IMG/VR virus record: IMGVR_UViG_3300018080_000117
Coordinates: 64,001 to 128,000 of that record
DNA: 64,000 bases
DNA from: a virus
Direction: 5' to 3' (one strand)
This document shows positions 1-64,000 of the stretch, one piece after another. Numbering within the stretch: the stretch's first letter is position 1; each line of letters starts with the position of its first letter. A model generated the notes under the pieces. It ran no database searches. It saw only the letters and a program-made list of their open reading frames with translations, and was not told the DNA's origin. Made by a program: the position numbers and the translations under genes.

Positions 1-590
1 ATTTTTTCTTGTGGTGTGTTTAGCCCGTGCATTTTTAGTAGCTTTACTGATTTTCCTAAAAGTGCTCCCTCAACCAAGTGTGTACCCTTCCAAGGGCGAG
101 GACTACCGTAGTACAACACATCGAAGTCTTTTGGCACTGTCGGATCGTGTCGAAAGTGTTCTGTGTTGATCCCCCCTGGAATAATCGGAATCTCTTGCTT
201 AGTTTTGGTGTGCTTTTTTATGTACTGCTCGACGTACCTAGAATTTGCAAAGTAAGTTAGTCCTGGTTGCTGCAATCCGGCCAGGGGTACCGCAGGGTTT
301 TTGTACTCGGCTTCTGCAGCCAGCACCCAAAACACTTTTAGCTTAGCTTTGGAGCGCAGACAAAGTCTGTACTGCTCTGCGAGGTTGAAAAGGGTCACAT
401 CGTACGTCTCGGTCTTCAAGCGGCTCATATCGAACGTAGGGGCTTGTGACGGCATCCAGGTACAAGGCTTCCCCTTCGGGGTTAGCAATTCTACCTCGTG
501 ACCTTTTTTCAGCATGCGATTGCTAATCTCCACGATTCTTCGGATACCGCCAACGCACAAAAGGTGAGGTTCGATAAAAGCGATTCTCAT
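1..590 (-). CDS. GT4-family (GT-B) glycosyltransferase, 3' end runs off the window
   Basis: Not in the ORF track. Manual translation from ATG at 590 gives MRIAFIEPHLLCVGGIRRIVEISNRMLKKGHEVELLT...FANSRY...IIPGGINTEHF...VLYYGSPRPWKG, which are typical GT4 N-terminal motifs. It abuts the stop of the 591..1622 gene. Confidence 0.85.
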   Translation of the reverse strand, partial: MRIAFIEPHLLCVGGIRRIVEISNRMLKKGHEVELLTPKGKPCTWMPSQAPTFDMSRLKTETYDVTLFNLAEQYRLCLRSKAKLKVFWVLAAEAEYKNPAVPLAGLQQPGLTYFANSRYVEQYIKKHTKTKQEIPIIPGGINTEHFRHDPTVPKDFDVLYYGSPRPWKGTHLVEGALLGKSVKLLKMHGLNTPQEK

Positions 591-1622
591 TTACTCCCCC
601 GTTATCTTCTTCACGGTGTTTACGAAACGTGCCCCTTGTTTGCTCCACTTGAAGCTTTGAGCAAGGATCATCCCATTTTTAGTAATTTGTTCTCTTAGGG
701 AACGCTCGTTGATCAAGCGTCCGATCTTTGCCATCAAATCTTTTTTCGTCCCGTCGGACACCAGGCAGTTTTTTCCGGACACTAAGTAATCTTCAAGACC
801 TTTGTTTTTCGTCCACACTACGGGAACACCGCAAGCCATCGCCTCTAACGGAGGCAATCCGAATCCTTCGTTCTTACTCGTTGCGACCCACACCTTGCAC
901 TGGTTGTAGATTAGCGGCAAAAAAGAAGTTGGGGGATCAATAAAAATAGCGTACTGGCAGTGCATATTCTGAAATAATTCTTTTTTGGCGTACTCAACCC
1001 GTGCCGCAACGAGCATCGCTTTGTACTTACGTTCTCGCTTAGCTCCTTGGCTTGCAGCCATACTAAGGGCTGCCAAAAGAACGTCGCTGTTTTTATCCTC
1101 AGAAGAGTGCAACAATCCCCCTACAGGGATTTGGCAACTAAATAACTTCGGCAGGGGTCGGAATATCTCGTCGACGGCGGGTGGGATCACAAAGACTTTC
1201 TCGTGATTCGCTTTTAAGGCAAGTCTAGCTAACCAAGAACTCGTTGCAATCACTGCGTCGTAAGGATAGCTTAGGTTTCTGTTCTCTTTTTCTTCGTTCT
1301 GTGTTCCGTACCCCTGCAACAAAAGAATGTGCTTTGCGTTGTCTTTCTTCAGATCCTTCACTTCTTCGGGATCCCCATCAAGGTAATCCACAATCACATC
1401 GGCATTTTTCAGGTGCTTTTTTCTTGCGTCTTTTTCTACCACCAAATTGCAGGTAATTTCTTTTAGCTTTGGCGTGCACATCCAATAAGTGGGATTGAGC
1501 TTTTTTGCTACGATCGCCACCCGGTTGTCTTTACTAATCCTGTTTACGTACTCTGCAAACCTAATAATTACTTTTGTCCCCCCTGAAACTTTCGTGTGTG
1601 GAGTAAGAAAAACGTATCGCAT
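591..1622 (-). CDS. GT4-family glycosyltransferase
   Basis: SGG N-terminal loop and the GT4 signature EGFGLPPLEAMACG. Confidence 0.9.
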   Translation of the reverse strand: MRYVFLTPHTKVSGGTKVIIRFAEYVNRISKDNRVAIVAKKLNPTYWMCTPKLKEITCNLVVEKDARKKHLKNADVIVDYLDGDPEEVKDLKKDNAKHILLLQGYGTQNEEKENRNLSYPYDAVIATSSWLARLALKANHEKVFVIPPAVDEIFRPLPKLFSCQIPVGGLLHSSEDKNSDVLLAALSMAASQGAKRERKYKAMLVAARVEYAKKELFQNMHCQYAIFIDPPTSFLPLIYNQCKVWVATSKNEGFGLPPLEAMACGVPVVWTKNKGLEDYLVSGKNCLVSDGTKKDLMAKIGRLINERSLREQITKNGMILAQSFKWSKQGARFVNTVKKITGE

Positions 1623-2507
1623 CTAGCCAACCCTCGAAAATATTCTCTTTGTATTTGTTTCTTCTTTTAGGCACGCAGGCGAAAACCAGATAGCTTCTTG
1701 ATTTTTGGTCTTGGTGCTATTGTACGTGCTGCGAACACGAGACCACCGCACGACATCCCACCCTGGCAGGTCATAATCTCCGATATGCCCGCATAGCGCA
1801 ACACGCAGCCGATCCTGCTCTGTTTCACGACACCACGCCTCGCAATGTGCAGCGACAGGCACCTGTTTTGAATATAGCCTCTCGAACCCCCTGTATGGCG
1901 GATCGAGAAACACCGCGCAAATACCGCCGCCCTCTAGTCCATAGCGCGTGTTGACACATCGGTCCCATGCGCCGTGCAAAACTCTAACGCGCTCTAAGCG
2001 GGCGCTTAGCTCTGCGACCAATTGCGCACCGCCAGATGTACTCTGAACACCCATGCCTATGTTGCTGATATGCGGGATCGGCCCAAGGCGTCGACCTGTT
2101 ATTTTGTCGCACCAGCCTTTTCCAATCCACGAGCACTGCCCCCACAACCACCAGCCCGCGATCCTAGGGTCCCCTGGCCACTCTGGGTCCAAGAGCCTGT
2201 CTTGCAGATCAGCCACCCTCTCTGGATCAGTCAACCACCAGTGCCTTGCCGACTGATCAATGTGACTCACCGGGTAGTCAGCTTCGGCCCATGTGGCATC
2301 TGGCTGATATTTCACGGCGCGCCAGAAGTTAGCTATGTATAGATTCAGATCACAGATCACCTCAAGATTTGCCTGGCGGGGGGCGTTGAGCAGCATTGCT
2401 GCCGATCCACAAAACGGCTCAATGTAATTTTTGACTCGCCCGAATCGTTGCCACACCAACTTAGCTACGCGGGACTTGCCGCCGAAATACGGAAATGGTG
2501 ACTTCAC
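1623..2507 (-). CDS. DNA adenine methyltransferase (Dam/D12-like)
   Basis: PYFGGKS, EPFCGSAA (SAM-binding), DPPY catalytic motif, terminal EAIW strand; visibly more GC-rich than its neighbours. Confidence 0.9.
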   Translation of the reverse strand: MKSPFPYFGGKSRVAKLVWQRFGRVKNYIEPFCGSAAMLLNAPRQANLEVICDLNLYIANFWRAVKYQPDATWAEADYPVSHIDQSARHWWLTDPERVADLQDRLLDPEWPGDPRIAGWWLWGQCSWIGKGWCDKITGRRLGPIPHISNIGMGVQSTSGGAQLVAELSARLERVRVLHGAWDRCVNTRYGLEGGGICAVFLDPPYRGFERLYSKQVPVAAHCEAWCRETEQDRLRVALCGHIGDYDLPGWDVVRWSRVRSTYNSTKTKNQEAIWFSPACLKEETNTKRIFSRVG

Positions 2508-3127
2508 CTTCGCTCCGAGTGGTAAAGTTGCTTAGCTTTCATTCGTTCCTTTTCCACATCCATACCTGAGACCCGCACAGAAGCCTCTCCTTCGTGCCAA
2601 ACAAACGATCCCTGGGACCAATAGCAATTTAGCCCCAAAGCTGTTCTAGAGCGGTCTATGAAGTCTGACTCTTGTCCGTAGAACGTGTAACGCTCATCGA
2701 ACTTATTTAGCGCGTGCCAAAGCTGCCTTTCGAAGACGAGGCAAAAGCCAGAAATCGGATCCGTCATTTTTTTGTACTTGCCGCTTCTTTTCTTAGCCTC
2801 TTCAGGAGTAGGGATTTTTTTTTGCGGGGAATGGCAATTGTTGGTACTAGGCCCGACGAATCCACAGTCTTTGAACTTATCAAAAGCTTCGAGCATAAGT
2901 TCCAACCAACCTGAGGTTACTTGGGTATCGGAGTTTAGCAAGCAAATGTAGTCCGCTTCGCTTTTGCGGATCAGTTTATTCCACACCTGTGTCAACGTAA
3001 GCTTATTTTTCTTGTTGTCGGTGTATGTCAGCGTAAACGGCACCGAGGTATGATTCAGAACGCTTTTCAAGCACTGGCTTTCCATCTCGGGTAATCCGTA
3101 GCCGACAACAATGATCTGCGTTTTCAT
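2504..3127 (-). CDS. GT2-family glycosyltransferase
   Basis: WNKLI..SEADYICLLNSD (DxD region), GFCLVF, FDERYTFYGQESDF, VWH; start placed at the ATG at 3127. Confidence 0.85.
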   Translation of the reverse strand: MKTQIIVVGYGLPEMESQCLKSVLNHTSVPFTLTYTDNKKNKLTLTQVWNKLIRKSEADYICLLNSDTQVTSGWLELMLEAFDKFKDCGFVGPSTNNCHSPQKKIPTPEEAKKRSGKYKKMTDPISGFCLVFERQLWHALNKFDERYTFYGQESDFIDRSRTALGLNCYWSQGSFVWHEGEASVRVSGMDVEKERMKAKQLYHSERR

Positions 3128-3339
3128 TAGCCATCCCACGTCGAGCTTGTTCTAACGTTTTTTCGGCACAACAACCACGCCACACAGCTAGGACACAGAT
3201 CCATCGAGTCCAGTTTTTCATTTCCAAAACTAATGTTTTCTATTCTTACCCAGCCTTCAGGAAGGTTCTCTTCGGTACTAGGTACCTGCTGTGAGTAACC
3301 ACAGTCGCTACGATCGCAGGTGATTACGTACTTTTTCAT
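3127..3339 (-). CDS. small phage Zn-finger protein
   Basis: CDRSDC ... DLCPSC cysteine pairs; translationally coupled to its neighbours. Confidence 0.6.
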   Translation of the reverse strand: MKKYVITCDRSDCGYSQQVPSTEENLPEGWVRIENISFGNEKLDSMDLCPSCVAWLLCRKNVRTSSTWDG

Positions 3340-3342
3340 TTC

Positions 3343-3900
3343 CTAGTCCTCACGTGCGATAAAAATGGGTTGGAAGTGCGGATCGGAAGGATAGGGCGGA
3401 TAACTTAGTTTGTCTTCGATCTGGTCTCCGAACAACTCTTCGTCGGGAAGTTCCACAAGTTGACTGTCTGTCAGGAACTGCAACAGGGTAAGTGTTTTTG
3501 CCTCTGTTAGCGTTCCGTTGTTGCAAGCTAAGCTAAGAGCTGCGTCTTGTTCCATACCCAAATTCACGTCGGCCAAACTAAAGTCTAGCGGTGCTCGACG
3601 GGGATAAACCGTTCTGTCTGGCAATTGGTAAATCTCCTGCACCGAGCTAATTCGGTAACAGACTTTCCTCGAAGTCCCGTCTTCTTGTAGACACACCAGC
3701 ATCCTCAATGCAGACGAGTACTGGTGTTGGTTGAGCCACATCGCTCCCCTTAGTTGAAATTCGTCGTCTCGATGCAGTAGCGGCAAAGTTAGGAAAGTGT
3801 CGTTTTCTGACCAATAAGCCGTCTTTGAAAAAAGGATCGCGTCAAGGCTTTCGATCAGGAATCTCTTCATCACTGTGTGTAAGGGAGATACGTTTGACAT
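3343..3900 (-). CDS. hypothetical protein
   Basis: 185-aa ORF in the operon, with a GAGG RBS upstream. Confidence 0.6.
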   Translation of the reverse strand: MSNVSPLHTVMKRFLIESLDAILFSKTAYWSENDTFLTLPLLHRDDEFQLRGAMWLNQHQYSSALRMLVCLQEDGTSRKVCYRISSVQEIYQLPDRTVYPRRAPLDFSLADVNLGMEQDAALSLACNNGTLTEAKTLTLLQFLTDSQLVELPDEELFGDQIEDKLSYPPYPSDPHFQPIFIARED

Positions 3901-4090
3901 AAGATGCCTCTCTGGAGCAATTGGAGGCCCTCAGGGCCTCTTGAAAGAACTGACCCAGGGCTTGTATCGGATTTTCGTACGAAGCCTCTGTAACCCACTC
4001 TGAGCCTTCCAAACGTTGAAAGTGCAAAACCTCGCCCTCAGCGATTACGCGGGAAGTGTTTAGCTTGCAGAGGATTTTGGGCTGATCCAA
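3842..4090 (-). CDS. hypothetical protein
   Basis: 82-aa ORF filling the operon gap and overlapping both neighbours. Confidence 0.4.
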   Translation of the reverse strand: MDQPKILCKLNTSRVIAEGEVLHFQRLEGSEWVTEASYENPIQALGQFFQEALRASNCSREASYVKRISLTHSDEEIPDRKP

Positions 4091-4445
4091 TTTCTAACCC
4101 CTTCTGGTTCGGCATTACCAAACCGCTACAGTAAGCTTTCCAGCGTTGCACAGAGTCTTGGTATTGAGTCCACAGCTCGGGTCCTTGTTCGCCGACCTTG
4201 CAAATAATCTCCAAAGCTGTGGGCAAGACCCTGATTTGTTCTTGTGCGGACTTATCCGAGTGCAACGGTTGGATCAACAACGCTGCTCCTCCGTCTCTGG
4301 GAACCTCAGCGTAGAGCTTAGGGTACACCACCCGCAGGGGTTGGATATTTCCGGCTAAGAAATTGTCATAGGGTTTTTGATAAATCGTTCCGAGCATTCT
4401 TTGGTTCGGCAAATAAATCATGACAAACAGATCTGCGTGTTTCAT
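4038..4445 (-). CDS. hypothetical protein
   Basis: ATG at 4445 overlaps the stop of the upstream glycosyltransferase (TAATG coupling). Confidence 0.6.
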   Translation of the reverse strand: MKHADLFVMIYLPNQRMLGTIYQKPYDNFLAGNIQPLRVVYPKLYAEVPRDGGAALLIQPLHSDKSAQEQIRVLPTALEIICKVGEQGPELWTQYQDSVQRWKAYCSGLVMPNQKGLEIGSAQNPLQAKHFPRNR

Positions 4446-5452
4446 TACTTTTCCTCCAACACGGTGTCGATGGCTTTTTGCCACAAAGCGTAGTTCTTAT
4501 TTAGGTCGTATTTTTCTTCGACTAACTTAGTTGCATTTTTGAGAACTTCTTTTCTCTCTTGTTCGTTGTTCAGCACGTACCGAACCAGCTCGTACCAATC
4601 CTTGCGTTGCTTAGCAAGGTATCCGTCAACACCGTGGGTGATTGTTTGTTGGTAAGGTCCAAAGTCACTGGCAATCGTTACGATGCCCTGTGCTGTGTAT
4701 TCTAGAAATTTCAAGTTCGACTTAGACAGATTGAATTTACAAGGCACCAACGGAGCTAAACCCACCGTTGCGTCTGTTTGGCTAAGTACGACGTGGAAGC
4801 CTTTGAACTCCACAGGCGGTACCTGGTAGATCCCTTTCATTGGTGCGTAGAAGACCTTCGGAAAACAATCCCCGTCTTTTTTCAGTTGCTGCATAGCAGG
4901 CTCGATAAGCGCTAGGTCTTTTTTGTGCGTGTGCGATCCTTGCCAAAGCACAACGGGTTTGACCGAGTTGTCAGGCTTAGGTGTGAACAACTCAAACGGT
5001 ACCGAGTTAGGAAGCACAAAGACGTTGTCGTTGTACTGCCGATAAACCTCTGCTAAGTCCTCGGTGGTAACAAACACCGCGTCAACTAAGTTACAGAAGC
5101 GTTTGACGTAGTCTTGCACCTGAGGATTTCCCAGTTCTTTTTTTGCAGGGTTCCAATCAGGGATCGAGAACAGATCATCGTCTATCTCGTACACCAATTT
5201 TGTTCTGGCTTTCCCAGGCCTGTTCTTAGTTTTTATCCTTTGTGCAGTCTCGTAGACCTTAGGCATGTACTGACGTTGGAAGATTGCTAGATCAAACCCT
5301 CCAACTTGTCGTTCGTCCATAACCCCTGTAACCGAGATCATGTACTCCTTCGAGTGTTTTGCTAATGTTGAAAAGGGAAGGTGAATTCTGTAGAACCAAC
5401 AAGCTCCAGAGTCACCTCGATAAGCGATTATTTCTGTAGGTTGTTTTTCCAT
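4445..5452 (-). CDS. GT-B glycosyltransferase (GT4-like, phage type)
   Basis: GACWFYR, FQR, YEIDDDL, VLPNS, WQGS.TH..DL, FN.SKS.LKFLEY, IASDFGPY motifs. Confidence 0.85.
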   Translation of the reverse strand: MEKQPTEIIAYRGDSGACWFYRIHLPFSTLAKHSKEYMISVTGVMDERQVGGFDLAIFQRQYMPKVYETAQRIKTKNRPGKARTKLVYEIDDDLFSIPDWNPAKKELGNPQVQDYVKRFCNLVDAVFVTTEDLAEVYRQYNDNVFVLPNSVPFELFTPKPDNSVKPVVLWQGSHTHKKDLALIEPAMQQLKKDGDCFPKVFYAPMKGIYQVPPVEFKGFHVVLSQTDATVGLAPLVPCKFNLSKSNLKFLEYTAQGIVTIASDFGPYQQTITHGVDGYLAKQRKDWYELVRYVLNNEQERKEVLKNATKLVEEKYDLNKNYALWQKAIDTVLEEK

Positions 5453-5505
5453 ACATCTTTCATACCCTGAAAAGAATAAATCAAAAAGAGGGTTCTTATG
5501 ATCTT

Positions 5506-6023
5506 CCTAAGGTCCGTAGGGTACCGAGACCGCGATAGCGGTGGAGGGACTAAAGACGGACCTTAGGGCGTCCGTACCCGTACGGTGGTTGGGTGATACA
5601 AGCTCCCGCTAAGGGAGCGAAGGATCTGCCCAAACAGCGTACGGCTTACTTTACCTAAAAAGTAAAATAATTTTTGTATATATTAGGTTTTTTAGTTTAC
5701 TCGAAATGTACCAGGCGGCCCACCGTAACCGCTGCCTTAGGCAGCCTGCCGTGGTTTGCCGCATGAAAGTTTTTTTAGTTTCCGAAAACTAAAAAATGGT
5801 CTACTCGCTAGACGGATCTATCAGCAAAACATGAAACATGTAATGTACAATCCGCCATGTGCGGCGTTCGGTAAATTACATGTAGTATGCAACAAGTAAT
5901 ACTCGTTAGCGTCGCAAGGTGTTGCGCCGCATGTCACTTCGCATTACTTGTTGGTATGGGAGGCAATGTATTCGCCTTCGGCTCATAAGCAACATTGCCT
6001 CACCATATTCGCCTTCGGCTCAT
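5506..6023. other. array of tandem stem-loops (structured non-coding DNA or RNA)
   Basis: Perfect inverted repeats at 5506-5517/5556-5567 (12 bp), 5578-5584/5638-5644, 5731-5745, 5771-5796, 5836-5844/5875-5883, 5890-5900/5943-5953 and 5960-5969/5992-6001. No credible ORF. Confidence 0.75.
5969..6023 (+). repeat. 18-nt direct repeat TATTCGCCTTCGGCTCAT, two copies
   Basis: Identical copies at 5969-5986 and 6006-6023. Confidence 0.9.
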
Positions 6024-6099
6024 GTTCGTTGTTCGTCGTTGTTTGTCGACGTAGGCCGCTGGGGCGGCAGGGAACCCGCGCGAGGCTACCCAGAAATCC

Positions 6100-6820
6100 G
6101 ATTTTTTGTCAAGGAGCATTTCGGTTTAATTTTTTTGTTTTGTTTTCGATGATTTCAATAGTGTACGATCTACAATTATAAAGTGATCTTTTCCAGTTTC
6201 TTGCTTTTTTGTGGAATTGGTACGTTCCTAGTAGTAAAATATGCCCGTTTACTGGACTCGAGTGTCAGGTTATTTTTTTCTACATGTTTGAAATCGTTCG
6301 ATTCACGAAAAGTTTGCGAGGTGAAGCGTTTTTACAAATTTTACTTTACCTTTTTCTACATGCCTGTAAATAAACAAGAAAAAAAAAGTCGAAACTACTA
6401 TACACTTTTCTGAAAACCAGGTAGCGCATTTTCTAAGTTTTATAAACTTATTGTTTATATACAATCGGTTATAGAAAAAAACCTTAGTTTTAGTCAAATT
6501 ATTACTTTTCTGAAACTAAGAAAGTCCCCTGCAAAATTTGTGCATTTTTTTCCGCGCGGTTTCTGTGGCTACGAGAAGGCCTTTTTTTGTTTTGGGTGAA
6601 GCCATATGGCGACAGGTGATTTGATAGAAGACCGAAACCAAACAACAATTTTTTATACAATAGATATTTTACAAAAGTTATTTTTTGGAAAAAATAGGTC
6701 GGGATGCATATTTTCGAGTTACTTGCAACAAAAAAAACGATCAAAAGGCAAAAAAGTTGATGGGCTTGGAGGGGGTCGAAAACCCTCTCTTTGGACCCCC
6801 AACAAAGGCTGTTTTTAGCC
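6100..6820. other. AT-rich non-coding tract (candidate origin or genome-end/packaging region)
   Basis: Long A and T runs, only spurious short ORFs, and located where gene orientation switches. Confidence 0.4.
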
Positions 6821-6855
6821 TGGTACGATGCCTCTAAGTTTGGTACTTATAAGAA

Positions 6856-7275
6856 ATGAAACCCATATACCTGTTTGTCAAAAGCGGTCGAAAAGTAGGC
6901 AAGCTAGTTGTAACACCGACCCACCTTGTTGTTATGGTAACCGACCACAAGTTCTTTGTTCCCCCTCTACAGACAGAGCACAGGTTCGAGTTCACTAGAA
7001 GGACACGCTTACGCAGCAGCCTTCTAAAACACGCAGGCAAAGCCTTGTTCAAGCCAAGTACCGGAACCTTTCTTGCTGAGATCAAGTTACCGAACAAACC
7101 TAAGTTTAGGGTTGCGTCTAAGCGTCGCTTGCCTGACTGGATTTGGAAGAGGGGTTTGCCAGAACCTAAAAAAAGGAAGCGTAAGTACAAACCGAAGTAC
7201 TACTCACTAGGCAGGACGAGAAACCAATCCAAGAACTGTGGGCGTAGGCAGTGTGCGGTTCTCAACAGTTACTAA
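6856..7275 (+). CDS. basic hypothetical protein
   Basis: 139-aa K/R-rich ORF that converges on 7272..7571. Confidence 0.5.
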   Translation: MKPIYLFVKSGRKVGKLVVTPTHLVVMVTDHKFFVPPLQTEHRFEFTRRTRLRSSLLKHAGKALFKPSTGTFLAEIKLPNKPKFRVASKRRLPDWIWKRGLPEPKKRKRKYKPKYYSLGRTRNQSKNCGRRQCAVLNSY

Positions 7276-7571
7276 TCTCTAATACCTTTTATCCTTGCCT
7301 GTACGCGCTTTAGCCAAGCTTGTCCAGACCCCGAACCCAACCACTGCACGAAAGAGCACACGGCGACCCTGCGAGGGTCTGAGGCAGGTACAAGCTCAAC
7401 CTTGGTGTTTGGCCCAGCGCATAACTGATCAATTAGGTCTGGTGTCTGGGGAAGGTTGAGCATTTGAAATTCGTGGGCAAAAACCCATTCCACTCTATTC
7501 TCGGGTTGCTCCAACCTTTCAGAGTAAGTGCCTACGTACTTTTGAATAAGCTTAGGTCGGCGTCGGTCCAT
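7272..7571 (-). CDS. phage hypothetical protein
   Basis: RVAVCSFVQWLGSGSGQAWL motif; purine-rich RBS. Confidence 0.6.
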   Translation of the reverse strand: MDRRRPKLIQKYVGTYSERLEQPENRVEWVFAHEFQMLNLPQTPDLIDQLCAGPNTKVELVPASDPRRVAVCSFVQWLGSGSGQAWLKRVQARIKGIRD

Positions 7572-7584
7572 TCCCCGTCCCCTG

Positions 7585-8406
7585 CTAGTGCATTTGGTAC
7601 TTGCCTGCAGATTTCGTTATTTCCCATTCCTTCCTTAGCTTAACCAAAGCTTGAGCCAAACTTTGGTCCACCTTATCAGGATCTCTATCGGGAAAGGCCT
7701 TGATAATCTTTTTGACCAGGTAATCCTTCGATCTTGCAACCCCGGATAAAAGAGCCTTCTCGACAACAGTCTGGACGGTTTTTCTATTTTTAGGTGTCTT
7801 AGCGACCTTTTTTCTCGTTACGTGTCGCTTAGTTTTCTTAGTTGTTTTGGCTTTCTTTTTGGGCTTAGCCACAAGCTTGATGGTTTCTTTCGGTTCTTCC
7901 TTACCCACGTGTTCGTTGTTGAGTTCCTTGCAAACGAACTCAAACAAATTGTTGTTGTGTTTTTTTATCTTCTCTTCGTAGCTCAACACCTCCTTTTCCT
8001 TTTCAGTCAAGGGTAGCTTTGCTTTCTTCTTCTTTTTTGCCATCTCAAGCCTAATCTGCAGTCGATTGGCCATCGAATACCGCGTCGAATAATGCGTCGA
8101 GCAGTACCCCTTACTGATTGATTTTTTGTCGCACTCATTAGCGACACATTGCTTCGGATAGGTAGCTTTTAGTGGAACCACAAAATAACTGTCCCGGTCA
8201 TCTTTGATCTTTAGCGCTTCTTTGATCAACTCCCAAGCTTTCTCGCTAGGAACCGATCTTCTGCTTTCCCAAGAATACAGGGACATCTTGGTATACCCAA
8301 TCTCCTGGGCCAGAGCGGCTACGCTAAAGCCTACGCTCTGCCTGGTTTTCTTCAAGCTTTTCAGTCTTTTCTTCTTCTGTGGAAAACTCTGTGGACTAGT
8401 TGTCAT
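7585..8406 (-). CDS. XRE-type HTH regulator with CCCH-like Zn motif, Lys-rich linker and C-terminal winged-helix-like domain
   Basis: LKKTRQSVGFSVAALAQEIGYTKMSLYSWESRRSVP (XRE HTH), CVANEC...GYCSTHY; GGAGG RBS. Confidence 0.8.
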   Translation of the reverse strand: MTTSPQSFPQKKKRLKSLKKTRQSVGFSVAALAQEIGYTKMSLYSWESRRSVPSEKAWELIKEALKIKDDRDSYFVVPLKATYPKQCVANECDKKSISKGYCSTHYSTRYSMANRLQIRLEMAKKKKKAKLPLTEKEKEVLSYEEKIKKHNNNLFEFVCKELNNEHVGKEEPKETIKLVAKPKKKAKTTKKTKRHVTRKKVAKTPKNRKTVQTVVEKALLSGVARSKDYLVKKIIKAFPDRDPDKVDQSLAQALVKLRKEWEITKSAGKYQMH

Positions 8407-8450
8407 TTACTTACCTCCAACTAAGTTGTTGTGATCCGATCCATACCTTG

Positions 8451-8533
8451 TTTTTTGCAAACAATCCTTGACTACTACCAATTCTCCATGCTAGTCTCTT
8501 TCCCACTTTTGGGCAAGGTTTGTTTACAAAAAA
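8451..8533. promoter_or_regulatory. overlapping bidirectional sigma70-like promoters with a 20-bp inverted upstream element
   Basis: Plus strand: TTGACT(8468)-18 nt-TAGTCT with extended TG. Minus strand: TTGCCC-17 nt-TAGCAT. Segments 8451-8470 and 8514-8533 are an 18/20 inverted repeat. Confidence 0.7.
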
Positions 8534-8553
8534 TTCATTTTCTAGGGGGCAGC

Positions 8554-9315
8554 ATGCTTAGCATCAAAGAGCAGCAAAAGCTGGTGGAGGAGTGCTCGTA
8601 CCTCGCAACAACCATCGCGGCAAAGTATTTCAAACGTAAAAAGGGGAATAAGCAAGAGGATTTTCTAGACCTTCAGCAGGAGGGGTTTGTGGGATTGTGC
8701 CACGCTGCAAAGCTCTACAATCCGAAGAACAAGGCTGGAGCTAAGTTTTCGACCTACGCGCAATACTGGGTCCACAAGTACGTCAGAAAGATGGCCATGA
8801 AGTCGATGAGCCCTTTGAAAATTTCCGAAGAGGCAATGCACAAGAGAAAGCGACTAAACGAGATCGCAGACCGTACTTACACAAAAAGCGGTGTCTACCT
8901 CGATTCAGAAATGCCTGAAATGAATGATAACTTATTGAAGCCCATTAGTTTGGATTTTCAGTACGAAAAATCTAAAGCTTCTTACGTCGTCAACGATTGT
9001 ATCGAGCCCAGCCAAAGCAACTCCTTAACAAGTTACTTCAATTGCTTTGGCGAAAGTGGGTTGATTAATCGTGTCGAGTACACGAAGATAAGAGAAGTAA
9101 TGCCTCAGCTCAACCCCAAAGAGCACCGGGTTCTAAACCATTACCTCAACGGTGTTGAAAAAACCGAGATTGCACGACGGTGCAAGGTTACCAAACAACG
9201 GGTATACTTCTTGTACAACTCCGCTGTGGAGCATTTGCAGGCAATAATAGGTAGCCAACAAAATGGATCTCAAATCGGCAATTCGCGCAAACAAACAGCT
9301 AACCAAACGATTTGA
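8554..9315 (+). CDS. sigma-70 family RNA polymerase sigma factor
   Basis: Region 2 DLQQEGFVGLCHAAKLYNP...KFSTYAQYWV and region 4 KTEIARRCKVTKQRV; start moved to the ATG at 8554 behind AGGGGG. Confidence 0.9.
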   Translation: MLSIKEQQKLVEECSYLATTIAAKYFKRKKGNKQEDFLDLQQEGFVGLCHAAKLYNPKNKAGAKFSTYAQYWVHKYVRKMAMKSMSPLKISEEAMHKRKRLNEIADRTYTKSGVYLDSEMPEMNDNLLKPISLDFQYEKSKASYVVNDCIEPSQSNSLTSYFNCFGESGLINRVEYTKIREVMPQLNPKEHRVLNHYLNGVEKTEIARRCKVTKQRVYFLYNSAVEHLQAIIGSQQNGSQIGNSRKQTANQTI

Positions 9316-10015
9316 ACGCTACCTAAAGGCCCACCCCGACGTACTAAAAAAAGTAAGCAAAAGGGTATCTACTCGCATCCGCAGACAAGCCTGCTTAGGA
9401 TACGCCCCCAAAAGCTACGACCTACAAGACTGGGCAAAACAAAGAAACATCCAACAAAGTACCTTAGCTGCGTTGGGGCTGGTTACGGAAAACGGAAACT
9501 CATTTTTCAGAAATCGAATTATCATCCCGATCTTTTATGCGGGTTGGGTAATTGGGTTTGGAGGTAGGGCAGTAGACGAATCGGACATAAAATACATCAA
9601 TTCCAAAAAGTCTGATCTGTTTGACAAAAAATCCGTACTATTCAACTTACAAAATGCACGAGAATCAATTATTAGAACAAAAGCTGCAGTAATTGTAGAA
9701 GGGTATTTTGACTGCTTGAAGATGCATGAGATTGGTATCACTAATTGTGTTGCCACGTGCGGAACTTCCTTCACGGCTGAACATGCTTCGATGCTTCAAA
9801 GGTATACCAACAAGGTCCTTATTGCGACGGACGGAGACGGTGCGGGAAGAAAGGCTGCCAAAAAGATTGCTCGGTCGCTTGCTAATCTTGGAATACCTTC
9901 CGCCAAACTCCGTTTACCTGGGTTAGATCCCGAAGAATTTGTCAACGAGTACGGTCCTACAAAGATGCGCAAGTTAATAAAAGCTACTTGGAGACGAGAT
10001 GGAAATTACCGCTGA
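9263..10015 (+). CDS. dnaG: DnaG-type primase catalytic core (TOPRIM) lacking the zinc-binding domain
   Basis: FRNRIIIPI, GFGGR, KYINS, VEGYFD, GTS, DGDGAG motifs; no N-terminal CHC2 finger. Confidence 0.9.
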   Translation: MDLKSAIRANKQLTKRFERYLKAHPDVLKKVSKRVSTRIRRQACLGYAPKSYDLQDWAKQRNIQQSTLAALGLVTENGNSFFRNRIIIPIFYAGWVIGFGGRAVDESDIKYINSKKSDLFDKKSVLFNLQNARESIIRTKAAVIVEGYFDCLKMHEIGITNCVATCGTSFTAEHASMLQRYTNKVLIATDGDGAGRKAAKKIARSLANLGIPSAKLRLPGLDPEEFVNEYGPTKMRKLIKATWRRDGNYR

Positions 10016-10448
10016 AGCACGTAAGGAGTTTGCACGAGCCCAACTAAGATTTCTAAGACAAAAAGGTGTCACTGATCAAGAACGGTTGAGTCGTATTTTC
10101 AAAGCAGCCGGACCAGGACAAATTAGAGAAGCGTGGAAATTGGCAAACTCCGAAACCTCTCAAGAGCGTATCGACCTTTTAGACGTAGTGTTGACGGGCG
10201 TTTGCGGATCTCAAAATTTTGGACGATCGAGAATGGAATCTGTTTTGAAAGAATGCGGTATATACGTTCCAGAAGCACCAAACACGAACTGCTTTTTTCG
10301 TGTTCTCGATGGAGCACTTGAAATTTTAGTTCCTGGTTCGTACGAGTTTGAAGAAAAAGATTTGGAACAGATTAGAGGTGGAGGCCAACAAAGCAATGAT
10401 GACATCGAAGCAACGCAAGCTGAAGAAAGCGAAGAAGATGATTATTGA
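9999..10448 (+). CDS. hypothetical protein with acidic tail
   Basis: 149-aa ORF coupled to the primase. Confidence 0.6.
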   Translation: MEITAEARKEFARAQLRFLRQKGVTDQERLSRIFKAAGPGQIREAWKLANSETSQERIDLLDVVLTGVCGSQNFGRSRMESVLKECGIYVPEAPNTNCFFRVLDGALEILVPGSYEFEEKDLEQIRGGGQQSNDDIEATQAEESEEDDY

Positions 10449-10566
10449 GGAACTAAACCGAAGTTACCACAAATGGGCTTGCGAAAAAGACGATAAAGAA
10501 ACAACTGTAACTTTGTCACGCCGAACCCACACAACCGTGGTCCAGTACCTAGACGCACTAATCTAG
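10438..10566 (+). CDS. small hypothetical protein, possibly truncated by the IS insertion
   Basis: ATG at 10438 overlaps the upstream gene and the ORF ends at the IS left boundary. Confidence 0.3.
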   Translation: MIIEELNRSYHKWACEKDDKETTVTLSRRTHTTVVQYLDALI

Positions 10567-12139
10567 TCTCACCGAATGCTAAGCTGTGCTTTCGATGAAG
10601 ACTAAGACCAAAAGCTTCGTTTGCGAGTTGCCTCTGGACCCCACAAGAGAGGATGAACGCAGACTGTTTGTTTGCTTCGAGGTCGCACGGCAAATCTACA
10701 ACGCGTGTTTGGGTGAAGGACTGAGACGACTCCGGCTAATGCGTGAAAGCCGTGACTGGCAGCGGGCTCGGGCTCTGCCAAAAGGTCATGAAAGAAGCAC
10801 ATTGTTTCGATCTTGTACGATCCGCTTTGGATTCCGAGAGTATGATCTGCACGCATACGCCAAGCAGTTCAATCGTGGCTGGCTCGGCCAGCATATCGAC
10901 ATCAACACAATCCAGAAGCTGGCAACCAGGGCGTATTGTTCTCTCAAGGAACACATGTTTGGCAAGCGAGGTCGACCTCGCTTCAAAGGCTATCGGGGCC
11001 TGCAGTCTGTGGAGGGCAAGACCAACGCGTCGGGAATTCGTTGGCGAGATGGTGTGGTTCATTGGAAAGGCTTGTCATTGCAAGCGTTGCTGGACCCGCA
11101 GGACAAAGCTGGTTGGCAGGCAGAAGCTCTGAGCCGCAGAACTAAGTACTGCCGCATTGTGCGGCGCCAGGTCCGAGGAAAGACCCGCTGGTACGTTCAA
11201 CTGGTGCAAGTTGGACTGCCGCCCCCTAAGCAACACGAGCGCACCAAGGCAGTCGTTGGTTTGGATGTCGGACCTAGCACCATCGCTGTGGTGGGCGAGC
11301 AAAGAGCCGTTCTGGAGCGTTTCTGTCCGTCGGTCGAGCAGCCCTGGCGCCAAACGCGTCGGATTCAAAGAGCCATGGACCGCTCGCGGCGGTCCACCAA
11401 CCCGGACAACTACAACCCAGACGGCACCGTCAAACCCGGCCGCAAAAGATGGAATCGTTCCGAGCGGTACAAGAGGCTCGCAGCCCAGCGGGCAGAGAAC
11501 GAACGCCGATTGGCCGCAGAGCGCAAGCGAGCCCATGGGGAACTTTCCAACCGCATTCTGGCGCTGGGCACGACGGTCAGAACTGAGAAGTTGAGCTACC
11601 GATCCTTCCAGAAGAACTTCGGCAGAAGCGTCAAGGTCCGTGGCCCTGGGATGCTTATCGACATGCTGCGCCGCAAGGCTGAGAGTGCTGGCGGCCAGCT
11701 CGAGGAGTTCCCAACGCAACCGACGAAGCTGTCTCAAGTTTGCCATGGGTGTGGCCAGACCAAGAAGAAGCCCTTGTCGCTTCGGACCCACGAATGCGAA
11801 TGCGGAGTGGGTCCGGTGCAGAGGGACTTGTACAGTGCGTTCCTGGCTTGCTTTGTAAGCCAGGCCAAGCTCAACGCCCGGCAGGCCCAAGAGGCCTACC
11901 CGGCTGCGGAACCGCTGCTGCGACGGGCGGCGTTGAGCTTCAATCAATCTGCGAGCAGAAGGGCTTCGGCTGCTTCTCGCGTCAACACAGACGTTAGAGC
12001 GGATCGTCCGTCGAAGGGGGTCAGGAAGGCATCGAGGCCGCAGACGTCGTACCGGCGTGGTTCCCATGTCCGGGAGGGCTGCGGAGAGATGCGTTCTGTT
12101 TCCTCCAGAACCCCCGGGCTTTAGCCCTGGGGAGGTTCA
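10555..12139 (+). mobile_element. non-autonomous IS200/IS605-family element (tnpB only, IS1341-like)
   Basis: GC-rich block in a lower-GC genome. Right-end hairpin GAACCCCCGGGCTTTAGCCCTGGGGAGGTTCA (~12108-12139). No tnpA. Left boundary is approximate. Confidence 0.8.
10586..12124 (+). CDS. tnpB: RNA-guided endonuclease TnpB
   Basis: RuvC-I GLDVG, RuvC-II RTEKL, Zn ribbon CHGC...CEC, RuvC-III QRDLYSAFLA; all three catalytic acidic residues are present. Confidence 0.93.
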   Translation: MLSMKTKTKSFVCELPLDPTREDERRLFVCFEVARQIYNACLGEGLRRLRLMRESRDWQRARALPKGHERSTLFRSCTIRFGFREYDLHAYAKQFNRGWLGQHIDINTIQKLATRAYCSLKEHMFGKRGRPRFKGYRGLQSVEGKTNASGIRWRDGVVHWKGLSLQALLDPQDKAGWQAEALSRRTKYCRIVRRQVRGKTRWYVQLVQVGLPPPKQHERTKAVVGLDVGPSTIAVVGEQRAVLERFCPSVEQPWRQTRRIQRAMDRSRRSTNPDNYNPDGTVKPGRKRWNRSERYKRLAAQRAENERRLAAERKRAHGELSNRILALGTTVRTEKLSYRSFQKNFGRSVKVRGPGMLIDMLRRKAESAGGQLEEFPTQPTKLSQVCHGCGQTKKKPLSLRTHECECGVGPVQRDLYSAFLACFVSQAKLNARQAQEAYPAAEPLLRRAALSFNQSASRRASAASRVNTDVRADRPSKGVRKASRPQTSYRRGSHVREGCGEMRSVSSRTPGL

Positions 12140-12160
12140 GTCCAGGGTCTCATGAGGGTA
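11950..12160 (+). ncRNA. predicted TnpB omega/reRNA (scaffold overlapping the tnpB 3' end, plus ~20-nt guide from the right flank)
   Basis: Established TnpB architecture; the low-complexity C-terminal ORF extension runs through the right-end hairpin; 5' boundary is a guess. Confidence 0.55.
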
Positions 12161-12259
12161 GGCCCTTAAGCCTTCGGGCAACCCTCCCTTCTTCCTTTCT
12201 CGCTTCCTAAAAGCTAAGCAAATAGCCAAGGCATAATCAACCAATCAAAGGAGATCATT

Positions 12260-12841
12260 ATGCGCTTGCTGCTTCGTTTTCTAAGTTGGTTGTCTTACGG
12301 CACAGGCCTTTGGCACTGGTGGAGTCGTTTCTATCGCAGACATTTAGAAGGCAATGGAAAAAAATCGGTCACCTTGCCAGTCGCAGACACTTGGGAGAAC
12401 CTTGAACAAATAATCGGTAAATTAGAATGGACACCTGATAAGTTTTGGCCGCACTTGTTTGACGTCTGCCAATCTGCTGAAGCGACTTGGTACAAGCATT
12501 TGCAAGGCCGCCCCGCAGGTGACTGTGATGATCATGCATTTTTAGCCGCGTCGATTATCGAAAATAGCTTTAACCTTTCTACGAAAGCAACCTTTGTGGG
12601 GCTTCTTACCGTGCTTTATGGAATAAAAGGTCATACTGTTTGTGTGTTTAAGTACATAGACAACAATGCTACGAGGTACGCACACCTTAGCAACTGGTAC
12701 AACGGAAAGATACAAAAAGGATTCAACTGCTTAGAAAACGTAGTTACTGAAATATTGGATTGCAAAAACGAACAACTTGTTCGTTGGTCATTGACCCGAA
12801 TAGAGCCTTTTACGCTAATCGAAAGCAAAACTAAGGTTTAG
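12260..12841 (+). CDS. transglutaminase-like cysteine peptidase
   Basis: GDCDDHA catalytic Cys, GHTVCV His, downstream SN; AAGGAG RBS. Confidence 0.75.
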   Translation: MRLLLRFLSWLSYGTGLWHWWSRFYRRHLEGNGKKSVTLPVADTWENLEQIIGKLEWTPDKFWPHLFDVCQSAEATWYKHLQGRPAGDCDDHAFLAASIIENSFNLSTKATFVGLLTVLYGIKGHTVCVFKYIDNNATRYAHLSNWYNGKIQKGFNCLENVVTEILDCKNEQLVRWSLTRIEPFTLIESKTKV

Positions 12842-12851
12842 TGAGGAATAC

Positions 12852-15197
12852 ATGGCTGTCATTACTTCTAACGCTTCCGGCAATTGGTCAGCAGGCGGTA
12901 CGTGGGTAGGTGGTGTTGCTCCTGCGTCCGGTGACTCTGCGGTTATCGCTAACACTCACGTTGTAGACATTGACGGAAATATTACGGTGGGTCCTGCCAG
13001 TGGGCTCGATCCTAACCCAACTAGCGATTGTTCGGTGTACATCCAAACTGGTGGAACCCTTCGAGTTCCGCATACCGTAGCAGGTAACTACACCCTTACG
13101 CTTCGCGGTCCAATCTACGTAGCTACTGGCGGTACGTTTACGATCGGTACCGACAGCGATAATCCAATTCCTAGTAACCGAACTTTCGATATTCTCTTCG
13201 ACGACATTACGGTCAACAATTGGATAGCAGGGTCGTTTAAGATCTACGGATACCCGTCTTACCACATGGCAGACGCCGATTCTTATCGTTCTAGAATTGA
13301 CACAGACGCTGGAGCAGGTGCAGGAGCTACGCTAAGTTTGCCAGATAGTGTGGATTGGCAAAGTGGAGACACCGTATTGGTTGGCACAGGCGGCGACCCT
13401 GGCCATGCGATCACAGGTGTAGAAAAGGTTACTCTTACTGGCAAGACAGACGCAAGCACCTTTACTGCCAACCTTGGGTCTAATCACTTTGGAGATGCAA
13501 ATTACGGGGATGTACTAGTAAACATAACTAGAAACGTAAACATCGATATCGGTGGGGCTTACCAGTACCAATTTGCAAATCGGGATAGTACAGTTTCATT
13601 TGTTAGAGACGCAGAGTTTGACCTTAACTGGTGCTGCTTTAGCAACGGAGGAAGAAGCACAGAAGCTCTTTTTGAGTTTGGTCTGTTGAATGCTAGGTAC
13701 GCTGCAGACAAGGTAAGCTTCAATCACGTATGTTTCGACACAATCCGATCGGCTACGGTACCTTGGATCAACATTGAGAACTGTGGGATCGATCCTGCGG
13801 ACGGGTATCAATTTACAGATCTCGTTTTTTACGACTCCTACATTTGTATTCGAGTACAAGACGGTACAGGCTGGAGGATAAACGGAATAACAAGCATTGA
13901 TGCTAATAGCACACACCTAAATTCTATAAACACAACCCTAGACTCAACAGGGATTGAAGAGGTTTTGAATGCTTGGTTTGTGTACGACGGTATTGTGTTC
14001 GATGACATCATGCCTAGTTTGGTGACTAACTTCAAAATCCATGGGGTTGACTATTTTGCTAATGTATCTTCAACCACTTCTAGTGACAACCAACGAAAGT
14101 CTAAATGGGATACTGGAGAAATTTTCGCTTTGCAAAATGTGGCAGGAACGTTGATAGGTACGGGGTCAGACAATCCTTTGAATTGGTTTTTCAAAGACGT
14201 TGAATGGAAATCTTGTCTTGGGCATTGTTTGAATTACAACGCATGCTCCGGTACTTCGGTGTTTGAGTTTGTTGGTTGTTCTTTTGACGGCAACAATACT
14301 GGCAATAACAACGCTCGTGCAGCAATCGCAATTAACCAAGCTCCTGGATCTTCGTTAATTTTTCGTTCGTGCAACTTCGGAACAACAACTCAAAATTATC
14401 GGTGGAACACCATATTCAACACACACCCACGAGGCGCTTTGTCTAGACTTCTTTTTTCTAATTGCGTAATCAAAGAACCTGCCAACTGGTCACCTACCAC
14501 AACCTATGACTGGTACGGAGACGGCGACAGAGAAAGACTGTGGGCGCTTGGACTAAATTCTTACCAATCGCAATACGACAGAATGCAACTTGGAATTAAC
14601 GGGTCATATGAATTGGTTGACTGCCAATTACTAAACGCAGCCGACGCCGATCAATGGAGCACTTTGTATCCGAACACCGATTCCGTAGCCTTTATACACG
14701 GCGGTGGGGAGATGCACAAAGTAAGTTCTGGAGAAGCCGCCGGTTATCAAGATGGAACTTATGCCCGAAAGTTTTTGCCGTTTAACCCAGGCATGCGAAC
14801 TTATGCAACCTATGCGAGACCGTTGCTAATCCCACTAACGAGCGGGGAACAGATAACAGTAACCTTAGACTTCAAGAAAAATTTAGCAGTGCAATCTGAT
14901 TTTCGCTTACCGAAACTGCACATGGAAGGCTGTGGTATCTCAACGCTAGACACTATGCAGGATATTCAAAACACCTGGGATACCCTTACAGTAACTGGAA
15001 CTGCTAGCTACACAGACGTTGTTCGGGTTACGGTATCTTGTTGGGCCATGGTCGACGATTCATACATATTGAGCGCCGACAACCCAACAAGACAAGCTAC
15101 TACGTCAACGGTAGGTGCTTACAACTATCCTTACGACCCTGGGGATTCAGACAACCTAATTTTATACTGTGATAAGCTTACCGTAACGATTAGTTGA
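12852..15197 (+). CDS. G8-domain / beta-helix virion surface or adhesin-like protein
   Basis: N-terminal SGNWS..TWVGGVAP..GDS.VI motif, VDWQSGDTV, VNITRNV, Asn/Thr-rich beta-helix-like body. Confidence 0.7.
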   Translation: MAVITSNASGNWSAGGTWVGGVAPASGDSAVIANTHVVDIDGNITVGPASGLDPNPTSDCSVYIQTGGTLRVPHTVAGNYTLTLRGPIYVATGGTFTIGTDSDNPIPSNRTFDILFDDITVNNWIAGSFKIYGYPSYHMADADSYRSRIDTDAGAGAGATLSLPDSVDWQSGDTVLVGTGGDPGHAITGVEKVTLTGKTDASTFTANLGSNHFGDANYGDVLVNITRNVNIDIGGAYQYQFANRDSTVSFVRDAEFDLNWCCFSNGGRSTEALFEFGLLNARYAADKVSFNHVCFDTIRSATVPWINIENCGIDPADGYQFTDLVFYDSYICIRVQDGTGWRINGITSIDANSTHLNSINTTLDSTGIEEVLNAWFVYDGIVFDDIMPSLVTNFKIHGVDYFANVSSTTSSDNQRKSKWDTGEIFALQNVAGTLIGTGSDNPLNWFFKDVEWKSCLGHCLNYNACSGTSVFEFVGCSFDGNNTGNNNARAAIAINQAPGSSLIFRSCNFGTTTQNYRWNTIFNTHPRGALSRLLFSNCVIKEPANWSPTTTYDWYGDGDRERLWALGLNSYQSQYDRMQLGINGSYELVDCQLLNAADADQWSTLYPNTDSVAFIHGGGEMHKVSSGEAAGYQDGTYARKFLPFNPGMRTYATYARPLLIPLTSGEQITVTLDFKKNLAVQSDFRLPKLHMEGCGISTLDTMQDIQNTWDTLTVTGTASYTDVVRVTVSCWAMVDDSYILSADNPTRQATTSTVGAYNYPYDPGDSDNLILYCDKLTVTIS

Positions 15198-15221
15198 CTT
15201 TTTCAAAAAGCACGGTACAAT
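15194..15221 (+). promoter_or_regulatory. sigma70-like promoter
   Basis: TTGACT(15194-15199)-16 nt-TACAAT(15216-15221). Confidence 0.65.
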
Positions 15222-15227
15222 TAATTT

Positions 15228-15313
15228 GCCTGCGGTCGATGTTCCCCCCCACATTGGTCCAGGCTTAGGCTGTGAGGGCCAGCCACAAGGTATCCGTAGG
15301 GTACCAGCCCTCA
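15228..15313 (+). ncRNA. candidate small RNA or structured leader with a C7 loop
   Basis: Begins ~7 nt after the -10 box. Hairpin GCCTG-CG-GTCGATGT/TCCCCCCC/ACATTGGT-C-CAGGC, then a second domain closed by TGAGGGC/GCCCTCA. Confidence 0.45.
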
Positions 15314-15384
15314 ATTCTTCCGTTGAAAATTCCAAAAAATCAGGTAGGTTTTAAGCACACTCAAAAACTCTTGCGAGGACAGGC

Positions 15385-16614
15385 ATGCACTCAGTTTCGG
15401 TTGTTGGGTTAGGGTACGTAGGATTGCCTTTGGCTCTGGCGTTTGAGGCTGTAGGGTTGCGCGTTTGGGGGATTGATCACGATCTTGAAAAAGTACAAAT
15501 GCTCAACCGCAAAAAATCTTACCTAACCACAGTCCACGACAACCGATTGCTTTTCGCTTCTGGGTTTCATGCCACAACTAAAAAAGCAGTAATTGCTGAA
15601 TCCGCTGCGGTTATTGTTTGCGTTCCAACACCAATCGACGAAAACAACGAACCTAACCTTAGTTACCTTAAAGACACTTGCCAACAAATTGCCGAACACC
15701 TAAACGGACAGCTCGTGGTAATCGAATCAACAAGCTATCCCGGAACAACCGAAGAGATCGTCAAACCGATCTTAGACTCTTCAGGAAAGCATTACAGCTT
15801 AGCTTACTCTCCCGAAAGAGAAGACCCCGGCAACCCTCATTACAACGTGTTCAACACGCCTAAGATCGTAGGAGCGGACGATAAGCTAAGCTTGGACCAG
15901 GCTATCGAACTTTACGAAAAGGTGTGCAAAACCGTAGTTCCGGTAAGTTCCTGCAAAGTAGCGGAGATGGCCAAGTGCTTGGAAAACGTCTACAGAATGG
16001 TCAACATTAGCCTGGTCAACGAACTAAAGGTTTTTTGTGACTGCGAGGGGATAGACATTTGGGAAGTAATCGAAGCCGCTAAGTCAAAGCCCTTCGGCTT
16101 TCAAGCCTTCTATCCAGGCCCCGGTACTGGAGGGCACTGCCTGCTACCTGATTCGATGTACCTCGCAGCCAGGGCCAAGCAAATCGGTGCTAAGGTCAAT
16201 TTCATCGAGCTGGCGGGACAAGTCAACAAGTCCATGACATGGTTTGTATTTAAAAAAGCTCGTCAGGCCCTCAAGGAAGTTTTGGACAAGGACCTAAAAG
16301 ACTCAAAGGTTTTGGTAATTGGACTGGCATACAAACCCAATATCAACGATACCCGCGAAAGTCCCGCATTCCCGCTTATCAAGGAACTAAAGTTTTTCGG
16401 GGCCGACGTGTGTTATCATGATCCATTTGTCCCCGTGTTCCCAAAAACCCGCAATTATGAGTTCGACCTTGCTTCGATCGACATTTGTGAGGACCACGGT
16501 ATTGACTGCGCGATTTTAGTGACGGATCACGACAATCTAAACTACTTAGAGATTTCTAAGTTTCCTGTCATTGTAGACACCCGCAACCGTATTCCTGCTG
16601 CCTTCAAAGCCTAA
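15385..16614 (+). CDS. nucleotide-sugar dehydrogenase (UDP-GlcNAc 6-dehydrogenase, WbpA/TviB/WecC family)
   Basis: GLGYVGLP, CVPTP, ESTSYPGTT, SPEREDPGN, GGHC catalytic Cys, GLAYKPNINDTRESP. Confidence 0.93.
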   Translation: MHSVSVVGLGYVGLPLALAFEAVGLRVWGIDHDLEKVQMLNRKKSYLTTVHDNRLLFASGFHATTKKAVIAESAAVIVCVPTPIDENNEPNLSYLKDTCQQIAEHLNGQLVVIESTSYPGTTEEIVKPILDSSGKHYSLAYSPEREDPGNPHYNVFNTPKIVGADDKLSLDQAIELYEKVCKTVVPVSSCKVAEMAKCLENVYRMVNISLVNELKVFCDCEGIDIWEVIEAAKSKPFGFQAFYPGPGTGGHCLLPDSMYLAARAKQIGAKVNFIELAGQVNKSMTWFVFKKARQALKEVLDKDLKDSKVLVIGLAYKPNINDTRESPAFPLIKELKFFGADVCYHDPFVPVFPKTRNYEFDLASIDICEDHGIDCAILVTDHDNLNYLEISKFPVIVDTRNRIPAAFKA

Positions 16615-16634
16615 CCTTACAAGGAGAGGGGTTT

Positions 16635-17075
16635 ATGCTAGTTCATCCACACCTGCACAAGGCGATGGAAAGCCTAAGAACCTTTGCGGATAAGAAGCAC
16701 CTCGACTTTGGCTGTATGGACTTAGGAACGGCGTACTCACACCTACGGGTCATGCGGTACAACACAATCGCAGAGATGATTCGAGAAGACCCCGATCTTT
16801 TCAGAAAGTGTGTGCGAGACGGAACCAAACCAATCAAAACGCTTCGCAACACATTGTCTTCAACAAAGACAGACTTCATAGTGAACACTCTGCGAAAGAG
16901 ACGGTGTACAAAGACAGAGCTTGCTGAACTTTTGCACGAAGAGTTCAACGATGGCCGCACCATCCGAGACCTTATTGGGTACGTCAATGAACGTTTCGTT
17001 GCGCTAAAAAAACGTGGAGTAAAAGTCATCAAAGTTGGTGCTAAGGGACGCAAAGGAGTTTACGAAATCAAATGA
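16635..17075 (+). CDS. DNA-binding protein with C-terminal winged-helix-like domain
   Basis: KTDFIVNTLR...TKTELAELL...GVYEIK; similar to the C-termini of 22680..23705 and 7585..8406. Confidence 0.6.
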   Translation: MLVHPHLHKAMESLRTFADKKHLDFGCMDLGTAYSHLRVMRYNTIAEMIREDPDLFRKCVRDGTKPIKTLRNTLSSTKTDFIVNTLRKRRCTKTELAELLHEEFNDGRTIRDLIGYVNERFVALKKRGVKVIKVGAKGRKGVYEIK

Positions 17076-17635
17076 AAGGATTCGATCTAATCTACGTTGA
17101 TCCTCCCTGGTCATACAAGGACACGTGCTCTGCGGGTAAACGAGGCGCTGTTCACAAGTACCCAGTGATGAGTTTAGAAAACATTATTAGCCTTCCTATT
17201 TGGAAGCTGGCATCAGACAACTGTCTTTGTGCTACTTGGGGGACGTGGCCTCAACTACCAATCGTTTGCCAAGCACTAGAGGGCTGGGGGTTTACGTACA
17301 AAAGCGTTGGGTTCGTCTGGGTCAAGACAACCAAAAACAAAAAGCTTCATTGGGGGATGGGCAACTGGACACGCGCAAATAGTGAGTTTGTTTTGTTAGG
17401 CGTGCGAGGAAAGCCAAAACGTGTGGACAAGGCAATTCATTCGATTGTGCATTACCCAATTTCGAAAACACATTCTCGAAAACCTAATGTAATACGAAAA
17501 AAGCTGGCTAGGCTTGTAGGCAACCCTGAACGCAAAATCGAATTGTTTGCCACAGATAAGGTTCCTGGTTGGCGGTGTACAGGGTTTGAAGTAGATGGTC
17601 GTGATATTCGAGATGTCTTGAAAAGGATAAAGTGA
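17072..17635 (+). CDS. MT-A70 family adenine methyltransferase
   Basis: DPPW, Y..MS, WGFTYKS..FVWVK, GMGNWTRANSE, HSRKP, IELFA. Confidence 0.92.
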   Translation: MKGFDLIYVDPPWSYKDTCSAGKRGAVHKYPVMSLENIISLPIWKLASDNCLCATWGTWPQLPIVCQALEGWGFTYKSVGFVWVKTTKNKKLHWGMGNWTRANSEFVLLGVRGKPKRVDKAIHSIVHYPISKTHSRKPNVIRKKLARLVGNPERKIELFATDKVPGWRCTGFEVDGRDIRDVLKRIK

Positions 17636-17636
17636 A

Positions 17637-18050
17637 ATGACCACAGACGACGAGTTCTTTGATATTTTGGATACTCAATTGGTTGAAAAACCGATCGAAC
17701 CCAAGATACCATTAGAGCAGTTGGACCCTCCAGAAACGTGTACCGTAGAAGACATTCGAAAAACACATGTCTACCCAGAAGGGATAAAAGACCAGCTCGA
17801 TAAGTACGAAAAGTTTTTGAAGGAGATGGCCAGTGCTAACGACAAAATTCAAAAAATTTTGGAGAGCTGGTTCAACGAGGAAAGCAATGAACAAGATCGC
17901 CTAAAAAGGTTCGTACAAGGGATAAAAATTCTACAATACCGAATGATCGTAAGTGTTATTTCAAACAACCTAAACGCAGACGATGCCCAGAAATACGTCA
18001 ACCTCTACCAAGAATTGGTACAAGCGGAACTACAACTTAGAAAAGGGTAA
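17637..18050 (+). CDS. hypothetical protein
   Basis: 137-aa helical ORF in the operon. Confidence 0.6.
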   Translation: MTTDDEFFDILDTQLVEKPIEPKIPLEQLDPPETCTVEDIRKTHVYPEGIKDQLDKYEKFLKEMASANDKIQKILESWFNEESNEQDRLKRFVQGIKILQYRMIVSVISNNLNADDAQKYVNLYQELVQAELQLRKG

Positions 18051-18052
18051 CG

Positions 18053-18238
18053 ATGAACGCCAAAGTTACAGACGCATTTGTTCAAGCTTTTAGAAGCGAG
18101 GCAGACTACCACGACGCTTTTGCAAATCTAGTTGCTACAGGTGTCTTGCCGCTAGGAGTGGTAAAAGACGATCCAAGAGTAAAGGACATAGTTTTACGTT
18201 GTCAAAAGGCACGCAATGAAAATCTTAATCACCGTTGA
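18053..18238 (+). CDS. hypothetical protein
   Basis: 61-aa ORF, coupled to its neighbours. Confidence 0.5.
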   Translation: MNAKVTDAFVQAFRSEADYHDAFANLVATGVLPLGVVKDDPRVKDIVLRCQKARNENLNHR

Positions 18239-19643
18239 CCCGCACCGTCTAAAAGTATCTCCTAAAATACCAAAGTACCTGCTTGAAAATTTGTGTTTGT
18301 ACACTCGTTACAGGGTTGATAATTACGAGTACACCGTTAGGGGGCAGGAAGGATGGAACGGCTATGTCAATACGTTCAACGTTTACAAACAAGAGGCTCC
18401 TGCTGGTTTGTGGCGGCGTATTCAAAATTTTTTCAAAAACGAAGAATTCGATGTCGAAGTTGTTTGGGCTGAATGCAAACCTCTTGGAAAAAAGAAGCCA
18501 TGGGTACACACCCTAGACCTTGCCCACCACCAAATAAGATCCGTAGAGGCTGCTGTAAAAGGGCGTTACGGAATTATCGACGGGGCAATCAGGTCAGGCA
18601 AAACAGCGATCATGGGGGCGATCCTAAACAAAATTAATCGAACACCTGCAATTGTTCTAACCGTTGGTAAAGACTTAGTGATTCAAACATCCCGTGAATT
18701 GGAGCGTTTCACAGATTTTGAAGTAGGCAGTCTTGTAGATTCCAAGTATGAAAAGGGAGAGGTGCTGGTTACGAGCTATCATGCTCTTATCTCTGCTCTA
18801 AAAAACCGATCGGAAACAACAGAAAAAACGAAGCAACGCAACAAAGAGATCAGAAAATTTGTTGGGGATACTGACGTGCTTTTACTCGATGAGTGCCATT
18901 ACGCCTTAGCGCCCAAAACCGCAAAGGCCTTAAAGAAGCTTAGTCCAGCTTATAAGATCGGCTTGTCTGGAACGCCTAACAGAGAAGGCACACAGACAAC
19001 TGAACGAGAAGCTGCGCTAGGACCAACCCTTTGTCGAGTAAGCTTACAACAAATGGTTGAAATCGGAAGGTTGGCAAAACCGCTAACAATTTGGTACGAG
19101 CTTCCTGCACAGTGGTATCTCAAAGACGGGATTTATGATTTTGGAGAAGACTACGATTCAAACATTATTAAGAACGCTTACCGCAACCAGTTCATCAAAG
19201 AAATCGTTGATAACCTTTATTCAAAGGGCAAATCCTCGTTCGTTATGGTTTCTAAGATTGAGCACGGCAAGGAACTAGAAAGGCTTATCCCCAAAAGTTA
19301 CTTCGTTCGAGGAGCAGTCAGTACTAAGGTTAGATGGAACATGTATCGTGCTGTGCAAGAAGGGAAGCTTTCTTGCGTGATTTCAACAGTCTCCAAACTT
19401 GGCCTAGACCTACCAAAATTAAATGCAGTGATCAACGCAGAAGGCTACCGAAGCAAAACAAGCACAGTGCAGAAGCTGCGATCATTGACCGGCATTGAAG
19501 GCAAAAGGGTCGGGTTGATTATCGACTTCTTGGACCATTCGAAGTACACGCAAAGACACAGTATTCAGAGGTTGAAGTTGTACAAATCTAAACAGTTTGT
19601 GATCAAAAAACGCCAAGTACCGGAGGATTACTATGGGAAATAA
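18216..19643 (+). CDS. superfamily 2 DNA helicase (UvsW/XPB-like)
   Basis: Q motif HQ, Walker A AIRSGKT, DECH, GLSGTP, GLDLP, IIDFLD. Confidence 0.9.
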   Translation: MKILITVDPHRLKVSPKIPKYLLENLCLYTRYRVDNYEYTVRGQEGWNGYVNTFNVYKQEAPAGLWRRIQNFFKNEEFDVEVVWAECKPLGKKKPWVHTLDLAHHQIRSVEAAVKGRYGIIDGAIRSGKTAIMGAILNKINRTPAIVLTVGKDLVIQTSRELERFTDFEVGSLVDSKYEKGEVLVTSYHALISALKNRSETTEKTKQRNKEIRKFVGDTDVLLLDECHYALAPKTAKALKKLSPAYKIGLSGTPNREGTQTTEREAALGPTLCRVSLQQMVEIGRLAKPLTIWYELPAQWYLKDGIYDFGEDYDSNIIKNAYRNQFIKEIVDNLYSKGKSSFVMVSKIEHGKELERLIPKSYFVRGAVSTKVRWNMYRAVQEGKLSCVISTVSKLGLDLPKLNAVINAEGYRSKTSTVQKLRSLTGIEGKRVGLIIDFLDHSKYTQRHSIQRLKLYKSKQFVIKKRQVPEDYYGK

Positions 19644-20172
19644 GCCGGTCTGCAAACGAAGAACCTTGCTTTTTACCGACGACCCTATCGAACGAAAAAT
19701 TATTGAAATGGCTTCTACCTTATCTAGTCAAAACGACCGGCTAAAAAAACAGATCGAAAAATCTGGCGCTTGGGCAGCCCAGAAGCATGTTGACCAGTGG
19801 AGACCTTTTGACTTCCTACATTACTTCAATGACCTTTATGAACAACGCTACCGTCGCCAATACCACCTAAAAGGAAGTTTAGTTCGTGCCTATGATCAAA
19901 TCGAAAAATTTATGCGGGAAGTAGACGCAGATAACAAGACGTTTAAGAGTTTTATCGATATAGCTTTTGCCAGGCACTTCAACGATTTCGCTCCTCCAAC
20001 ACTTCAACACATTATCAACAAAACAATCTTTTCGAAAGTGATGAAAAAGCACAAACCAAGTAAAAGACTGACAGACTTAGACCACCGAATCGCTAGAGAA
20101 TCTTTTATCGAAGACGAGCACGACCCCTACGCTTACTTGGACGAAATGATTGCTAATGAGTGCCTACACTGA
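19633..20172 (+). CDS. hypothetical protein, candidate replication initiator or loader partner
   Basis: Sits directly upstream of the DnaC-like and DnaB genes; helical composition. Confidence 0.45.
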   Translation: MGNKPVCKRRTLLFTDDPIERKIIEMASTLSSQNDRLKKQIEKSGAWAAQKHVDQWRPFDFLHYFNDLYEQRYRRQYHLKGSLVRAYDQIEKFMREVDADNKTFKSFIDIAFARHFNDFAPPTLQHIINKTIFSKVMKKHKPSKRLTDLDHRIARESFIEDEHDPYAYLDEMIANECLH

Positions 20173-20872
20173 CCTTGAGAAAATAAAAAAAAATTGCAAG
20201 CTCTGTGCTGGTATTGGAATGGTTCTCGTTGACGACGAACTACAATACTGCAAGTGCGTTCAACGGATTCGTCAAAAAGCTAAGCTTATTGACGCAAACA
20301 TTCCAAAGCAGTACTGGGATTTTCACATCGCGGATATTCACCAAAGCTTCAAAGAAGACAACAAAAAAGAATTCCATGCAGTACAAGCGTACATCAAACG
20401 CATAAGGGCAAACATCCGCAACGGTAAGGGGCTTTGGTTGTGGAGCCCTCCCGGTATGGGTAAAAGCACTTGTATTGCAGACATTCTCAGATCTGCGATC
20501 GCTACTGAGCACAAAGCTTACTTCTTGAAAGCAGCAAAGGTTGTTGAGCTTAGGATGAAGGCTCTTCGATCTGCTGAGGCTTCTGGCTTAGTAGACTACT
20601 TGTTATCTAAGGTAGACATTATTGCGGTTGAGGAAATAGAAAAAGTTTACCTAGCTTCGGAAGACACGCTACCAAACACGTTATTTTTTGATTTTCTTTC
20701 TGACTTATACGATTCGAAAAGAGCGCTGCTAGTTACTTCAAACTGTTCCCCCGCTAAGGTAATTGAAAAGTTCCCTACGTATATTGCAGACAGGTTGCGT
20801 TTGTTGAAAGTTCTACGATTTACGGGGAAGTTTTCGGGGCGTAAACTGGCGCAGGCAAATGCTCGAACTTAG
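20156..20872 (+). CDS. DnaC/IstB-like AAA+ helicase loader
   Basis: CKLC..G...YCKC Zn motif, ANIP, SPPGMGKS Walker A, IAVEEI Walker B, LVTSN, DRL. Confidence 0.85.
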   Translation: MSAYTDLEKIKKNCKLCAGIGMVLVDDELQYCKCVQRIRQKAKLIDANIPKQYWDFHIADIHQSFKEDNKKEFHAVQAYIKRIRANIRNGKGLWLWSPPGMGKSTCIADILRSAIATEHKAYFLKAAKVVELRMKALRSAEASGLVDYLLSKVDIIAVEEIEKVYLASEDTLPNTLFFDFLSDLYDSKRALLVTSNCSPAKVIEKFPTYIADRLRLLKVLRFTGKFSGRKLAQANART

Positions 20873-22235
20873 ATCTGACAAGGTCGAAAAAAGATTACTG
20901 TCCTTCTACTTTCGTAAGCCTTACTTTGCCAGGCTTGTCGATCTCGACGAGAACAAGTTTTTTACTCGTGCGAAGTACCGTACCTTAGCCCGTCTTGCCA
21001 AAAGCTACATAAAAAAATACCAACAGCCGCCTACCAAAAAGGTTCTGTACGAATACACCAAAGACACAGAACGGCACTCAAACGTTGACGAGATCGGGTC
21101 AGCGATGTCTTTAATGGCGACCCTCCCAAAACCACGTAAGGATGAGTTTGAATACTTACTTGACCGAGGCAAAGACCTTCTTCTAACCCGCAACCTCTAC
21201 GACGTAGCGGACCACATAAAAAACGCTCTTGAGTCTGACGGAGAATTAAAGGAGACCCATCGTAAGGTCCTCACGTCCCTTCTGCGAGCAGACGAGACGA
21301 GGACGGCTAACCGTATGGGGTTTCTGCACGAGACCGCACAGGAGCGCTGGAACACGTTTGTGCGGCAGGATCACAAGGATGACATTATTCGCTTTGGCAT
21401 GGACCCCCTAGACGAAGCCTTAGGAGGCATGCGAAAAACGTTCACGACTTTGATCTACTCCAAAACCGGTGGTGGTAAGACCAGGACCGCTGTCAACGTT
21501 GCGATCAATGCGGCTAGGCAAGGCAAAAATGTTATCTATTTCTCGCTTGAGATGGCAACCGAACTTATCGGGGCTGTGTTCGACAGTCGATTAGCTTGGT
21601 TAGACTCTTCCAAAATCGTATTTTCTAAGCTAAGTCAACAAGAAAAACGAAAATACCGAATAATGCTAAAAAAGCAAGTTCAGAAAAAGCTCGGTGTTTA
21701 CATTGTGGACATTCCTTCGAACGCAACCACGTCAGATTTGTACGAGGCTGTGGAGACCTACAGGGCTGTCACAGGGCTCGAACCCGACTTGGCCATCCTC
21801 GACTACGCCAATCTGCTCGAACCGCTTAGATCGTACGCTGGCCGTTCTGAGAAGTACGACGTTCTTTTCAAAGAGCTACACGAGTTTGCCCGAGCACAGC
21901 GAGTTGCTTTGCTAACAGCTACCCAGGAGAAGCGCCAGAGCAACGACAACAAGAAGGATAAGGACCCTTACGAACCAGATATCGAAAACATCGGCCTAAG
22001 TAATTACATGGCCGTGCACTGCGAGACGGTACTAAGGTTAGTCCAGACTGAGGAAGACAAACTCCAAAACAGTTTGTGGATTGTCGTGGACAAGAGCCGC
22101 TACAGCGCAGTGGGGACTAAGATTTCTCTAATTGCACTGTGGAGCCACTCGTACGTAGGCGATCGGTTTGTTGGAAATATTCCCGGTGTGCGCGTTGTAA
22201 AAAGGAGAAAAAAGAGTAAGAAAAAGAAAGAATGA
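20859..22235 (+). CDS. dnaB: replicative DnaB-like helicase
   Basis: LDEALGG, SKTGGGKT, YFSLEM, ILDYANL, TATQ, KSR. Confidence 0.9.
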   Translation: MLELRSDKVEKRLLSFYFRKPYFARLVDLDENKFFTRAKYRTLARLAKSYIKKYQQPPTKKVLYEYTKDTERHSNVDEIGSAMSLMATLPKPRKDEFEYLLDRGKDLLLTRNLYDVADHIKNALESDGELKETHRKVLTSLLRADETRTANRMGFLHETAQERWNTFVRQDHKDDIIRFGMDPLDEALGGMRKTFTTLIYSKTGGGKTRTAVNVAINAARQGKNVIYFSLEMATELIGAVFDSRLAWLDSSKIVFSKLSQQEKRKYRIMLKKQVQKKLGVYIVDIPSNATTSDLYEAVETYRAVTGLEPDLAILDYANLLEPLRSYAGRSEKYDVLFKELHEFARAQRVALLTATQEKRQSNDNKKDKDPYEPDIENIGLSNYMAVHCETVLRLVQTEEDKLQNSLWIVVDKSRYSAVGTKISLIALWSHSYVGDRFVGNIPGVRVVKRRKKSKKKKE

Positions 22236-22705
22236 ATACTCTTACTCTTTTGGAGACTCTTGAATTTACGGGAATTCAAGAAGCCGGTGACGGGAAGTAC
22301 CGCTGCTTATGCCCCTTCCACAAAGAAACTAAGCCATCCTTTTACGCCTACCCAGACGGAACTTATCACTGCTTCGGTTGCTTAGCCCATGGAGATTTGT
22401 GGGAATTAGGGGACGAAGAGGATTTGGCCTGGAACGTAGCGCGATTAGAGATAAGTTTTTCGAAAAACGGGTACAACCCAAAAAAGCTTAGGTCTAGATT
22501 TTGCTCTGTGGTAAACAAGCTGATCGCGAAAGGCAACCTTGGCCCTCGAATCCAAAACCGTGTGTGGGAAGCGTTTGACCGAGCAGACTTAGTTGCTACA
22601 GCGAAATCCAATAATTTGCTTGACTACGATCTTTCAATGCGTCTGAGTCTACACAAAATAGCTAAAGGAGTAAAACACCATGCCTCAAAAAAAACAAACG
22701 CCTAA
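22232..22705 (+). CDS. stand-alone CHC2 primase zinc-finger protein
   Basis: CPFHKETKPSF...YHCFGC..HGD at the N-terminus, with no TOPRIM domain. Confidence 0.85.
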   Translation: MNTLTLLETLEFTGIQEAGDGKYRCLCPFHKETKPSFYAYPDGTYHCFGCLAHGDLWELGDEEDLAWNVARLEISFSKNGYNPKKLRSRFCSVVNKLIAKGNLGPRIQNRVWEAFDRADLVATAKSNNLLDYDLSMRLSLHKIAKGVKHHASKKTNA

Positions 22706-23705
22706 AGAAATGCAAACCTTGTTGAAACAAACACCTAGAGAAATGCAAACCTTGTTGATTCAAGATTGCGAGGTTGGAGAAGAGTACCTTACTAAGTATG
22801 GAAAAATTATCAAGCTGCTAGCGTTGAAGCCAAAGCCCAGGGTTCTGGTTCCCGCAATCGACACTGAAGTCGAGGTAGGGTTGGAATACGAAGTGTACGC
22901 GGTACCTTTGACGTCGACCGAAGATCAAATTGAAGCAGAGATCGAAAAATCTAAGCCTCTCGAAAAAGAGCTTCGTAGCAGCAGTAACAACGACAAACCT
23001 AAACCCAAGCGCAAGGTTCTGGTCAAGTCGAAAAAGACAAGCCGCAAAGACATGCAAATCACCAAGGATAACTCTGTTTCAAAAAGCGACGACCTTGAAG
23101 CAGAGGAACTTTTTTACTTTTGTCCTGAGGCATCAGAAGAAGTTGAAGAAGAAATTTTGACCGAGGAAGACCTAGAAGAGGTTTTGGAAGAACCAGAAGA
23201 AGAAGAACCAGAAGAAGAAGAACCAGAAGAAGAAGAACCAGAAGAAGAAGAAGAACCAGAAGAAGAAGAACCAGAAGAAGAAGAACCAGAAGAAGAAGAA
23301 CCAGAAGAAGAAGAACCAGAAGAAGAAGAACCAGAAGAAGAAGAACCAGAAGAAGAACCAAAGAAAAAGACAAGACGGACAAAAAAGCCCGCTGAAAAAA
23401 AGAAGCCTGCGAAGAAGGTTTCCGAAAAGAAAAAGAAGGCTGTGAAAAAGCCCACCGCAAAGAAAAAGAAGACCGCAAAGAAAAAGGAGATGCCTAAAAC
23501 AGCAAAAGACTTTGTTGTGTCTTTGTTGAAAGTCTCGAAGTGGGAACGTGGGCAAATTGCCGAACAACTTATTGAGCACGGTTACACGAAAAAGACAGAT
23601 GTCAAGTCTGTTGCTCAATACGTATCTGTCATGATCAACAACTTGAAAAAGAAAGACGGGTACAAGGTCGAAAGAGTCGCTAAAGGAACCTACCGAATAA
23701 AATAA
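22680..23705 (+). CDS. charge-block protein: acidic (EEEEP)n tract, histone-H1-like Lys-rich tract and C-terminal winged-helix-like domain
   Basis: Translated sequence; AAGGAG RBS. Confidence 0.7.
   Translation: MPQKKQTPKEMQTLLKQTPREMQTLLIQDCEVGEEYLTKYGKIIKLLALKPKPRVLVPAIDTEVEVGLEYEVYAVPLTSTEDQIEAEIEKSKPLEKELRSSSNNDKPKPKRKVLVKSKKTSRKDMQITKDNSVSKSDDLEAEELFYFCPEASEEVEEEILTEEDLEEVLEEPEEEEPEEEEPEEEEPEEEEEPEEEEPEEEEPEEEEPEEEEPEEEEPEEEEPEEEPKKKTRRTKKPAEKKKPAKKVSEKKKKAVKKPTAKKKKTAKKKEMPKTAKDFVVSLLKVSKWERGQIAEQLIEHGYTKKTDVKSVAQYVSVMINNLKKKDGYKVERVAKGTYRIK
22692..22757 (+). repeat. 33-nt tandem duplication (KQTP(K/R)EMQTLL x2)
   Basis: AAACAAACGCCTAAAGAAATGCAAACCTTGTTG and AAACAAACACCTAGAGAAATGCAAACCTTGTTG. 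Confidence 0.85.
23187..23360 (+). repeat. coding minisatellite (GAAGAAGAAGAACCA)n, ~12 units encoding EEEEP
   Basis: Uses only GAA and CCA codons; one 18-nt unit and shorter terminal units. Confidence 0.95.
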
Positions 23706-26332
23706 TGTACAGTCGAAAACACTGCGACCCAAAATGCCCTAGATACAATGAAGCACTTGCCCACCCGTGCATTCCCGGTAGGGGGCCAAGAGATGCTGAC
23801 GTAGTTTTCGTTGGCAGAGACCCAGGACAGGAAGAAATAAAACAAGGCAAGTGTTTTATTGGACCCTCTGGAAAATTGCTAAAAAACTTACTTAGAGGGT
23901 CTGGTCTAGAAGATCGTGTTTACATTACCAACGCCGTAAAATGCGGACTCGCGGGCGAAGATAAGGAACCCAGCAAACCTCTTTTGCGGCACTGCCGAAA
24001 GTACCTAGTAAAAGAAATCAAGATTGTCAAGCCTCGTTTGATAATCGCGTCTGGCAATGCCGCCCTAGAAACTGTCTTAGGCAAGACAGGGATTATGAAG
24101 TTGCAGAACCAAACGATCTACAGTAGTGAGTTTGATTGCAACGTAATCCCAGTAGTCCACCCTGCTTATGTCTTGCGCAACCCTTCTGCAATAGGGCTTC
24201 TGAGAAGTGGGTTTTCTTCTGCCGTCAATGAATTAAACAAGAAAAAAGAAAAAACTAAATACCTGGTTGCTAAAAACGCAAAGCAGGCAAGTGCCTTTCT
24301 TAGGCAGCTTGCGCAGCAAGACGCTTTTGCTTTCGATGTTGAGACAACGGGAAAGAATTACCTAACCTCAAATATTTTGTGCGTCCAGTTTACGTGGAAG
24401 TTCAAGACGGGTGTCACCATTCCTTGGGAGTTAATTGAGGACAGCGAAACAAACACAAAGCTACTAAAGCATGCGCTAGAAGGCCCTGCGGTAAAGGTTG
24501 CGCAAAACCTAAAGTTCGACATTCAATTCTTGTGGAAGTACGGCTTTGAGGTCAAAGGCCCCCACTTCGACACAATGCTTGCTCACAGCCTTCTCGATGA
24601 CAACGCCTTTGAACACAACCTCAACAGCCTTGTTTTGAAGTACCTGCCGATGGGGGCGTACTGGTCAAAGCTTGACCGATTCAAAGAGGAGTACTGCAAA
24701 GAGCACGGCATCAAAGACACAGAGTTTAGCTACGATCTGATCCCGCCTAAGGTTCTTTACGAGTACGGTGCAGGAGATACAGACGCAACTTATCGTCTTT
24801 TTCGACTGTTTGCGGACCTTCTAAAAGAGGAAAAGCAACATAAGTTTTTTTATCGCTACACGATGCCCTTTACTCCTGTGTTAGCAGAAATGGAGTACAG
24901 AGGGATCAAAGTAAAGCGAGACAAGATCAAAGTCATGATCAACGATTGTGAGAAAGAAATAGAGGATCTGACAGCGTTGATCAAAAAAGATCCTCTAACC
25001 AAACGCTACGAGACATGGAAGACGAAGCACACCTGGAAAACAAAAACGTTGACTGCCTGGAAAAAGAGCTGGACGGAAGGCAAAACAACACAGGCGCGTT
25101 TTCCTGAGTTCAAAGACTACGTAGCCCACAGAAAAAGCACAGGCAAAAAGTTAGTCAAGCACGAGTTCAACGCCAGCTCAAGTACGCAACTAAAAGAATT
25201 GTTCTTTGAGATGTTGAAACTTGAACCCATCAAGATGACAAAGAACAAAAGTAATCCCCAGCCTGCAGCCGATAAGCAGGTTATGGCAATCCTTGCAGAC
25301 GATTACGACATTGAGTTGGCTGGTTTGTTAGCTAAGCGGAACAAAGTTACTAAGTTTGTTAGCGCCTTTTTGAAACCAACTTACGAAAAAAGCGCTATTG
25401 ACGGGCGTATTCACACCACCTACGTACAAAGCGACGTCAAAACGGGAAGGCTCTCTTCTCGCGATCCAAACATGCAAAACCTACCGAAAGATCAAAAAGC
25501 TTTTCGTAGGTGCTTTGTTGCAGACAAAGGTTTTCACATTGTCAAAGCTGACTTAGGTCAAGCAGAGTTTCGTGTTTGGGCGTCAGCGTCGGGCGACAAA
25601 CAAATGATTCGAGACATTGAAAAAGGTCTCGATATCCACAGAAAGACCGCAGCAGCCGTGTTTGGTGCGAAAGAACTAGAAGACGTAACAAAAGAACAGA
25701 GGCAATCAGCCAAAGCCGCTGTGTTTGGAATGATGTACGGCATTGGCCTAAAGAAGCTTTGCAAAGATCAAAAGATTACAGAGAAGCAAGGCAAAGCTTT
25801 GTTAGAGACGTTTGGGAAAAATTACCCGCAAGCAATGGCGTACATCGAAGGCTTGGTCGCCCACGCCCACAAACACCATTATTGCTTATCTTGGATGGGG
25901 CGAAAGCGCAGACTCCCAAATATCAACAGCAAGGACGACGAAGGAAAGAGCGAACGTCAAGCGCGTAACAGCCCTATTCAAGCGGCTGCTAGCGACATGA
26001 ACAACGCATACATGGTAGCAATTCTCAATCACGCACGCAGAGAGGGAATTGAAGTCTACCCTGCTATGACAACACATGACGAGAACGCTTTGCAGGTAAA
26101 GAAAGGCAGTGTGGGCAAAGTCATCGAGATCATGGAGTACGAACTTAATAATCTTTTTAAGGGGAAATTCCATTGTCCGATGGTCTTTGATTACAAGGTC
26201 GGTCGAAGTATTCAGGGTAGGGAAGTAGAGAGTCTTGAGAAAAAAACCTGTTCTCGCTGCGGTAAAAAGTCTTTCAGAGCGGGCAATCGTTGTGTGGAGT
26301 GCTGGTTCGATGAAAGTAAAGAAAAAGACTAG
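23705..26332 (+). CDS. polA: family A DNA polymerase with N-terminal family-4 uracil-DNA glycosylase domain, 3'-5' exonuclease and C-terminal Zn ribbon
   Basis: UDG: GRDPG..E, FIGPSG, NAVKC, HPAYVLR. Exonuclease: FDVETTG, NLKFD, YGAGD. Polymerase: TGRLSS.DPNMQNLP, DLGQAEFR, RQSAKAAVFGMMYG, NSPIQ, HDE. Confidence 0.95.
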   Translation: MYSRKHCDPKCPRYNEALAHPCIPGRGPRDADVVFVGRDPGQEEIKQGKCFIGPSGKLLKNLLRGSGLEDRVYITNAVKCGLAGEDKEPSKPLLRHCRKYLVKEIKIVKPRLIIASGNAALETVLGKTGIMKLQNQTIYSSEFDCNVIPVVHPAYVLRNPSAIGLLRSGFSSAVNELNKKKEKTKYLVAKNAKQASAFLRQLAQQDAFAFDVETTGKNYLTSNILCVQFTWKFKTGVTIPWELIEDSETNTKLLKHALEGPAVKVAQNLKFDIQFLWKYGFEVKGPHFDTMLAHSLLDDNAFEHNLNSLVLKYLPMGAYWSKLDRFKEEYCKEHGIKDTEFSYDLIPPKVLYEYGAGDTDATYRLFRLFADLLKEEKQHKFFYRYTMPFTPVLAEMEYRGIKVKRDKIKVMINDCEKEIEDLTALIKKDPLTKRYETWKTKHTWKTKTLTAWKKSWTEGKTTQARFPEFKDYVAHRKSTGKKLVKHEFNASSSTQLKELFFEMLKLEPIKMTKNKSNPQPAADKQVMAILADDYDIELAGLLAKRNKVTKFVSAFLKPTYEKSAIDGRIHTTYVQSDVKTGRLSSRDPNMQNLPKDQKAFRRCFVADKGFHIVKADLGQAEFRVWASASGDKQMIRDIEKGLDIHRKTAAAVFGAKELEDVTKEQRQSAKAAVFGMMYGIGLKKLCKDQKITEKQGKALLETFGKNYPQAMAYIEGLVAHAHKHHYCLSWMGRKRRLPNINSKDDEGKSERQARNSPIQAAASDMNNAYMVAILNHARREGIEVYPAMTTHDENALQVKKGSVGKVIEIMEYELNNLFKGKFHCPMVFDYKVGRSIQGREVESLEKKTCSRCGKKSFRAGNRCVECWFDESKEKD

Positions 26333-27326
26333 CGGAAAAAATAAGACTAACAAATCGATCGATCAAAGCGAAGACATCCTTGCTGCAGTTGAGAAGAAGT
26401 ACGGCAAAGGTTCCGTAATGCGAGGGTCAGGGCAAGGGTGCACGATCAAGAAAGCGGACGTGATCTCAACGGGGTCCTCCCTGATTGACGAAGCATTAGT
26501 GATTGGGGGTCTTCCAAGCGGAAGAATCGTTGAAATCTACGGTCCCGAGATGTCGGGCAAAACCACCTTAGCTTTGTGCACCAGTGCCCAAGCGCAAAAG
26601 CAAGGATTTCAGTGTGCTTTTATCGATGCCGAGCACGCACTTTCCCCTGACTTAGTTGAAGGTACGGGGGGAAGCTTCAAAGACTTAGTTATTTCCCAGC
26701 CTGATTATGGTGAGCAGGGGCTTGATATCGCCCTAATGCTTTGCGAGTCTGGGCAGTTTCGAATAATTATCGTTGACTCTGTTGCAGCGCTTACGCCTAA
26801 GGCTGAGATAGAAGGCGATATGGAAGACATGCAAGTCGGTTTGCAAGCTCGAATGATGGGCAAAGGCCTTCGCAAAATCGTAAAGATGGCGTCGTCTACG
26901 AACACCATGGTTATTTTTATCAACCAGCTAAGGATGAAAGTTGGGATGGTGTTTGGATCACCGGAAACGACACCTGGAGGCAAAGCGCTAAAGTTTTTCT
27001 CTAGCGTACGTCTTGACGTAAGACGAATAGGCGCGTTGAAGCAAAAGGATGTGGTGATAGGCAACCGTCTAAAAGTTACAGTTACCAAAAACAAACTAGC
27101 GCCTCCCTTTAGAAAAACGGAAACAAGTTTGTACTTTGGTAAAGGATTTGATCCCGCCACCGAACTTTTTGACTTTGCCTTGGACCAAGGGGTAATTGAA
27201 AAGCGCGGATCGATTTACCTATTTGAAGACGAGAAGATCGAAAAAGGCAAGGACAACGTAATCGAAGCGATCCGCGAAGATAATGTTTTGCGAAAAACAA
27301 TCAAACAAGCGTTACGGGCTAACTAA
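26310..27326 (+). CDS. recA: RecA recombinase
   Basis: GRIVEIYGPEMSGKTT, FIDAEHAL, SQPDYGEQ, VDSVAAL, GLQARMM, INQLRMK, GG.ALKF, KNKLAPPF; start moved to the ATG at 26310. Confidence 0.97.
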   Translation: MKVKKKTSGKNKTNKSIDQSEDILAAVEKKYGKGSVMRGSGQGCTIKKADVISTGSSLIDEALVIGGLPSGRIVEIYGPEMSGKTTLALCTSAQAQKQGFQCAFIDAEHALSPDLVEGTGGSFKDLVISQPDYGEQGLDIALMLCESGQFRIIIVDSVAALTPKAEIEGDMEDMQVGLQARMMGKGLRKIVKMASSTNTMVIFINQLRMKVGMVFGSPETTPGGKALKFFSSVRLDVRRIGALKQKDVVIGNRLKVTVTKNKLAPPFRKTETSLYFGKGFDPATELFDFALDQGVIEKRGSIYLFEDEKIEKGKDNVIEAIREDNVLRKTIKQALRAN

Positions 27327-27344
27327 GTCGGGTATAAACCAATC

Positions 27345-27605
27345 ATGGGAGAAATAAAAAAGACATACCGACTTAGTTTTTCAAAGCATCTTTCTGACCG
27401 CACGCTGCTTACCATAACAGCCGGTACAGAAATTGTAGAAGAAGACGCAGACGCAGACGAACTGGCAGAAAAAGTGCGACGGCAAACCCGACAGGACTTA
27501 GCAAAAGCCGCACAAGCAGATCCGATCGTCAAAGAAATACTGCAGCACGTAAAAAAGCAAATCAAACGAGATAAGAAAATCGAACGTGCTTATGAAGCTG
27601 ACTAA
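27345..27605 (+). CDS. hypothetical protein
   Basis: 86-aa ORF in the operon. Confidence 0.55.
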   Translation: MGEIKKTYRLSFSKHLSDRTLLTITAGTEIVEEDADADELAEKVRRQTRQDLAKAAQADPIVKEILQHVKKQIKRDKKIERAYEAD

Positions 27606-28170
27606 AGACAACAGCCATTTTTCCGATTCGGAATTAGGGGATCTTAGTAAATTGACCTTTAAGGACCGGGTCAAAGTTGCTAAGCAGCATTACAAGGTAG
27701 CTAATCGAGCAACGCCTAACTTCGACGATCTTGTACAACAGCTTCATACGTTGTCTGTAGCGCTACCAGAAAAAGACGAAGTAGACCTTGACGAAATCAA
27801 CAAGCGCTTTGCAATTGTGCAGAGGTATTTTACGGAAGCTTCTAGAATCTCAATGGATGCGATCGCGATCCATACCATGTGGCATCGGCTAAAAATGGAT
27901 GTCCTTGAATTGGTAGAGACACGCAAAAGTTCTTTGTTGTTGCTTCCAAGCATTCAGGGTATGAAGAACGTCGCTTCACAAAACGCCGCTGTACGAACAA
28001 AGATTGAAAGGCTTTTGTCTTTCGAACACGTAGTCAAAACTAAAGAAGCTGAGGCAAAGGCGTTTGTTCAAATAGCAGAGGGTAAGAAAAAAGATCTTAG
28101 CAACACAATGACTAACCTTAGCCGCATGTTCAAAGTTTTGAAACTTGAACATGGAGTCACCAACTACTAG
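27592..28170 (+). CDS. coiled-coil protein, possible UvsY-like recombination mediator
   Basis: All-helical ORF between recA and the SSB-like gene; function inferred from position only. Confidence 0.45.
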   Translation: MKLTKDNSHFSDSELGDLSKLTFKDRVKVAKQHYKVANRATPNFDDLVQQLHTLSVALPEKDEVDLDEINKRFAIVQRYFTEASRISMDAIAIHTMWHRLKMDVLELVETRKSSLLLLPSIQGMKNVASQNAAVRTKIERLLSFEHVVKTKEAEAKAFVQIAEGKKKDLSNTMTNLSRMFKVLKLEHGVTNY

Positions 28171-28180
28171 GAGGCTTTAC

Positions 28181-28912
28181 GTGAGAATCAAAAAAGACAA
28201 CTCCAGCAATCCTTACATGGTAGACGAAGACGTTTACAAAGGTGTTGTTAGCAACATCGAAAAAAAGAAAGGCAACCGGGGGTACTTTCTTGCTTGGGAT
28301 TTCAAACTGAAAAACGCACGCCGCGATGGAAAGAAGGTTCCGAAGGAAGAGGAAGTAACGGTGTCTGGGCTAACGCCAGTGCACCTGAGCGATGGAAGTA
28401 AGCTTGACAAATTCCTCAAAGCTTGCGGGGTCGACACAGACGACGGAGAAGTTGCAGACCTTGATGATGCCTTGGGCGAAGAAGTACGGGTCGTCATCGA
28501 ACACCAAAAGGGCAAAGATAACACCGTCTACTCTCGTGTAACCAAATTGTTGCCGATCGACAGCGATGATGAGGATGACGAAGAAGAGGAAAAACCCAAG
28601 AAGAAAAAGAAGGTGAAAAAGTCTTCCACGAAAGGCAAGGGAAAGAAGAAGGAGCCTAAACCCGAAGACGAAGACGACGATGAAGATGACGAAGAGGAAG
28701 AAGTAGAGGACGAAGACGAAGAAGAGGAAGAAGAAAAGCCCAAAAAGAAAAGGGGTCGTCCCAAGGGCAGCAAAACGAAGAAGGCCACAAAAACTTCAAA
28801 AAAGACGCCCAAAAAGAAAAAGAAGGAAGAGCCCGAAGAAGACGAAGAGGAAGATGACGAAGACCTAGAAGACCTTTTCGACTTCGATGACGATGATGAT
28901 GATGAGGATTAA
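28181..28912 (+). CDS. putative single-stranded DNA-binding protein (OB-fold-like) with a long acidic/basic tail
   Basis: GTG start after AGGAGG; beta-rich N-domain (YKGVVSNIEKK...YFLAWDF...LGEEVRVVIEH...YSRV); ends DLFDFDDDDDDED. Confidence 0.7.
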   Translation: MRIKKDNSSNPYMVDEDVYKGVVSNIEKKKGNRGYFLAWDFKLKNARRDGKKVPKEEEVTVSGLTPVHLSDGSKLDKFLKACGVDTDDGEVADLDDALGEEVRVVIEHQKGKDNTVYSRVTKLLPIDSDDEDDEEEEKPKKKKKVKKSSTKGKGKKKEPKPEDEDDDEDDEEEEVEDEDEEEEEEKPKKKRGRPKGSKTKKATKTSKKTPKKKKKEEPEEDEEEDDEDLEDLFDFDDDDDDED

Positions 28913-28914
28913 TT

Positions 28915-29235
28915 ATGTCTCGTAAAGCAAAACAACCGGCCACGAAGACAAAGCAAAACACCTCTGCAAACGAGGTTCAAAAAAATGTCGGAGACGTTCA
29001 GTTTTGGGGTGAGCCCGACACATTTGAACTTATTTGCAAGGCGTGGAGCGAAAAAGAAGGTTGGATGAAATCGACCAAGGCGATGGAGGTTGTAGGCCTC
29101 GGGTGCGTCGTGCAGGTTACTACGCAACAAGGAGATCAGATTGCAGAAGCCCTGACTTTTGTTCCTGGTGCTACAATCTGCCGTCTGAAAAATGAGTCTG
29201 ACGAAGTCATCGAACGTACGCTAGTCGCTCTGTAA
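28915..29235 (+). CDS. conserved phage hypothetical protein
   Basis: LICKAWSEKEGWMKSTKAM...GCVVQVTTQQ...AEALTFVPG motif, which I recall from other phages. Confidence 0.65.
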   Translation: MSRKAKQPATKTKQNTSANEVQKNVGDVQFWGEPDTFELICKAWSEKEGWMKSTKAMEVVGLGCVVQVTTQQGDQIAEALTFVPGATICRLKNESDEVIERTLVAL

Positions 29236-29240
29236 TTCCA

Positions 29241-30263
29241 ATGTCCCGCCTGATCCACAGCGCCGATTGGCATCTTGGCGCACCTAATCAACCAGACTGT
29301 TTTGGACATGCGTCTGCTAAGTTATTGGTAGACGCATGTCTTGAAAAGTCTGTATTTACACTCCTTATCGCGGGTGACGTGTTTGATAAGCACAACCCGT
29401 CTCAGCAAGACAAAGACAAACTCTTGCAACTAATCTTAGACAACCCAAAGATTAATTTTGTTTTTACAGTGGGCAACCACGATTACTTAGATAAGGCTCG
29501 AAGCTACCACACCTTAGTTTACTTGGATTTGCTAAGTAAGCACTTCAGCAATCTCTACGTTTTAGACGAGGGGTTGCACGAGGTTTGTGGTGTGACATTT
29601 TTGGTTCTGTCCGATGACCTGTTTACATGGGGCACAATAAAAGCTCCTGGTGCGGTTGCTGTCTGGCACGGCACCGTACCAGGGGTTATCCTTGGAGACC
29701 CTGTAGAAGGCAAGCAAGCCGTTCAGAAGCTGCTTTCTAGAAGCGAAGTCTCTTATGTGGCTCTCGGCGACATTCATAAGCAGCGGTCGGTGTTTCATGA
29801 CAGGTGCTGGTATTGTGGGTCGTTGTACCCGAAGACCTATTCCTGCGAAGATGGGTTTATTTATTTCGACGGCGAAAAACCGATTTCATGCAAGCTAGAC
29901 CAGCCCAAAAGAATTACCCAACAGGTTGATTTTGCAAAAGAAGAAATTGGTGAACTAACCAAAGAACTAAAGAAAATTCCCCAGGGCAACTTACTAAGGT
30001 TGAAAACCAACCTTCCACAGGCCACGTTGGCTGAATGCCGAAACGAGCTTGTAGGACTTCTCGAAGATCATTTTTTGGAAGTCAAAATCGACAACACCCC
30101 TGCAATAGATACCCAACGGCGTGAAGAGGCCTCCAAGGCAAACAAAGACATTGATGTGGTTAAGGCCCTTGCAAAAAAGTATGCTGAAGATGCCAACCCC
30201 AAAACTGTCCACAAACTTTGTATGCGGTATCTAACGGAGGCATCTGTTGAGACCATTGATTAG
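29241..30263 (+). CDS. Mre11/SbcD-like metallophosphoesterase nuclease
   Basis: SADWHLG, AGDVFD, GNHD, WHG, LGDIHK, YCGS. Confidence 0.9.
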   Translation: MSRLIHSADWHLGAPNQPDCFGHASAKLLVDACLEKSVFTLLIAGDVFDKHNPSQQDKDKLLQLILDNPKINFVFTVGNHDYLDKARSYHTLVYLDLLSKHFSNLYVLDEGLHEVCGVTFLVLSDDLFTWGTIKAPGAVAVWHGTVPGVILGDPVEGKQAVQKLLSRSEVSYVALGDIHKQRSVFHDRCWYCGSLYPKTYSCEDGFIYFDGEKPISCKLDQPKRITQQVDFAKEEIGELTKELKKIPQGNLLRLKTNLPQATLAECRNELVGLLEDHFLEVKIDNTPAIDTQRREEASKANKDIDVVKALAKKYAEDANPKTVHKLCMRYLTEASVETID

Positions 30264-31047
30264 TTACTATGGTGGTAAGCAGAGAGTTGCTCAACGCATT
30301 GTTGACGTGATCTGTACCATTCCCCATTCCGTTTATTGTGAACCTTTTTTTGGTGGTGGTGCTGTATTGTTCAAAAAAGGATTCCCCGCAGTCAGTAACA
30401 CTAGTCACTACCGAGAAGTCATAAACGATCATTCTGAACAACTAATGACCATGTACCAATATGCAAGATCTCATCCTGAAGAGTTCGAAAGATTGATTAG
30501 AGCAACGCCTTACTCTAGAAGTGATCATGAATTGTCTAAACGCATCCTGAAAAGCAAAAAAGCTTCCAAAAAAGCAATTGCTTGGGCATACTATTACAAA
30601 ATCCAAACAAGTTTTGGTAATATCTTACACGGCGGGTGGGGAACAAGTGTTCTTGGCAGAAATTTTGCAGCAACCTTTATAACAAAATCAGAAAACCTGA
30701 AACAATGCTTACAACGTCTTTCTGCAGTTTGCATCGACTGCCAAGACTATCAAAAAGTGACTGATCGTTGGGATAGTCCTCAAACATTGTTTTACCTTGA
30801 TCCACCTTACCCAGGAACAGACCAAGGTGATTATTCTGGCTATACGGAAGAAGATCATGCAAGGCTGTGTGATCTACTGGATAACTGTCAAGGTAGTTAC
30901 ATTCTAAGCAACTACTTTCAAAAACATGAGCCTAAGTCGGCTCAAATCAAGAAGTCGTTTGATACATATTGTTACGCAAGTGCAAAGGGTAAAACAGGGA
31001 AGGGCAGAGACAAGACCAGAACATCAACAAAAAAAACTAGGGAATAG
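30247..31047 (+). CDS. DNA adenine methyltransferase (Dam/D12-like), apparently frameshifted near the C-terminus
   Basis: SYYGGKQ, EPFFGGGAV, IND, LDPPY; the terminal EILW strand lies in the +1 frame. Confidence 0.88.
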   Translation: MRPLISYYGGKQRVAQRIVDVICTIPHSVYCEPFFGGGAVLFKKGFPAVSNTSHYREVINDHSEQLMTMYQYARSHPEEFERLIRATPYSRSDHELSKRILKSKKASKKAIAWAYYYKIQTSFGNILHGGWGTSVLGRNFAATFITKSENLKQCLQRLSAVCIDCQDYQKVTDRWDSPQTLFYLDPPYPGTDQGDYSGYTEEDHARLCDLLDNCQGSYILSNYFQKHEPKSAQIKKSFDTYCYASAKGKTGKGRDKTRTSTKKTRE

Positions 31048-31255
31048 AAAGCGACAAGAAATTCTTTGGATTTGCGATCGAAGTAAGAAGGCTAGAAAAA
31101 GCTTACATCCGGTTATGCAAAAGAACCTAGAACTTCTTAGATCCAGAACCCTCAAGTATGAACTTCCTGATCCGGTAGAAATCATTTGTGAAGCATTTGC
31201 AAAAACTAACGCAAAGGTAAGAAAACCTTATCGAACGTTTGGACGTTGTGACTAG
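31022..31255 (+). pseudogene. out-of-frame C-terminal segment of the methyltransferase
   Basis: The +1 frame after the A8 run (31029-31036) reads KKLGNRKRQEILWICDRSK..., and stops 8 nt before the Rad50-like gene. Confidence 0.6.
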
Positions 31256-31263
31256 GGAGCATA

Positions 31264-33153
31264 ATGCCGACCCTGCTTCGACTACTAAGCCTCGAACTTG
31301 ACAATTGGTTGAGTTACCAAAAAGAAAAAATAGATCTTACAAGAAGGGGATTTGTTAGTCTTCAAGGCTCCACGGGTGCAGGGAAAAGCTCGATGTTCGA
31401 AGCTGTAAATTACTTATTGACGGGTAAGCTAACCCGCAAACCAAAACATCTTTCGCAGTTAGCCAACAACCAAAACAGAGCGATCCGAGGCTACCGAATA
31501 AAATTGGTGCTAGAGTTTAAGGGGGAACACTATTCAATCCAAGAAGTCAGAGATCGCGTCAACGCTGGGTTTTCGTTCGGACGGCACGAGTACCTAGAAA
31601 ACGGTAGCAAGGTTATTCACGACCTTAGAGGCAAGTCTGCCGCAGAGACCCGCAAGAACATTTTTAGAACTTTTCAAATAAGCCCTAACGACGTCGCAAC
31701 ATGCCTTTGGATGCAAGGATCTAGTCGGTCCTTAATAGTAGGAACCAGCGACACCCGTGCAAAAGAACTAATTCGGTTGCTCGATTTGGAACGTTACTTG
31801 ATTGCGTTGGCTAAAGCTACCCAAGAAAAAAAAGAGGTCAGCAGGAAAGTAGAAAAATTTAGCCAGCGCAGTCAAGAGATCAAGGCCACTCTCAAAGATC
31901 TCCCAAAAAATATCAAGGAGCAAGATCTAGAAGAGATCAAGCAGGCGCTAGCAAGAACAGAACTTAGGAGTCGAGCGGTAAAAAAGGGGATACGTGTTAT
32001 TGAGCAGCGGATTGCTGAACTGAAAAGGGTGGAAAAAACACGCACCGCCTTACATGTGGATCTGCCTAAGTCACGCCCAGGACAATCACAGAGCTTCTAC
32101 AGCGCAAAGGTCGAAAAACTTAGGCTAGGACTAGGAAAGACCAGACACGAGCTTAGAACGGCTCAAAACGGCTTAATTCGGGCAAACCAACAAGACAACA
32201 TTTGCCCCATATCGAAAGAACTATGCGAGGTCAACGTACCTCTTCGACTAGCGAATAAGGTGAAGCAAAGGTGCTCGAAGAGAATTGCTAAACTCGAATC
32301 GGTGGAGAGCAAGGCCAAAAAACTTATCTCGTTGACAGAATTAAAGGAACAAGCAGCAAGGAAGTTTGAAAGCTTCGACAAGCTTAGAAAGCAATTAGAC
32401 CTAAACGACGCACCAAGTTTAGACGAGATCGAGGAAGAAAAGAAAAAGCTCAACAAACAACTAGCGAAGTGGGAAGACGAGCAAGACCGTCTTGAAGAAG
32501 TTTGGCAGGCACTGGTCAAAAAACGAGTTGAAGCACAAAGTGCAAAAAAGATTGCTAGGATCAGAAAAAAGAAAGTTAGGCGACTAAAGAAGACAACACG
32601 TCAGTTGACTAAAGCGAAGACAACAGTCGCTTTGATTGACAAAGCCACTGATATTCTAAAGTCTTTGCAGTACCAACGCCTCGAAACAAACCTTGCCTAC
32701 CTCAACAAAAAGCTACAAGAGAACCTACAAAAAATTAGCTCAAAAAAACTATCTGCTGAATTAGTTACTACAAGACTAGACGCCAAACAAAAGAATCTGC
32801 TAGATTACGTAGACATACTAGTTAGCACGGGGGAGTTACAAATCCCTTTGGGTCTTTGCTCTGGCGGTGAAAAGATCCAAGTCGAGATTGCTCTAACCCT
32901 TGCGATTATTGAAACAGCACACGCTTTGACCGATAAAACGCTACTGTCCAGCTTATGGATGGATGAGGTTTTCGGGCCCGTCTCTGAAGATGTTGTTGAC
33001 AATGTAACTAAGACTTGGCGACAGTTGGTGGATCGCTTAGGTTTTGAGACCGTTGTTGTAGTCAGCCATCGTTCGCTTGCAGCCAATATTTTCGACGAGT
33101 TTTGGGCAGTAGAGCGTACCAATAAAGGCAGTCAGCTTATTTTGCGAGCATAG
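31264..33153 (+). CDS. Rad50/SbcC-like SMC ATPase
   Basis: NWLSY, GSTGAGKS, Q-loop WMQG, coiled coils, CPISKELC hook, CSGGE signature, LWMDEVF, VSH. Confidence 0.92.
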   Translation: MPTLLRLLSLELDNWLSYQKEKIDLTRRGFVSLQGSTGAGKSSMFEAVNYLLTGKLTRKPKHLSQLANNQNRAIRGYRIKLVLEFKGEHYSIQEVRDRVNAGFSFGRHEYLENGSKVIHDLRGKSAAETRKNIFRTFQISPNDVATCLWMQGSSRSLIVGTSDTRAKELIRLLDLERYLIALAKATQEKKEVSRKVEKFSQRSQEIKATLKDLPKNIKEQDLEEIKQALARTELRSRAVKKGIRVIEQRIAELKRVEKTRTALHVDLPKSRPGQSQSFYSAKVEKLRLGLGKTRHELRTAQNGLIRANQQDNICPISKELCEVNVPLRLANKVKQRCSKRIAKLESVESKAKKLISLTELKEQAARKFESFDKLRKQLDLNDAPSLDEIEEEKKKLNKQLAKWEDEQDRLEEVWQALVKKRVEAQSAKKIARIRKKKVRRLKKTTRQLTKAKTTVALIDKATDILKSLQYQRLETNLAYLNKKLQENLQKISSKKLSAELVTTRLDAKQKNLLDYVDILVSTGELQIPLGLCSGGEKIQVEIALTLAIIETAHALTDKTLLSSLWMDEVFGPVSEDVVDNVTKTWRQLVDRLGFETVVVVSHRSLAANIFDEFWAVERTNKGSQLILRA

Positions 33154-33155
33154 CC

Positions 33156-33428
33156 TTGTTTAGAGACGTTTGCATCGATAATCGCAATCACCTACCTGTT
33201 TACCCTTGCGGGAGAGATGACTGCTCTTGGCACATCCTAGAACTTAGCCTCAACAATTGCTTTTGGTTGTTGGCAGACATTTTCCACAACAATCCTGGGA
33301 TGGGTGGTTTGACCCTAGCTGAGATAGCAGCGTTCGAAAAGATTAGCGAAGACGAGGTAAAACAGGTAATAGAACAGGCAAAAACTAAGCTAAGACAATC
33401 TTGCGGAGTCAAGTTTCTTGGACTATGA
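33156..33428 (+). CDS. Cys-rich protein with a sigma-70 region-4-like HTH
   Basis: C..PC...C.W...NNCF followed by LTLAEIAAFEKISEDEVKQVIEQAKTKL. Confidence 0.7.
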   Translation: MFRDVCIDNRNHLPVYPCGRDDCSWHILELSLNNCFWLLADIFHNNPGMGGLTLAEIAAFEKISEDEVKQVIEQAKTKLRQSCGVKFLGL

Positions 33429-33475
33429 TTCGCGACAAACGGTAGTTAACCTACACTACTGCGGGTGCTTATACT

Positions 33476-33961
33476 ATGATTAGGACAATTTTATCCGATC
33501 CTATTGAAAAAGCGATACTTATTAGGGTATGCAAGTTACGCGAAGAAAATTTTCTGCTAAACCGTTGGGTCCGATATGGGGACGAAAACCCGACGTGCGC
33601 CGTTTGCGGCAAGCCTATCAAATCCTTAAGCACGTTACGAAGATTACGCCCGTACCGGTGGGATTGTCGAGAATGCTACACGTACAAGCCCACAAAAATT
33701 ATCAACCTCGAAATGCAGTTTGGAATGGACATTGTTGAAATTCTCAAACAGACTTCGAGGCAGTACGGAAAAGTTAGGTCACAGTGTGAGGCTTTGGGAC
33801 TTTCCATCCCTCACCTGTACGCAACGATCAGAAAGTACTGTGGGGATTCTTTAGAGTTTTTGGTCCACAACACAACTGGCGAGCGCCACGCGGAGTATCT
33901 AGAAAAATGGAAAGAACGCCGAGAAAAGATAAGTCGTGGCAAAAAGAAGCAACCTGGTTAG
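33476..33961 (+). CDS. Zn-finger/HTH protein
   Basis: CAVC...CREC and an HTH-like CEALGLSIPHLYATIRK. Confidence 0.6.
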   Translation: MIRTILSDPIEKAILIRVCKLREENFLLNRWVRYGDENPTCAVCGKPIKSLSTLRRLRPYRWDCRECYTYKPTKIINLEMQFGMDIVEILKQTSRQYGKVRSQCEALGLSIPHLYATIRKYCGDSLEFLVHNTTGERHAEYLEKWKERREKISRGKKKQPG

Positions 33962-34157
33962 GATACAACAACTCCTACACTAAAAACATAGTCCGCACTG
34001 GCCTCAAAGCCCTCAAACTCCTCGCTACCCTAACCTTTGACATGGAACTCGTTATTGTAACGAATGAGTTAAAGCGCTTGCTTGAAAAGCGCATCGCAGA
34101 AGCCGAACGTGAGCAGCAAAAGATCGACCAAAGAAAGTTTCATTAGGAGGCGTCGAA

Positions 34158-34904
34158 ATGCTTAAAGGACTGGAAAAAATGCGCAGAGTGGCTAACCACA
34201 ACAAAGATCGGCTAGAGAAATCTGTTACCTCAACCCTGTCGAAGTATTTGTCCGAGAAGAAGTACCGTGCGGATCTGAAGTACGTGCAGCGAGCTAAGGT
34301 TGCTTCCACCGGGTACCAAAAAGTCGAAGTTGCTTACAACAAGGAATTCGGATTTCCCACAGAATCGGATCTCATGGCTTTGGTAGGCGAGCACGCAGAA
34401 GGCATGGAGATCGATTGGCCCCAGGTTGTTGTAGATACTGACGCCGGTCTGGTCAACCTTTCCCTGCGCCCCAGTCAAAACATTATCCCCGTCGCCAGCG
34501 CCAGAGAAATTCCCCCAGACTTCCAGCCGATCGGAACCGCGCTGTACCGGCGCAAAGTCGACGCCTCGGGTAACGTGGCTGAGATCTGGGAGTTGCGAAC
34601 GACTGAAGGCGGTTTGCAACTCGTACGCAACACCAACGACATGCACGTGGTAGAGCAAGCCAGCGAAGAATTGAAGGTGGGCGACGCCGTTTCGACACCA
34701 GACGGCGTAGGGCGCATCAAGCGCTTCGATGAGGTTGGCAACGCGGTAGTGGCCTTCGGTGACCGCAACCGGCTCGTGGCCGCTGACAGCATGGAACGGT
34801 ACGACGTAAACAAAGAGCGCAAGAAGCTCGAAGAGTACTACGCTGAGGTTTATGGCGACCCCGCGTTTGCCAAAGAACTCACTGAAAAAATGAGCGGCGA
34901 GTAA
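34158..34904 (+). CDS. hypothetical protein, candidate head/internal virion protein with an SH3-like domain
   Basis: AGGAGG RBS; LKVGDAVSTPDGVGRI KOW/SH3-like motif. Confidence 0.6.
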   Translation: MLKGLEKMRRVANHNKDRLEKSVTSTLSKYLSEKKYRADLKYVQRAKVASTGYQKVEVAYNKEFGFPTESDLMALVGEHAEGMEIDWPQVVVDTDAGLVNLSLRPSQNIIPVASAREIPPDFQPIGTALYRRKVDASGNVAEIWELRTTEGGLQLVRNTNDMHVVEQASEELKVGDAVSTPDGVGRIKRFDEVGNAVVAFGDRNRLVAADSMERYDVNKERKKLEEYYAEVYGDPAFAKELTEKMSGE

Positions 34905-34915
34905 GAGGTTACCAA

Positions 34916-35362
34916 ATGATTAGCTGCCAAGACTTTGCTTATCTTGCCAAGGACCGCTCGCCAAGGCTAAAAGTCTTTGCGAAGCGAGTGGCCCAAAAAC
35001 AACCTACAGGAAAAATAACTACCGCAATACTCGACGAGCTAATCAAAGTAGCCAAGATGACCCAACAAAAGGATGACGTTACTTGGCTGCAGTCTTTGAA
35101 ACAAATGATTACGTCAGGTCGGTTAGAACGTATCGCTGCGGGTGAGCAAACGTGGAATGAACACTCCGCAGAAGTTAGACACCTCGTCAAGGCGAAAAAG
35201 ATCCCCTTCCAGATACAAGACATGGTCATGCTAAAAGGCAAAGACCGCGTCGGTAAAGTCGTTGACTATTTAGTTGACGAAGACATGTATCTCGTTGCCC
35301 TGGACCCGTTTCAGATTATGAAGGTTACCCCCAGCGATTTGGAAAACGTGAAAATGCCATGA
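34916..35362 (+). CDS. hypothetical protein with a C-terminal SH3-like domain
   Basis: FQIQDMVMLKGKDRVGKVVDY. Confidence 0.55.
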   Translation: MISCQDFAYLAKDRSPRLKVFAKRVAQKQPTGKITTAILDELIKVAKMTQQKDDVTWLQSLKQMITSGRLERIAAGEQTWNEHSAEVRHLVKAKKIPFQIQDMVMLKGKDRVGKVVDYLVDEDMYLVALDPFQIMKVTPSDLENVKMP

Positions 35363-35859
35363 GACGAGAACTGTACGACGATCGCATTCTAACGGCAGAG
35401 GCAAGCCACAACGAGAAGGTAAAGTGGATTGCCTACGAAGCCACAGAATTTTTGCGAGACTTTCTCGACGAGGCGGACGTCGTTGCAGAGGTATTTCCAG
35501 GAACACTTAGAGGATTTGATCGCGGCAACTACTTAGGAGAAGCGACAGTTGAAGTTTTTGCAGAAGTCGCTGGTGCCTACAAAAAAAGGGTATCGTTTTT
35601 TGTCCCTATTCGAAGAGGGGTTGTGTACTCCCCCTCGATTATGAATCTGGGAAATCAAAAAGCAACGGTATCGATGGAAAGCTTAGCTTCTTTGCACGTT
35701 GAGCCTAAGGTACGTCCTAGCTTCAAAAACATGTTCCGCGACAGTCAATCCGGCAGAAATAACGTAAGGCAATCTCCGCTACCGCTTTACGATATCCCAG
35801 GAGACAGCAGCGCAAAACCAAACTCTACAGTGTTTGAGAATTACCACTGGAGATACTAA
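35359..35859 (+). CDS. hypothetical protein
   Basis: 166-aa ORF, translationally coupled. Confidence 0.6.
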   Translation: MRRELYDDRILTAEASHNEKVKWIAYEATEFLRDFLDEADVVAEVFPGTLRGFDRGNYLGEATVEVFAEVAGAYKKRVSFFVPIRRGVVYSPSIMNLGNQKATVSMESLASLHVEPKVRPSFKNMFRDSQSGRNNVRQSPLPLYDIPGDSSAKPNSTVFENYHWRY

Positions 35860-36644
35860 TGCCTCAAGACGCAAAACCACCTAAACAGTGGTGGGACAAA
35901 ATGGTCAAAGAGATTAGTTCGGGCAACCCCGACTATTCAAAAGACCAGGTTAAAAAAACTGTGGGCGATATTTGGTACAACGAACTGACGCAGAAAAAGC
36001 GTGACGAGATACAAGGGAGGTACGCTTCTATGAAACGCAATGCTGCTTTTTTTACTTCTGAAGATGCAGGTGTTTGGGCTGACGGTGTTTTGGGTCATAG
36101 CCACATCCGCGAAGTACTAGCGGACCTTATGAAGGAAATGGGGCATTCGAGTTTGGCGAAAGAACTCCGGGGTCCCATGTCTGACGACGCTTCGGAAGAA
36201 GACGAAGCGTTGGACGTGTTGAACGACAATACCGAAGAGGGCCTGCTCTGGGAGTTTTATCAGGGTGATTTGGTACTAATCGAAATGGACGATGATGAGG
36301 AGTTCTACGCTTCAAAGCGAAGCCGAAAAACTTCTAAACGTCTTCCTCGTCGACGCGCTACAAAACGCCCTATCCGCAGCCGACGTCGGGCCCTCGCCCG
36401 AAGGGCTACACGCACTAAGAAGCCCCTCAGACGTACAGCATCGCCTCGTGAGGCCCTGTCTCGGTCTCGTCGACGCGCACGTAGGGTGAAAAACCCCAAC
36501 TTCGACCGGTTCCTACAACGGGCTAAGATGCGTGCTCGTTTGAAAAGCCGTAAACCGGCTTCTGCGTCTGAGAAAAAAGCTAAGTTGGAACGAGCTTCGA
36601 AGCACCTCGAAGCTGCAGCTAAGCTTCTGCGCACACGGAAGTAA
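35859..36644 (+). CDS. protein with an acidic central domain and an Arg-rich protamine-like tail (candidate internal head protein)
   Basis: DDASEEDEALDVLNDNTEEG...DDDEE followed by RRRATKRPIRSRRRALARRATR. Confidence 0.65.
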   Translation: MPQDAKPPKQWWDKMVKEISSGNPDYSKDQVKKTVGDIWYNELTQKKRDEIQGRYASMKRNAAFFTSEDAGVWADGVLGHSHIREVLADLMKEMGHSSLAKELRGPMSDDASEEDEALDVLNDNTEEGLLWEFYQGDLVLIEMDDDEEFYASKRSRKTSKRLPRRRATKRPIRSRRRALARRATRTKKPLRRTASPREALSRSRRRARRVKNPNFDRFLQRAKMRARLKSRKPASASEKKAKLERASKHLEAAAKLLRTRK

Positions 36645-36647
36645 GTT

Positions 36648-36818
36648 ATGGAACTGGTCAAACTTGAAAAGGCCAGTAACCAGTTGCTCAAAGCGATTAC
36701 GTTGCTTAGGGACATTCAAGAAGACACCCTAGCAGACACACTCGAAGGAATGTATCGGCAACTTGTGGAATTGATCGTTGAGCAAGAAAAAGCACCGGAC
36801 GTAGAAATCGAGATCTAA
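36648..36818 (+). CDS. small hypothetical protein (56 aa)
   Basis: Manual translation MELVKLEKASNQLL...EIEI; fills the operon gap. Confidence 0.5.
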   Translation: MELVKLEKASNQLLKAITLLRDIQEDTLADTLEGMYRQLVELIVEQEKAPDVEIEI

Positions 36819-36853
36819 AGCAGTGCCCACGAAACGAAAAGAGAGTTCCTACT

Positions 36854-37648
36854 ATGACCATTCCGAAGAAAAACCGTTCGGAGGTACCTAACGCAGATCC
36901 AGCCTGTAAGCTCTGTAACCTACCTTACGACGACCTAAAAAACTTACACGACATGCGGTTCATCCACAAAATAGGCTACACAGAGATCCGAAAAACCCTA
37001 AAAGAAAAATACGGGCTGAACATTAGCTACGCAAAAGCAGCGGATCACTTCAAACGTCACATCGATCAATCCCGGTACCTAATCAAAAAAGAATCGAAGA
37101 AAAAGCCTATCGCAGAGATTTTGGATAACACTGGGCCTCTTCCTACCGATTTTGGACAAAACGAGCAAATCAATACTGCCTACCAGCGCCTCACCAAAAT
37201 GACGGCGGACTACGTCAATAAGGTCGACAAGGTCTTCAACAAAGTAATCTCTAACCCAAATTTTGAACTAGACCTTCTTCTAGAGCTTAGTGACTTAGAA
37301 CCGCTTTCCCGCTTGAACGTTTTGGCAAAGATGCACGAGATGGGGCGGGAACAGCTCAAAGACGTAAACGCTCTGCGTGCTCCTAAGGTAATGGTACTAA
37401 GGTTTTTGGAAGAGACGATCGACAGAGCCCTTTCAGAAGTAAATGAAACGTTGAAGCAAACGTTTATGCTGATTCAAAGTGATTTGATCACAGAGCTTAG
37501 AAAAACTAACTACAACGTGCCCGAGGGCATAATGTCGGATCTGTTGCGCAGAGTTACCAACCAATACAAAGAACGTATTGTAGAACTGCGCAGAGAACAG
37601 TTGTCCAGGGCCGCAACAACCCTAGCAGAGCTGGAGAAAGTAATATGA
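36854..37648 (+). CDS. Zn-binding HTH protein, possible terminase small subunit
   Basis: CKLC ... YTEIRK.L..KYGLNIS...DHFKRH, then a long helical region. Confidence 0.45.
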   Translation: MTIPKKNRSEVPNADPACKLCNLPYDDLKNLHDMRFIHKIGYTEIRKTLKEKYGLNISYAKAADHFKRHIDQSRYLIKKESKKKPIAEILDNTGPLPTDFGQNEQINTAYQRLTKMTADYVNKVDKVFNKVISNPNFELDLLLELSDLEPLSRLNVLAKMHEMGREQLKDVNALRAPKVMVLRFLEETIDRALSEVNETLKQTFMLIQSDLITELRKTNYNVPEGIMSDLLRRVTNQYKERIVELRREQLSRAATTLAELEKVI

Positions 37649-38115
37649 TGCTCATTCAAGCGATGTCTCTTCAAGACTTGATCAGAGCTGTTGACAATAA
37701 GTCAGAAAGCCGTTCTAGACGGTGTTCGTCGAACGTGGAGTTTGTGATCGAAGATGGAGTGTTTGAGTGCTCTACGCAGTGTGCGGGATCTAACAGAGCT
37801 TGGAGCCAGGTCATTGCTATTCTTGACTGGAACATACTTGCTCCTGAAGAGGCTTTAGAGGCAGACAGTTGGGACGAGGTTGTCGACGCATACCCTGAAA
37901 TCCTAGTGTCAGACGTTGGCGTTGCGTGTGACTGTCCTGCGTTTTTGTATTGGGGGTCTGCCTATATCGTTGACCAACTAGACGCCGGAAACCGCGACTT
38001 AGCTCGCTTCGACCGTTCTAGAGGTCCCGAAGGGCGGTTTCCCTCTATCAGAGACCCTTTACTCGACAGAACCCTTTGTAAACACCTTATTTCAGCGATC
38101 AATGAAATTGTTTAG
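37645..38115 (+). CDS. SWIM zinc-finger protein
   Basis: VACDCPAFLYWG ... LCKHL. Confidence 0.8.
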   Translation: MMLIQAMSLQDLIRAVDNKSESRSRRCSSNVEFVIEDGVFECSTQCAGSNRAWSQVIAILDWNILAPEEALEADSWDEVVDAYPEILVSDVGVACDCPAFLYWGSAYIVDQLDAGNRDLARFDRSRGPEGRFPSIRDPLLDRTLCKHLISAINEIV

Positions 38116-38130
38116 TCGGGAGTATTTGTA

Positions 38131-38646
38131 ATGCTGTCACGTTCGATAAGCGGAATTGTGGTGCATTGTTCCGGTAAGCTATCTTACGGTTGCGCAATTC
38201 TTTTTGATCGATGGCATCGTGACAGAAACTTTACGATGGTTGGGTACCACTTTGTTATCGGCAACGGGCATCCATACAAAGACGTTTTTTGGGATTGGTT
38301 TGACGGTACGATTGAGATTGGCAGACCGCTCGACCACAACCACATCATCGAGCCTTACGAAGTAGGAGCACACGCCTACGGCAGAAACAGAGACACCATT
38401 GGAGTCTGCTTAGTAGGAGATGGCAATTTTACCGAGAAGCAACTTGCTAGCTCTCAAATGTTGATAAACAGGCTTTGCAACGAACACAACTTAAAGATCA
38501 AAAACGTTATCGGCCACAAAGAGGTTCCTGGTACAACCAAAACTTGTCCGAACATGCCTATGGACAACTTTCGTCATTTTCTTGGCGGCAACCTTACTAC
38601 AAAAGAGATGGTAAAAGTAAACGCCCTCTTCAACCAAAAGGATTGA
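38131..38646 (+). CDS. N-acetylmuramoyl-L-alanine amidase (endolysin, T7-lysozyme/Amidase_2 type)
   Basis: VVHCS, WH..R.F..VGYHFVI, GAHA.G.N...IGVCLVG, GHKE, KTCP. Confidence 0.92.
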   Translation: MLSRSISGIVVHCSGKLSYGCAILFDRWHRDRNFTMVGYHFVIGNGHPYKDVFWDWFDGTIEIGRPLDHNHIIEPYEVGAHAYGRNRDTIGVCLVGDGNFTEKQLASSQMLINRLCNEHNLKIKNVIGHKEVPGTTKTCPNMPMDNFRHFLGGNLTTKEMVKVNALFNQKD

Positions 38647-38649
38647 ACA

Positions 38650-39054
38650 ATGGCTAGGATCCTAATCGTTGAAGACGATACTGCTACAGCAACCTTTGTT
38701 CAAGATGTGCTGCAAGCGGCTAAGAAGAAGTATTACCAAAGCACTTGGGAAATGCGCTTTGACCACGCCAAGAGCGCCGCAGAGGCGCTGAAGTACATAG
38801 AGACCCGCAACTACGAGCTTGTGATCACTGACATTCTAATGGCTAAAATGGACGGGTGGGAACTAATCAAAGTACTGAGAAAAGATAAATCCCGATCCCA
38901 ACTACCTGTACTAGTGATCACCGCAATCGATGGCATTGATATTAGATACGAGTCTATTCGTCGGGGGGCGACGGATGGTTTTGCCAAGCCGATTAAAGGA
39001 GACGAACTAAAAAGGTTCATAAAGGTAGTATTCAATCTGATTTTGGAGAGGTGA
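38650..39054 (+). CDS. single-domain response regulator receiver (CheY-like)
   Basis: ILIVEDD, phospho-acceptor ITDILM, MDGWEL, VITA, GA..F.KP. Confidence 0.93.
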   Translation: MARILIVEDDTATATFVQDVLQAAKKKYYQSTWEMRFDHAKSAAEALKYIETRNYELVITDILMAKMDGWELIKVLRKDKSRSQLPVLVITAIDGIDIRYESIRRGATDGFAKPIKGDELKRFIKVVFNLILER

Positions 39055-39471
39055 ATGAGCAACCAGATTCTGACAATTCTCGGACTAAGCGTAAGCTTTT
39101 TCGCCCTGATTATCGGAGCGTGGTTGCGCTACTTGTTCGGCAGAGTTGCGTCTGCACAAGACACTAGCCTTCAAGAAATGACCAAAAAGTTCGAATCGAT
39201 CAACCGCAGGATAGATGCTATAATGCAGACGTGCAAGGAACTTGACGCTTCGGATCGAGAATCAACAAAGTCCCTAATCGAACTGCAAACCGCACAGAAA
39301 ATAGTAGAAGCGCTTCAAACTAAGATTTCTGATCTCAGTGAGCTAAAGAGCGAATTTCTCGAAAAGTTTGCCCGACGTGCGGACGTAATTAGAGAAATGC
39401 AAGCCATCAACTCTCAGTTAGAAGCGGTTTACCGAAAGATAGATAAGTTAGACGAACGTAGGCTACGTTGA
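39055..39471 (+). CDS. single-TM coiled-coil membrane protein (holin/antiholin-like candidate)
   Basis: N-terminal hydrophobic helix ILTILGLSVSFFALIIGAWL followed by a coiled coil; two genes downstream of the endolysin. Confidence 0.55.
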   Translation: MSNQILTILGLSVSFFALIIGAWLRYLFGRVASAQDTSLQEMTKKFESINRRIDAIMQTCKELDASDRESTKSLIELQTAQKIVEALQTKISDLSELKSEFLEKFARRADVIREMQAINSQLEAVYRKIDKLDERRLR

Positions 39472-39484
39472 AAGGGCCTTTACG

Positions 39485-39661
39485 ATGCAAAAGTCTTTGA
39501 CGGAGTACATTCAAGCAGTCAGCAACGCTAATGGGACTACAGCAAAGCTTCTTCAAGGATTTGTTGATTCAGGGGAGCTTGACCCCGAAGAAGCAGCGAT
39601 TGTGGAAGCACATGCCTTACTTATAAAAATTCACACTAAGTTAGATTCACTATCTCGGTAG
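39485..39661 (+). CDS. small hypothetical protein (58 aa)
   Basis: Manual translation MQKSLTEYIQAV...DSLSR. Confidence 0.45.
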   Translation: MQKSLTEYIQAVSNANGTTAKLLQGFVDSGELDPEEAAIVEAHALLIKIHTKLDSLSR

Positions 39662-39672
39662 GGGGTAGCCCC

Positions 39673-40224
39673 ATGCCTATCGAACGTGTCTTACAGCACA
39701 CACCTCACGAAGTTTATGAGTTTTTCCCGACTATTTTCAACGACGATCGTGGGCTATTTGCAGAGGTGTATGCCTTTCGAGACTTTCAGAAGTGGGTACC
39801 TTTCAGTTTTTATCAAACCAACCTAAGCAAATCGAAGATCCACACCGTTAGAGGACTGCACTACCAAAGGTACCAAGGTAAGTTAGTTCGGGTTGTAGAA
39901 GGAAGAATCTTCGACGTTGCAGTTTGTTTGTACGGTCCTAATTGTGGACAGTGGACGCACGCAATACTAAGCGCCAAGCATCAAAACATGCTTTGGATCC
40001 CTGCGGGGTTTGCTCACGGCTTTCAAGCACTGCGTGAAAACACTGCAGTCGAATACATGGTTACGGATTACTACAACCCGCAAGAAGAGGGAACTATTGC
40101 GTGGGACGACCCAATTCTAAAAATAGATTGGCCTTTCCCTGAAGCTGCCTTAGTTTCTGAAAAAGATAAGCAAGCTAAATCTTGGGATCAGTTTCTAAAA
40201 TCTAATACCTGGTATGTCCAATGA
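39673..40224 (+). CDS. rmlC: dTDP-4-dehydrorhamnose 3,5-epimerase
   Basis: DDRGLF.E, Q.N.S.S...VRGLHYQ, QGKLVRV..G.IFDVAV, IPAGFAHGF, WDDP...IDWP, SEKD. Confidence 0.95.
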   Translation: MPIERVLQHTPHEVYEFFPTIFNDDRGLFAEVYAFRDFQKWVPFSFYQTNLSKSKIHTVRGLHYQRYQGKLVRVVEGRIFDVAVCLYGPNCGQWTHAILSAKHQNMLWIPAGFAHGFQALRENTAVEYMVTDYYNPQEEGTIAWDDPILKIDWPFPEAALVSEKDKQAKSWDQFLKSNTWYVQ

Positions 40225-40248
40225 AATACCCTTTTCAAGGATTCGGAT

Positions 40249-41187
40249 ATGCGCTTACTTATTACGGGTGGGTTTGGCTTTATCGGGTCGCACGCGGTTA
40301 ACTACTTATCTCCAACGAACCGTGTCGTTATTGTTGACAACCTCACTTACGCTGCTGATTTGAGGCGTGTAAGCCCTTCTATCGAGTACTACCAAGAAGA
40401 TATTTCTAAGCTTGATTGGCACAAGATTTTGAAGGCAGAACGACCCGACGTACTAATCAACTTTGCCGCAGAGACCCACGTCGACAACTCAATAGCGGGG
40501 ATCGGAAAGTTTAGTCGCAGCAACTACACAGGAGTACAAAAAATACTCGAAGCCGTTAGAAAAAGTAATCTCAATATCCATTTGATTCAAATCTCCACAG
40601 ACGAGGTATATGGAGACACCGGTTTAGAGGACTCATACGAGTTTGTCGAAGACGATCGACTAAAACCGAGCAACCCGTACAGTGCCACAAAAACATCTGC
40701 TGATTTGTGGCTTCTAGCGTGTGCACGAACCTACGGAGACTTCTGCTTTACGATCGTAAGAGCGACCAACAACTACGGTCCAGGACAGCACACAGAAAAG
40801 TTTATCCCAACGGTCATAGAGGCGATCCTGAAGCGCAAAAAAATACCTGTCTACGGAACCGGCCAAAACCTTAGAGAATGGCTCTACGTCGAAGACTTCG
40901 TGCGTGGAATCCAAAAAGTAATCCAGAACAAAAAAACCGCGCAGGGTCAGATCTTCAACTTCGGTTCTGGAAAAAGAGTTAGCAACATTAGTTTAGTAAA
41001 AATTATTTGTGACAACCTCGGGGTGTTTTGGAAAGACTACGTTGAGTATGTCGATGACAGACCAGGCCATGATCTTAGGTATGCACTAAATTCAAACAAG
41101 GCTCGTACTACCTTAGATTGGAAGCCCGTTGTGTCCCTCAACGAGGGTTTGGAGCACTGCATTCGCGACATGGAGGAAAGATGCTAA
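40249..41187 (+). CDS. rmlB: dTDP-glucose 4,6-dehydratase
   Basis: TGGFGFIGS, LTYAA, NFAAETHVDNS, STDEVYG, PYSATK, NNYGP.Q..EK, DRPGHD.RYA. Confidence 0.95.
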   Translation: MRLLITGGFGFIGSHAVNYLSPTNRVVIVDNLTYAADLRRVSPSIEYYQEDISKLDWHKILKAERPDVLINFAAETHVDNSIAGIGKFSRSNYTGVQKILEAVRKSNLNIHLIQISTDEVYGDTGLEDSYEFVEDDRLKPSNPYSATKTSADLWLLACARTYGDFCFTIVRATNNYGPGQHTEKFIPTVIEAILKRKKIPVYGTGQNLREWLYVEDFVRGIQKVIQNKKTAQGQIFNFGSGKRVSNISLVKIICDNLGVFWKDYVEYVDDRPGHDLRYALNSNKARTTLDWKPVVSLNEGLEHCIRDMEERC

Positions 41188-41516
41188 ACACCCTCAAACG
41201 TTGGTGGGTAGCGGGCCTTGCGGCGATAATAGCAGTTCTGGCGCTTATTTTGTGGCGCAAGTCTTCTCAAATAAATCGCCTAGAACAAAGATTAGTCGAA
41301 CAAAAAGCTAAGTTAGAAATGCAACGTCTTTCAAAGCAGTACCAGCTAAAGCGAAACGAACTTGTAGAACTTAGAGAAGTAGACATAGAGCTAAATGAAG
41401 AACTGTTGAAAATAGAAGCTAAACTAAAAAAAGACTTAGAACGTATCGACCCTTACATGTCAAACGAAGAGATAGCAGCTAAGTTTCGTGAGATTGGGCT
41501 TAGGAGAAAACAATGA
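41181..41516 (+). CDS. inner-membrane spanin-like protein (N-terminal TM plus coiled coil)
   Basis: KRWWVAGLAAIIAVLALILWRK, then a coiled coil; GGAGG RBS before the ATG at 41181. Confidence 0.6.
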   Translation: MLNTLKRWWVAGLAAIIAVLALILWRKSSQINRLEQRLVEQKAKLEMQRLSKQYQLKRNELVELREVDIELNEELLKIEAKLKKDLERIDPYMSNEEIAAKFREIGLRRKQ

Positions 41517-41899
41517 TTTGGGTTTTTGCCCTCCTGTCCCTCACTGTTTTTGAAGATGTGCGGGCCAAAAAGTTTGACGGTAAGGAGTTTGTTTGTTTTA
41601 CCTCAGACGACTCGATTTACTTGCTCCAACTTGATTTGAAGATGCCTCACGTTGAAAAGAAAATGGAAGCATTGAAAAAACTAATCAACAACAAAAGTAA
41701 ACAAATAAAAACACTTGAGGGGCAAAATACGCTACTGAACGAAAGATTGAAGGTTTTGTCTACGTACAATGCAAATTTGGAAGGACAACTAGACAATAGC
41801 GACGTGTGGTATCGCAATCCTTGGTTTTGGGTTGCAACTGGTGCTGTTTTGCTAACAGCAGAAGCGGTTTTACTTTATTCGGTTTTGGACAATGGGTGA
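41513..41899 (+). CDS. spanin-like protein (signal peptide, coiled coil, C-terminal TM)
   Basis: Hydrophobic N-terminus, coiled coil, WYRNPWFWVATGAVLL; overlaps the previous gene. Confidence 0.55.
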   Translation: MIWVFALLSLTVFEDVRAKKFDGKEFVCFTSDDSIYLLQLDLKMPHVEKKMEALKKLINNKSKQIKTLEGQNTLLNERLKVLSTYNANLEGQLDNSDVWYRNPWFWVATGAVLLTAEAVLLYSVLDNG

Positions 41900-41977
41900 C
41901 AGAGACGATCTTATTTTCGACGTCGTCTTTTTGCTTAGTATTACTTTGCCTGTACTACTTCTTGTTTTAGCGGAGAC

Positions 41978-42742
41978 ATGCGTATGAAAGGCGTAATTCT
42001 TGCGGGCGGAACAGGTTCAAGACTAACTCCTCTAACAAAAGCCACCAACAAACACCTACTTCCTATCGGTCCCCAGCCAATGATCTACCGTTCAATTTTT
42101 CAAATGAAAAAAATGGGAATTGAACAGGTGTTGATTGTTACTGGATGCGAACACATGGGAGCGGTCGTTCAATCCTTGGGGTCAGGTAAGGAGTTTGATT
42201 TACACTTTACTTACCGCGTACAAGACGAGGCCGGTGGAATTGCTCAAGCGCTAGGCCTTGCAGAAAACTTCGCTGGTTGGGATCCAATCTGTGTCTTGTT
42301 AGGCGACAACGTTTTTGAAAACCCTCTCAATGCTGTGCTAACAGAATTCTACAAAAACAAAGATCACGGGGTAGTTGTCTTAGCAAATATCGATCTTGAA
42401 AGGCTCAAGCGGTTTGGCGTTGCGGTTTTACCTGGTGACTCTTGCCAAATTAGCAAGATAATCGAAAAGCCTTCTACTGATTACCTTTTGGAGCTTTCAA
42501 AAAACAATGCGCTCTTTGCGGTTACTGGGTGTTACGTCTATCCGCCTAGTGTGTTCGACACGATTCGGGAATTGGAGCCTAGCGATCGAGGTGAGTTGGA
42601 AATTACCGACGTTAACCTTCATTTCCTGCAAAATAAAAAACTAAGCTACTACCTATTCACAGGCGCTTGGCACGATGCTGGAACACCTGTGTCCTATCGC
42701 AACGCAAATGAATTTGCTTGGCGCTACTTTGGAGCTAACTAA
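41978..42742 (+). CDS. rmlA: glucose-1-phosphate thymidylyltransferase (short RmlA/SpsI type)
   Basis: GVILAGGTGSRL.PLT...NKHLLP, QDEAGGIAQA, LGDN, EKP, RGELEITD, W.DAGT. Confidence 0.93.
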   Translation: MRMKGVILAGGTGSRLTPLTKATNKHLLPIGPQPMIYRSIFQMKKMGIEQVLIVTGCEHMGAVVQSLGSGKEFDLHFTYRVQDEAGGIAQALGLAENFAGWDPICVLLGDNVFENPLNAVLTEFYKNKDHGVVVLANIDLERLKRFGVAVLPGDSCQISKIIEKPSTDYLLELSKNNALFAVTGCYVYPPSVFDTIRELEPSDRGELEITDVNLHFLQNKKLSYYLFTGAWHDAGTPVSYRNANEFAWRYFGAN

Positions 42743-43078
42743 ATGGCAGTTACATGTAAGGTACTTCTTGCGGTTCACAACCCCGGCAAACTCGAAGATG
42801 GACACTGCCTACCGTTGGCCTTTCAGGAGCCCCAGGATTGCTTCTGTGGCCTTCGAGCAGCCTGGAACGCATCACCGGACCTAACGCTGCTCTTCGCGGG
42901 TCTGGGGCTAACAGAGGTAGAGAGCGGCGGGCTTTGGGTAGTTACGGCACATTTCAAGGAAGAAAGAATCAAACCTAACGAAAACAACTTTGATCATTTG
43001 ATCGGGTCTGTCAGCACAATGAAGATTACTTTCGACATTGCGAACTCAGAAAGTTTTCAGCGCTGGGATTGGATCTAA
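42743..43078 (+). CDS. hypothetical protein
   Basis: 111-aa ORF, coupled to its neighbours. Confidence 0.5.
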   Translation: MAVTCKVLLAVHNPGKLEDGHCLPLAFQEPQDCFCGLRAAWNASPDLTLLFAGLGLTEVESGGLWVVTAHFKEERIKPNENNFDHLIGSVSTMKITFDIANSESFQRWDWI

Positions 43079-43449
43079 TGGCTATCGGGAGAACTAAGTT
43101 TCCAACAAAGCCGGATAAGCCAGACCAGAAAAAGGCCCCACGTAAAAAGGCCTCAGGAGCCACCCAGACCTTACCTGGTGGCCTTGTTGTCAAAGACAAG
43201 TCGGGTGGAAAAACCCAAGGCCCTAAAAATCAAGATATCGCACACGAGCCTTTGTTGGAAATCGCACAAGCGATCAAGAACCACAAAAAAGTTAGTTTTC
43301 TCTACAAGGGCGCACAAAGAGCGTTACAGCCGATGGGATTCAAACAGACGAAGAACGGACTCATGGTAATTGGTGTGTGCCAACAAAGCATGCAAATACG
43401 CATGTTCTCGGTCGCAACGATGGTTGCGGTACGCGAGGTTGAGGAATGA
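43078..43449 (+). CDS. stand-alone WYL-domain protein with a basic N-terminal tail
   Basis: IAQAIKNHKKVSFLY...RALQPMG...VIGVC....IRMF. Confidence 0.75.
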   Translation: MAIGRTKFPTKPDKPDQKKAPRKKASGATQTLPGGLVVKDKSGGKTQGPKNQDIAHEPLLEIAQAIKNHKKVSFLYKGAQRALQPMGFKQTKNGLMVIGVCQQSMQIRMFSVATMVAVREVEE

Positions 43450-44432
43450 AATTTTTATTTAACGTTGGTGGCTACACCCAACTTGTCAAGACTCTTGAAG
43501 ACCGTGGCCACCAGGTTGTTAAACACAACTGCCAATTTCGGAAATACGTCAACAAAGACCAACGCTGGCAGGAGTACAATCAAAAAATCCTTCCGCAACT
43601 AATCCAAGAGCACAAACCGGACGTCTACATTTGTTCAAAAGGGTTTGCAAAAAACAAACACATTTGGCCCGAGACCAACTTGAAGATCAAAAAAATGGTG
43701 GGGCTTATGGTTTATTGGTCGCAAGACGACCCTTTTTTTATCCCCACTTTTCGAAATCTCCAAATGCATCGAGGATACGATGTTGCGTTGACGTGCTCAA
43801 ACGTCCACAAACCGTACAGAGAGGTTGGGATCGAACCCCACACCTTCTACCCTGCTTGGGACTCGATTGAGCGTTCAGTGACTCCCCGAGCCTCTAAGAC
43901 GGATGTTATTTTTGTTGGCTCCCCGTACAAAACAACAAATATCCCTCGGGCTAAGATTATGCGGTGGATCGCAGAACAAGGGCATTCACTAAAAATCTTC
44001 GGTGCTGCTGCATGGACAAAAAAAGGGTCAAGCAGCCTGTTTCAAGGCGACCCGTTTTTGAGGCCTTACTACAAGGGTGTTTTCAAGAATTGGCGGGACC
44101 TTCATAATCTTTTTGCTTCGTCACGGATCAACATTAGCAACCACGTAAGACAAGCTCCGGGTTATCTAAACGACCGAGTCTTTCTTGTTATGGGGGCTGG
44201 CGGTTTTTTACTTATGGACAACAACCCAGGAATCGAAAAACTTTTCAAGCACAACCGTCATGTCTGCTACTACCGAGATTGGGGAACCTTCAAACACCGT
44301 TTCACTTACTACCTTGCACACGACGATGCACGCAAAGCAATTGCTAAAGCAGGCCAAAAACTAATTTTGGCGGAACACACCTACGCCAACAGAGCAGATC
44401 AACTTCTCGATATTGTGAAGGGGAAAGTATGA
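43446..44432 (+). CDS. CgeB/DUF3880-type glycosyltransferase
   Basis: YWSQDDP, DVIFVG, SRINIS, LNDRVFLVMGAGGFLL, AEHTY.NRA. Confidence 0.88.
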   Translation: MKFLFNVGGYTQLVKTLEDRGHQVVKHNCQFRKYVNKDQRWQEYNQKILPQLIQEHKPDVYICSKGFAKNKHIWPETNLKIKKMVGLMVYWSQDDPFFIPTFRNLQMHRGYDVALTCSNVHKPYREVGIEPHTFYPAWDSIERSVTPRASKTDVIFVGSPYKTTNIPRAKIMRWIAEQGHSLKIFGAAAWTKKGSSSLFQGDPFLRPYYKGVFKNWRDLHNLFASSRINISNHVRQAPGYLNDRVFLVMGAGGFLLMDNNPGIEKLFKHNRHVCYYRDWGTFKHRFTYYLAHDDARKAIAKAGQKLILAEHTYANRADQLLDIVKGKV

Positions 44433-45400
44433 AACGGGCTTTGATCACAGGCATTACAGGACAAGACGGATCTTACCTTTCAGAGTTGCTCTTAGAAAAG
44501 GGTTGGGAAGTGTACGGTTTGATGCGTCGGGCATCTACGTTCAACACCGAACGTATTGACCATTTGCTTTTTCCAAGAGAAAAAATAAATGTGGTTTACG
44601 GAGACTTGGCAGAAGAAGCTGACCAGGTGCTGTACGATCTACGTCCTGACGTGGTGTTCAACCTAGCTGCAATGAGCCACGTTAGAGTTAGCTTTGACAC
44701 ACCGATCTACACAATGGACGTCAACGCTATTGGTCCCCTGCGGTTGCTTGAAGCAATTCGTAAATTAGGTTTGACGAAGAAAACCCGGTTTTATCAAGCC
44801 AGCAGTTCTGAAATGTTTGGTATGAGCCCTCCCCCTCAAAACGAAGAGACGTGTTTTCACCCTTGCAGTCCGTATGGTGCTGCAAAGCTTGCTGCGTACT
44901 GGCTGGTACGAACCTACAGAGACGGCTACGGCATCCATGCGACAAATGGGATATTGCACAACCACGAGTCGCCACGTCGTGGAAAAAACTTTGTGACTGC
45001 AAAGATCGTCGATTCTGCAGTACGGATCAAATTGGGGCTGCAAAAAGAATTGGTGTTAGGCAACCTCGAAGCTAAGCGTGACTGGGGCCACAGCAAAGAT
45101 TATATGCGTGCCATTTTTATGATGATGGAACACGACACACCAGGAGACTGGCTTGTTGCCACACACGAAATCTATTCAGTCAAAGAGTTCTTGATCAAGG
45201 TGTTCGAGAAGCTTGATATGGACTGGGAAAAGTACGTACGGTACGACTCTCGATACACCCGACCTAAAGAGGTTCCTGCGTTGCAAGGAGACCCAACTAA
45301 AATCAAAAAAGAGATCGGCTGGGAACCCGAAATCACAGTACAAGACTTGATTGATGAAATGATCGAGTGCTCGATGAAAGAGCATCGGAGCAAGCTGTGA
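44429..45400 (+). CDS. gmd: GDP-mannose 4,6-dehydratase
   Basis: ALITGITGQDGSYL, NLAAMSHV.VSF, YQASSSEMFG, SPYGAAK, NHESPRRG, GNL.AKRDWGH. Confidence 0.97.
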   Translation: MKRALITGITGQDGSYLSELLLEKGWEVYGLMRRASTFNTERIDHLLFPREKINVVYGDLAEEADQVLYDLRPDVVFNLAAMSHVRVSFDTPIYTMDVNAIGPLRLLEAIRKLGLTKKTRFYQASSSEMFGMSPPPQNEETCFHPCSPYGAAKLAAYWLVRTYRDGYGIHATNGILHNHESPRRGKNFVTAKIVDSAVRIKLGLQKELVLGNLEAKRDWGHSKDYMRAIFMMMEHDTPGDWLVATHEIYSVKEFLIKVFEKLDMDWEKYVRYDSRYTRPKEVPALQGDPTKIKKEIGWEPEITVQDLIDEMIECSMKEHRSKL

Positions 45401-45807
45401 CTAAGATAGTAGGAAACGATGGAGAGCTTTTGGGGATTGTAGACAGCCTGCATACGTGTGTCGATCCTTTGGAGTTTATTACAGACCCAAAACAAGATAT
45501 CCAAGTTGCTAAGTTTTTGCGCCAAACAGGAGACAACCTAAAACCTCACGCACATCTGTACCGCCCGCGTGTGATTTCACAAACCCAAGAAGTCTTGTTC
45601 GTGTTTCGCGGATTGCTGAAGCTAGTTGTTTACGGCAACGACCGCAGAGTTGTGCATCAACAGCACTTACGCCCTGGAGACTTTTACACGTACTTAGCAG
45701 GAGGCGTGGGTTACGAAGTTATTCAAGGACCGGCAGCAATGCTTGAGGTAAAAGCCGGAAGCTACAAAGTCAAATCCGATTCCGAAGATCGGGAGCTTAT
45801 CAAGTGA
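45397..45807 (+). CDS. WbuC-like cupin-fold protein
   Basis: PHAH...R....TQEVL.V..G, MLEVKAG.Y; GTG start overlaps the gmd stop. Confidence 0.7.
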   Translation: MTKIVGNDGELLGIVDSLHTCVDPLEFITDPKQDIQVAKFLRQTGDNLKPHAHLYRPRVISQTQEVLFVFRGLLKLVVYGNDRRVVHQQHLRPGDFYTYLAGGVGYEVIQGPAAMLEVKAGSYKVKSDSEDRELIK

Positions 45808-46886
45808 TTCCTCAAATCGAACCCTGGATAACCCCAAAGGACCAAGACTTAGTAAATCTGTATCTCAAATCTGGCGGGTGGATCACAGAGCATAAAACCA
45901 CAAACATTTTCGAAGCCGAGATTGCAAGCTACGTAGGTTCTCGATACGCAACTATGGTCCCTAGCGGAACGACTGCTCTTTACTTAGCTTTGGAGGCTCT
46001 TGAGCTTAGGAGAAAAAGAGTCATCGTCCCCAACTACACAATGATCGCAACGATCAACGCGGTAATTGCAGCAGGAGCACAGCCCATTGTTGCTGACGTT
46101 GACCCCAAAAGTTTTTGTTTGGATCTGAAAAAACTAGAACCGTGCGATGCTGTTATCTACGTTGCAATTAATGGCAGATCTGACGGGCTGGAAAAGTTAG
46201 CCAAAAAATGTAAAAGCTCAAACACGTACTTGATAGAAGATGCTTGCCAAGCCTTTGGATCGAAAACTGACAAGGAAAAGTACGTAGGAACCATTGGCGA
46301 TATTGGTGTTTACTCGTTCACACCACACAAAATAATAACGACCGGTCAAGGCGGTGCAATTGTAACGAACAACAAAGAGGTAACGAAAGCTATTCGCCAA
46401 CTAAAAGATTTCGGTCGGGTAGAGCCGGGTGTAGATTTACACACTGCCTTTGGGATGAACTACAAGTTCACCGATCTGCAAGCTTCTTTAGGCATTTCAC
46501 AACTTAGTACGATCGAAGTGCGAACCAGCATCAAACGAGACATACTACGCAGGTATCGATCTAACCTAAAAGACACTCGCTTCGAAATTCCAGAGGGTAA
46601 TTGCGAGGGCTACGTTCCTTGGTTCGTCGAGATTCTTTGCAAAGACAAAACGGATCGCGACTACGTTGGACAAGTCTTGAAAGGCAAACAAATTGGATCA
46701 CGACCTTTCTACCCGATCCTTAGTACACAACCTGTGTTTTCAGGACTAAACGGATCTTACCTCCCGCAAACCAACGGATTAAGTAACTCCAAAAACATTT
46801 CGGAAAGAGGTTTGTGGTTGCCTTCTTCGTGCTGCTTGGAAAAAGAGGAAATCGACTCAGTCTGCGAGGTACTAAAAAAGCTATGA
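45804..46886 (+). CDS. DegT/DnrJ/EryC1/StrS sugar aminotransferase (perosamine-synthase-like)
   Basis: SGTTAL, IEDACQAFG, YSFTPHKIITTGQGG with the PLP lysine, G.NYK.TDLQA. Confidence 0.92.
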   Translation: MIPQIEPWITPKDQDLVNLYLKSGGWITEHKTTNIFEAEIASYVGSRYATMVPSGTTALYLALEALELRRKRVIVPNYTMIATINAVIAAGAQPIVADVDPKSFCLDLKKLEPCDAVIYVAINGRSDGLEKLAKKCKSSNTYLIEDACQAFGSKTDKEKYVGTIGDIGVYSFTPHKIITTGQGGAIVTNNKEVTKAIRQLKDFGRVEPGVDLHTAFGMNYKFTDLQASLGISQLSTIEVRTSIKRDILRRYRSNLKDTRFEIPEGNCEGYVPWFVEILCKDKTDRDYVGQVLKGKQIGSRPFYPILSTQPVFSGLNGSYLPQTNGLSNSKNISERGLWLPSSCCLEKEEIDSVCEVLKKL

Positions 46887-47428
46887 AATTGCATCTAGGT
46901 TGTGGAAAACGTTATTTGCCAGGCTTTGTACATGTCGATGTCTCTTACGATTGCGGGCCGCATATCGACTATTGTCAAAGTATAACGGACCTAACCAATT
47001 TCGAATCGGAGTCCGTTGAGCTAATCTATGCTTCTCATGTGTTTGAGTACTTTCCGAAAGAGCAAGTCCCTGACGTGTTAGATGAGTGGCGGCGGGTGCT
47101 GCAAAAAGAAGGCGTTTTGCGTTTAGCTGTTCCTGACTTTGCAGCTTTGTGCGACGTTTACAAAATGACAGGGAAGCTTGATTACATTCTTGGTCCTTTG
47201 TATGGGCATTGGACCACGGGCGAAGTCAAAATGCAACACGCTACTTGCTACGATATTGCTACCCTAACTAACGTTTTAGTCGATGCAGGGTTTTACACGA
47301 TACGTGGTTGGGATTGGAGAACAGTTTTTGCCGATATGGACTACGACGACTACTCCCAGGCTTACGTACCTCACATGGACAAAGACAGCGGCATTCACAT
47401 TTCCCTCAACCTCGAAGCGGTTAAATGA
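46883..47428 (+). CDS. class I SAM-dependent methyltransferase (glycan-associated type 11)
   Basis: KLHLGCG, YASHVFE, EWRRVL..EG.LRLAVPD, SLNLEA.K. Confidence 0.88.
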   Translation: MKLHLGCGKRYLPGFVHVDVSYDCGPHIDYCQSITDLTNFESESVELIYASHVFEYFPKEQVPDVLDEWRRVLQKEGVLRLAVPDFAALCDVYKMTGKLDYILGPLYGHWTTGEVKMQHATCYDIATLTNVLVDAGFYTIRGWDWRTVFADMDYDDYSQAYVPHMDKDSGIHISLNLEAVK

Positions 47429-48165
47429 GCTACGCAGTTACAATCGGTGTCTGTACGTTCAACCGCCTGCCGATCACTGCAAAATACCTTCCTTCGATCG
47501 TTGAGCGCGTTGGGGACATCGACGCAGAAATAATTATTTGGGATAACTTTTCAAACGACGGCACGTTTGATTGGCTCTGGGAGTGGTCTAAATCTATCCC
47601 GCAAGAAATAAAAATCGTTGGAAGCACGTGCAACCTAGGCATGGAAGCATTCAACCGCATCGCTGCCATGGGGGAAGGGCAATACTTTCTCAAAATCGAT
47701 GACGACTTAGAAGTTCCACGTAACTTTGCTCAACGCCTTGTAAGAGCCCACAGGCTCATTGACGACGAAAAGCTACTGTACCTGTCTTGGGACCTTCAAT
47801 GGGCAGGTACAGCATCCTTTGCCCTCAGAAGCGGTACTCAGATGTACCGAGATGACCGAGGGTACCAAGCCAAGATCAAAGGTGGAACCGGGCTAATCAC
47901 AAATTGGGGGCACAAGTGGTTGGTCAACGGAGCTTGTCGCCTAAGCCCACGAGATAAGTTTTTGCAGTGTGGGGGGCACCCGAAAGGCGCTCTGTACGGA
48001 ATCGACTTTCGGGTAAGCAAAGCAGCTTACAAACACGGCTACCGGGTTGGGTTTTGGCACGTCCCTGGAGAACTAATAATCCATTGCGAAGAACCCGACG
48101 CACCAGGCTACCGCCAATTCAAGGATCGTGAACTAAGAAAAAATAAAGGCCCTCGTCACGTCTAA
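47425..48165 (+). CDS. GT2-family glycosyltransferase
   Basis: CTFNR, IWDNFSNDGT, KIDDD. Confidence 0.88.
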   Translation: MSYAVTIGVCTFNRLPITAKYLPSIVERVGDIDAEIIIWDNFSNDGTFDWLWEWSKSIPQEIKIVGSTCNLGMEAFNRIAAMGEGQYFLKIDDDLEVPRNFAQRLVRAHRLIDDEKLLYLSWDLQWAGTASFALRSGTQMYRDDRGYQAKIKGGTGLITNWGHKWLVNGACRLSPRDKFLQCGGHPKGALYGIDFRVSKAAYKHGYRVGFWHVPGELIIHCEEPDAPGYRQFKDRELRKNKGPRHV

Positions 48166-48177
48166 GGAAACCAGCAA

Positions 48178-48975
48178 ATGCCCCATAAAGACGGATTCGT
48201 ACCCGAACTAAGTATTGTGATCCCCACGGTCAACCAAGCAACTCTGACTGTCAGGTGCTTTGCCTCGATACGAAAATGGACTAAGACACCTTATGAAATT
48301 GTTTGGGTGGACAACGGATCCCGACAAGAGGAGCACAACATTATTTTGAAGCAAGCCAGGTGTCCCCGTGTGCACACCAAGCTGGTGCGCTTCAAGCACA
48401 ACACAGGTTTTGTCAGAGGGACCAACGCGGGGATCAAAGAAGCAGAGGGTAAGTACGTCGTCTTGCTAAACAACGACACCGAGGTCACAGTCAACTGGGA
48501 TAAAAAACTAATCTACCCTTTGGCAAAAGACCCTAAGGTCGGATGTGTTGGCCCAATTACCCAAAGCAAAATCGCTTGGCAGGAGGCGTGCTCTCTAAAC
48601 GCACGTTGGCAATTGGGGTTGCCCACGTACCGAGCTAATCCTGGGGAGTACGCCCGCGACTTAGATCGCAATTTTGGCAAAAGGTACATTGACACTAAGA
48701 AGCTTCCACTAAGTTTTTTCTGTGCTGCTTTTCGTCGTGAGACCTTTGATCGATACGGTGTTCTTTGTGAGGATTTCGGGTATGGATTAGGTGACGACGA
48801 CGAGTATTGTCACCGCCTACGGTCTGCAGGGTTGCAATTGGTTTTGAGCTTAGGGACGTTTGTAATGCACCACCACCGGACAACCTTCTCTGCTTTAGGC
48901 CTAAACGTGGACGGTATTCGCAGACACAATATTGGCGTTCTGCGGGACAAGACACGTAAAAAACCCGGAGGCTGA
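48178..48975 (+). CDS. GT2-family glycosyltransferase
   Basis: SIVIPT, VDNGS, GF..G.NAG, LLNND, FFCAAF, GLGDDDEYC.R. Confidence 0.92.
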   Translation: MPHKDGFVPELSIVIPTVNQATLTVRCFASIRKWTKTPYEIVWVDNGSRQEEHNIILKQARCPRVHTKLVRFKHNTGFVRGTNAGIKEAEGKYVVLLNNDTEVTVNWDKKLIYPLAKDPKVGCVGPITQSKIAWQEACSLNARWQLGLPTYRANPGEYARDLDRNFGKRYIDTKKLPLSFFCAAFRRETFDRYGVLCEDFGYGLGDDDEYCHRLRSAGLQLVLSLGTFVMHHHRTTFSALGLNVDGIRRHNIGVLRDKTRKKPGG

Positions 48976-48980
48976 TTAGT

Positions 48981-49850
48981 ATGACCACCCATTTACTTAC
49001 GCACACCGACCTTGACGGGGTTGCTTGCGCCGCTTTGTTTTCTAAATTCCACAAAGACGCGGGAGACATTTACTATTGCGAACCGTACAACGTAGATGAC
49101 AACGCAACCAAAATACTCGCAGAACACCCTAAAGACGTTCTTTTGATTAGCGATCTCTGCCCAACAAAGGTTGATGACCCAAGGCTAATTATTTTCGATC
49201 ATCATCAAACCGCCACACCTAAGACAGAAGCAAAAACGGTCTTCAATTTCAAAGTGTCGGCTACCGAGATCATGTTTGATCACATGGTCGAAGTAGGCGA
49301 GATTTGGGAGCGTTGGGTTGACTTTGTCAAAGCAGTGACTGCCTACGATTGTTGGCTTCTCGACAGTCCTCACCGACAATGGGGAGAGCACCTCAACCTT
49401 ATGCTTCATTTCTTAGGTCGTGATTGTTTTTTTAATCGGTTGATCACCAGAGGACCGCACGGGGCTGTTGACACAGAGGTTGTGGAAGCTCTGTTGCGCA
49501 ACCAAGAAAAACGAATCAGCAAGTACTTACAAAAAGACTTGCCTCTTTATCAGGATTTAGCGGGCAACACTTTTACCGTTGTGGTTGCGTTTCAAGACAT
49601 CAGCCAGTTAGCAAGCACCATTCTCAAGAAGTGTCCTGAGATCGAATACGTTGCCATAGTCACACACTCTACGGTGTCTTTGAGATCTCGAAAAGAAGCC
49701 ACAAAACTAATCAATGTTGCAGACATCGCAAAGATACTAAGTGGAGGTGGGCACGCTACAGCCTCCGGATACCCAAAGCTCGACCCGTTTAGGTTGGTCA
49801 AGGACGAAGTAGCTAACGAAATAATCACCTTAGAGCAACTCCATGCTTGA
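48981..49850 (+). CDS. DHH/DHHA1 phosphoesterase (NrnB-like)
   Basis: THTDLDG, ISD, FDHH, SAT, SLRS, GGGH..ASG. Confidence 0.9.
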   Translation: MTTHLLTHTDLDGVACAALFSKFHKDAGDIYYCEPYNVDDNATKILAEHPKDVLLISDLCPTKVDDPRLIIFDHHQTATPKTEAKTVFNFKVSATEIMFDHMVEVGEIWERWVDFVKAVTAYDCWLLDSPHRQWGEHLNLMLHFLGRDCFFNRLITRGPHGAVDTEVVEALLRNQEKRISKYLQKDLPLYQDLAGNTFTVVVAFQDISQLASTILKKCPEIEYVAIVTHSTVSLRSRKEATKLINVADIAKILSGGGHATASGYPKLDPFRLVKDEVANEIITLEQLHA

Positions 49851-50082
49851 AAACCACATTGCTAACTTTGCAGGTCTGCGAACAAAAGCCTACGTTGACC
49901 TAATTGGGCTTTCTTCATTTTTGATAAACGACGCCCGTAAAGCTAGCAAAAAAGAAGTGGTTGCTTGGATAAAAGAAGCCAAGGCCTTTCGTGAGTACAT
50001 GTCGAACGAACTCAAAGACATAATCACCGCAGCAGGTAAAGAGCTGATAAAAGATGCCCAAAAACGAGAAAATTCTAGGTGA
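49843..50082 (+). CDS. small helical protein (paralogue of the next gene)
   Basis: KKEVVAWIKEA...ELKDIITAAGKELIK. Confidence 0.6.
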   Translation: MLENHIANFAGLRTKAYVDLIGLSSFLINDARKASKKEVVAWIKEAKAFREYMSNELKDIITAAGKELIKDAQKRENSR

Positions 50083-50302
50083 AAACCTAGTCCATGAAGC
50101 TTGGCTTATTTACAGAAGTCGTATTTTTGCTAAGCTAACAGTTCTTGCCGAAATCGCGAAAAAGGAAAAAGTTTCGAACAAAGAGATTCGTGCTTGGGCG
50201 GCAGAAGCCAACCAAATACACCGAGACTTTGAAAGAGATCTGAGAAAACTTATCAACAAAACCGGCAAGACTCTTCTTAAGAGAATCGAGAAAAAGAAAT
50301 AG
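50054..50302 (+). CDS. small helical protein (paralogue of the previous gene)
   Basis: NKEIRAWAAEA...DLRKLINKTGKTLLK. Confidence 0.6.
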   Translation: MPKNEKILGENLVHEAWLIYRSRIFAKLTVLAEIAKKEKVSNKEIRAWAAEANQIHRDFERDLRKLINKTGKTLLKRIEKKK

Positions 50303-50314
50303 GAGACACCTGAA

Positions 50315-51190
50315 ATGAGAAGGGTGTTTTTGACGACCGTCAAACGTGGGTCAAACAAAGAACTCACTGGCTACCTTTTAGAGCTAAATTGGTATGAAGG
50401 AACCATAAAACAAAAAGTAGCCATACCAGAGCCATCAATTGAAAAAGAAGGGTTCTGGAACCCACGAGGGGGAAATCGAGGCTGTAGAGGAATCAAACAC
50501 CACAACGGTTTTTTGTACGTAGCAACGGCTACGACAATTCGAAAACTTGACCGAACCCTCAACCTAGTCCAAACGATTACGCACCCGTTATTTTCAGGTA
50601 TTCATGATATTTTAGTAGACGACGAAGGAATTACCATTTCTTGCTCTCTTCGAGATCTTATTCTAAAAGTGGATTTTGAAGGCAACACGCTTTGGAAAAA
50701 ATTCTTAGGTCCTTATGAAGACAAAGACACAATGCACATCAACAACTTGTGTGTACATCAAGGCAACCTTCTTTTTCTATCTTGCAAAAACAAACAAATC
50801 TACGAGTTGAATAAAAACGGGTCTTGCCAATTGCTAATCGAAGACGGTGGCCTTGGAGCCCCTCACGACATTTGTTCTTTACCGAATGGAAATATTGCAG
50901 TCAACAACACCCAAGGACAATCCGTTTGCATTTACAGCTTGGAAAAACACAAGCGGGTTAGAACCATTTCTACCAATGTTCACAGCACTAAGCACCGATC
51001 GGTTCATTTTGCAAGAGCTGGTTGGCAACGAGGAATGACCCACTTCGCAGGTGCCAGTTACTTAGTTGGTACCTCTCCTCTAACCGTATTTCTACTCAAC
51101 TTGCAAACAGGCAAGGTCGATAAAATCGTAAAACTCTCCAATAATGTTGCCCATTGTTCGTACAACATTTGCGTCACAGAGGATTTCTAA
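50315..51190 (+). CDS. beta-propeller protein (DUF4915/arylsulfotransferase-like)
   Basis: Repeated RG / HDI / HIN / PHD / GW.RG blade motifs. Confidence 0.65.
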   Translation: MRRVFLTTVKRGSNKELTGYLLELNWYEGTIKQKVAIPEPSIEKEGFWNPRGGNRGCRGIKHHNGFLYVATATTIRKLDRTLNLVQTITHPLFSGIHDILVDDEGITISCSLRDLILKVDFEGNTLWKKFLGPYEDKDTMHINNLCVHQGNLLFLSCKNKQIYELNKNGSCQLLIEDGGLGAPHDICSLPNGNIAVNNTQGQSVCIYSLEKHKRVRTISTNVHSTKHRSVHFARAGWQRGMTHFAGASYLVGTSPLTVFLLNLQTGKVDKIVKLSNNVAHCSYNICVTEDF

Positions 51191-51411
51191 TGCAAACAAT
51201 CGAAATCAGATACAGCGGCACCCTAATCGGTGTGATCTCAATAACTGACGAAACGGGTTTTCCTGTTGTCAAACGCCCCAAAAGAAAGTACGGGTACACA
51301 TTCACGCGGGTTCAGGATGGTCGTGTTGTTCGTGGCCAAGTAGAACATAACTCAAACGAGATGTGTGACGTACGGCTTTACAATAAAATTCTTAGTGAGG
51401 TAGCAAAATGA
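51190..51411 (+). CDS. hypothetical protein
   Basis: ATG overlaps the upstream stop. Confidence 0.5.
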   Translation: MQTIEIRYSGTLIGVISITDETGFPVVKRPKRKYGYTFTRVQDGRVVRGQVEHNSNEMCDVRLYNKILSEVAK

Positions 51412-51719
51412 GTTACTATTTGATCACGTGCGACATTGACGGGACAGGGAAAAAACCTCGATTAGCAACAGACCGAGAAAACCACTGGGGCGAGCCTGAA
51501 GTTTATTTTATTGATGAAGATTTTGGCGAGACCATGACAATCGAAGAGTACCAGGAGGAATTCCCCAAAAACAAGGTTACCAAGATCGATTTACAAGACA
51601 CGCTAAAAGCTAACTACTACCGCAAAGCTTTAGAACTAATCGTCCACAAATGTGTCGACGACCCCGAGACTGCACAATTTGCTAACGAAGTTTTGCACAA
51701 CAATTGGGTTGAGCAATAA
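51408..51719 (+). CDS. hypothetical protein
   Basis: GAGG RBS, 103 aa. Confidence 0.55.
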   Translation: MSYYLITCDIDGTGKKPRLATDRENHWGEPEVYFIDEDFGETMTIEEYQEEFPKNKVTKIDLQDTLKANYYRKALELIVHKCVDDPETAQFANEVLHNNWVEQ

Positions 51720-51749
51720 CGGCAATCATTTTTTGAAAGGAACGAAAAA

Positions 51750-52163
51750 ATGACCGACGAAAAGAAAACACTTGAAGAATTGTACGAACTATTAGATACG
51801 ATAACCGATGCAGATATCCAAGGCCCATGGAAAGAAGTTTATAACACATTGTCGACACGTGTAGGAATTAAGCAGGCAATAAACACCCTAAAAACTTGGG
51901 AAGAAGTCGTCAACTACGACAACCAACGGCGCGCAGTACGTATTGAGTATGATCGCACTGTGGCTGACCGCCATAAGCAGTTAATCGAATCCCATAAGGA
52001 AGAGGTAGAACGAAACAACCGTTGGATCTGCAGTCTGGAAAAACTTACTGACCAAGACGCGCAAAAAAACGATCTGCTAAGTCAACTAGTCGTAATCGAA
52101 AGCAAGCGTAACGAAATCTTCGAATCCGCACTAGCCACATTCAAAAAACTAACCGAAAAATAA
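51750..52163 (+). CDS. hypothetical coiled-coil protein
   Basis: AAGGA RBS, 137 aa. Confidence 0.55.
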   Translation: MTDEKKTLEELYELLDTITDADIQGPWKEVYNTLSTRVGIKQAINTLKTWEEVVNYDNQRRAVRIEYDRTVADRHKQLIESHKEEVERNNRWICSLEKLTDQDAQKNDLLSQLVVIESKRNEIFESALATFKKLTEK

Positions 52164-52175
52164 TTCCCGACAATT

Positions 52176-53135
52176 ATGAAAATCGTCTACATCATTCAAG
52201 GTGGTGCAGGGGACGTTGTTGCGGCAACCCCCACAATCCGAGGACTGAAAAAAACCTATCCCGAGGACGAACTAATTGTTCTCAGCACGTGGGCGCACAT
52301 GTTGTACGGCAACCCGCATATCGATCGGTTGCTAAGCTTTCAAGTCGAACACGAAATTCGTGAAATATTTAATCAGTTTATCGAACCTCACAAACTCGAC
52401 GAGCTAAGATTTGTCAAAGACAGGTTTCCTTATGACGCTTTCTTTGACTATCCGAGATTCAATTCAAAAACGCTTCCCGAGTACATCTGCCGAGTCAACA
52501 ACGTCGAATACGACGGGAAGCCTCCCGACTACGTAATAACAGAGTTCGAGAAGTGTGCAGCCAAAGAATGGATGATGCAGTTCACAAAACCGGTTGTGCT
52601 GCTACACACACAAGGAGTTATGAGTCTGAAAAGCATTCCATCCAAAACAATGCAAAAATTTATTAGAAGCTATTCGAACGAGTTTGATTTTGTCCAAATC
52701 GGTGCGGCAAACGATCCACCGATTGAAAATACGCACAATGCTCTGGGAATGCCGATGCGCGATACCTGTTCAATATTGCCATTGGCGAAACACCGAATCT
52801 TGATTGACTCTGTTTTTGCGCACGTTAGCGCAGCCCTCAGACTAAAGAGCATCGTAGCGTTTCACGCAACCGATCCTAAATTTTTCGGTTACGAAAATCA
52901 CATCAACATTTCTAACAGCAATTGCCAGTGCCCTCTTTGGCCTTGCAACCGCCCGGTGGGAAGCATTCATAAATTTATGCCAGGATACAAAAACCTAAAA
53001 ACCGGTGGGGTCATGCACTGGCACTGCGCAAACCAGACTTGCGTTGTGGATTCTGAGACGTTAGACGCGGGGTTCGATCTAGCAGCATGCGAAGAAAAAA
53101 AGATACCAAATTTGGAAGACGCTAGAAAATCTTAG
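52176..53135 (+). CDS. GT9-family (heptosyltransferase-like) glycosyltransferase
   Basis: GGAGDVV.ATP.IR.LK..YP, NPHID, VQIG, IDSVFAHVSAAL, Cys-rich end. Confidence 0.85.
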   Translation: MKIVYIIQGGAGDVVAATPTIRGLKKTYPEDELIVLSTWAHMLYGNPHIDRLLSFQVEHEIREIFNQFIEPHKLDELRFVKDRFPYDAFFDYPRFNSKTLPEYICRVNNVEYDGKPPDYVITEFEKCAAKEWMMQFTKPVVLLHTQGVMSLKSIPSKTMQKFIRSYSNEFDFVQIGAANDPPIENTHNALGMPMRDTCSILPLAKHRILIDSVFAHVSAALRLKSIVAFHATDPKFFGYENHINISNSNCQCPLWPCNRPVGSIHKFMPGYKNLKTGGVMHWHCANQTCVVDSETLDAGFDLAACEEKKIPNLEDARKS

Positions 53136-55573
53136 GTCGGGGTGTAGAGTTTAATGTATCGTACATCGCCATTAGAATCGTAAATTGGTATCCAACTGGC
53201 GTACTCCGCATTGGCTGCAGTGTCTTCGATGTGTTCAAATTTCATACGAGCTTCTAAACTAAGCCCAATGCCCGTGGTGTTGTCGTGGATTGCAGCAACA
53301 CCAACTGCAGTCATCAAAATGGCGCTTCCAACAACTCCAGTTCCGACAGCCCCCCCTTGATAACCGTAGATACCGGTTCCGGAGAGGTTGAATGCCCATA
53401 CTCCAATATCTTGAGTAGCACCACCGTTGTACACATAAACACCTACCTCGGTGCCTGCAGCAGCCTGATTTACGCAAACAACATAAACTCCATACTGGGT
53501 TCCCAGAACAGTGCCTGAAACAGTCGCAATATGGGCGTAGTTGCTTGCATGAGCAGTTACCGCGTAGTAAGACGCGGATACAATAATTCCATACTCACTC
53601 GCTGCTTCCGCAACTATTGCTTTTCTTTGAGCCGTGGCATAAATAGCTGTAGTCGCCGCAGCTTCTGCGTAAACAGCAGTATTGGTTGCACTTGCGCTAA
53701 CTCCCACGTCAGATGCAACGAACCCGCCGCCAATAGTTGTTTCTGCTTGCCCGTAGACCCCAACGTTTCCAGCGCTACCTTCAATTCCCGTATCCGATAC
53801 TGCACGGAAATAAGCAGCAGGACCGGTCTCGACGGCTCCTTGAAGCTTATTTCTAAGGGGTATCGTATGCGCCCCATTTGTATCGTGCTCTTCGTCAATT
53901 CTCAGGCGCACATCTGCAGTAGCCCATTCTCTAATGTCTCTGAGATGGCTTAGCGTTTCTGTAACCAAATCCCAGTTGACAAGCGCCAGTCGTAAAATTC
54001 GCTCGCTCGGCTGATCAATATTATTCATAGCGGTTGTAAAAGTGGTTGAGTTGTCACCACCTAATGCGCCCACGCATCTAACAATCACCCAATTGTCTAA
54101 CGTGTTTGAGTAAAGTTTATAGTATCCGGTGGGATTACCACTAGAATCCAACACAACCGGTACTTCCGATCCTGCTGCTACATCTGTTGCCGCTTGGTAC
54201 GACAGAGTTTGCGTCGTAGAATCCCAAGTAATAGTACAATTGCCCGCAGTGTTATTTTGCATATCAATGAGGTAAATATCAGTATCCCAGAGCGCCGTGT
54301 CAGATATCTGAACTTGACTTTGAGCACCTGCAGAATTGAGATAGATCAAATATTCGCCACTGGCTGAATTGGGGGTAGTGTCAAATTCTACGTAGGCGCT
54401 CACCCCGGCGGCCACATTAGCAATCGTTTCGTAATCAATGCCATCAATCAAAAATTTGTTGTTGCTTCCTCCCAAATTAGTGATCACAATCCGATCGTTG
54501 AACGTATCGATCTCGGTCGCTAATTGAGTTGTATCTGCATCAACACTTATGCCGTTTACATGAAAGTCATCGGCATGGTCGAACGTACCGCCCGTAATGT
54601 CATTTAAGCTAAGTGCGTGAGGATTAGTTGCCGTTGGAATGCCCGTCCCTTGCAAATCTCTGTGAAGACTATCGACCGCACTGTACCTGGGAATAATTGA
54701 ACCGTACAGCGTTTGAATCGTAATGGTTTCGGTTATGTCCGCAGACGGTAGATTACCGTACACAATTGTCAAACGAAGTGTGTATGTCGTGTTCGCGCTA
54801 GATATCTCCAAATTTCCCGAAGACGTGGGTGCAACACCTGTCCCTTCGGTATCACCGGGCGCAGTCCAATATAATTTTTTGGTGCTCCCTTCGTACCGTA
54901 GCGTAGCATTTCCTATCGTAGTTTCATCCGAAATCGTCTCTATCGTGACTCCTGTAATACTCGACGGCTGCAAAGGGATAGGATGCGTTCGGGGCTGGAC
55001 CACCTGAGTCACGTCTGCAAGCGACAGCGCCACCCCAGCGCCGCGCGCCACCACGATCCCTACTAGGATCCTAGTCTGTTTTTGCTCGTTCGTAAGCGCG
55101 CTGTAATCCGCTTCGCGGTAGACTTCGGTGGTGTACTTTTCGGAGACAATTGTCTTGTGCTGGGTAAACGGGTAATCAACCTCGGATAGGGGGACGGTGT
55201 CTTCTTCGGTGTATTTGACAACCACATAGTTAGACTCGCCGTTGCTGTAGCTGGCTAAGCCCAACCCCTGAACGATATACGAACCGCTTAGGCTACCCCC
55301 GCTCGCACTGGTAGTAAGCGTAGAAATACGCTCACCGATGCCATCTCCGGTTACTTCTGTTTGCTTGAATTTACCGCCTGTGTACGCGGTTCCTGCTGCG
55401 ATATCGATCTTTGACGAGTCTGCAGAGTTGATTGTTATCTGAAATCCCGAAACAATCCCCATCTGCGCTGTCGCATCTTGTCGCCTAAGGATCGACCGGG
55501 ACCTAGAACTTTCGGTCCAACTTAGTTGGGTCTCAGTCGGGATCGTGTTGTTGAAGTACTTAGTTCGTTCCAT
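53132..55573 (-). CDS. tail fibre / baseplate-attached protein with C-terminal beta-helical repeats
   Basis: GIVSGF.I...IDIAAGTAY N-domain, TNPH motif, ~10-aa GVYG/AVYA repeats; lies in the baseplate operon. Confidence 0.7.
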   Translation of the reverse strand: MERTKYFNNTIPTETQLSWTESSRSRSILRRQDATAQMGIVSGFQITINSADSSKIDIAAGTAYTGGKFKQTEVTGDGIGERISTLTTSASGGSLSGSYIVQGLGLASYSNGESNYVVVKYTEEDTVPLSEVDYPFTQHKTIVSEKYTTEVYREADYSALTNEQKQTRILVGIVVARGAGVALSLADVTQVVQPRTHPIPLQPSSITGVTIETISDETTIGNATLRYEGSTKKLYWTAPGDTEGTGVAPTSSGNLEISSANTTYTLRLTIVYGNLPSADITETITIQTLYGSIIPRYSAVDSLHRDLQGTGIPTATNPHALSLNDITGGTFDHADDFHVNGISVDADTTQLATEIDTFNDRIVITNLGGSNNKFLIDGIDYETIANVAAGVSAYVEFDTTPNSASGEYLIYLNSAGAQSQVQISDTALWDTDIYLIDMQNNTAGNCTITWDSTTQTLSYQAATDVAAGSEVPVVLDSSGNPTGYYKLYSNTLDNWVIVRCVGALGGDNSTTFTTAMNNIDQPSERILRLALVNWDLVTETLSHLRDIREWATADVRLRIDEEHDTNGAHTIPLRNKLQGAVETGPAAYFRAVSDTGIEGSAGNVGVYGQAETTIGGGFVASDVGVSASATNTAVYAEAAATTAIYATAQRKAIVAEAASEYGIIVSASYYAVTAHASNYAHIATVSGTVLGTQYGVYVVCVNQAAAGTEVGVYVYNGGATQDIGVWAFNLSGTGIYGYQGGAVGTGVVGSAILMTAVGVAAIHDNTTGIGLSLEARMKFEHIEDTAANAEYASWIPIYDSNGDVRYIKLYTPT

Positions 55574-55582
55574 TGTAGCTCC

Positions 55583-57310
55583 TTAGGCTAAAAGCCTGAA
55601 TCCGGAAGGCCAGTTTCTCTTTGCTTGATAAGGTCTCAAAGCTAAGCTTACAAATTCGTAGTCGTAAGTATTTTCCACATCCTGTAACGTTACTCGAAAT
55701 TGAATAAACTGTTTATCGAGCGTTAGTAACTCCCCTATGTGGTAAGTCACTTCAGTCCAATCCGAAGAAGTAACTTCTGCCGTGCTGTCTCCTTTGCGGT
55801 AGTACACTTTTCTTGAAACATCTGGGTTGTAAAGCCTGTCGAGGACGCTTAGCTCGTACCCCGACGCCGCAACCGTTATTGTTGATCCAGACACAGGTGC
55901 GGTGGTTGTCGAAATTGACGGGCTTATCAACGAGCACGAACCCGTTCCTTGTGGTTCAATTCCGTTGTCATCGTTGAGCCGCATGTTGTTCAACGTGCTG
56001 TTTTCGAGCCCGTTGTAGTCCTCAGCGAACATAATGTAATTTTCTGGTTGCGCTTCATCCCTCAGAAACCAATGGGTCGGAGCTAAGTCCGCTACCGAAT
56101 TTTGCACCAGATCGTAAGCTTCCCCACTCGCTGACGTGCTTAGTGTGTTGGTGCCGAGCACCTCAATCTGAATACCGTACCTAAGCCCGTCCTGGCCCAG
56201 CAGGACGTTGTCAACGCCTAAGGTGCTAGCTCCTATCACCCACGCATTTGGACGGTCTTCAAGCCGTCTAAAAAAGCTCGGGTAACGGTTGTATCCACCG
56301 ATCGCATTCTGCAACGCTTGAATTGTCCCCGGATTAGTCGCGGCAAACCAGAGATCCTGAACACGTTTCTTAGTTCTGCTCTCGTTTGCGTAAACAGAGT
56401 AAGTTGGAAATACTTCAGAAAAACCTAAGTTACTGTCCGCATCTAAAAGCTTGTAGTCGCGCACCGCCGAAAACAACGCTGCCTGGTTTGCCCCCACAAC
56501 ACGGCTTTGCAGCGTGCGGATAAAGGCCATTTCAACAGAGTCTTCGTTATCTACATCCCAAAAAGTGTTGTCAAGCAAGTCCCATTGGTAGTCAGGTTGG
56601 ACAGTATCCTCTGTTGTGATCTTTGTCGTAACCCCGCCGATGTCGACGTAAGTCGTCTGCAAAGGATTTGCAACACCTTTGTTAATAGCAGGAGACACGT
56701 AGTCAGGGGTAAAGTTTTCGTTCTTTTCGTCAATGAACAAAGGCTTTTCGGTGTATGCGTTTTCACCTTGGGTAATATCGGGGTCAAAATTAGCTACACC
56801 GTATTTGATGAAGTTGTCGATCGACACTGTGCCCAAGGCATTGATTGCCACACCCGCGTTGAATGACCGATGCTCTTCAGCGTTCGACATGCTGATATTT
56901 TTTAGTTCTGTATCTGACCCCAACGACAAATGGGTGTTGCAGTTGTACGTTGTGTTGTTGTAGATGTTGGGAAGGTTGGATCTGCTTCCAGCAACCAATC
57001 CAAAGTCGCAGCGCGTTTGGGTGTTGTAAACAAGTATTGCTGTGCCCTGTACGCCTCCAGACAACAAACCGCAACTAACCAACTGCATTCCGATCGACAC
57101 TTCTTGATCTCGAAACGGGTCGATATCAGGTTTTGCTGATAGCGTAGACGCTTGGTTGCGGTAAGCCCGAAGCGACTTGCAATTTGCAATATAAATTCCG
57201 GTAACCGAAGCATTGTCACTTTTCAGGTTTGTTACTCTATTGCCTCGCACCACTACAGTACCGGATTTTATTACTGTGACGTTATCGATAAAAAAAGCGG
57301 GAATTGCCAT
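55583..57310 (-). CDS. baseplate wedge-like protein with an N-terminal parallel beta-helix
   Basis: YNN/NCN beta-helix repeats, P.F.D....F.P...SPAINKG motif, GTIQALQNAI wedge-like segment. Confidence 0.6.
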   Translation of the reverse strand: MAIPAFFIDNVTVIKSGTVVVRGNRVTNLKSDNASVTGIYIANCKSLRAYRNQASTLSAKPDIDPFRDQEVSIGMQLVSCGLLSGGVQGTAILVYNTQTRCDFGLVAGSRSNLPNIYNNTTYNCNTHLSLGSDTELKNISMSNAEEHRSFNAGVAINALGTVSIDNFIKYGVANFDPDITQGENAYTEKPLFIDEKNENFTPDYVSPAINKGVANPLQTTYVDIGGVTTKITTEDTVQPDYQWDLLDNTFWDVDNEDSVEMAFIRTLQSRVVGANQAALFSAVRDYKLLDADSNLGFSEVFPTYSVYANESRTKKRVQDLWFAATNPGTIQALQNAIGGYNRYPSFFRRLEDRPNAWVIGASTLGVDNVLLGQDGLRYGIQIEVLGTNTLSTSASGEAYDLVQNSVADLAPTHWFLRDEAQPENYIMFAEDYNGLENSTLNNMRLNDDNGIEPQGTGSCSLISPSISTTTAPVSGSTITVAASGYELSVLDRLYNPDVSRKVYYRKGDSTAEVTSSDWTEVTYHIGELLTLDKQFIQFRVTLQDVENTYDYEFVSLALRPYQAKRNWPSGFRLLA

Positions 57311-57320
57311 CTGAACTCCC

Positions 57321-58646
57321 TTACCCTTGCACTCTCAAAGTTACGGTCGGTTTAATATCATCTACTTTTATCCAATCATACTGACCAAAACCTATAATTA
57401 GAATTGTATGCCACTCATCTTTTAGAACAGACCAAGGTCCGGTAGGTGCATACGCAACCATTGGGTTGCCAACGTTAATTCCGGTAGTCCCGTCTGCTGC
57501 CATGTAGTCTAAAGGATTAGCTGCAGGAGAAGGGAGTTCCCAAATTTCCCCAGACATGTACAAAGCAGTTCCAAACGGGTTAGTCAACCACCCGTAGGAT
57601 TGTATAATGGGCCCAGACACAGACAAACCGTAAACCGAATAACCAACATAAATTATGGTTGGGTTGTACTCTCTTTGACCGTAATAACCATAATACCTGG
57701 GGGTGCTGTAAAATTTGGCGTATACAACATCTCCTGTTACAGGAGCCTGCCACCGCCTATAATGTTTACCAATAGCGTCTGACCCTCGTACAACTTCGTT
57801 ACTAGTCAACTGCGTCGAGCTTTCTGAAAAATTTACACCGTTGGTTTCAGGAAACGTGTTTTTGCCACCTATTCCAAAATATGATATTTCTTGGTCTGGG
57901 GGTTGTGGAGGGGTGGTAATAGTAATTTCTACTTCCCACAAATTGCCACCAAGGTCTGTGTAAGTAACAGTGCCTGAATCGTCTGGGGGAGTAGCGCCAC
58001 CACCAGGAGGCACGTAGCCTGCAGGAGGTTCAGGACCGTACAGTTCTTTCGCTTGAAACTGTATGGAGTCGGAACCAGAAAGATCTACTACCTGACTAAC
58101 TTCAAATACTGATCCTACTGACGAAGAGCCGAATGCGCTTCCCCCCAACTCGTCGCCCAAGCACATTGCATAGCGACCGTTACCAGTACGAAAATTAGTA
58201 GGCTCCACACGCCCTCGGGTTATCCCTGCGAGGTTTTGCAAAGCACCTGCGGTGTCAGTTACCCCCCAATGCTTAGCGTAGCCAGGAAGCTCCCCAGGGC
58301 TTTCAAAACCACCGTTTTTTACGCCAAAGGTTCCTGAAAAAGAGGGCTCTTCAGCGACAACCCCAGTTGCAGTTTGCGGGACGGAAAAAGAGTAAGTCCA
58401 CGTTTTTTGCGTTGGCAGATCACGGTCTACAGTAAGTTTTACTAGATACGCCCCAAAAGCATCGGAACGAAGTCTTGTGCTTACTCCAGTTGTCGGCACA
58501 ATGTCTTTTGTAGATTTCTCGGGCTTAGACAGCAACGTCCATTCGTAGCGCTTGTAACCTGCAGGGCCGGTAAGTCCCACTAAAGACCCTACGGTCGCAT
58601 TTTTCGGGAGGCTCCCTGATCCCTCTAAAAGCAAAGCAGTGATCAC
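57321..58646 (-). CDS. virion structural protein (PKD-like and carbohydrate-binding-like domains)
   Basis: YEWTLLSKP...D..G.Y.VKLTV and VKNGGFESPG; GTG start overlaps the upstream stop. Confidence 0.6.
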   Translation of the reverse strand: MITALLLEGSGSLPKNATVGSLVGLTGPAGYKRYEWTLLSKPEKSTKDIVPTTGVSTRLRSDAFGAYLVKLTVDRDLPTQKTWTYSFSVPQTATGVVAEEPSFSGTFGVKNGGFESPGELPGYAKHWGVTDTAGALQNLAGITRGRVEPTNFRTGNGRYAMCLGDELGGSAFGSSSVGSVFEVSQVVDLSGSDSIQFQAKELYGPEPPAGYVPPGGGATPPDDSGTVTYTDLGGNLWEVEITITTPPQPPDQEISYFGIGGKNTFPETNGVNFSESSTQLTSNEVVRGSDAIGKHYRRWQAPVTGDVVYAKFYSTPRYYGYYGQREYNPTIIYVGYSVYGLSVSGPIIQSYGWLTNPFGTALYMSGEIWELPSPAANPLDYMAADGTTGINVGNPMVAYAPTGPWSVLKDEWHTILIIGFGQYDWIKVDDIKPTVTLRVQG

Positions 58647-59233
58647 GACGCACCGCCGTCGACATAAATTCCCCAAACGTCGCCTTGCACTCCCGAAAGT
58701 TCAGTAACGGAACAATCGATTACGTCTAACCCTAGAGTTCGGATCCCATAAAGATTGTCTCTGGCAGACAGATCCGCAACGTCGCAGTCCTTTATCCTGC
58801 CTGACCCAGCGGCGAAAATTCCGTAAGCGTCTCCACTAGGAACCACAAATCCCTGGACCGAACAAGTAAAACAAATAAAGTTTTGTACGCTTTCGGCGTA
58901 GATACCAATTAAGTTTCCGCTAGAATCCGCTGCTTGCAGAATGTTTACTCCTACGATCGAAAATCTCGGAGAGTCGAGGATTACAACACCAGCTCGATGC
59001 ACCGTTGTTTTTTGCGGTTGGATGTAAACTGCTTGAGGGTTTTCAGCAAAAATGCTTCCCTCTTTTCCAGACACCACAACAGAGTCTACCGGTGTGTATG
59101 TCCCGTCTAAAATTCTAATCTGATCTTTGTCTTCAAAAACAGTAAGAGCTTTTTCGATTGTCTTGTAAGGGTTGTCTCGACTACCACTTCCGGTAGTATC
59201 GTTTCCTGTCGTGGCTACCCAATGGATGCTCAC
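58643..59233 (-). CDS. DUF1565/pectin-lyase-like beta-helix protein
   Basis: WVATTGNDTTGSGS.DNPYKTI.KAL...I.ILDGTY. Confidence 0.75.
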   Translation of the reverse strand: MSIHWVATTGNDTTGSGSRDNPYKTIEKALTVFEDKDQIRILDGTYTPVDSVVVSGKEGSIFAENPQAVYIQPQKTTVHRAGVVILDSPRFSIVGVNILQAADSSGNLIGIYAESVQNFICFTCSVQGFVVPSGDAYGIFAAGSGRIKDCDVADLSARDNLYGIRTLGLDVIDCSVTELSGVQGDVWGIYVDGGAS

Positions 59234-59526
59234 GAAATCCTCCTAATCCTAAACTGCACCAACTGCTGACCTTCGTAATTTGAGGTAGGTACTGTAATTG
59301 ATTGTTGCTCAAAAGAGTAGGGGGTAGACCACACAACAACCCCGCCGATTAGCATTTCCGCCATCCACGTCCCTGCACCCGGCGTTGGGCTCGGGCCTGG
59401 ACCAGGACCGGGTCCTGGCCCCGAACCTCCTAACGAGACAACAGGAAAAGCTCCGTCGTCGAAGCCTTCTACGGTGGCTTCGGAGCGGTAGTAAGAAGGG
59501 AATGCGCCGTCTTGACCAGAAGGCAT
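59230..59526 (-). CDS. small structural protein with a (PG)n linker
   Basis: GPGPGPGPGPSPTPG; duplicated DGAFP motif. Confidence 0.55.
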   Translation of the reverse strand: MPSGQDGAFPSYYRSEATVEGFDDGAFPVVSLGGSGPGPGPGPGPSPTPGAGTWMAEMLIGGVVVWSTPYSFEQQSITVPTSNYEGQQLVQFRIRRIS

Positions 59527-59528
59527 TT

Positions 59529-60944
59529 TTACACCACCACAGCAGACCCGTAAACTATGTGCTGCTTATTGCTAATGGTGATTTGTTCGTTCACGGGTTG
59601 GTAAACTGTACCGTTTTCACCCGTCAAAAGGTAACTATTCAGGGTAACGGCATCGACATTGTTTACGGGAAAATCTCCGTAGCCTTGTTGCAGCACGATA
59701 ATTAAATCGCTCTTCTGCAAACCATCACCTAAACGGTATTGTTCGCTAACGTACTGACTAAGGGCGTTACGTACCGTATTGCGCGTAGAAGGTCCGTCAG
59801 CATTGGCCTTTAGCGTCAACGTTGCGTTCAAGGTTAGGCTTAGTGGGTAAGCTCTCTTTAGCAAGATGCCTGCGGTCAAAACACGTTGAGCTGGCTGGTT
59901 GATCGTTGCTTGCGAGTTGTGCAAACGAGAAACGTACGTGTAGGTAACGCTTATCTGCGATCCTACCGCAATCGGCAAGGTGTTAAAGGAGACGTAGTCT
60001 TGAGCGTAGTAACTCCTACGAAGAGGCGATGTCTCGTCAACGTTTGCGCTGTACTGAGATGTTGTTAGAGCACCTATTTGCTGTGTTGTAACGGACGTCA
60101 CCGCTAGCACCGGACGTTTCGTTAGGTAGTACTCTGTTTGCGCCGGGTTGTAGTTGAACGTATCTGTTTGCGTATCGGTGGAGTAGTCAACGACAAAAGC
60201 ATCAACCCCATTAGCTCTTTCGTAACCTTCTTCTTCTGCTCTTATCACTTCTGCGTCAACAAACCCCAATCCGCGCAAATAACGGCTCAAGCCGTTGCGC
60301 GTCGAAAGCGCTCTACCTGTTTTGTAAAGTCGGACACGCTCCCTAAGGTCGTCGTCGCTTTCTTCGTCGGTACCTCCTGTGGCGGCAGACAGATTAGTAA
60401 CGCCTTCGATCTGATCTACGTTTGTAACCAAGCTCGTCAAAAAGTTAGATGCGACGTTGCCTATAACACCCCTTGTTGTTGCGGTAGCGGTTACCGTAAA
60501 TTCGTAGCGACCGCGATCGAAAGAGTAGTAAGATCCAACGTCACTAACCGCAAAACGGTTTTCTGCGTCTACTTCGAAAGTGATCGCGTTTGAAAAAGCT
60601 GTCCCTGTTGTTCTAACCTGTGCGTCGGCTGGGATAACAACGTCTTCAGTGGGCGCTGTTGCGGCGTAAAAAGTAAGACTCGCTGTGGCAAAATCCCCAG
60701 GTAACTTAACCAAATTAAAATTCGAAGCTTCGTTTTCTAAGTCCTGCCCGCTGATCTCACTAAGGATGTGAAGGTTTTTTACTGCCTCCACCTGGTCAAG
60801 GACAAGCTTAGCTGCAACAGAGTAGGGCGTGAGAATCAAGTCCTGAATCAAACTATTTTCAGAGACATCCAAATACGGGTTCTTCGCTCTCAAAAAAGTT
60901 TTGATCTCTGCCAACAGCACCTGGATCGACTTTGTATCTGCCAT
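59529..60944 (-). CDS. baseplate J/gp47-family protein
   Basis: A...LTF...VIP..., G..GNV, V.N..AATGG.DEESDDDLRER. Confidence 0.9.
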   Translation of the reverse strand: MADTKSIQVLLAEIKTFLRAKNPYLDVSENSLIQDLILTPYSVAAKLVLDQVEAVKNLHILSEISGQDLENEASNFNLVKLPGDFATASLTFYAATAPTEDVVIPADAQVRTTGTAFSNAITFEVDAENRFAVSDVGSYYSFDRGRYEFTVTATATTRGVIGNVASNFLTSLVTNVDQIEGVTNLSAATGGTDEESDDDLRERVRLYKTGRALSTRNGLSRYLRGLGFVDAEVIRAEEEGYERANGVDAFVVDYSTDTQTDTFNYNPAQTEYYLTKRPVLAVTSVTTQQIGALTTSQYSANVDETSPLRRSYYAQDYVSFNTLPIAVGSQISVTYTYVSRLHNSQATINQPAQRVLTAGILLKRAYPLSLTLNATLTLKANADGPSTRNTVRNALSQYVSEQYRLGDGLQKSDLIIVLQQGYGDFPVNNVDAVTLNSYLLTGENGTVYQPVNEQITISNKQHIVYGSAVVV

Positions 60945-60953
60945 TATTGCCCT

Positions 60954-61691
60954 CTAAGGAGTCTGAGATCCGATAGGCGAAATTGTAGTTTGCGTCCCTG
61001 CATAATCTTGCAGTTTAACGTCTATGATGTATTTTCTTGGATCTGTCCCACCCTTCAACGCGGTCTCCTGCACAACAAAAACGTCAATGATTTTATCCAA
61101 AATCTCTGTTGCCTTAAACGTCTTTGTGTAGTCTACGTAAAACGTAACTTGACTGTTTTGAACTAATGCAACCGAGTAAGTCCCTTGGGCTGTCGAAGAC
61201 GTTGCCGCCTGGGCTTGTGGGGTGAGGCTAAACGTATCGACAAAGGGAGACTCAAAAGACGTGTTGAAAACTCTGGTAATTCCGTAGTCATAAGTTGTTC
61301 CGTTATACACGTCTGTATCTACAAACGAGTATTTTATTCCCTTACCGGAAATTCGAGCGTACTCTTCGTTTGTTCCTGCCGCACGTCTCCAAACGGAGTA
61401 CCCCGTAAGGTTGGGATCGTTTCGATTGACGTAGTTGAGTTGTTTTAGTCGATACTGCCTAAGTAAGTTTACTACCATGGTTCGAATAGCCCGAACGTTT
61501 GACGTTTTTGTATTGAGCCAATTTTGATTACCAGCCTGGTCATTGACGATTGCGCGGATTATTTGAGTTTGGAGTTTAGCTGTGCCTTCGACAAGCTCAA
61601 GGTCTCCGGTTGGGCTAAGTTTCAAGGTTGACTTTGATCGCCCTTCAACCGGCAAATCGACTTTTAGTTCGTATTGCGTCGTACTGGCCAT
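60954..61691 (-). CDS. baseplate wedge gp25-like protein with an inserted FN3-like domain
   Basis: GDLELVEG..KL..QI and EIL..I...V; inserted GYSVWRR...FVDTDV.NGTTY.Y. Confidence 0.65.
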   Translation of the reverse strand: MASTTQYELKVDLPVEGRSKSTLKLSPTGDLELVEGTAKLQTQIIRAIVNDQAGNQNWLNTKTSNVRAIRTMVVNLLRQYRLKQLNYVNRNDPNLTGYSVWRRAAGTNEEYARISGKGIKYSFVDTDVYNGTTYDYGITRVFNTSFESPFVDTFSLTPQAQAATSSTAQGTYSVALVQNSQVTFYVDYTKTFKATEILDKIIDVFVVQETALKGGTDPRKYIIDVKLQDYAGTQTTISPIGSQTP

Positions 61692-62149
61692 TAGCAATAC
61701 TCCAACGCCTCGATAATCCCTTCCAGCACTTCTAGAATGGCGGTAAGGCGAGACTGTTGCTGAGAGTTTTTTTCCAAAGCTAAGATGAAATTTTGGATTT
61801 CAAACTCGGCTTCTTCGACCCTTTCCAAAACAAACGAGTCAAGGTCACGTATTGCTTTTGAAAAAGTTCCTACTGGGGAGCAATCGGCGTAAGGCCTAGT
61901 TAGGTTGTCTAAGTACTTCAGCGGTTGCTGAACGGGCTCTACCAGTGTCTTAGCCAATTCTAAACTAAGTTCGAGTCCTTTTGCAGCTAAGCGATCCTCG
62001 TAGTCATTGCGCAAGAGGGCTTCAAAAGCAATTGTGACTTCTACAATCGCTTTGACTGATTCGACAAACGCTTTTAGCTGTTTTGCAACAGGGGCACCTA
62101 CGGTGCCCACCCAACTGCATAAACAGTCGTCATAATCTTCGAGTGCCAT
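61691..62149 (-). CDS. hypothetical protein (baseplate region)
   Basis: 152-aa helical ORF at the head of the leftward operon. Confidence 0.55.
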   Translation of the reverse strand: MALEDYDDCLCSWVGTVGAPVAKQLKAFVESVKAIVEVTIAFEALLRNDYEDRLAAKGLELSLELAKTLVEPVQQPLKYLDNLTRPYADCSPVGTFSKAIRDLDSFVLERVEEAEFEIQNFILALEKNSQQQSRLTAILEVLEGIIEALEYC

Positions 62150-62225
62150 ACCGCTAAGTTACCGGATCACCGCTTGCACTCGTTAATCCTTGTTGGGATA
62201 TTCTTGAAAGCTAAAGGAGGGATTA

Positions 62226-63173
62226 ATGCACAAAGATGCCGTAGTTTACGTTGCGGGTTCAACCGGTTTGGTAGGGTCTGCGTTAGTTAGAGAGCTAAGG
62301 TCACAGGGATACAAAAACTTAGTTTTGAAACGGATTGACCTAACAAATAGCAACGAAACGTATGACTTTTTTGAAGAGGAAAAACCGGAGTACGTTTTTG
62401 TTGCTGCTGCTAAGGTCGGAGGAATCCACGCAAACAACACCTACCCCTCAGATTTTATTGAAGTAAACCTAAAAATCTCGTCGAACGTTATCAGTGCCGC
62501 GAGACAGTTTGGAGCAACCAAGCTTCTCTACTTAGGAAGTAGTTGCATCTACCCTAGAGACGCAGATCAACCAATCAGAGAGGAAAGTTTGTTAGCGGGA
62601 CCGCTTGAACCAACCAATGCACCCTACGCAATTGCTAAGATTGCTGGTATCTCCCTGTGTCAAAGCTCAAACCGTCAGCATAAAACCAACTTCATTGCAG
62701 CGATGCCCACCAATCTTTATGGGCCTGGAGACAATTTTGATTTACAAAGCAGCCACGTGCTACCCGCGCTAATGCGAAAAATACACGAAGCAAAGACAGA
62801 ACACAAACCAGAGGTCGAGGTGTGGGGATCGGGCGATCCAATTCGGGAGTTTTTGCACGTCGACGATTGCGCAAAAGCCCTGGTTACAATGATGCAAGAA
62901 TTCGAACCCAAAGATCTTTGCTACTTAAACGTCGGTTGCGGGTATGGAATTTCAATCAGTGAACTAGCTACCCTTTTGAAAGAAGCGGTAGGTTATACGG
63001 GTAAGCTAAAATTTAATCCTGCAATGCCGGACGGAACGCCTAAAAAAGTACTGAACATTGATCGTCTTTGTGGGTTGGGATGGTCCCCAACCATTAGTTT
63101 GTCGGAGGGGCTAGCAAAAACTTACGAGTGGTTTAGGAGATCAAAATGGACCAACTTATCGAATTTGAGATAG
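62226..63173 (+). CDS. fcl: GDP-L-fucose synthase
   Basis: AG..GLVGSA, AAAKVGGI.AN, LGSSCIYP, LEPTN..YAIAK, MPTNLYGPGDNF, SHVLPAL, REFLHVDD, PDGTP.K. Confidence 0.96.
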   Translation: MHKDAVVYVAGSTGLVGSALVRELRSQGYKNLVLKRIDLTNSNETYDFFEEEKPEYVFVAAAKVGGIHANNTYPSDFIEVNLKISSNVISAARQFGATKLLYLGSSCIYPRDADQPIREESLLAGPLEPTNAPYAIAKIAGISLCQSSNRQHKTNFIAAMPTNLYGPGDNFDLQSSHVLPALMRKIHEAKTEHKPEVEVWGSGDPIREFLHVDDCAKALVTMMQEFEPKDLCYLNVGCGYGISISELATLLKEAVGYTGKLKFNPAMPDGTPKKVLNIDRLCGLGWSPTISLSEGLAKTYEWFRRSKWTNLSNLR

Positions 63174-63322
63174 AAACAATTCTCAGAGAAACCGATTTGG
63201 CACTGCTACTAATAATTGACGGGTTGGAACTGTGGCTTCCGAAATCTCAGATCGAAATGGCCGATGAAGAGACGGTTTCGATACCGAAATGGCTGGCGTT
63301 GGAAAAAGGACTGGTTGACTAA
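63146..63322 (+). CDS. small conserved phage protein (58 aa, WLPKSQ motif)
   Basis: Manual translation MDQLIEF...ETDLALLLIIDGLELWLPKSQIE...IPKWLALEKGLVD; AGGAG RBS. Confidence 0.65.
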   Translation: MDQLIEFEIETILRETDLALLLIIDGLELWLPKSQIEMADEETVSIPKWLALEKGLVD

Positions 63323-63909
63323 TGGCCTTAGCACAAGCAACTTTGGCTGAAGAGTTAACTAAACTTTTTGATAGCTCTGATCCCAATTTTGTGGGCTACC
63401 CCGCTAATCTAGGTGCTGCTGCCAGCAACTGGGGAAACGCTTACAACACGTACGCCAGTACAGCAGTAGACGTATCAGGAGACTCTTTAGTAAGCGCCAA
63501 CGCAGCGAGCTTCGTCAGTGCACTGCAAAGCGGCTTGGAGTCTTCGTCGGACGCTACAGCGGCTGCAAACGCCTTTGACGCGGCATTTGTTGCGTATTGG
63601 ACCGGAGCTGTGTTCTCGATTGGCTTTTCGCCAACACCAGCTTCTGCGTGCCCTAGCGTAGGCGGTACTGGATTGTGGTCTTCGGAAATTAGTTCTGTGG
63701 TTAGTGCCGTTACAGCTTCGACCCTAACTAATCTATTGGTGACGGAGTTTGCGATTCTGGGAGGTAGTGCTGCAAGCAAAGCCGATTCCCTTGCTACAGC
63801 TTTTCATTCAGCCACAACAACAGCGGTGTTTGTCTTGATTACTGGATTAGATACCACACCGACCCCTGCTGGACCCCTACCAATCACCAACACCTGCACG
63901 ATTTTTTAG
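63322..63909 (+). CDS. Ala/Ser-rich hypothetical protein, probably structural
   Basis: 195 aa, coupled to the previous gene; A..WA.AY..Y motif. Confidence 0.55.
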   Translation: MALAQATLAEELTKLFDSSDPNFVGYPANLGAAASNWGNAYNTYASTAVDVSGDSLVSANAASFVSALQSGLESSSDATAAANAFDAAFVAYWTGAVFSIGFSPTPASACPSVGGTGLWSSEISSVVSAVTASTLTNLLVTEFAILGGSAASKADSLATAFHSATTTAVFVLITGLDTTPTPAGPLPITNTCTIF

Positions 63910-64000
63910 CCCTCGTTTTCACCCAAAAAAACTTTAGTTTTTTGTAACCTATTGTATCCTTTACTAAAGTTTATTTGGTTTTTTACAAATTTTACTTGAC

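Follow-up and report, generated by a model that had tools for sequence, protein, structure and literature searches.

Genomic context of the hairpin cluster

The window analysed here is a stretch of 64,000 nucleotides (positions are counted from its first letter) from the 136,432-bp record of a big uncultured phage. It contains a non-coding gap of 1.4 kb (1403 nt, 5453-6855), and there is none larger in the whole record. A hairpin cluster of about 600 nt (about 5506-6068) fills the GC-richer left portion of this gap, while the right portion (6113-6855) is AT-rich. To the left of the gap lies a leftward glycosyltransferase/DNA-modification operon, opened by a gene whose product matched the PHROG 7162 glycosyltransferase (E 4e-50) and Pfam Glycos_transf_1. 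The cluster is located upstream of this operon, separated from its start codon at 5452 by a 53-nt spacer. The sequence-only reading had described the site as a strand-switch point, which is only roughly correct: the genes left of 5452 are on the minus strand, but the long plus-strand run begins only at 8431 and minus-strand ORFs intervene at 7272-8406. Primase, helicase and DNA polymerase genes are found within 3-20 kb beyond the cluster, and a TnpB gene (10586-12124), whose ends do not carry the 18-nt module described below, is located 4.6 kb from it. In a search of sequencing runs, this stretch was listed for one DNA run, its probable source, and for no RNA run. A single contig of that run spans the region with no variants, joints or ends and gives no evidence for the packaging or terminus signal first suggested, although such contig-level data say nothing on termini or expression. 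The features are as follows, with no strand assigned unless one is given.

4445-5452, minus strand: GT4-type glycosyltransferase gene (335 aa, ORF list), first of the leftward operon
5506-5567: hairpin 1, outer stem with 12 of 12 pairs (5506-5517/5556-5567), internal loops and inner CCGC-GATA-GCGG (5540-5551)
5578-5644: hairpin 2, 16-nt arms (5578-5593/5629-5644) with 14 pairs and G-G and G-A mismatches
5602-5618: inner mini-hairpin of hairpin 2, GCTCCC-GCTAA-GGGAGC
5646-5665: small AT-rich hairpin, TTACTTT/AAAGTAA
5712-5748: composite GC-rich hairpin, CAGGCGGCC.../...GGCAGCCTG
5731-5745: GCTGCC-TTA-GGCAGC, inner to the preceding hairpin, arms 5731-5736/5740-5745
5771-5796: AT-rich hairpin TTTTTTAGTTT-CCGA-AAACTAAAAAA, 11 of 11 pairs (5771-5781/5786-5796)
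5799-5813: small hairpin, GTCTA-CTCGC-TAGAC
5836-5883: hairpin 7, 13-nt arms (5836-5848/5871-5883) with 12 of 13 pairs, inner CGCC-ATGTGC-GGCG, arm with ACATGTAAT
5890-5953: hairpin 8, stem with 11 of 11 pairs (5890-5900/5943-5953), inner hairpin 5909-5930, arm with ACAAGTAAT
5960-6001: hairpin 9, stem with 10 of 10 pairs (5960-5969/5992-6001), loop holding module copy 1
5969-5986, putatively minus strand: 18-nt module copy 1, TATTCGCCTTCGGCTCAT on the plus and AUGAGCCGAAGGCGAAUA on the minus strand (34.4 bits, E 5e-8)
6006-6023, putatively minus strand: module copy 2, 37 nt from copy 1, outside any long stem (32.4 bits, E 2e-7)
6026-6045: tandem TCGTTGTTCG/TCGTTGTTTG, minus strand C/A-rich and unpaired in folds
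6055-6068: GC hairpin GCCGC-TGGG-GCGGC, rightmost of the cluster
6083-6112, minus strand: candidate sigma-70-like promoter (sequence reading), TTGACA (6112-6107), 18 nt, TAGCCT (6088-6083), the -10 being weak
6113-6855: AT-rich part of the gap (38% GC), where direct repeats occur and promoter-like sites face both ways
6275 and 6351: direct repeat TTTTTCTACATG, AT-rich part
6329: AT-rich 18-mer TTTTTACAAATTTTACTT, second copy at 63980
6404 and 6504: direct repeat ACTTTTCTGAAA, AT-rich part

Re-reading of the sequence and a repeat search recovered all seven inverted repeats originally reported at their coordinates, as well as the nested mini-hairpins at 5540-5551 and 5602-5618 and the 18-nt direct repeat, one copy of which lies in the loop of hairpin 9 and the other at 6006-6023. 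Beyond these seven, the hairpins at 5646-5665, 5712-5748, 5799-5813 and 6055-6068 extend the cluster to about 6068. Some of the arms are repeated: that of the 5771-5796 hairpin has a third copy at 5688-5698, and the arms of hairpins 7 and 8 are related, sharing four ACAWGTAAT sites that form two inverted pairs. When the loops were read by eye, neither GNRA nor UNCG loops were enriched on either strand.

The cluster is more structured than expected by chance

Folding of 5490-6110 was compared with dinucleotide shuffles, and none of 20 shuffles matched the real energy in any of the four folds, whether the region was folded as RNA (z-scores of -6.86 on the plus and -10.22 on the minus strand) or as DNA (-8.74 and -8.29, respectively). 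The cluster thus stayed far more folded than shuffled controls. The RNA folding energy was -240.9 kcal/mol on the plus strand vs -227.2 kcal/mol on the minus strand. Excess structure was found in the minus strand of 5453-6076 (z -7.05, 30 shuffles) and not in 6111-6855 (z -0.6). Similarly, a census of perfect inverted repeats (perfect stem of at least 10 bp, loop of 3-60) listed 27 in the 136,432-bp record, four of them within 5506-6001. The hairpins with at least 8 pairs in 5453-6120 presented 105 Watson-Crick pairs, one G-T and six other mismatches, which, together with the strong z-scores of both strands, agrees with the initial impression that the stems are almost all Watson-Crick and that either strand could fold. 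Taken one at a time, the hairpins were not extreme: in a sliding scan of 3408 segments of 120 nt, other genome spots beat the cluster (z -5.1 at 29281, the best value here being -3.4). It is the dense packing across 600 nt, rather than any single hairpin, that is exceptional. A structured, non-random element is therefore present, as regards the structured element proposed from the sequence, while these results leave the proposed choice between origin, packaging signal and non-coding RNA undecided.

An 18-nt hairpin module shared with distant genomes

Except for the 18-nt module, each hairpin is single-copy in the phage. Both window copies of the module are exact TATTCGCCTTCGGCTCAT and are among the 41 instances of the covariance model that we used to score it. 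They follow its pattern of AU/UA pairs, a 2x2 loop, a 3-bp stem and a triloop. The minus strand reads AU-GA-GCC-GAA-GGC-GA-AU, with AU/AU pairs, tandem G·A, a GCC/GGC stem and a GAA triloop, so that the GCC-GAA-GGC mini-hairpin first noticed on this strand was borne out within the module. Tandem G.A combined with a GAA triloop is very stable in single-stranded DNA. TATTCGCCTTCGGCTCAT occurs letter-for-letter in unrelated phages, bacteria and archaea, the identical module being found in DPANN archaea, CPR bacteria, Bacteroidota, Fibrobacter, Syntrophia and phages. Very distant MAGs carry it in multiple copies, and one phage family has it as a single copy. Among viral contigs, the exact module was present in 42 stretches and the degenerate pattern in 47, i.e. 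5 more. Compensatory changes were observed at pair 12-18 (CG 35, GC 4, AU 1) and pair 8-22 (UA 39, CG 1), which supports the predicted hairpin fold.

In a Bacteroidales MAG, the module lies within a MITE of ~330 nt with terminal inverted repeats TTAACCCGCAA (76 copies at up to 3 mismatches), and in a Woesearchaeota MAG within an element of ~95 nt (31 copies). The copies in multi-copy elements were mostly intergenic, most commonly in gaps flanked by convergent genes (24 of 66 intergenic cases), and in co-directional gene contexts the orientation of the module was unbiased (11 vs 8). For the archaeal element, the only family whose strand could be read, 20 of the 23 aligned copies gave 437 Watson-Crick, 42 G-U and 2 A-C pairs on the AUGAGCC...GAAUA strand, with an alifold energy of -21.7 vs -13.8 kcal/mol on the opposite strand. 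From this G-U asymmetry we infer that the module belongs to the minus strand in the window. In the Bacteroidales and Syntrophaceae families, the opposite strand (plus-sense in the window) folds better, and the folding evidence on strand across module-carrying families thus appears mixed.

The module resembles domain 2 of the hammerhead ribozyme (U7-G8-A9/stem II/G12-A13-A14), since on the purine-rich strand its A-U-G-A, GCC-GAA-GGC and G-A-A likewise extend a short GC stem by tandem G.A. Within the archaeal family the module also sits in a three-way junction followed by G-U-C, as in a hammerhead, whereas copy 1 in the window lies in a plain hairpin with no junction. Position 15.1 is U in the module and A in the hammerhead, and the GAA is followed by U-A instead of the A15.1-U16.1 pair. 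The three bases before AUGA vary by context, and those of the archaeal family are paired to the 3' strand, with which they covary as a helix (CAG/CUG, CGG/CCG, UGG/CCA), indicating that the C3-U4-G5 core is missing. A hammerhead identity was rejected on this ground, and no Rfam hammerhead or ribozyme model matched.

Rfam searches at module-carrying loci gave no match covering the module. No published name was found for it in the full texts searched, where matches to its pieces were unrelated primers only, and a keyword search gave no paper that was relevant by title or abstract. Its identity across groups, its compensatory changes and the lack of an Rfam family make the module a candidate new widespread nucleic-acid motif. 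A bolder reading, which we regard as unlikely, is that this tandem-G.A/GAA-triloop hairpin is a new pan-domain functional RNA module, spread on MITEs, small archaeal RNA genes and phages, with two copies built, in this phage, into a multi-hairpin leader of ~620 nt that would control the DNA-glycosylation operon. Such a module, hammerhead-domain-2-like but lacking the catalytic core, might serve to dock some universal factor or belong to an undescribed class of small ribozymes or non-coding RNAs.

Database searches and comparison with relatives

The early remark that the element matches no family was upheld by Rfam, large phage-borne RNAs included: no match reached the gathering score in the 64-kb window, and at E up to 10 only three matches fell in 5300-6900, with 16-23 bits vs thresholds of 40-90. 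ARAGORN predicted no tRNA or tmRNA genes in the window, and 5400-6700 matched none of 50,697 phage records by blastn. A scan for GC stems followed by T-runs detected no intrinsic terminator in 5453-6855; in 5000-9000, it gave three terminator-like sites (two at 5204-5220 and one at 8867) vs 5.1 expected from shuffles.

As a single-protein query, the flanking glycosyltransferase retrieved no closer relative in viral contigs and two matches only, at 29% identity, in metagenome contigs. An alignment query of the same protein yielded 19 loci, 9 of them at 43-48% protein identity, and operon synteny extends to relatives L003-L010. When the 1403-nt gap was compared with all 19 loci by blastn, nothing significant emerged (best E 0.075), and the module covariance model had no match in the relatives. 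The relatives at 43-48% protein identity therefore keep neither the sequence nor the stems, as regards the homologue check proposed with the sequence-only reading, yet their syntenic gaps are also unusually structured. They are too distant for covariation to be workable. Sites of 8-12 bp recur in their gaps as direct and inverted copies, and the gaps are flanked by the glycosyltransferase operon and a metallopeptidase/methylase operon, not by replication genes. In L004, two perfect GC hairpins are located downstream of the sole promoter-like site facing the operon, while in L008 and L011 the repeat/hairpin arrays are found upstream of the best operon-facing promoter (11 and 10 of 12 matches, respectively). 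Mismatches in the relatives' hairpins (17 G-T vs 11 A-C, duplicated loci counted) give no strand signal. A 13-mer, TCCGTAGGGTACC, common to the gap and to the leader at 15293 was dropped, since by our own estimate about 6 such matches between 1.4 kb and the genome are expected by chance.

The cluster as a putative 5' leader of the glycosyltransferase operon

Our preferred reading, held tentatively and at less than even confidence, is that the cluster may constitute a multi-hairpin 5' leader RNA of ~620 nt of the glycosyltransferase operon. A leftward, minus-strand transcript would begin at a promoter on the right edge of the cluster (candidate 6112-6083, predicted start near 6076) and continue directly into the operon starting at 5452. 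Its hairpins would form independent beads, each built from a long lower and a short GC-rich upper stem with an internal loop between them, and would act as RNA, stabilising the message of the early operon or providing sites for its processing or regulation. Two of the beads carry the borrowed module AUGAGCCGAAGGCGAAUA, which also occurs in unrelated phages and in small repeated bacterial and archaeal elements.

We infer transcription of the region, its strand, its promoter and an RNA-level function from several observations. A spacer of 53 nt separates the cluster from the first gene of the leftward operon, and neither sequence reading nor the consensus scan gave a sigma-70-like promoter in it, so that the operon promoter must sit to the right of the cluster. 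There, the promoter candidates fit a divergent promoter zone, which would place the cluster on the leftward transcript. The consensus scan gave a minus-strand candidate at 6158-6129 and plus-strand candidates further right, at 6621 and 6668; a -35-like box accompanies the AT-rich 18-mer at 6329, and the TTGAC[AT]-N17/18-TAGCCT arrangement of the preferred candidate recurs at ~63996, running beyond the window end. That candidate was, however, omitted by the consensus scan, and its -10 is weak. The excess of structure is limited to the stretch between the candidate start and the gene, and the G-U strand of the module in the archaeal family corresponds to the operon sense, although the Bacteroidales and Syntrophaceae families favour the other strand. 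A precedent is offered by at least one other long structured leader of this phage, at ~62.7 kb of the genome behind a canonical TTGACA-17-TAAAAT promoter (z -3.05), whereas a second compared leader, upstream of the UDP-glucose dehydrogenase gene, is ordinary (z -0.2). The relatives are similarly divided: the GC hairpins of L004 lie where a leader would place them, but the arrays of L008 and L011 would fall outside a leader, their best promoters being downstream, and the short both-orientation sites of the relatives' arrays look like protein-binding DNA. The near absence of G-U pairs and the equal folding of both strands also argue against a leader, being commoner in DNA palindromes or young repeats than in old structured RNA, and the loops lack the GNRA or UNCG enrichment.

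Among known systems, T7-type RNase III signals and 5' protective stem-loops are alike in presenting independent hairpins with ~17-22 stacked pairs, a lower stem, internal loop and upper stem, and a position in non-coding RNA upstream of early genes. In contrast, T7-type signals are spaced between genes, whereas up to eleven hairpins stand back to back here in one putative leader. The cluster hairpins resemble the cleavage sites of a double-strand-specific RNase in shape, and their stems, unlike T7-type signals, are perfect Watson-Crick without G-U. If transcribed, the leader would give a phage DNA-modification (glycosylation) operon, of the type that decides phage escape from host restriction, an RNA control region of unusual complexity.

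A possible DNA-level origin or control element

The palindromes could instead act as DNA, as cruciforms or single-stranded hairpins at or beside an origin, or as part of a protein-bound control region of divergent early operons, a reading that we consider possible but doubtful. The hairpins would then be priming or helicase-loading signals, and 6113-6855 the unwinding or iteron part. The near-pure Watson-Crick stems, which fold on both strands with DNA parameters, are as expected of such an element, and so are the stable tandem G.A and GAA triloop of the module, the repeated arms (TTTTTTAGTTT three times, ACAWGTAAT four times) and the location in the record's largest non-coding gap, where a 38%-GC stretch with direct repeats (6001-7000) adjoins the cluster and the replication genes are close by. 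The repeated 8-12-bp sites in the relatives' gaps, located upstream of the best promoter in L008 and L011, point in the same direction; those gaps are, however, not beside replication genes, and phages of this group are not known to have a mapped origin. Over the 136-kb record, cumulative GC skew reaches its minimum at genome 70-74 kb (6000-10000 in the window), which is also where gene orientation switches, so that the minimum does not constitute independent evidence of an origin. In addition, the genome has 44 sites resembling TTATCCACA (at most 1 mismatch), none of them in 5453-6855, although a phage-specific initiator would need no DnaA-box cluster. The single-stranded DNA origin or priming signal first suggested, with GC skew as its check, thus retains a minimum nearby, while that minimum is confounded and a DnaA-box cluster is lacking. 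Unlike operators or iterons, most of the inverted repeats are unique, with 22-42-nt spacers, and each would need its own binding protein.

G4/phiX-type priming sites and plasmid sso elements are alike in having clusters of stable hairpins, mini-loops closed by G..A and one element that folds in a strand-specific way, and in lying close to a presumed origin. These sites serve single-stranded DNA replicons, whereas the cluster belongs to a large double-stranded DNA phage with its own primase and helicases; no sequence similarity was found, and nothing but the confounded GC skew would place an origin at this site. As an origin element, the cluster would show where replication begins in a large uncultured phage clade.

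Possible accretion of palindromic elements or a plus-strand non-coding RNA

According to a further explanation, which we judge improbable, small palindromic MITE- or REP-like elements accreted in a safe gap and are functionless for the phage, the module copies being the recognisable ones. Elsewhere, the module is indeed the core of multi-copy elements whose copies lie mainly between convergent genes without orientation bias, each hairpin resembles a tiny element with perfect terminal inverted repeats, and neither blastn nor the covariance model detected conservation in relatives. In contrast, the hairpins other than the module are not only single-copy in the phage but missing from five module-rich genomes, where a search with the whole cluster matched nothing but the module, and a 17-mer probe from hairpin 2 gave only two viral matches with unrelated flanks. 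No target-site duplications or common ends were seen, and the structure-rich gaps of the relatives suggest selection at this place. REP/BIME clusters and MITEs are likewise short intergenic palindromes, often clustered, and the module truly lies within a MITE in the Bacteroidales MAG; REP clusters, however, repeat one family, while in the window all hairpins but the module are unique. A link to RAYT/IS200-IS605 elements was not supported: Y1_Tnp genes were present in 3 of the 5 module-rich genomes, and none of 4 loci was flanked by the module (at most 4 mismatches, fetched flanks).

A free-standing non-coding RNA of ~600 nt, or a set of small RNAs, read rightward on the plus strand from near 5508 behind TATGAT (5497-5502) seems very improbable: it would accord with the lower plus-strand RNA folding energy, the good -10 hexamer just before hairpin 1, the T-run at 6102-6107 and the better plus-sense folding of the module in the Bacteroidales and Syntrophaceae families, but there is no -35 element, no hairpin immediately before the T-run, no Rfam match and nothing conserved in relatives, and the module on this strand would be a pyrimidine-rich UC/UC version without known stabilising features. 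The 18-nt module itself is of interest under either the leader or the DNA-level reading.

A structure-dense hairpin cluster in the largest non-coding gap

The operon, the gap and the repeats discussed here are the following.

3-5452, minus strand: glycosyltransferase/methyltransferase operon, all genes on this strand (first gene 4445-5452)
5453 to about 6855: non-coding gap
5506-6068: hairpin cluster
5969-5986 and 6006-6023: two copies of the 18-nt module, the former inside the loop of the 5960/6001 hairpin
6158-6129, minus strand: candidate promoter

No convincing ORF was found between 5453 and about 6855, which on a crude ORF map is the largest non-coding gap of the record. Within the gap, the leftmost 600 nt, with the hairpins, have a GC content of about 45-50%; the right 750 nt (38%) show no unusual folding (z -0.6). 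Terminator-like sites were absent from the gap. The seven inverted repeats described in the sequence-only reading (5506/5567, 5578/5644, 5731/5745, 5771/5796, 5836/5883, 5890/5953 and 5960/6001) were all recovered, along with both of its plus-strand mini-hairpins and the direct repeat of 18 nt, and four further small hairpins extended the cluster to 6068. Perfect inverted repeats (stem of at least 10 bp, loop of 3-60) number 27 in the whole record, four of them within 5506-6001, and the 621 nt at 5490-6110 surpassed dinucleotide shuffles by 6.9-10.2 SD, with 0 of 20 shuffles as good in each test; the cluster is therefore no chance product. Single 120-nt windows elsewhere outscored those of the cluster in a sliding scan, and what sets the cluster apart is that its hairpins are packed without interruption. 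The same reading had proposed that either strand could fold and that the stems were nearly all Watson-Crick. Indeed, excess structure was present on both strands with RNA and DNA parameters alike, and hairpins of at least 8 pairs contained 105 Watson-Crick pairs, one G-T and six other mismatches. Some arms were related: TTTTTTAGTTT occurs three times in the cluster and ACAWGTAAT four times, as two inverted pairs. The failure to recognise a family was borne out by Rfam 15, which gave nothing at threshold anywhere in the 64-kb window; a relaxed search of 5300-6900 returned three matches, all far below threshold, and no tRNAs were found in the window. The cluster is thus a real, unannotated, structure-dense non-coding element in the control gap of an uncultured large phage. 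Whether taken as a structured leader, as origin-type palindromes or as accreted repeats, it is by class a variant of kinds already known.

The gap is kept in distant relatives but its hairpins are not

The gene content of the window is that of a large tailed phage.

Selected genes of the window
Structural: baseplate J-like protein
Replication: DnaG-type primase, DnaB-like helicase, one further helicase
Other: SbcC-like ATPase, sigma factor, TnpB-like ORF

The window takes up bases 64001-128000 of the 136,432-bp IMG/VR virus record, which was estimated to cover 74% of the genome. Against 50,697 deposited phage records, the family-A DNA polymerase never reached 31% identity. Searching with a profile built on the flanking glycosyltransferase retrieved 19 viral loci, none from a near relative; in nine of them (L003-L011) this protein was 43-48% identical, and operon gene order was kept in eight (L003-L010). 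A single-protein scan of metagenome contigs gave two matches only, at 29% identity. DNA similarity between the gap and the relatives' loci was undetectable, but a divergent gap occupies the same place, with z of -3 or lower in 7 of 9 gaps in a rough test (10 shuffles each). Unlike the window, these gaps hold 8-12-bp sites repeated directly and inverted, plus a few perfect GC hairpins. On the far side of these gaps the first gene encodes a phage metallopeptidase in 6 of 7 cases, and DNA methylases also occur; neither is there in the window. Operon-facing promoter-like sites were found downstream of the arrays in two relatives (L008 and L011) and upstream of them in L004. This position is therefore a control gap that is conserved and rich in structure; the window's own hairpins are not conserved.

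An 18-nt module shared by phages, bacteria and archaea

The module, TATTCGCCTTCGGCTCAT, had 42 exact matches in viral contigs; all except L039 belonged to one family of related phage contigs, and therefore represent roughly one evolutionary event. In this family (L024-L065, contigs of 4-40 kb) the module is single-copy and extended to an invariant 25-mer (the module and ATTGTA; the complement of the latter, TACAAT, resembles a -10 element), located in a divergent gap between the lysis module and early genes (proteasome-like protein, Cas4-like nuclease). Variable hairpins adjoin the 25-mer, as does a palindromic box (GTGTCGC..GCGACAC, GCGACACGCCGTA) that takes either orientation in different subfamilies. 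Prokaryote contigs (one genome per species) contained 117 exact stretches. Since we estimated that an 18-mer would be matched about 17 times by chance in 596 Gb, both strands, singletons may be chance matches (some are within ORFs); the multi-copy cases cannot be.

Module copies per genome, three mismatches allowed, with the reversed pattern as control
Bacteroidales MAG: 76 (control 4)
Woesearchaeota MAG: 31 (control 0)
Syntrophaceae MAG: 13 (control 2)
Fibrobacter MAG: 12 (control 4)
Saccharibacteria MAG: 7 (control 0)

By a crude ORF call, copies were intergenic at 66 of 80 loci: 24 convergent, 11 and 8 co-directional in the two orientations, 6 divergent and 17 with only one called neighbour, so the module is without orientation bias. 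Scanned with a covariance model, the window yielded exactly two copies and the nine relatives yielded none; outside the module, the cluster had no match in the five module-rich genomes. Among the papers listed by full-text literature searches, none was seen to describe the module; this pan-domain module seems to be a previously undescribed piece and is worth follow-up in its own right.

Several compensatory variants support a hairpin with pairs A2-T18 and T3-A17, a 2x2 TC/TC loop, pairs G6-C14, C7-G13 and C8-G12, and a triloop. The variants include TATTCGGCTTCGCCTCAT in twelve archaeal copies, ..GACTTAGTC.. in one copy and TACTCG..CTCGC in three. Over 40 distinct instances, alignment pair 12-18 was CG in 35, GC in 4 and AU in 1, and the covariation score exceeded all 500 shuffles and all slid controls. 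The opposite strand reads AU-GA-GCC-GAA-GGC-GA-AU, which gives two tandem G.A mismatches in Y-GA-R context and a GAA triloop, an arrangement that also extends stem II in hammerhead ribozymes. A hammerhead was itself rejected, as the core is absent and no ribozyme model matches the module.

In the Bacteroidales MAG, the module is internal to a MITE of ~330 nt with terminal inverted repeats TTAACCCGCAA/TTGCGGTTAA and ends in TTAA (L070, L075, L124, L125 and about 30 other loci); many copies sit at contig ends, so the MITE breaks the assembly. In the Woesearchaeota MAG, it belongs to a ~95-nt three-way-junction element present in 31 copies in 1.5 Mb (loci L073, L081, L108, L127, L131, L135, L138, L145, L189-L201 and L208), with no Rfam match. 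Two helices of this element showed strong covariation, and the consensus fold of its purine-rich strand (20 of 23 copies used) comprised 437 Watson-Crick, 42 G-U and 2 A-C pairs. The excess of G-U over A-C points to that strand acting as RNA, or at least single-stranded, and the element looks like a small RNA gene family or RNA-derived repeats. Strand signals were mixed in other module-carrying families, and Y1 transposase genes in three module-rich genomes were not flanked by the module.

Possible functions of the cluster

Our leading, if tentative, reading is a transcribed leader on the minus strand. Since the 53-nt spacer before the start codon holds no promoter, that of the operon would lie to the right of the cluster, with transcription running leftward through the hairpins into the operon. 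A candidate promoter, TTGACA-18-TAGCCT, is located exactly at the cluster's right edge, facing in, and a second minus-strand candidate lies at 6158-6129. The excess structure is bounded by the former and the operon gene, and the module has its purine-rich strand on the operon sense strand.

An element acting at the DNA level is also possible, though we hold it with slightly less confidence. G-U pairs are nearly absent from the stems, the two strands fold equally well, the cluster is adjoined by an AT-rich stretch bearing repeats, a GC-skew minimum lies nearby, and the relatives' arrays look protein-bound; however, the gap has no DnaA-box cluster, gene orientation confounds the skew, and every palindrome of the cluster is unique, with a wide spacer. 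Accretion of palindromic mini-elements is a third live reading, less likely than these two: it would fit the MITE/REP-like behaviour that the module shows elsewhere and a cluster that is not conserved, but the other hairpins were single-copy wherever examined. A plus-strand ncRNA is improbable.

Other promoter-like and structured sites

The AT-rich 18-mer TTTTTACAAATTTTACTT is identical at 6329-6346 and 63980-63997, followed by the -35-like hexamers TTTACC and TTGACT, respectively, and may serve early promoters as a common UP element or regulator site. The 17-mer AAAAACCTTAGTTTTAG at 6477 recurs 9 kb leftward, outside the window. At genome ~62.2-62.8 kb (the window begins 1.2-1.8 kb further right), a canonical minus-strand promoter (TTGACA-17-TAAAAT) carries the palindrome TTTTTGAAAAAC in its spacer, with a second copy just upstream, and is followed by a moderately structured leader of ~300 nt (z -3.05). 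A similar promoter with TTTTTCAAAAAG at 15194-15221 precedes a UDP-glucose dehydrogenase gene.

10586-12124, plus strand: TnpB/Cas12f-like ORF, 512 aa (PHROG transposase; Pfam Cas12f1-like TNB)
23705-26332, plus strand: family-A DNA polymerase ORF, 875 aa, with a fused N-terminal uracil-DNA-glycosylase-superfamily domain and a 3'-5' exonuclease domain
29241-30263: 340-aa ORF

A 60.6%-GC island separating the primase from downstream genes contains the TnpB-like ORF, with no adjoining TnpA gene seen; the 3' end of this ORF and the next ~80 nt (11721-12200) show strong structure (z about -3.5), as a guide (omega) RNA would be expected to do. The record's most structured spot in a 120-nt sliding fold is 29241-29760 (z -5.1 at 29281, several neighbours below -3.2), either within the 340-aa ORF or at its start; this spot has no Rfam match and contains a perfect 11-bp inverted repeat (29305-29340). 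The sequence occurred, as contigs, in a single DNA run only, its probable source (X1). Of the contigs in X1, the longest measures 186,665 nt, near the full size implied by 74% completeness, and the window's region is on another one, of 28 kb. Finally, close to the glycosyltransferase operon of the relative L010, positions 1274-3307 (minus strand) encode a full-length EF-G-like translation GTPase of 677 aa with five EF-G domains.
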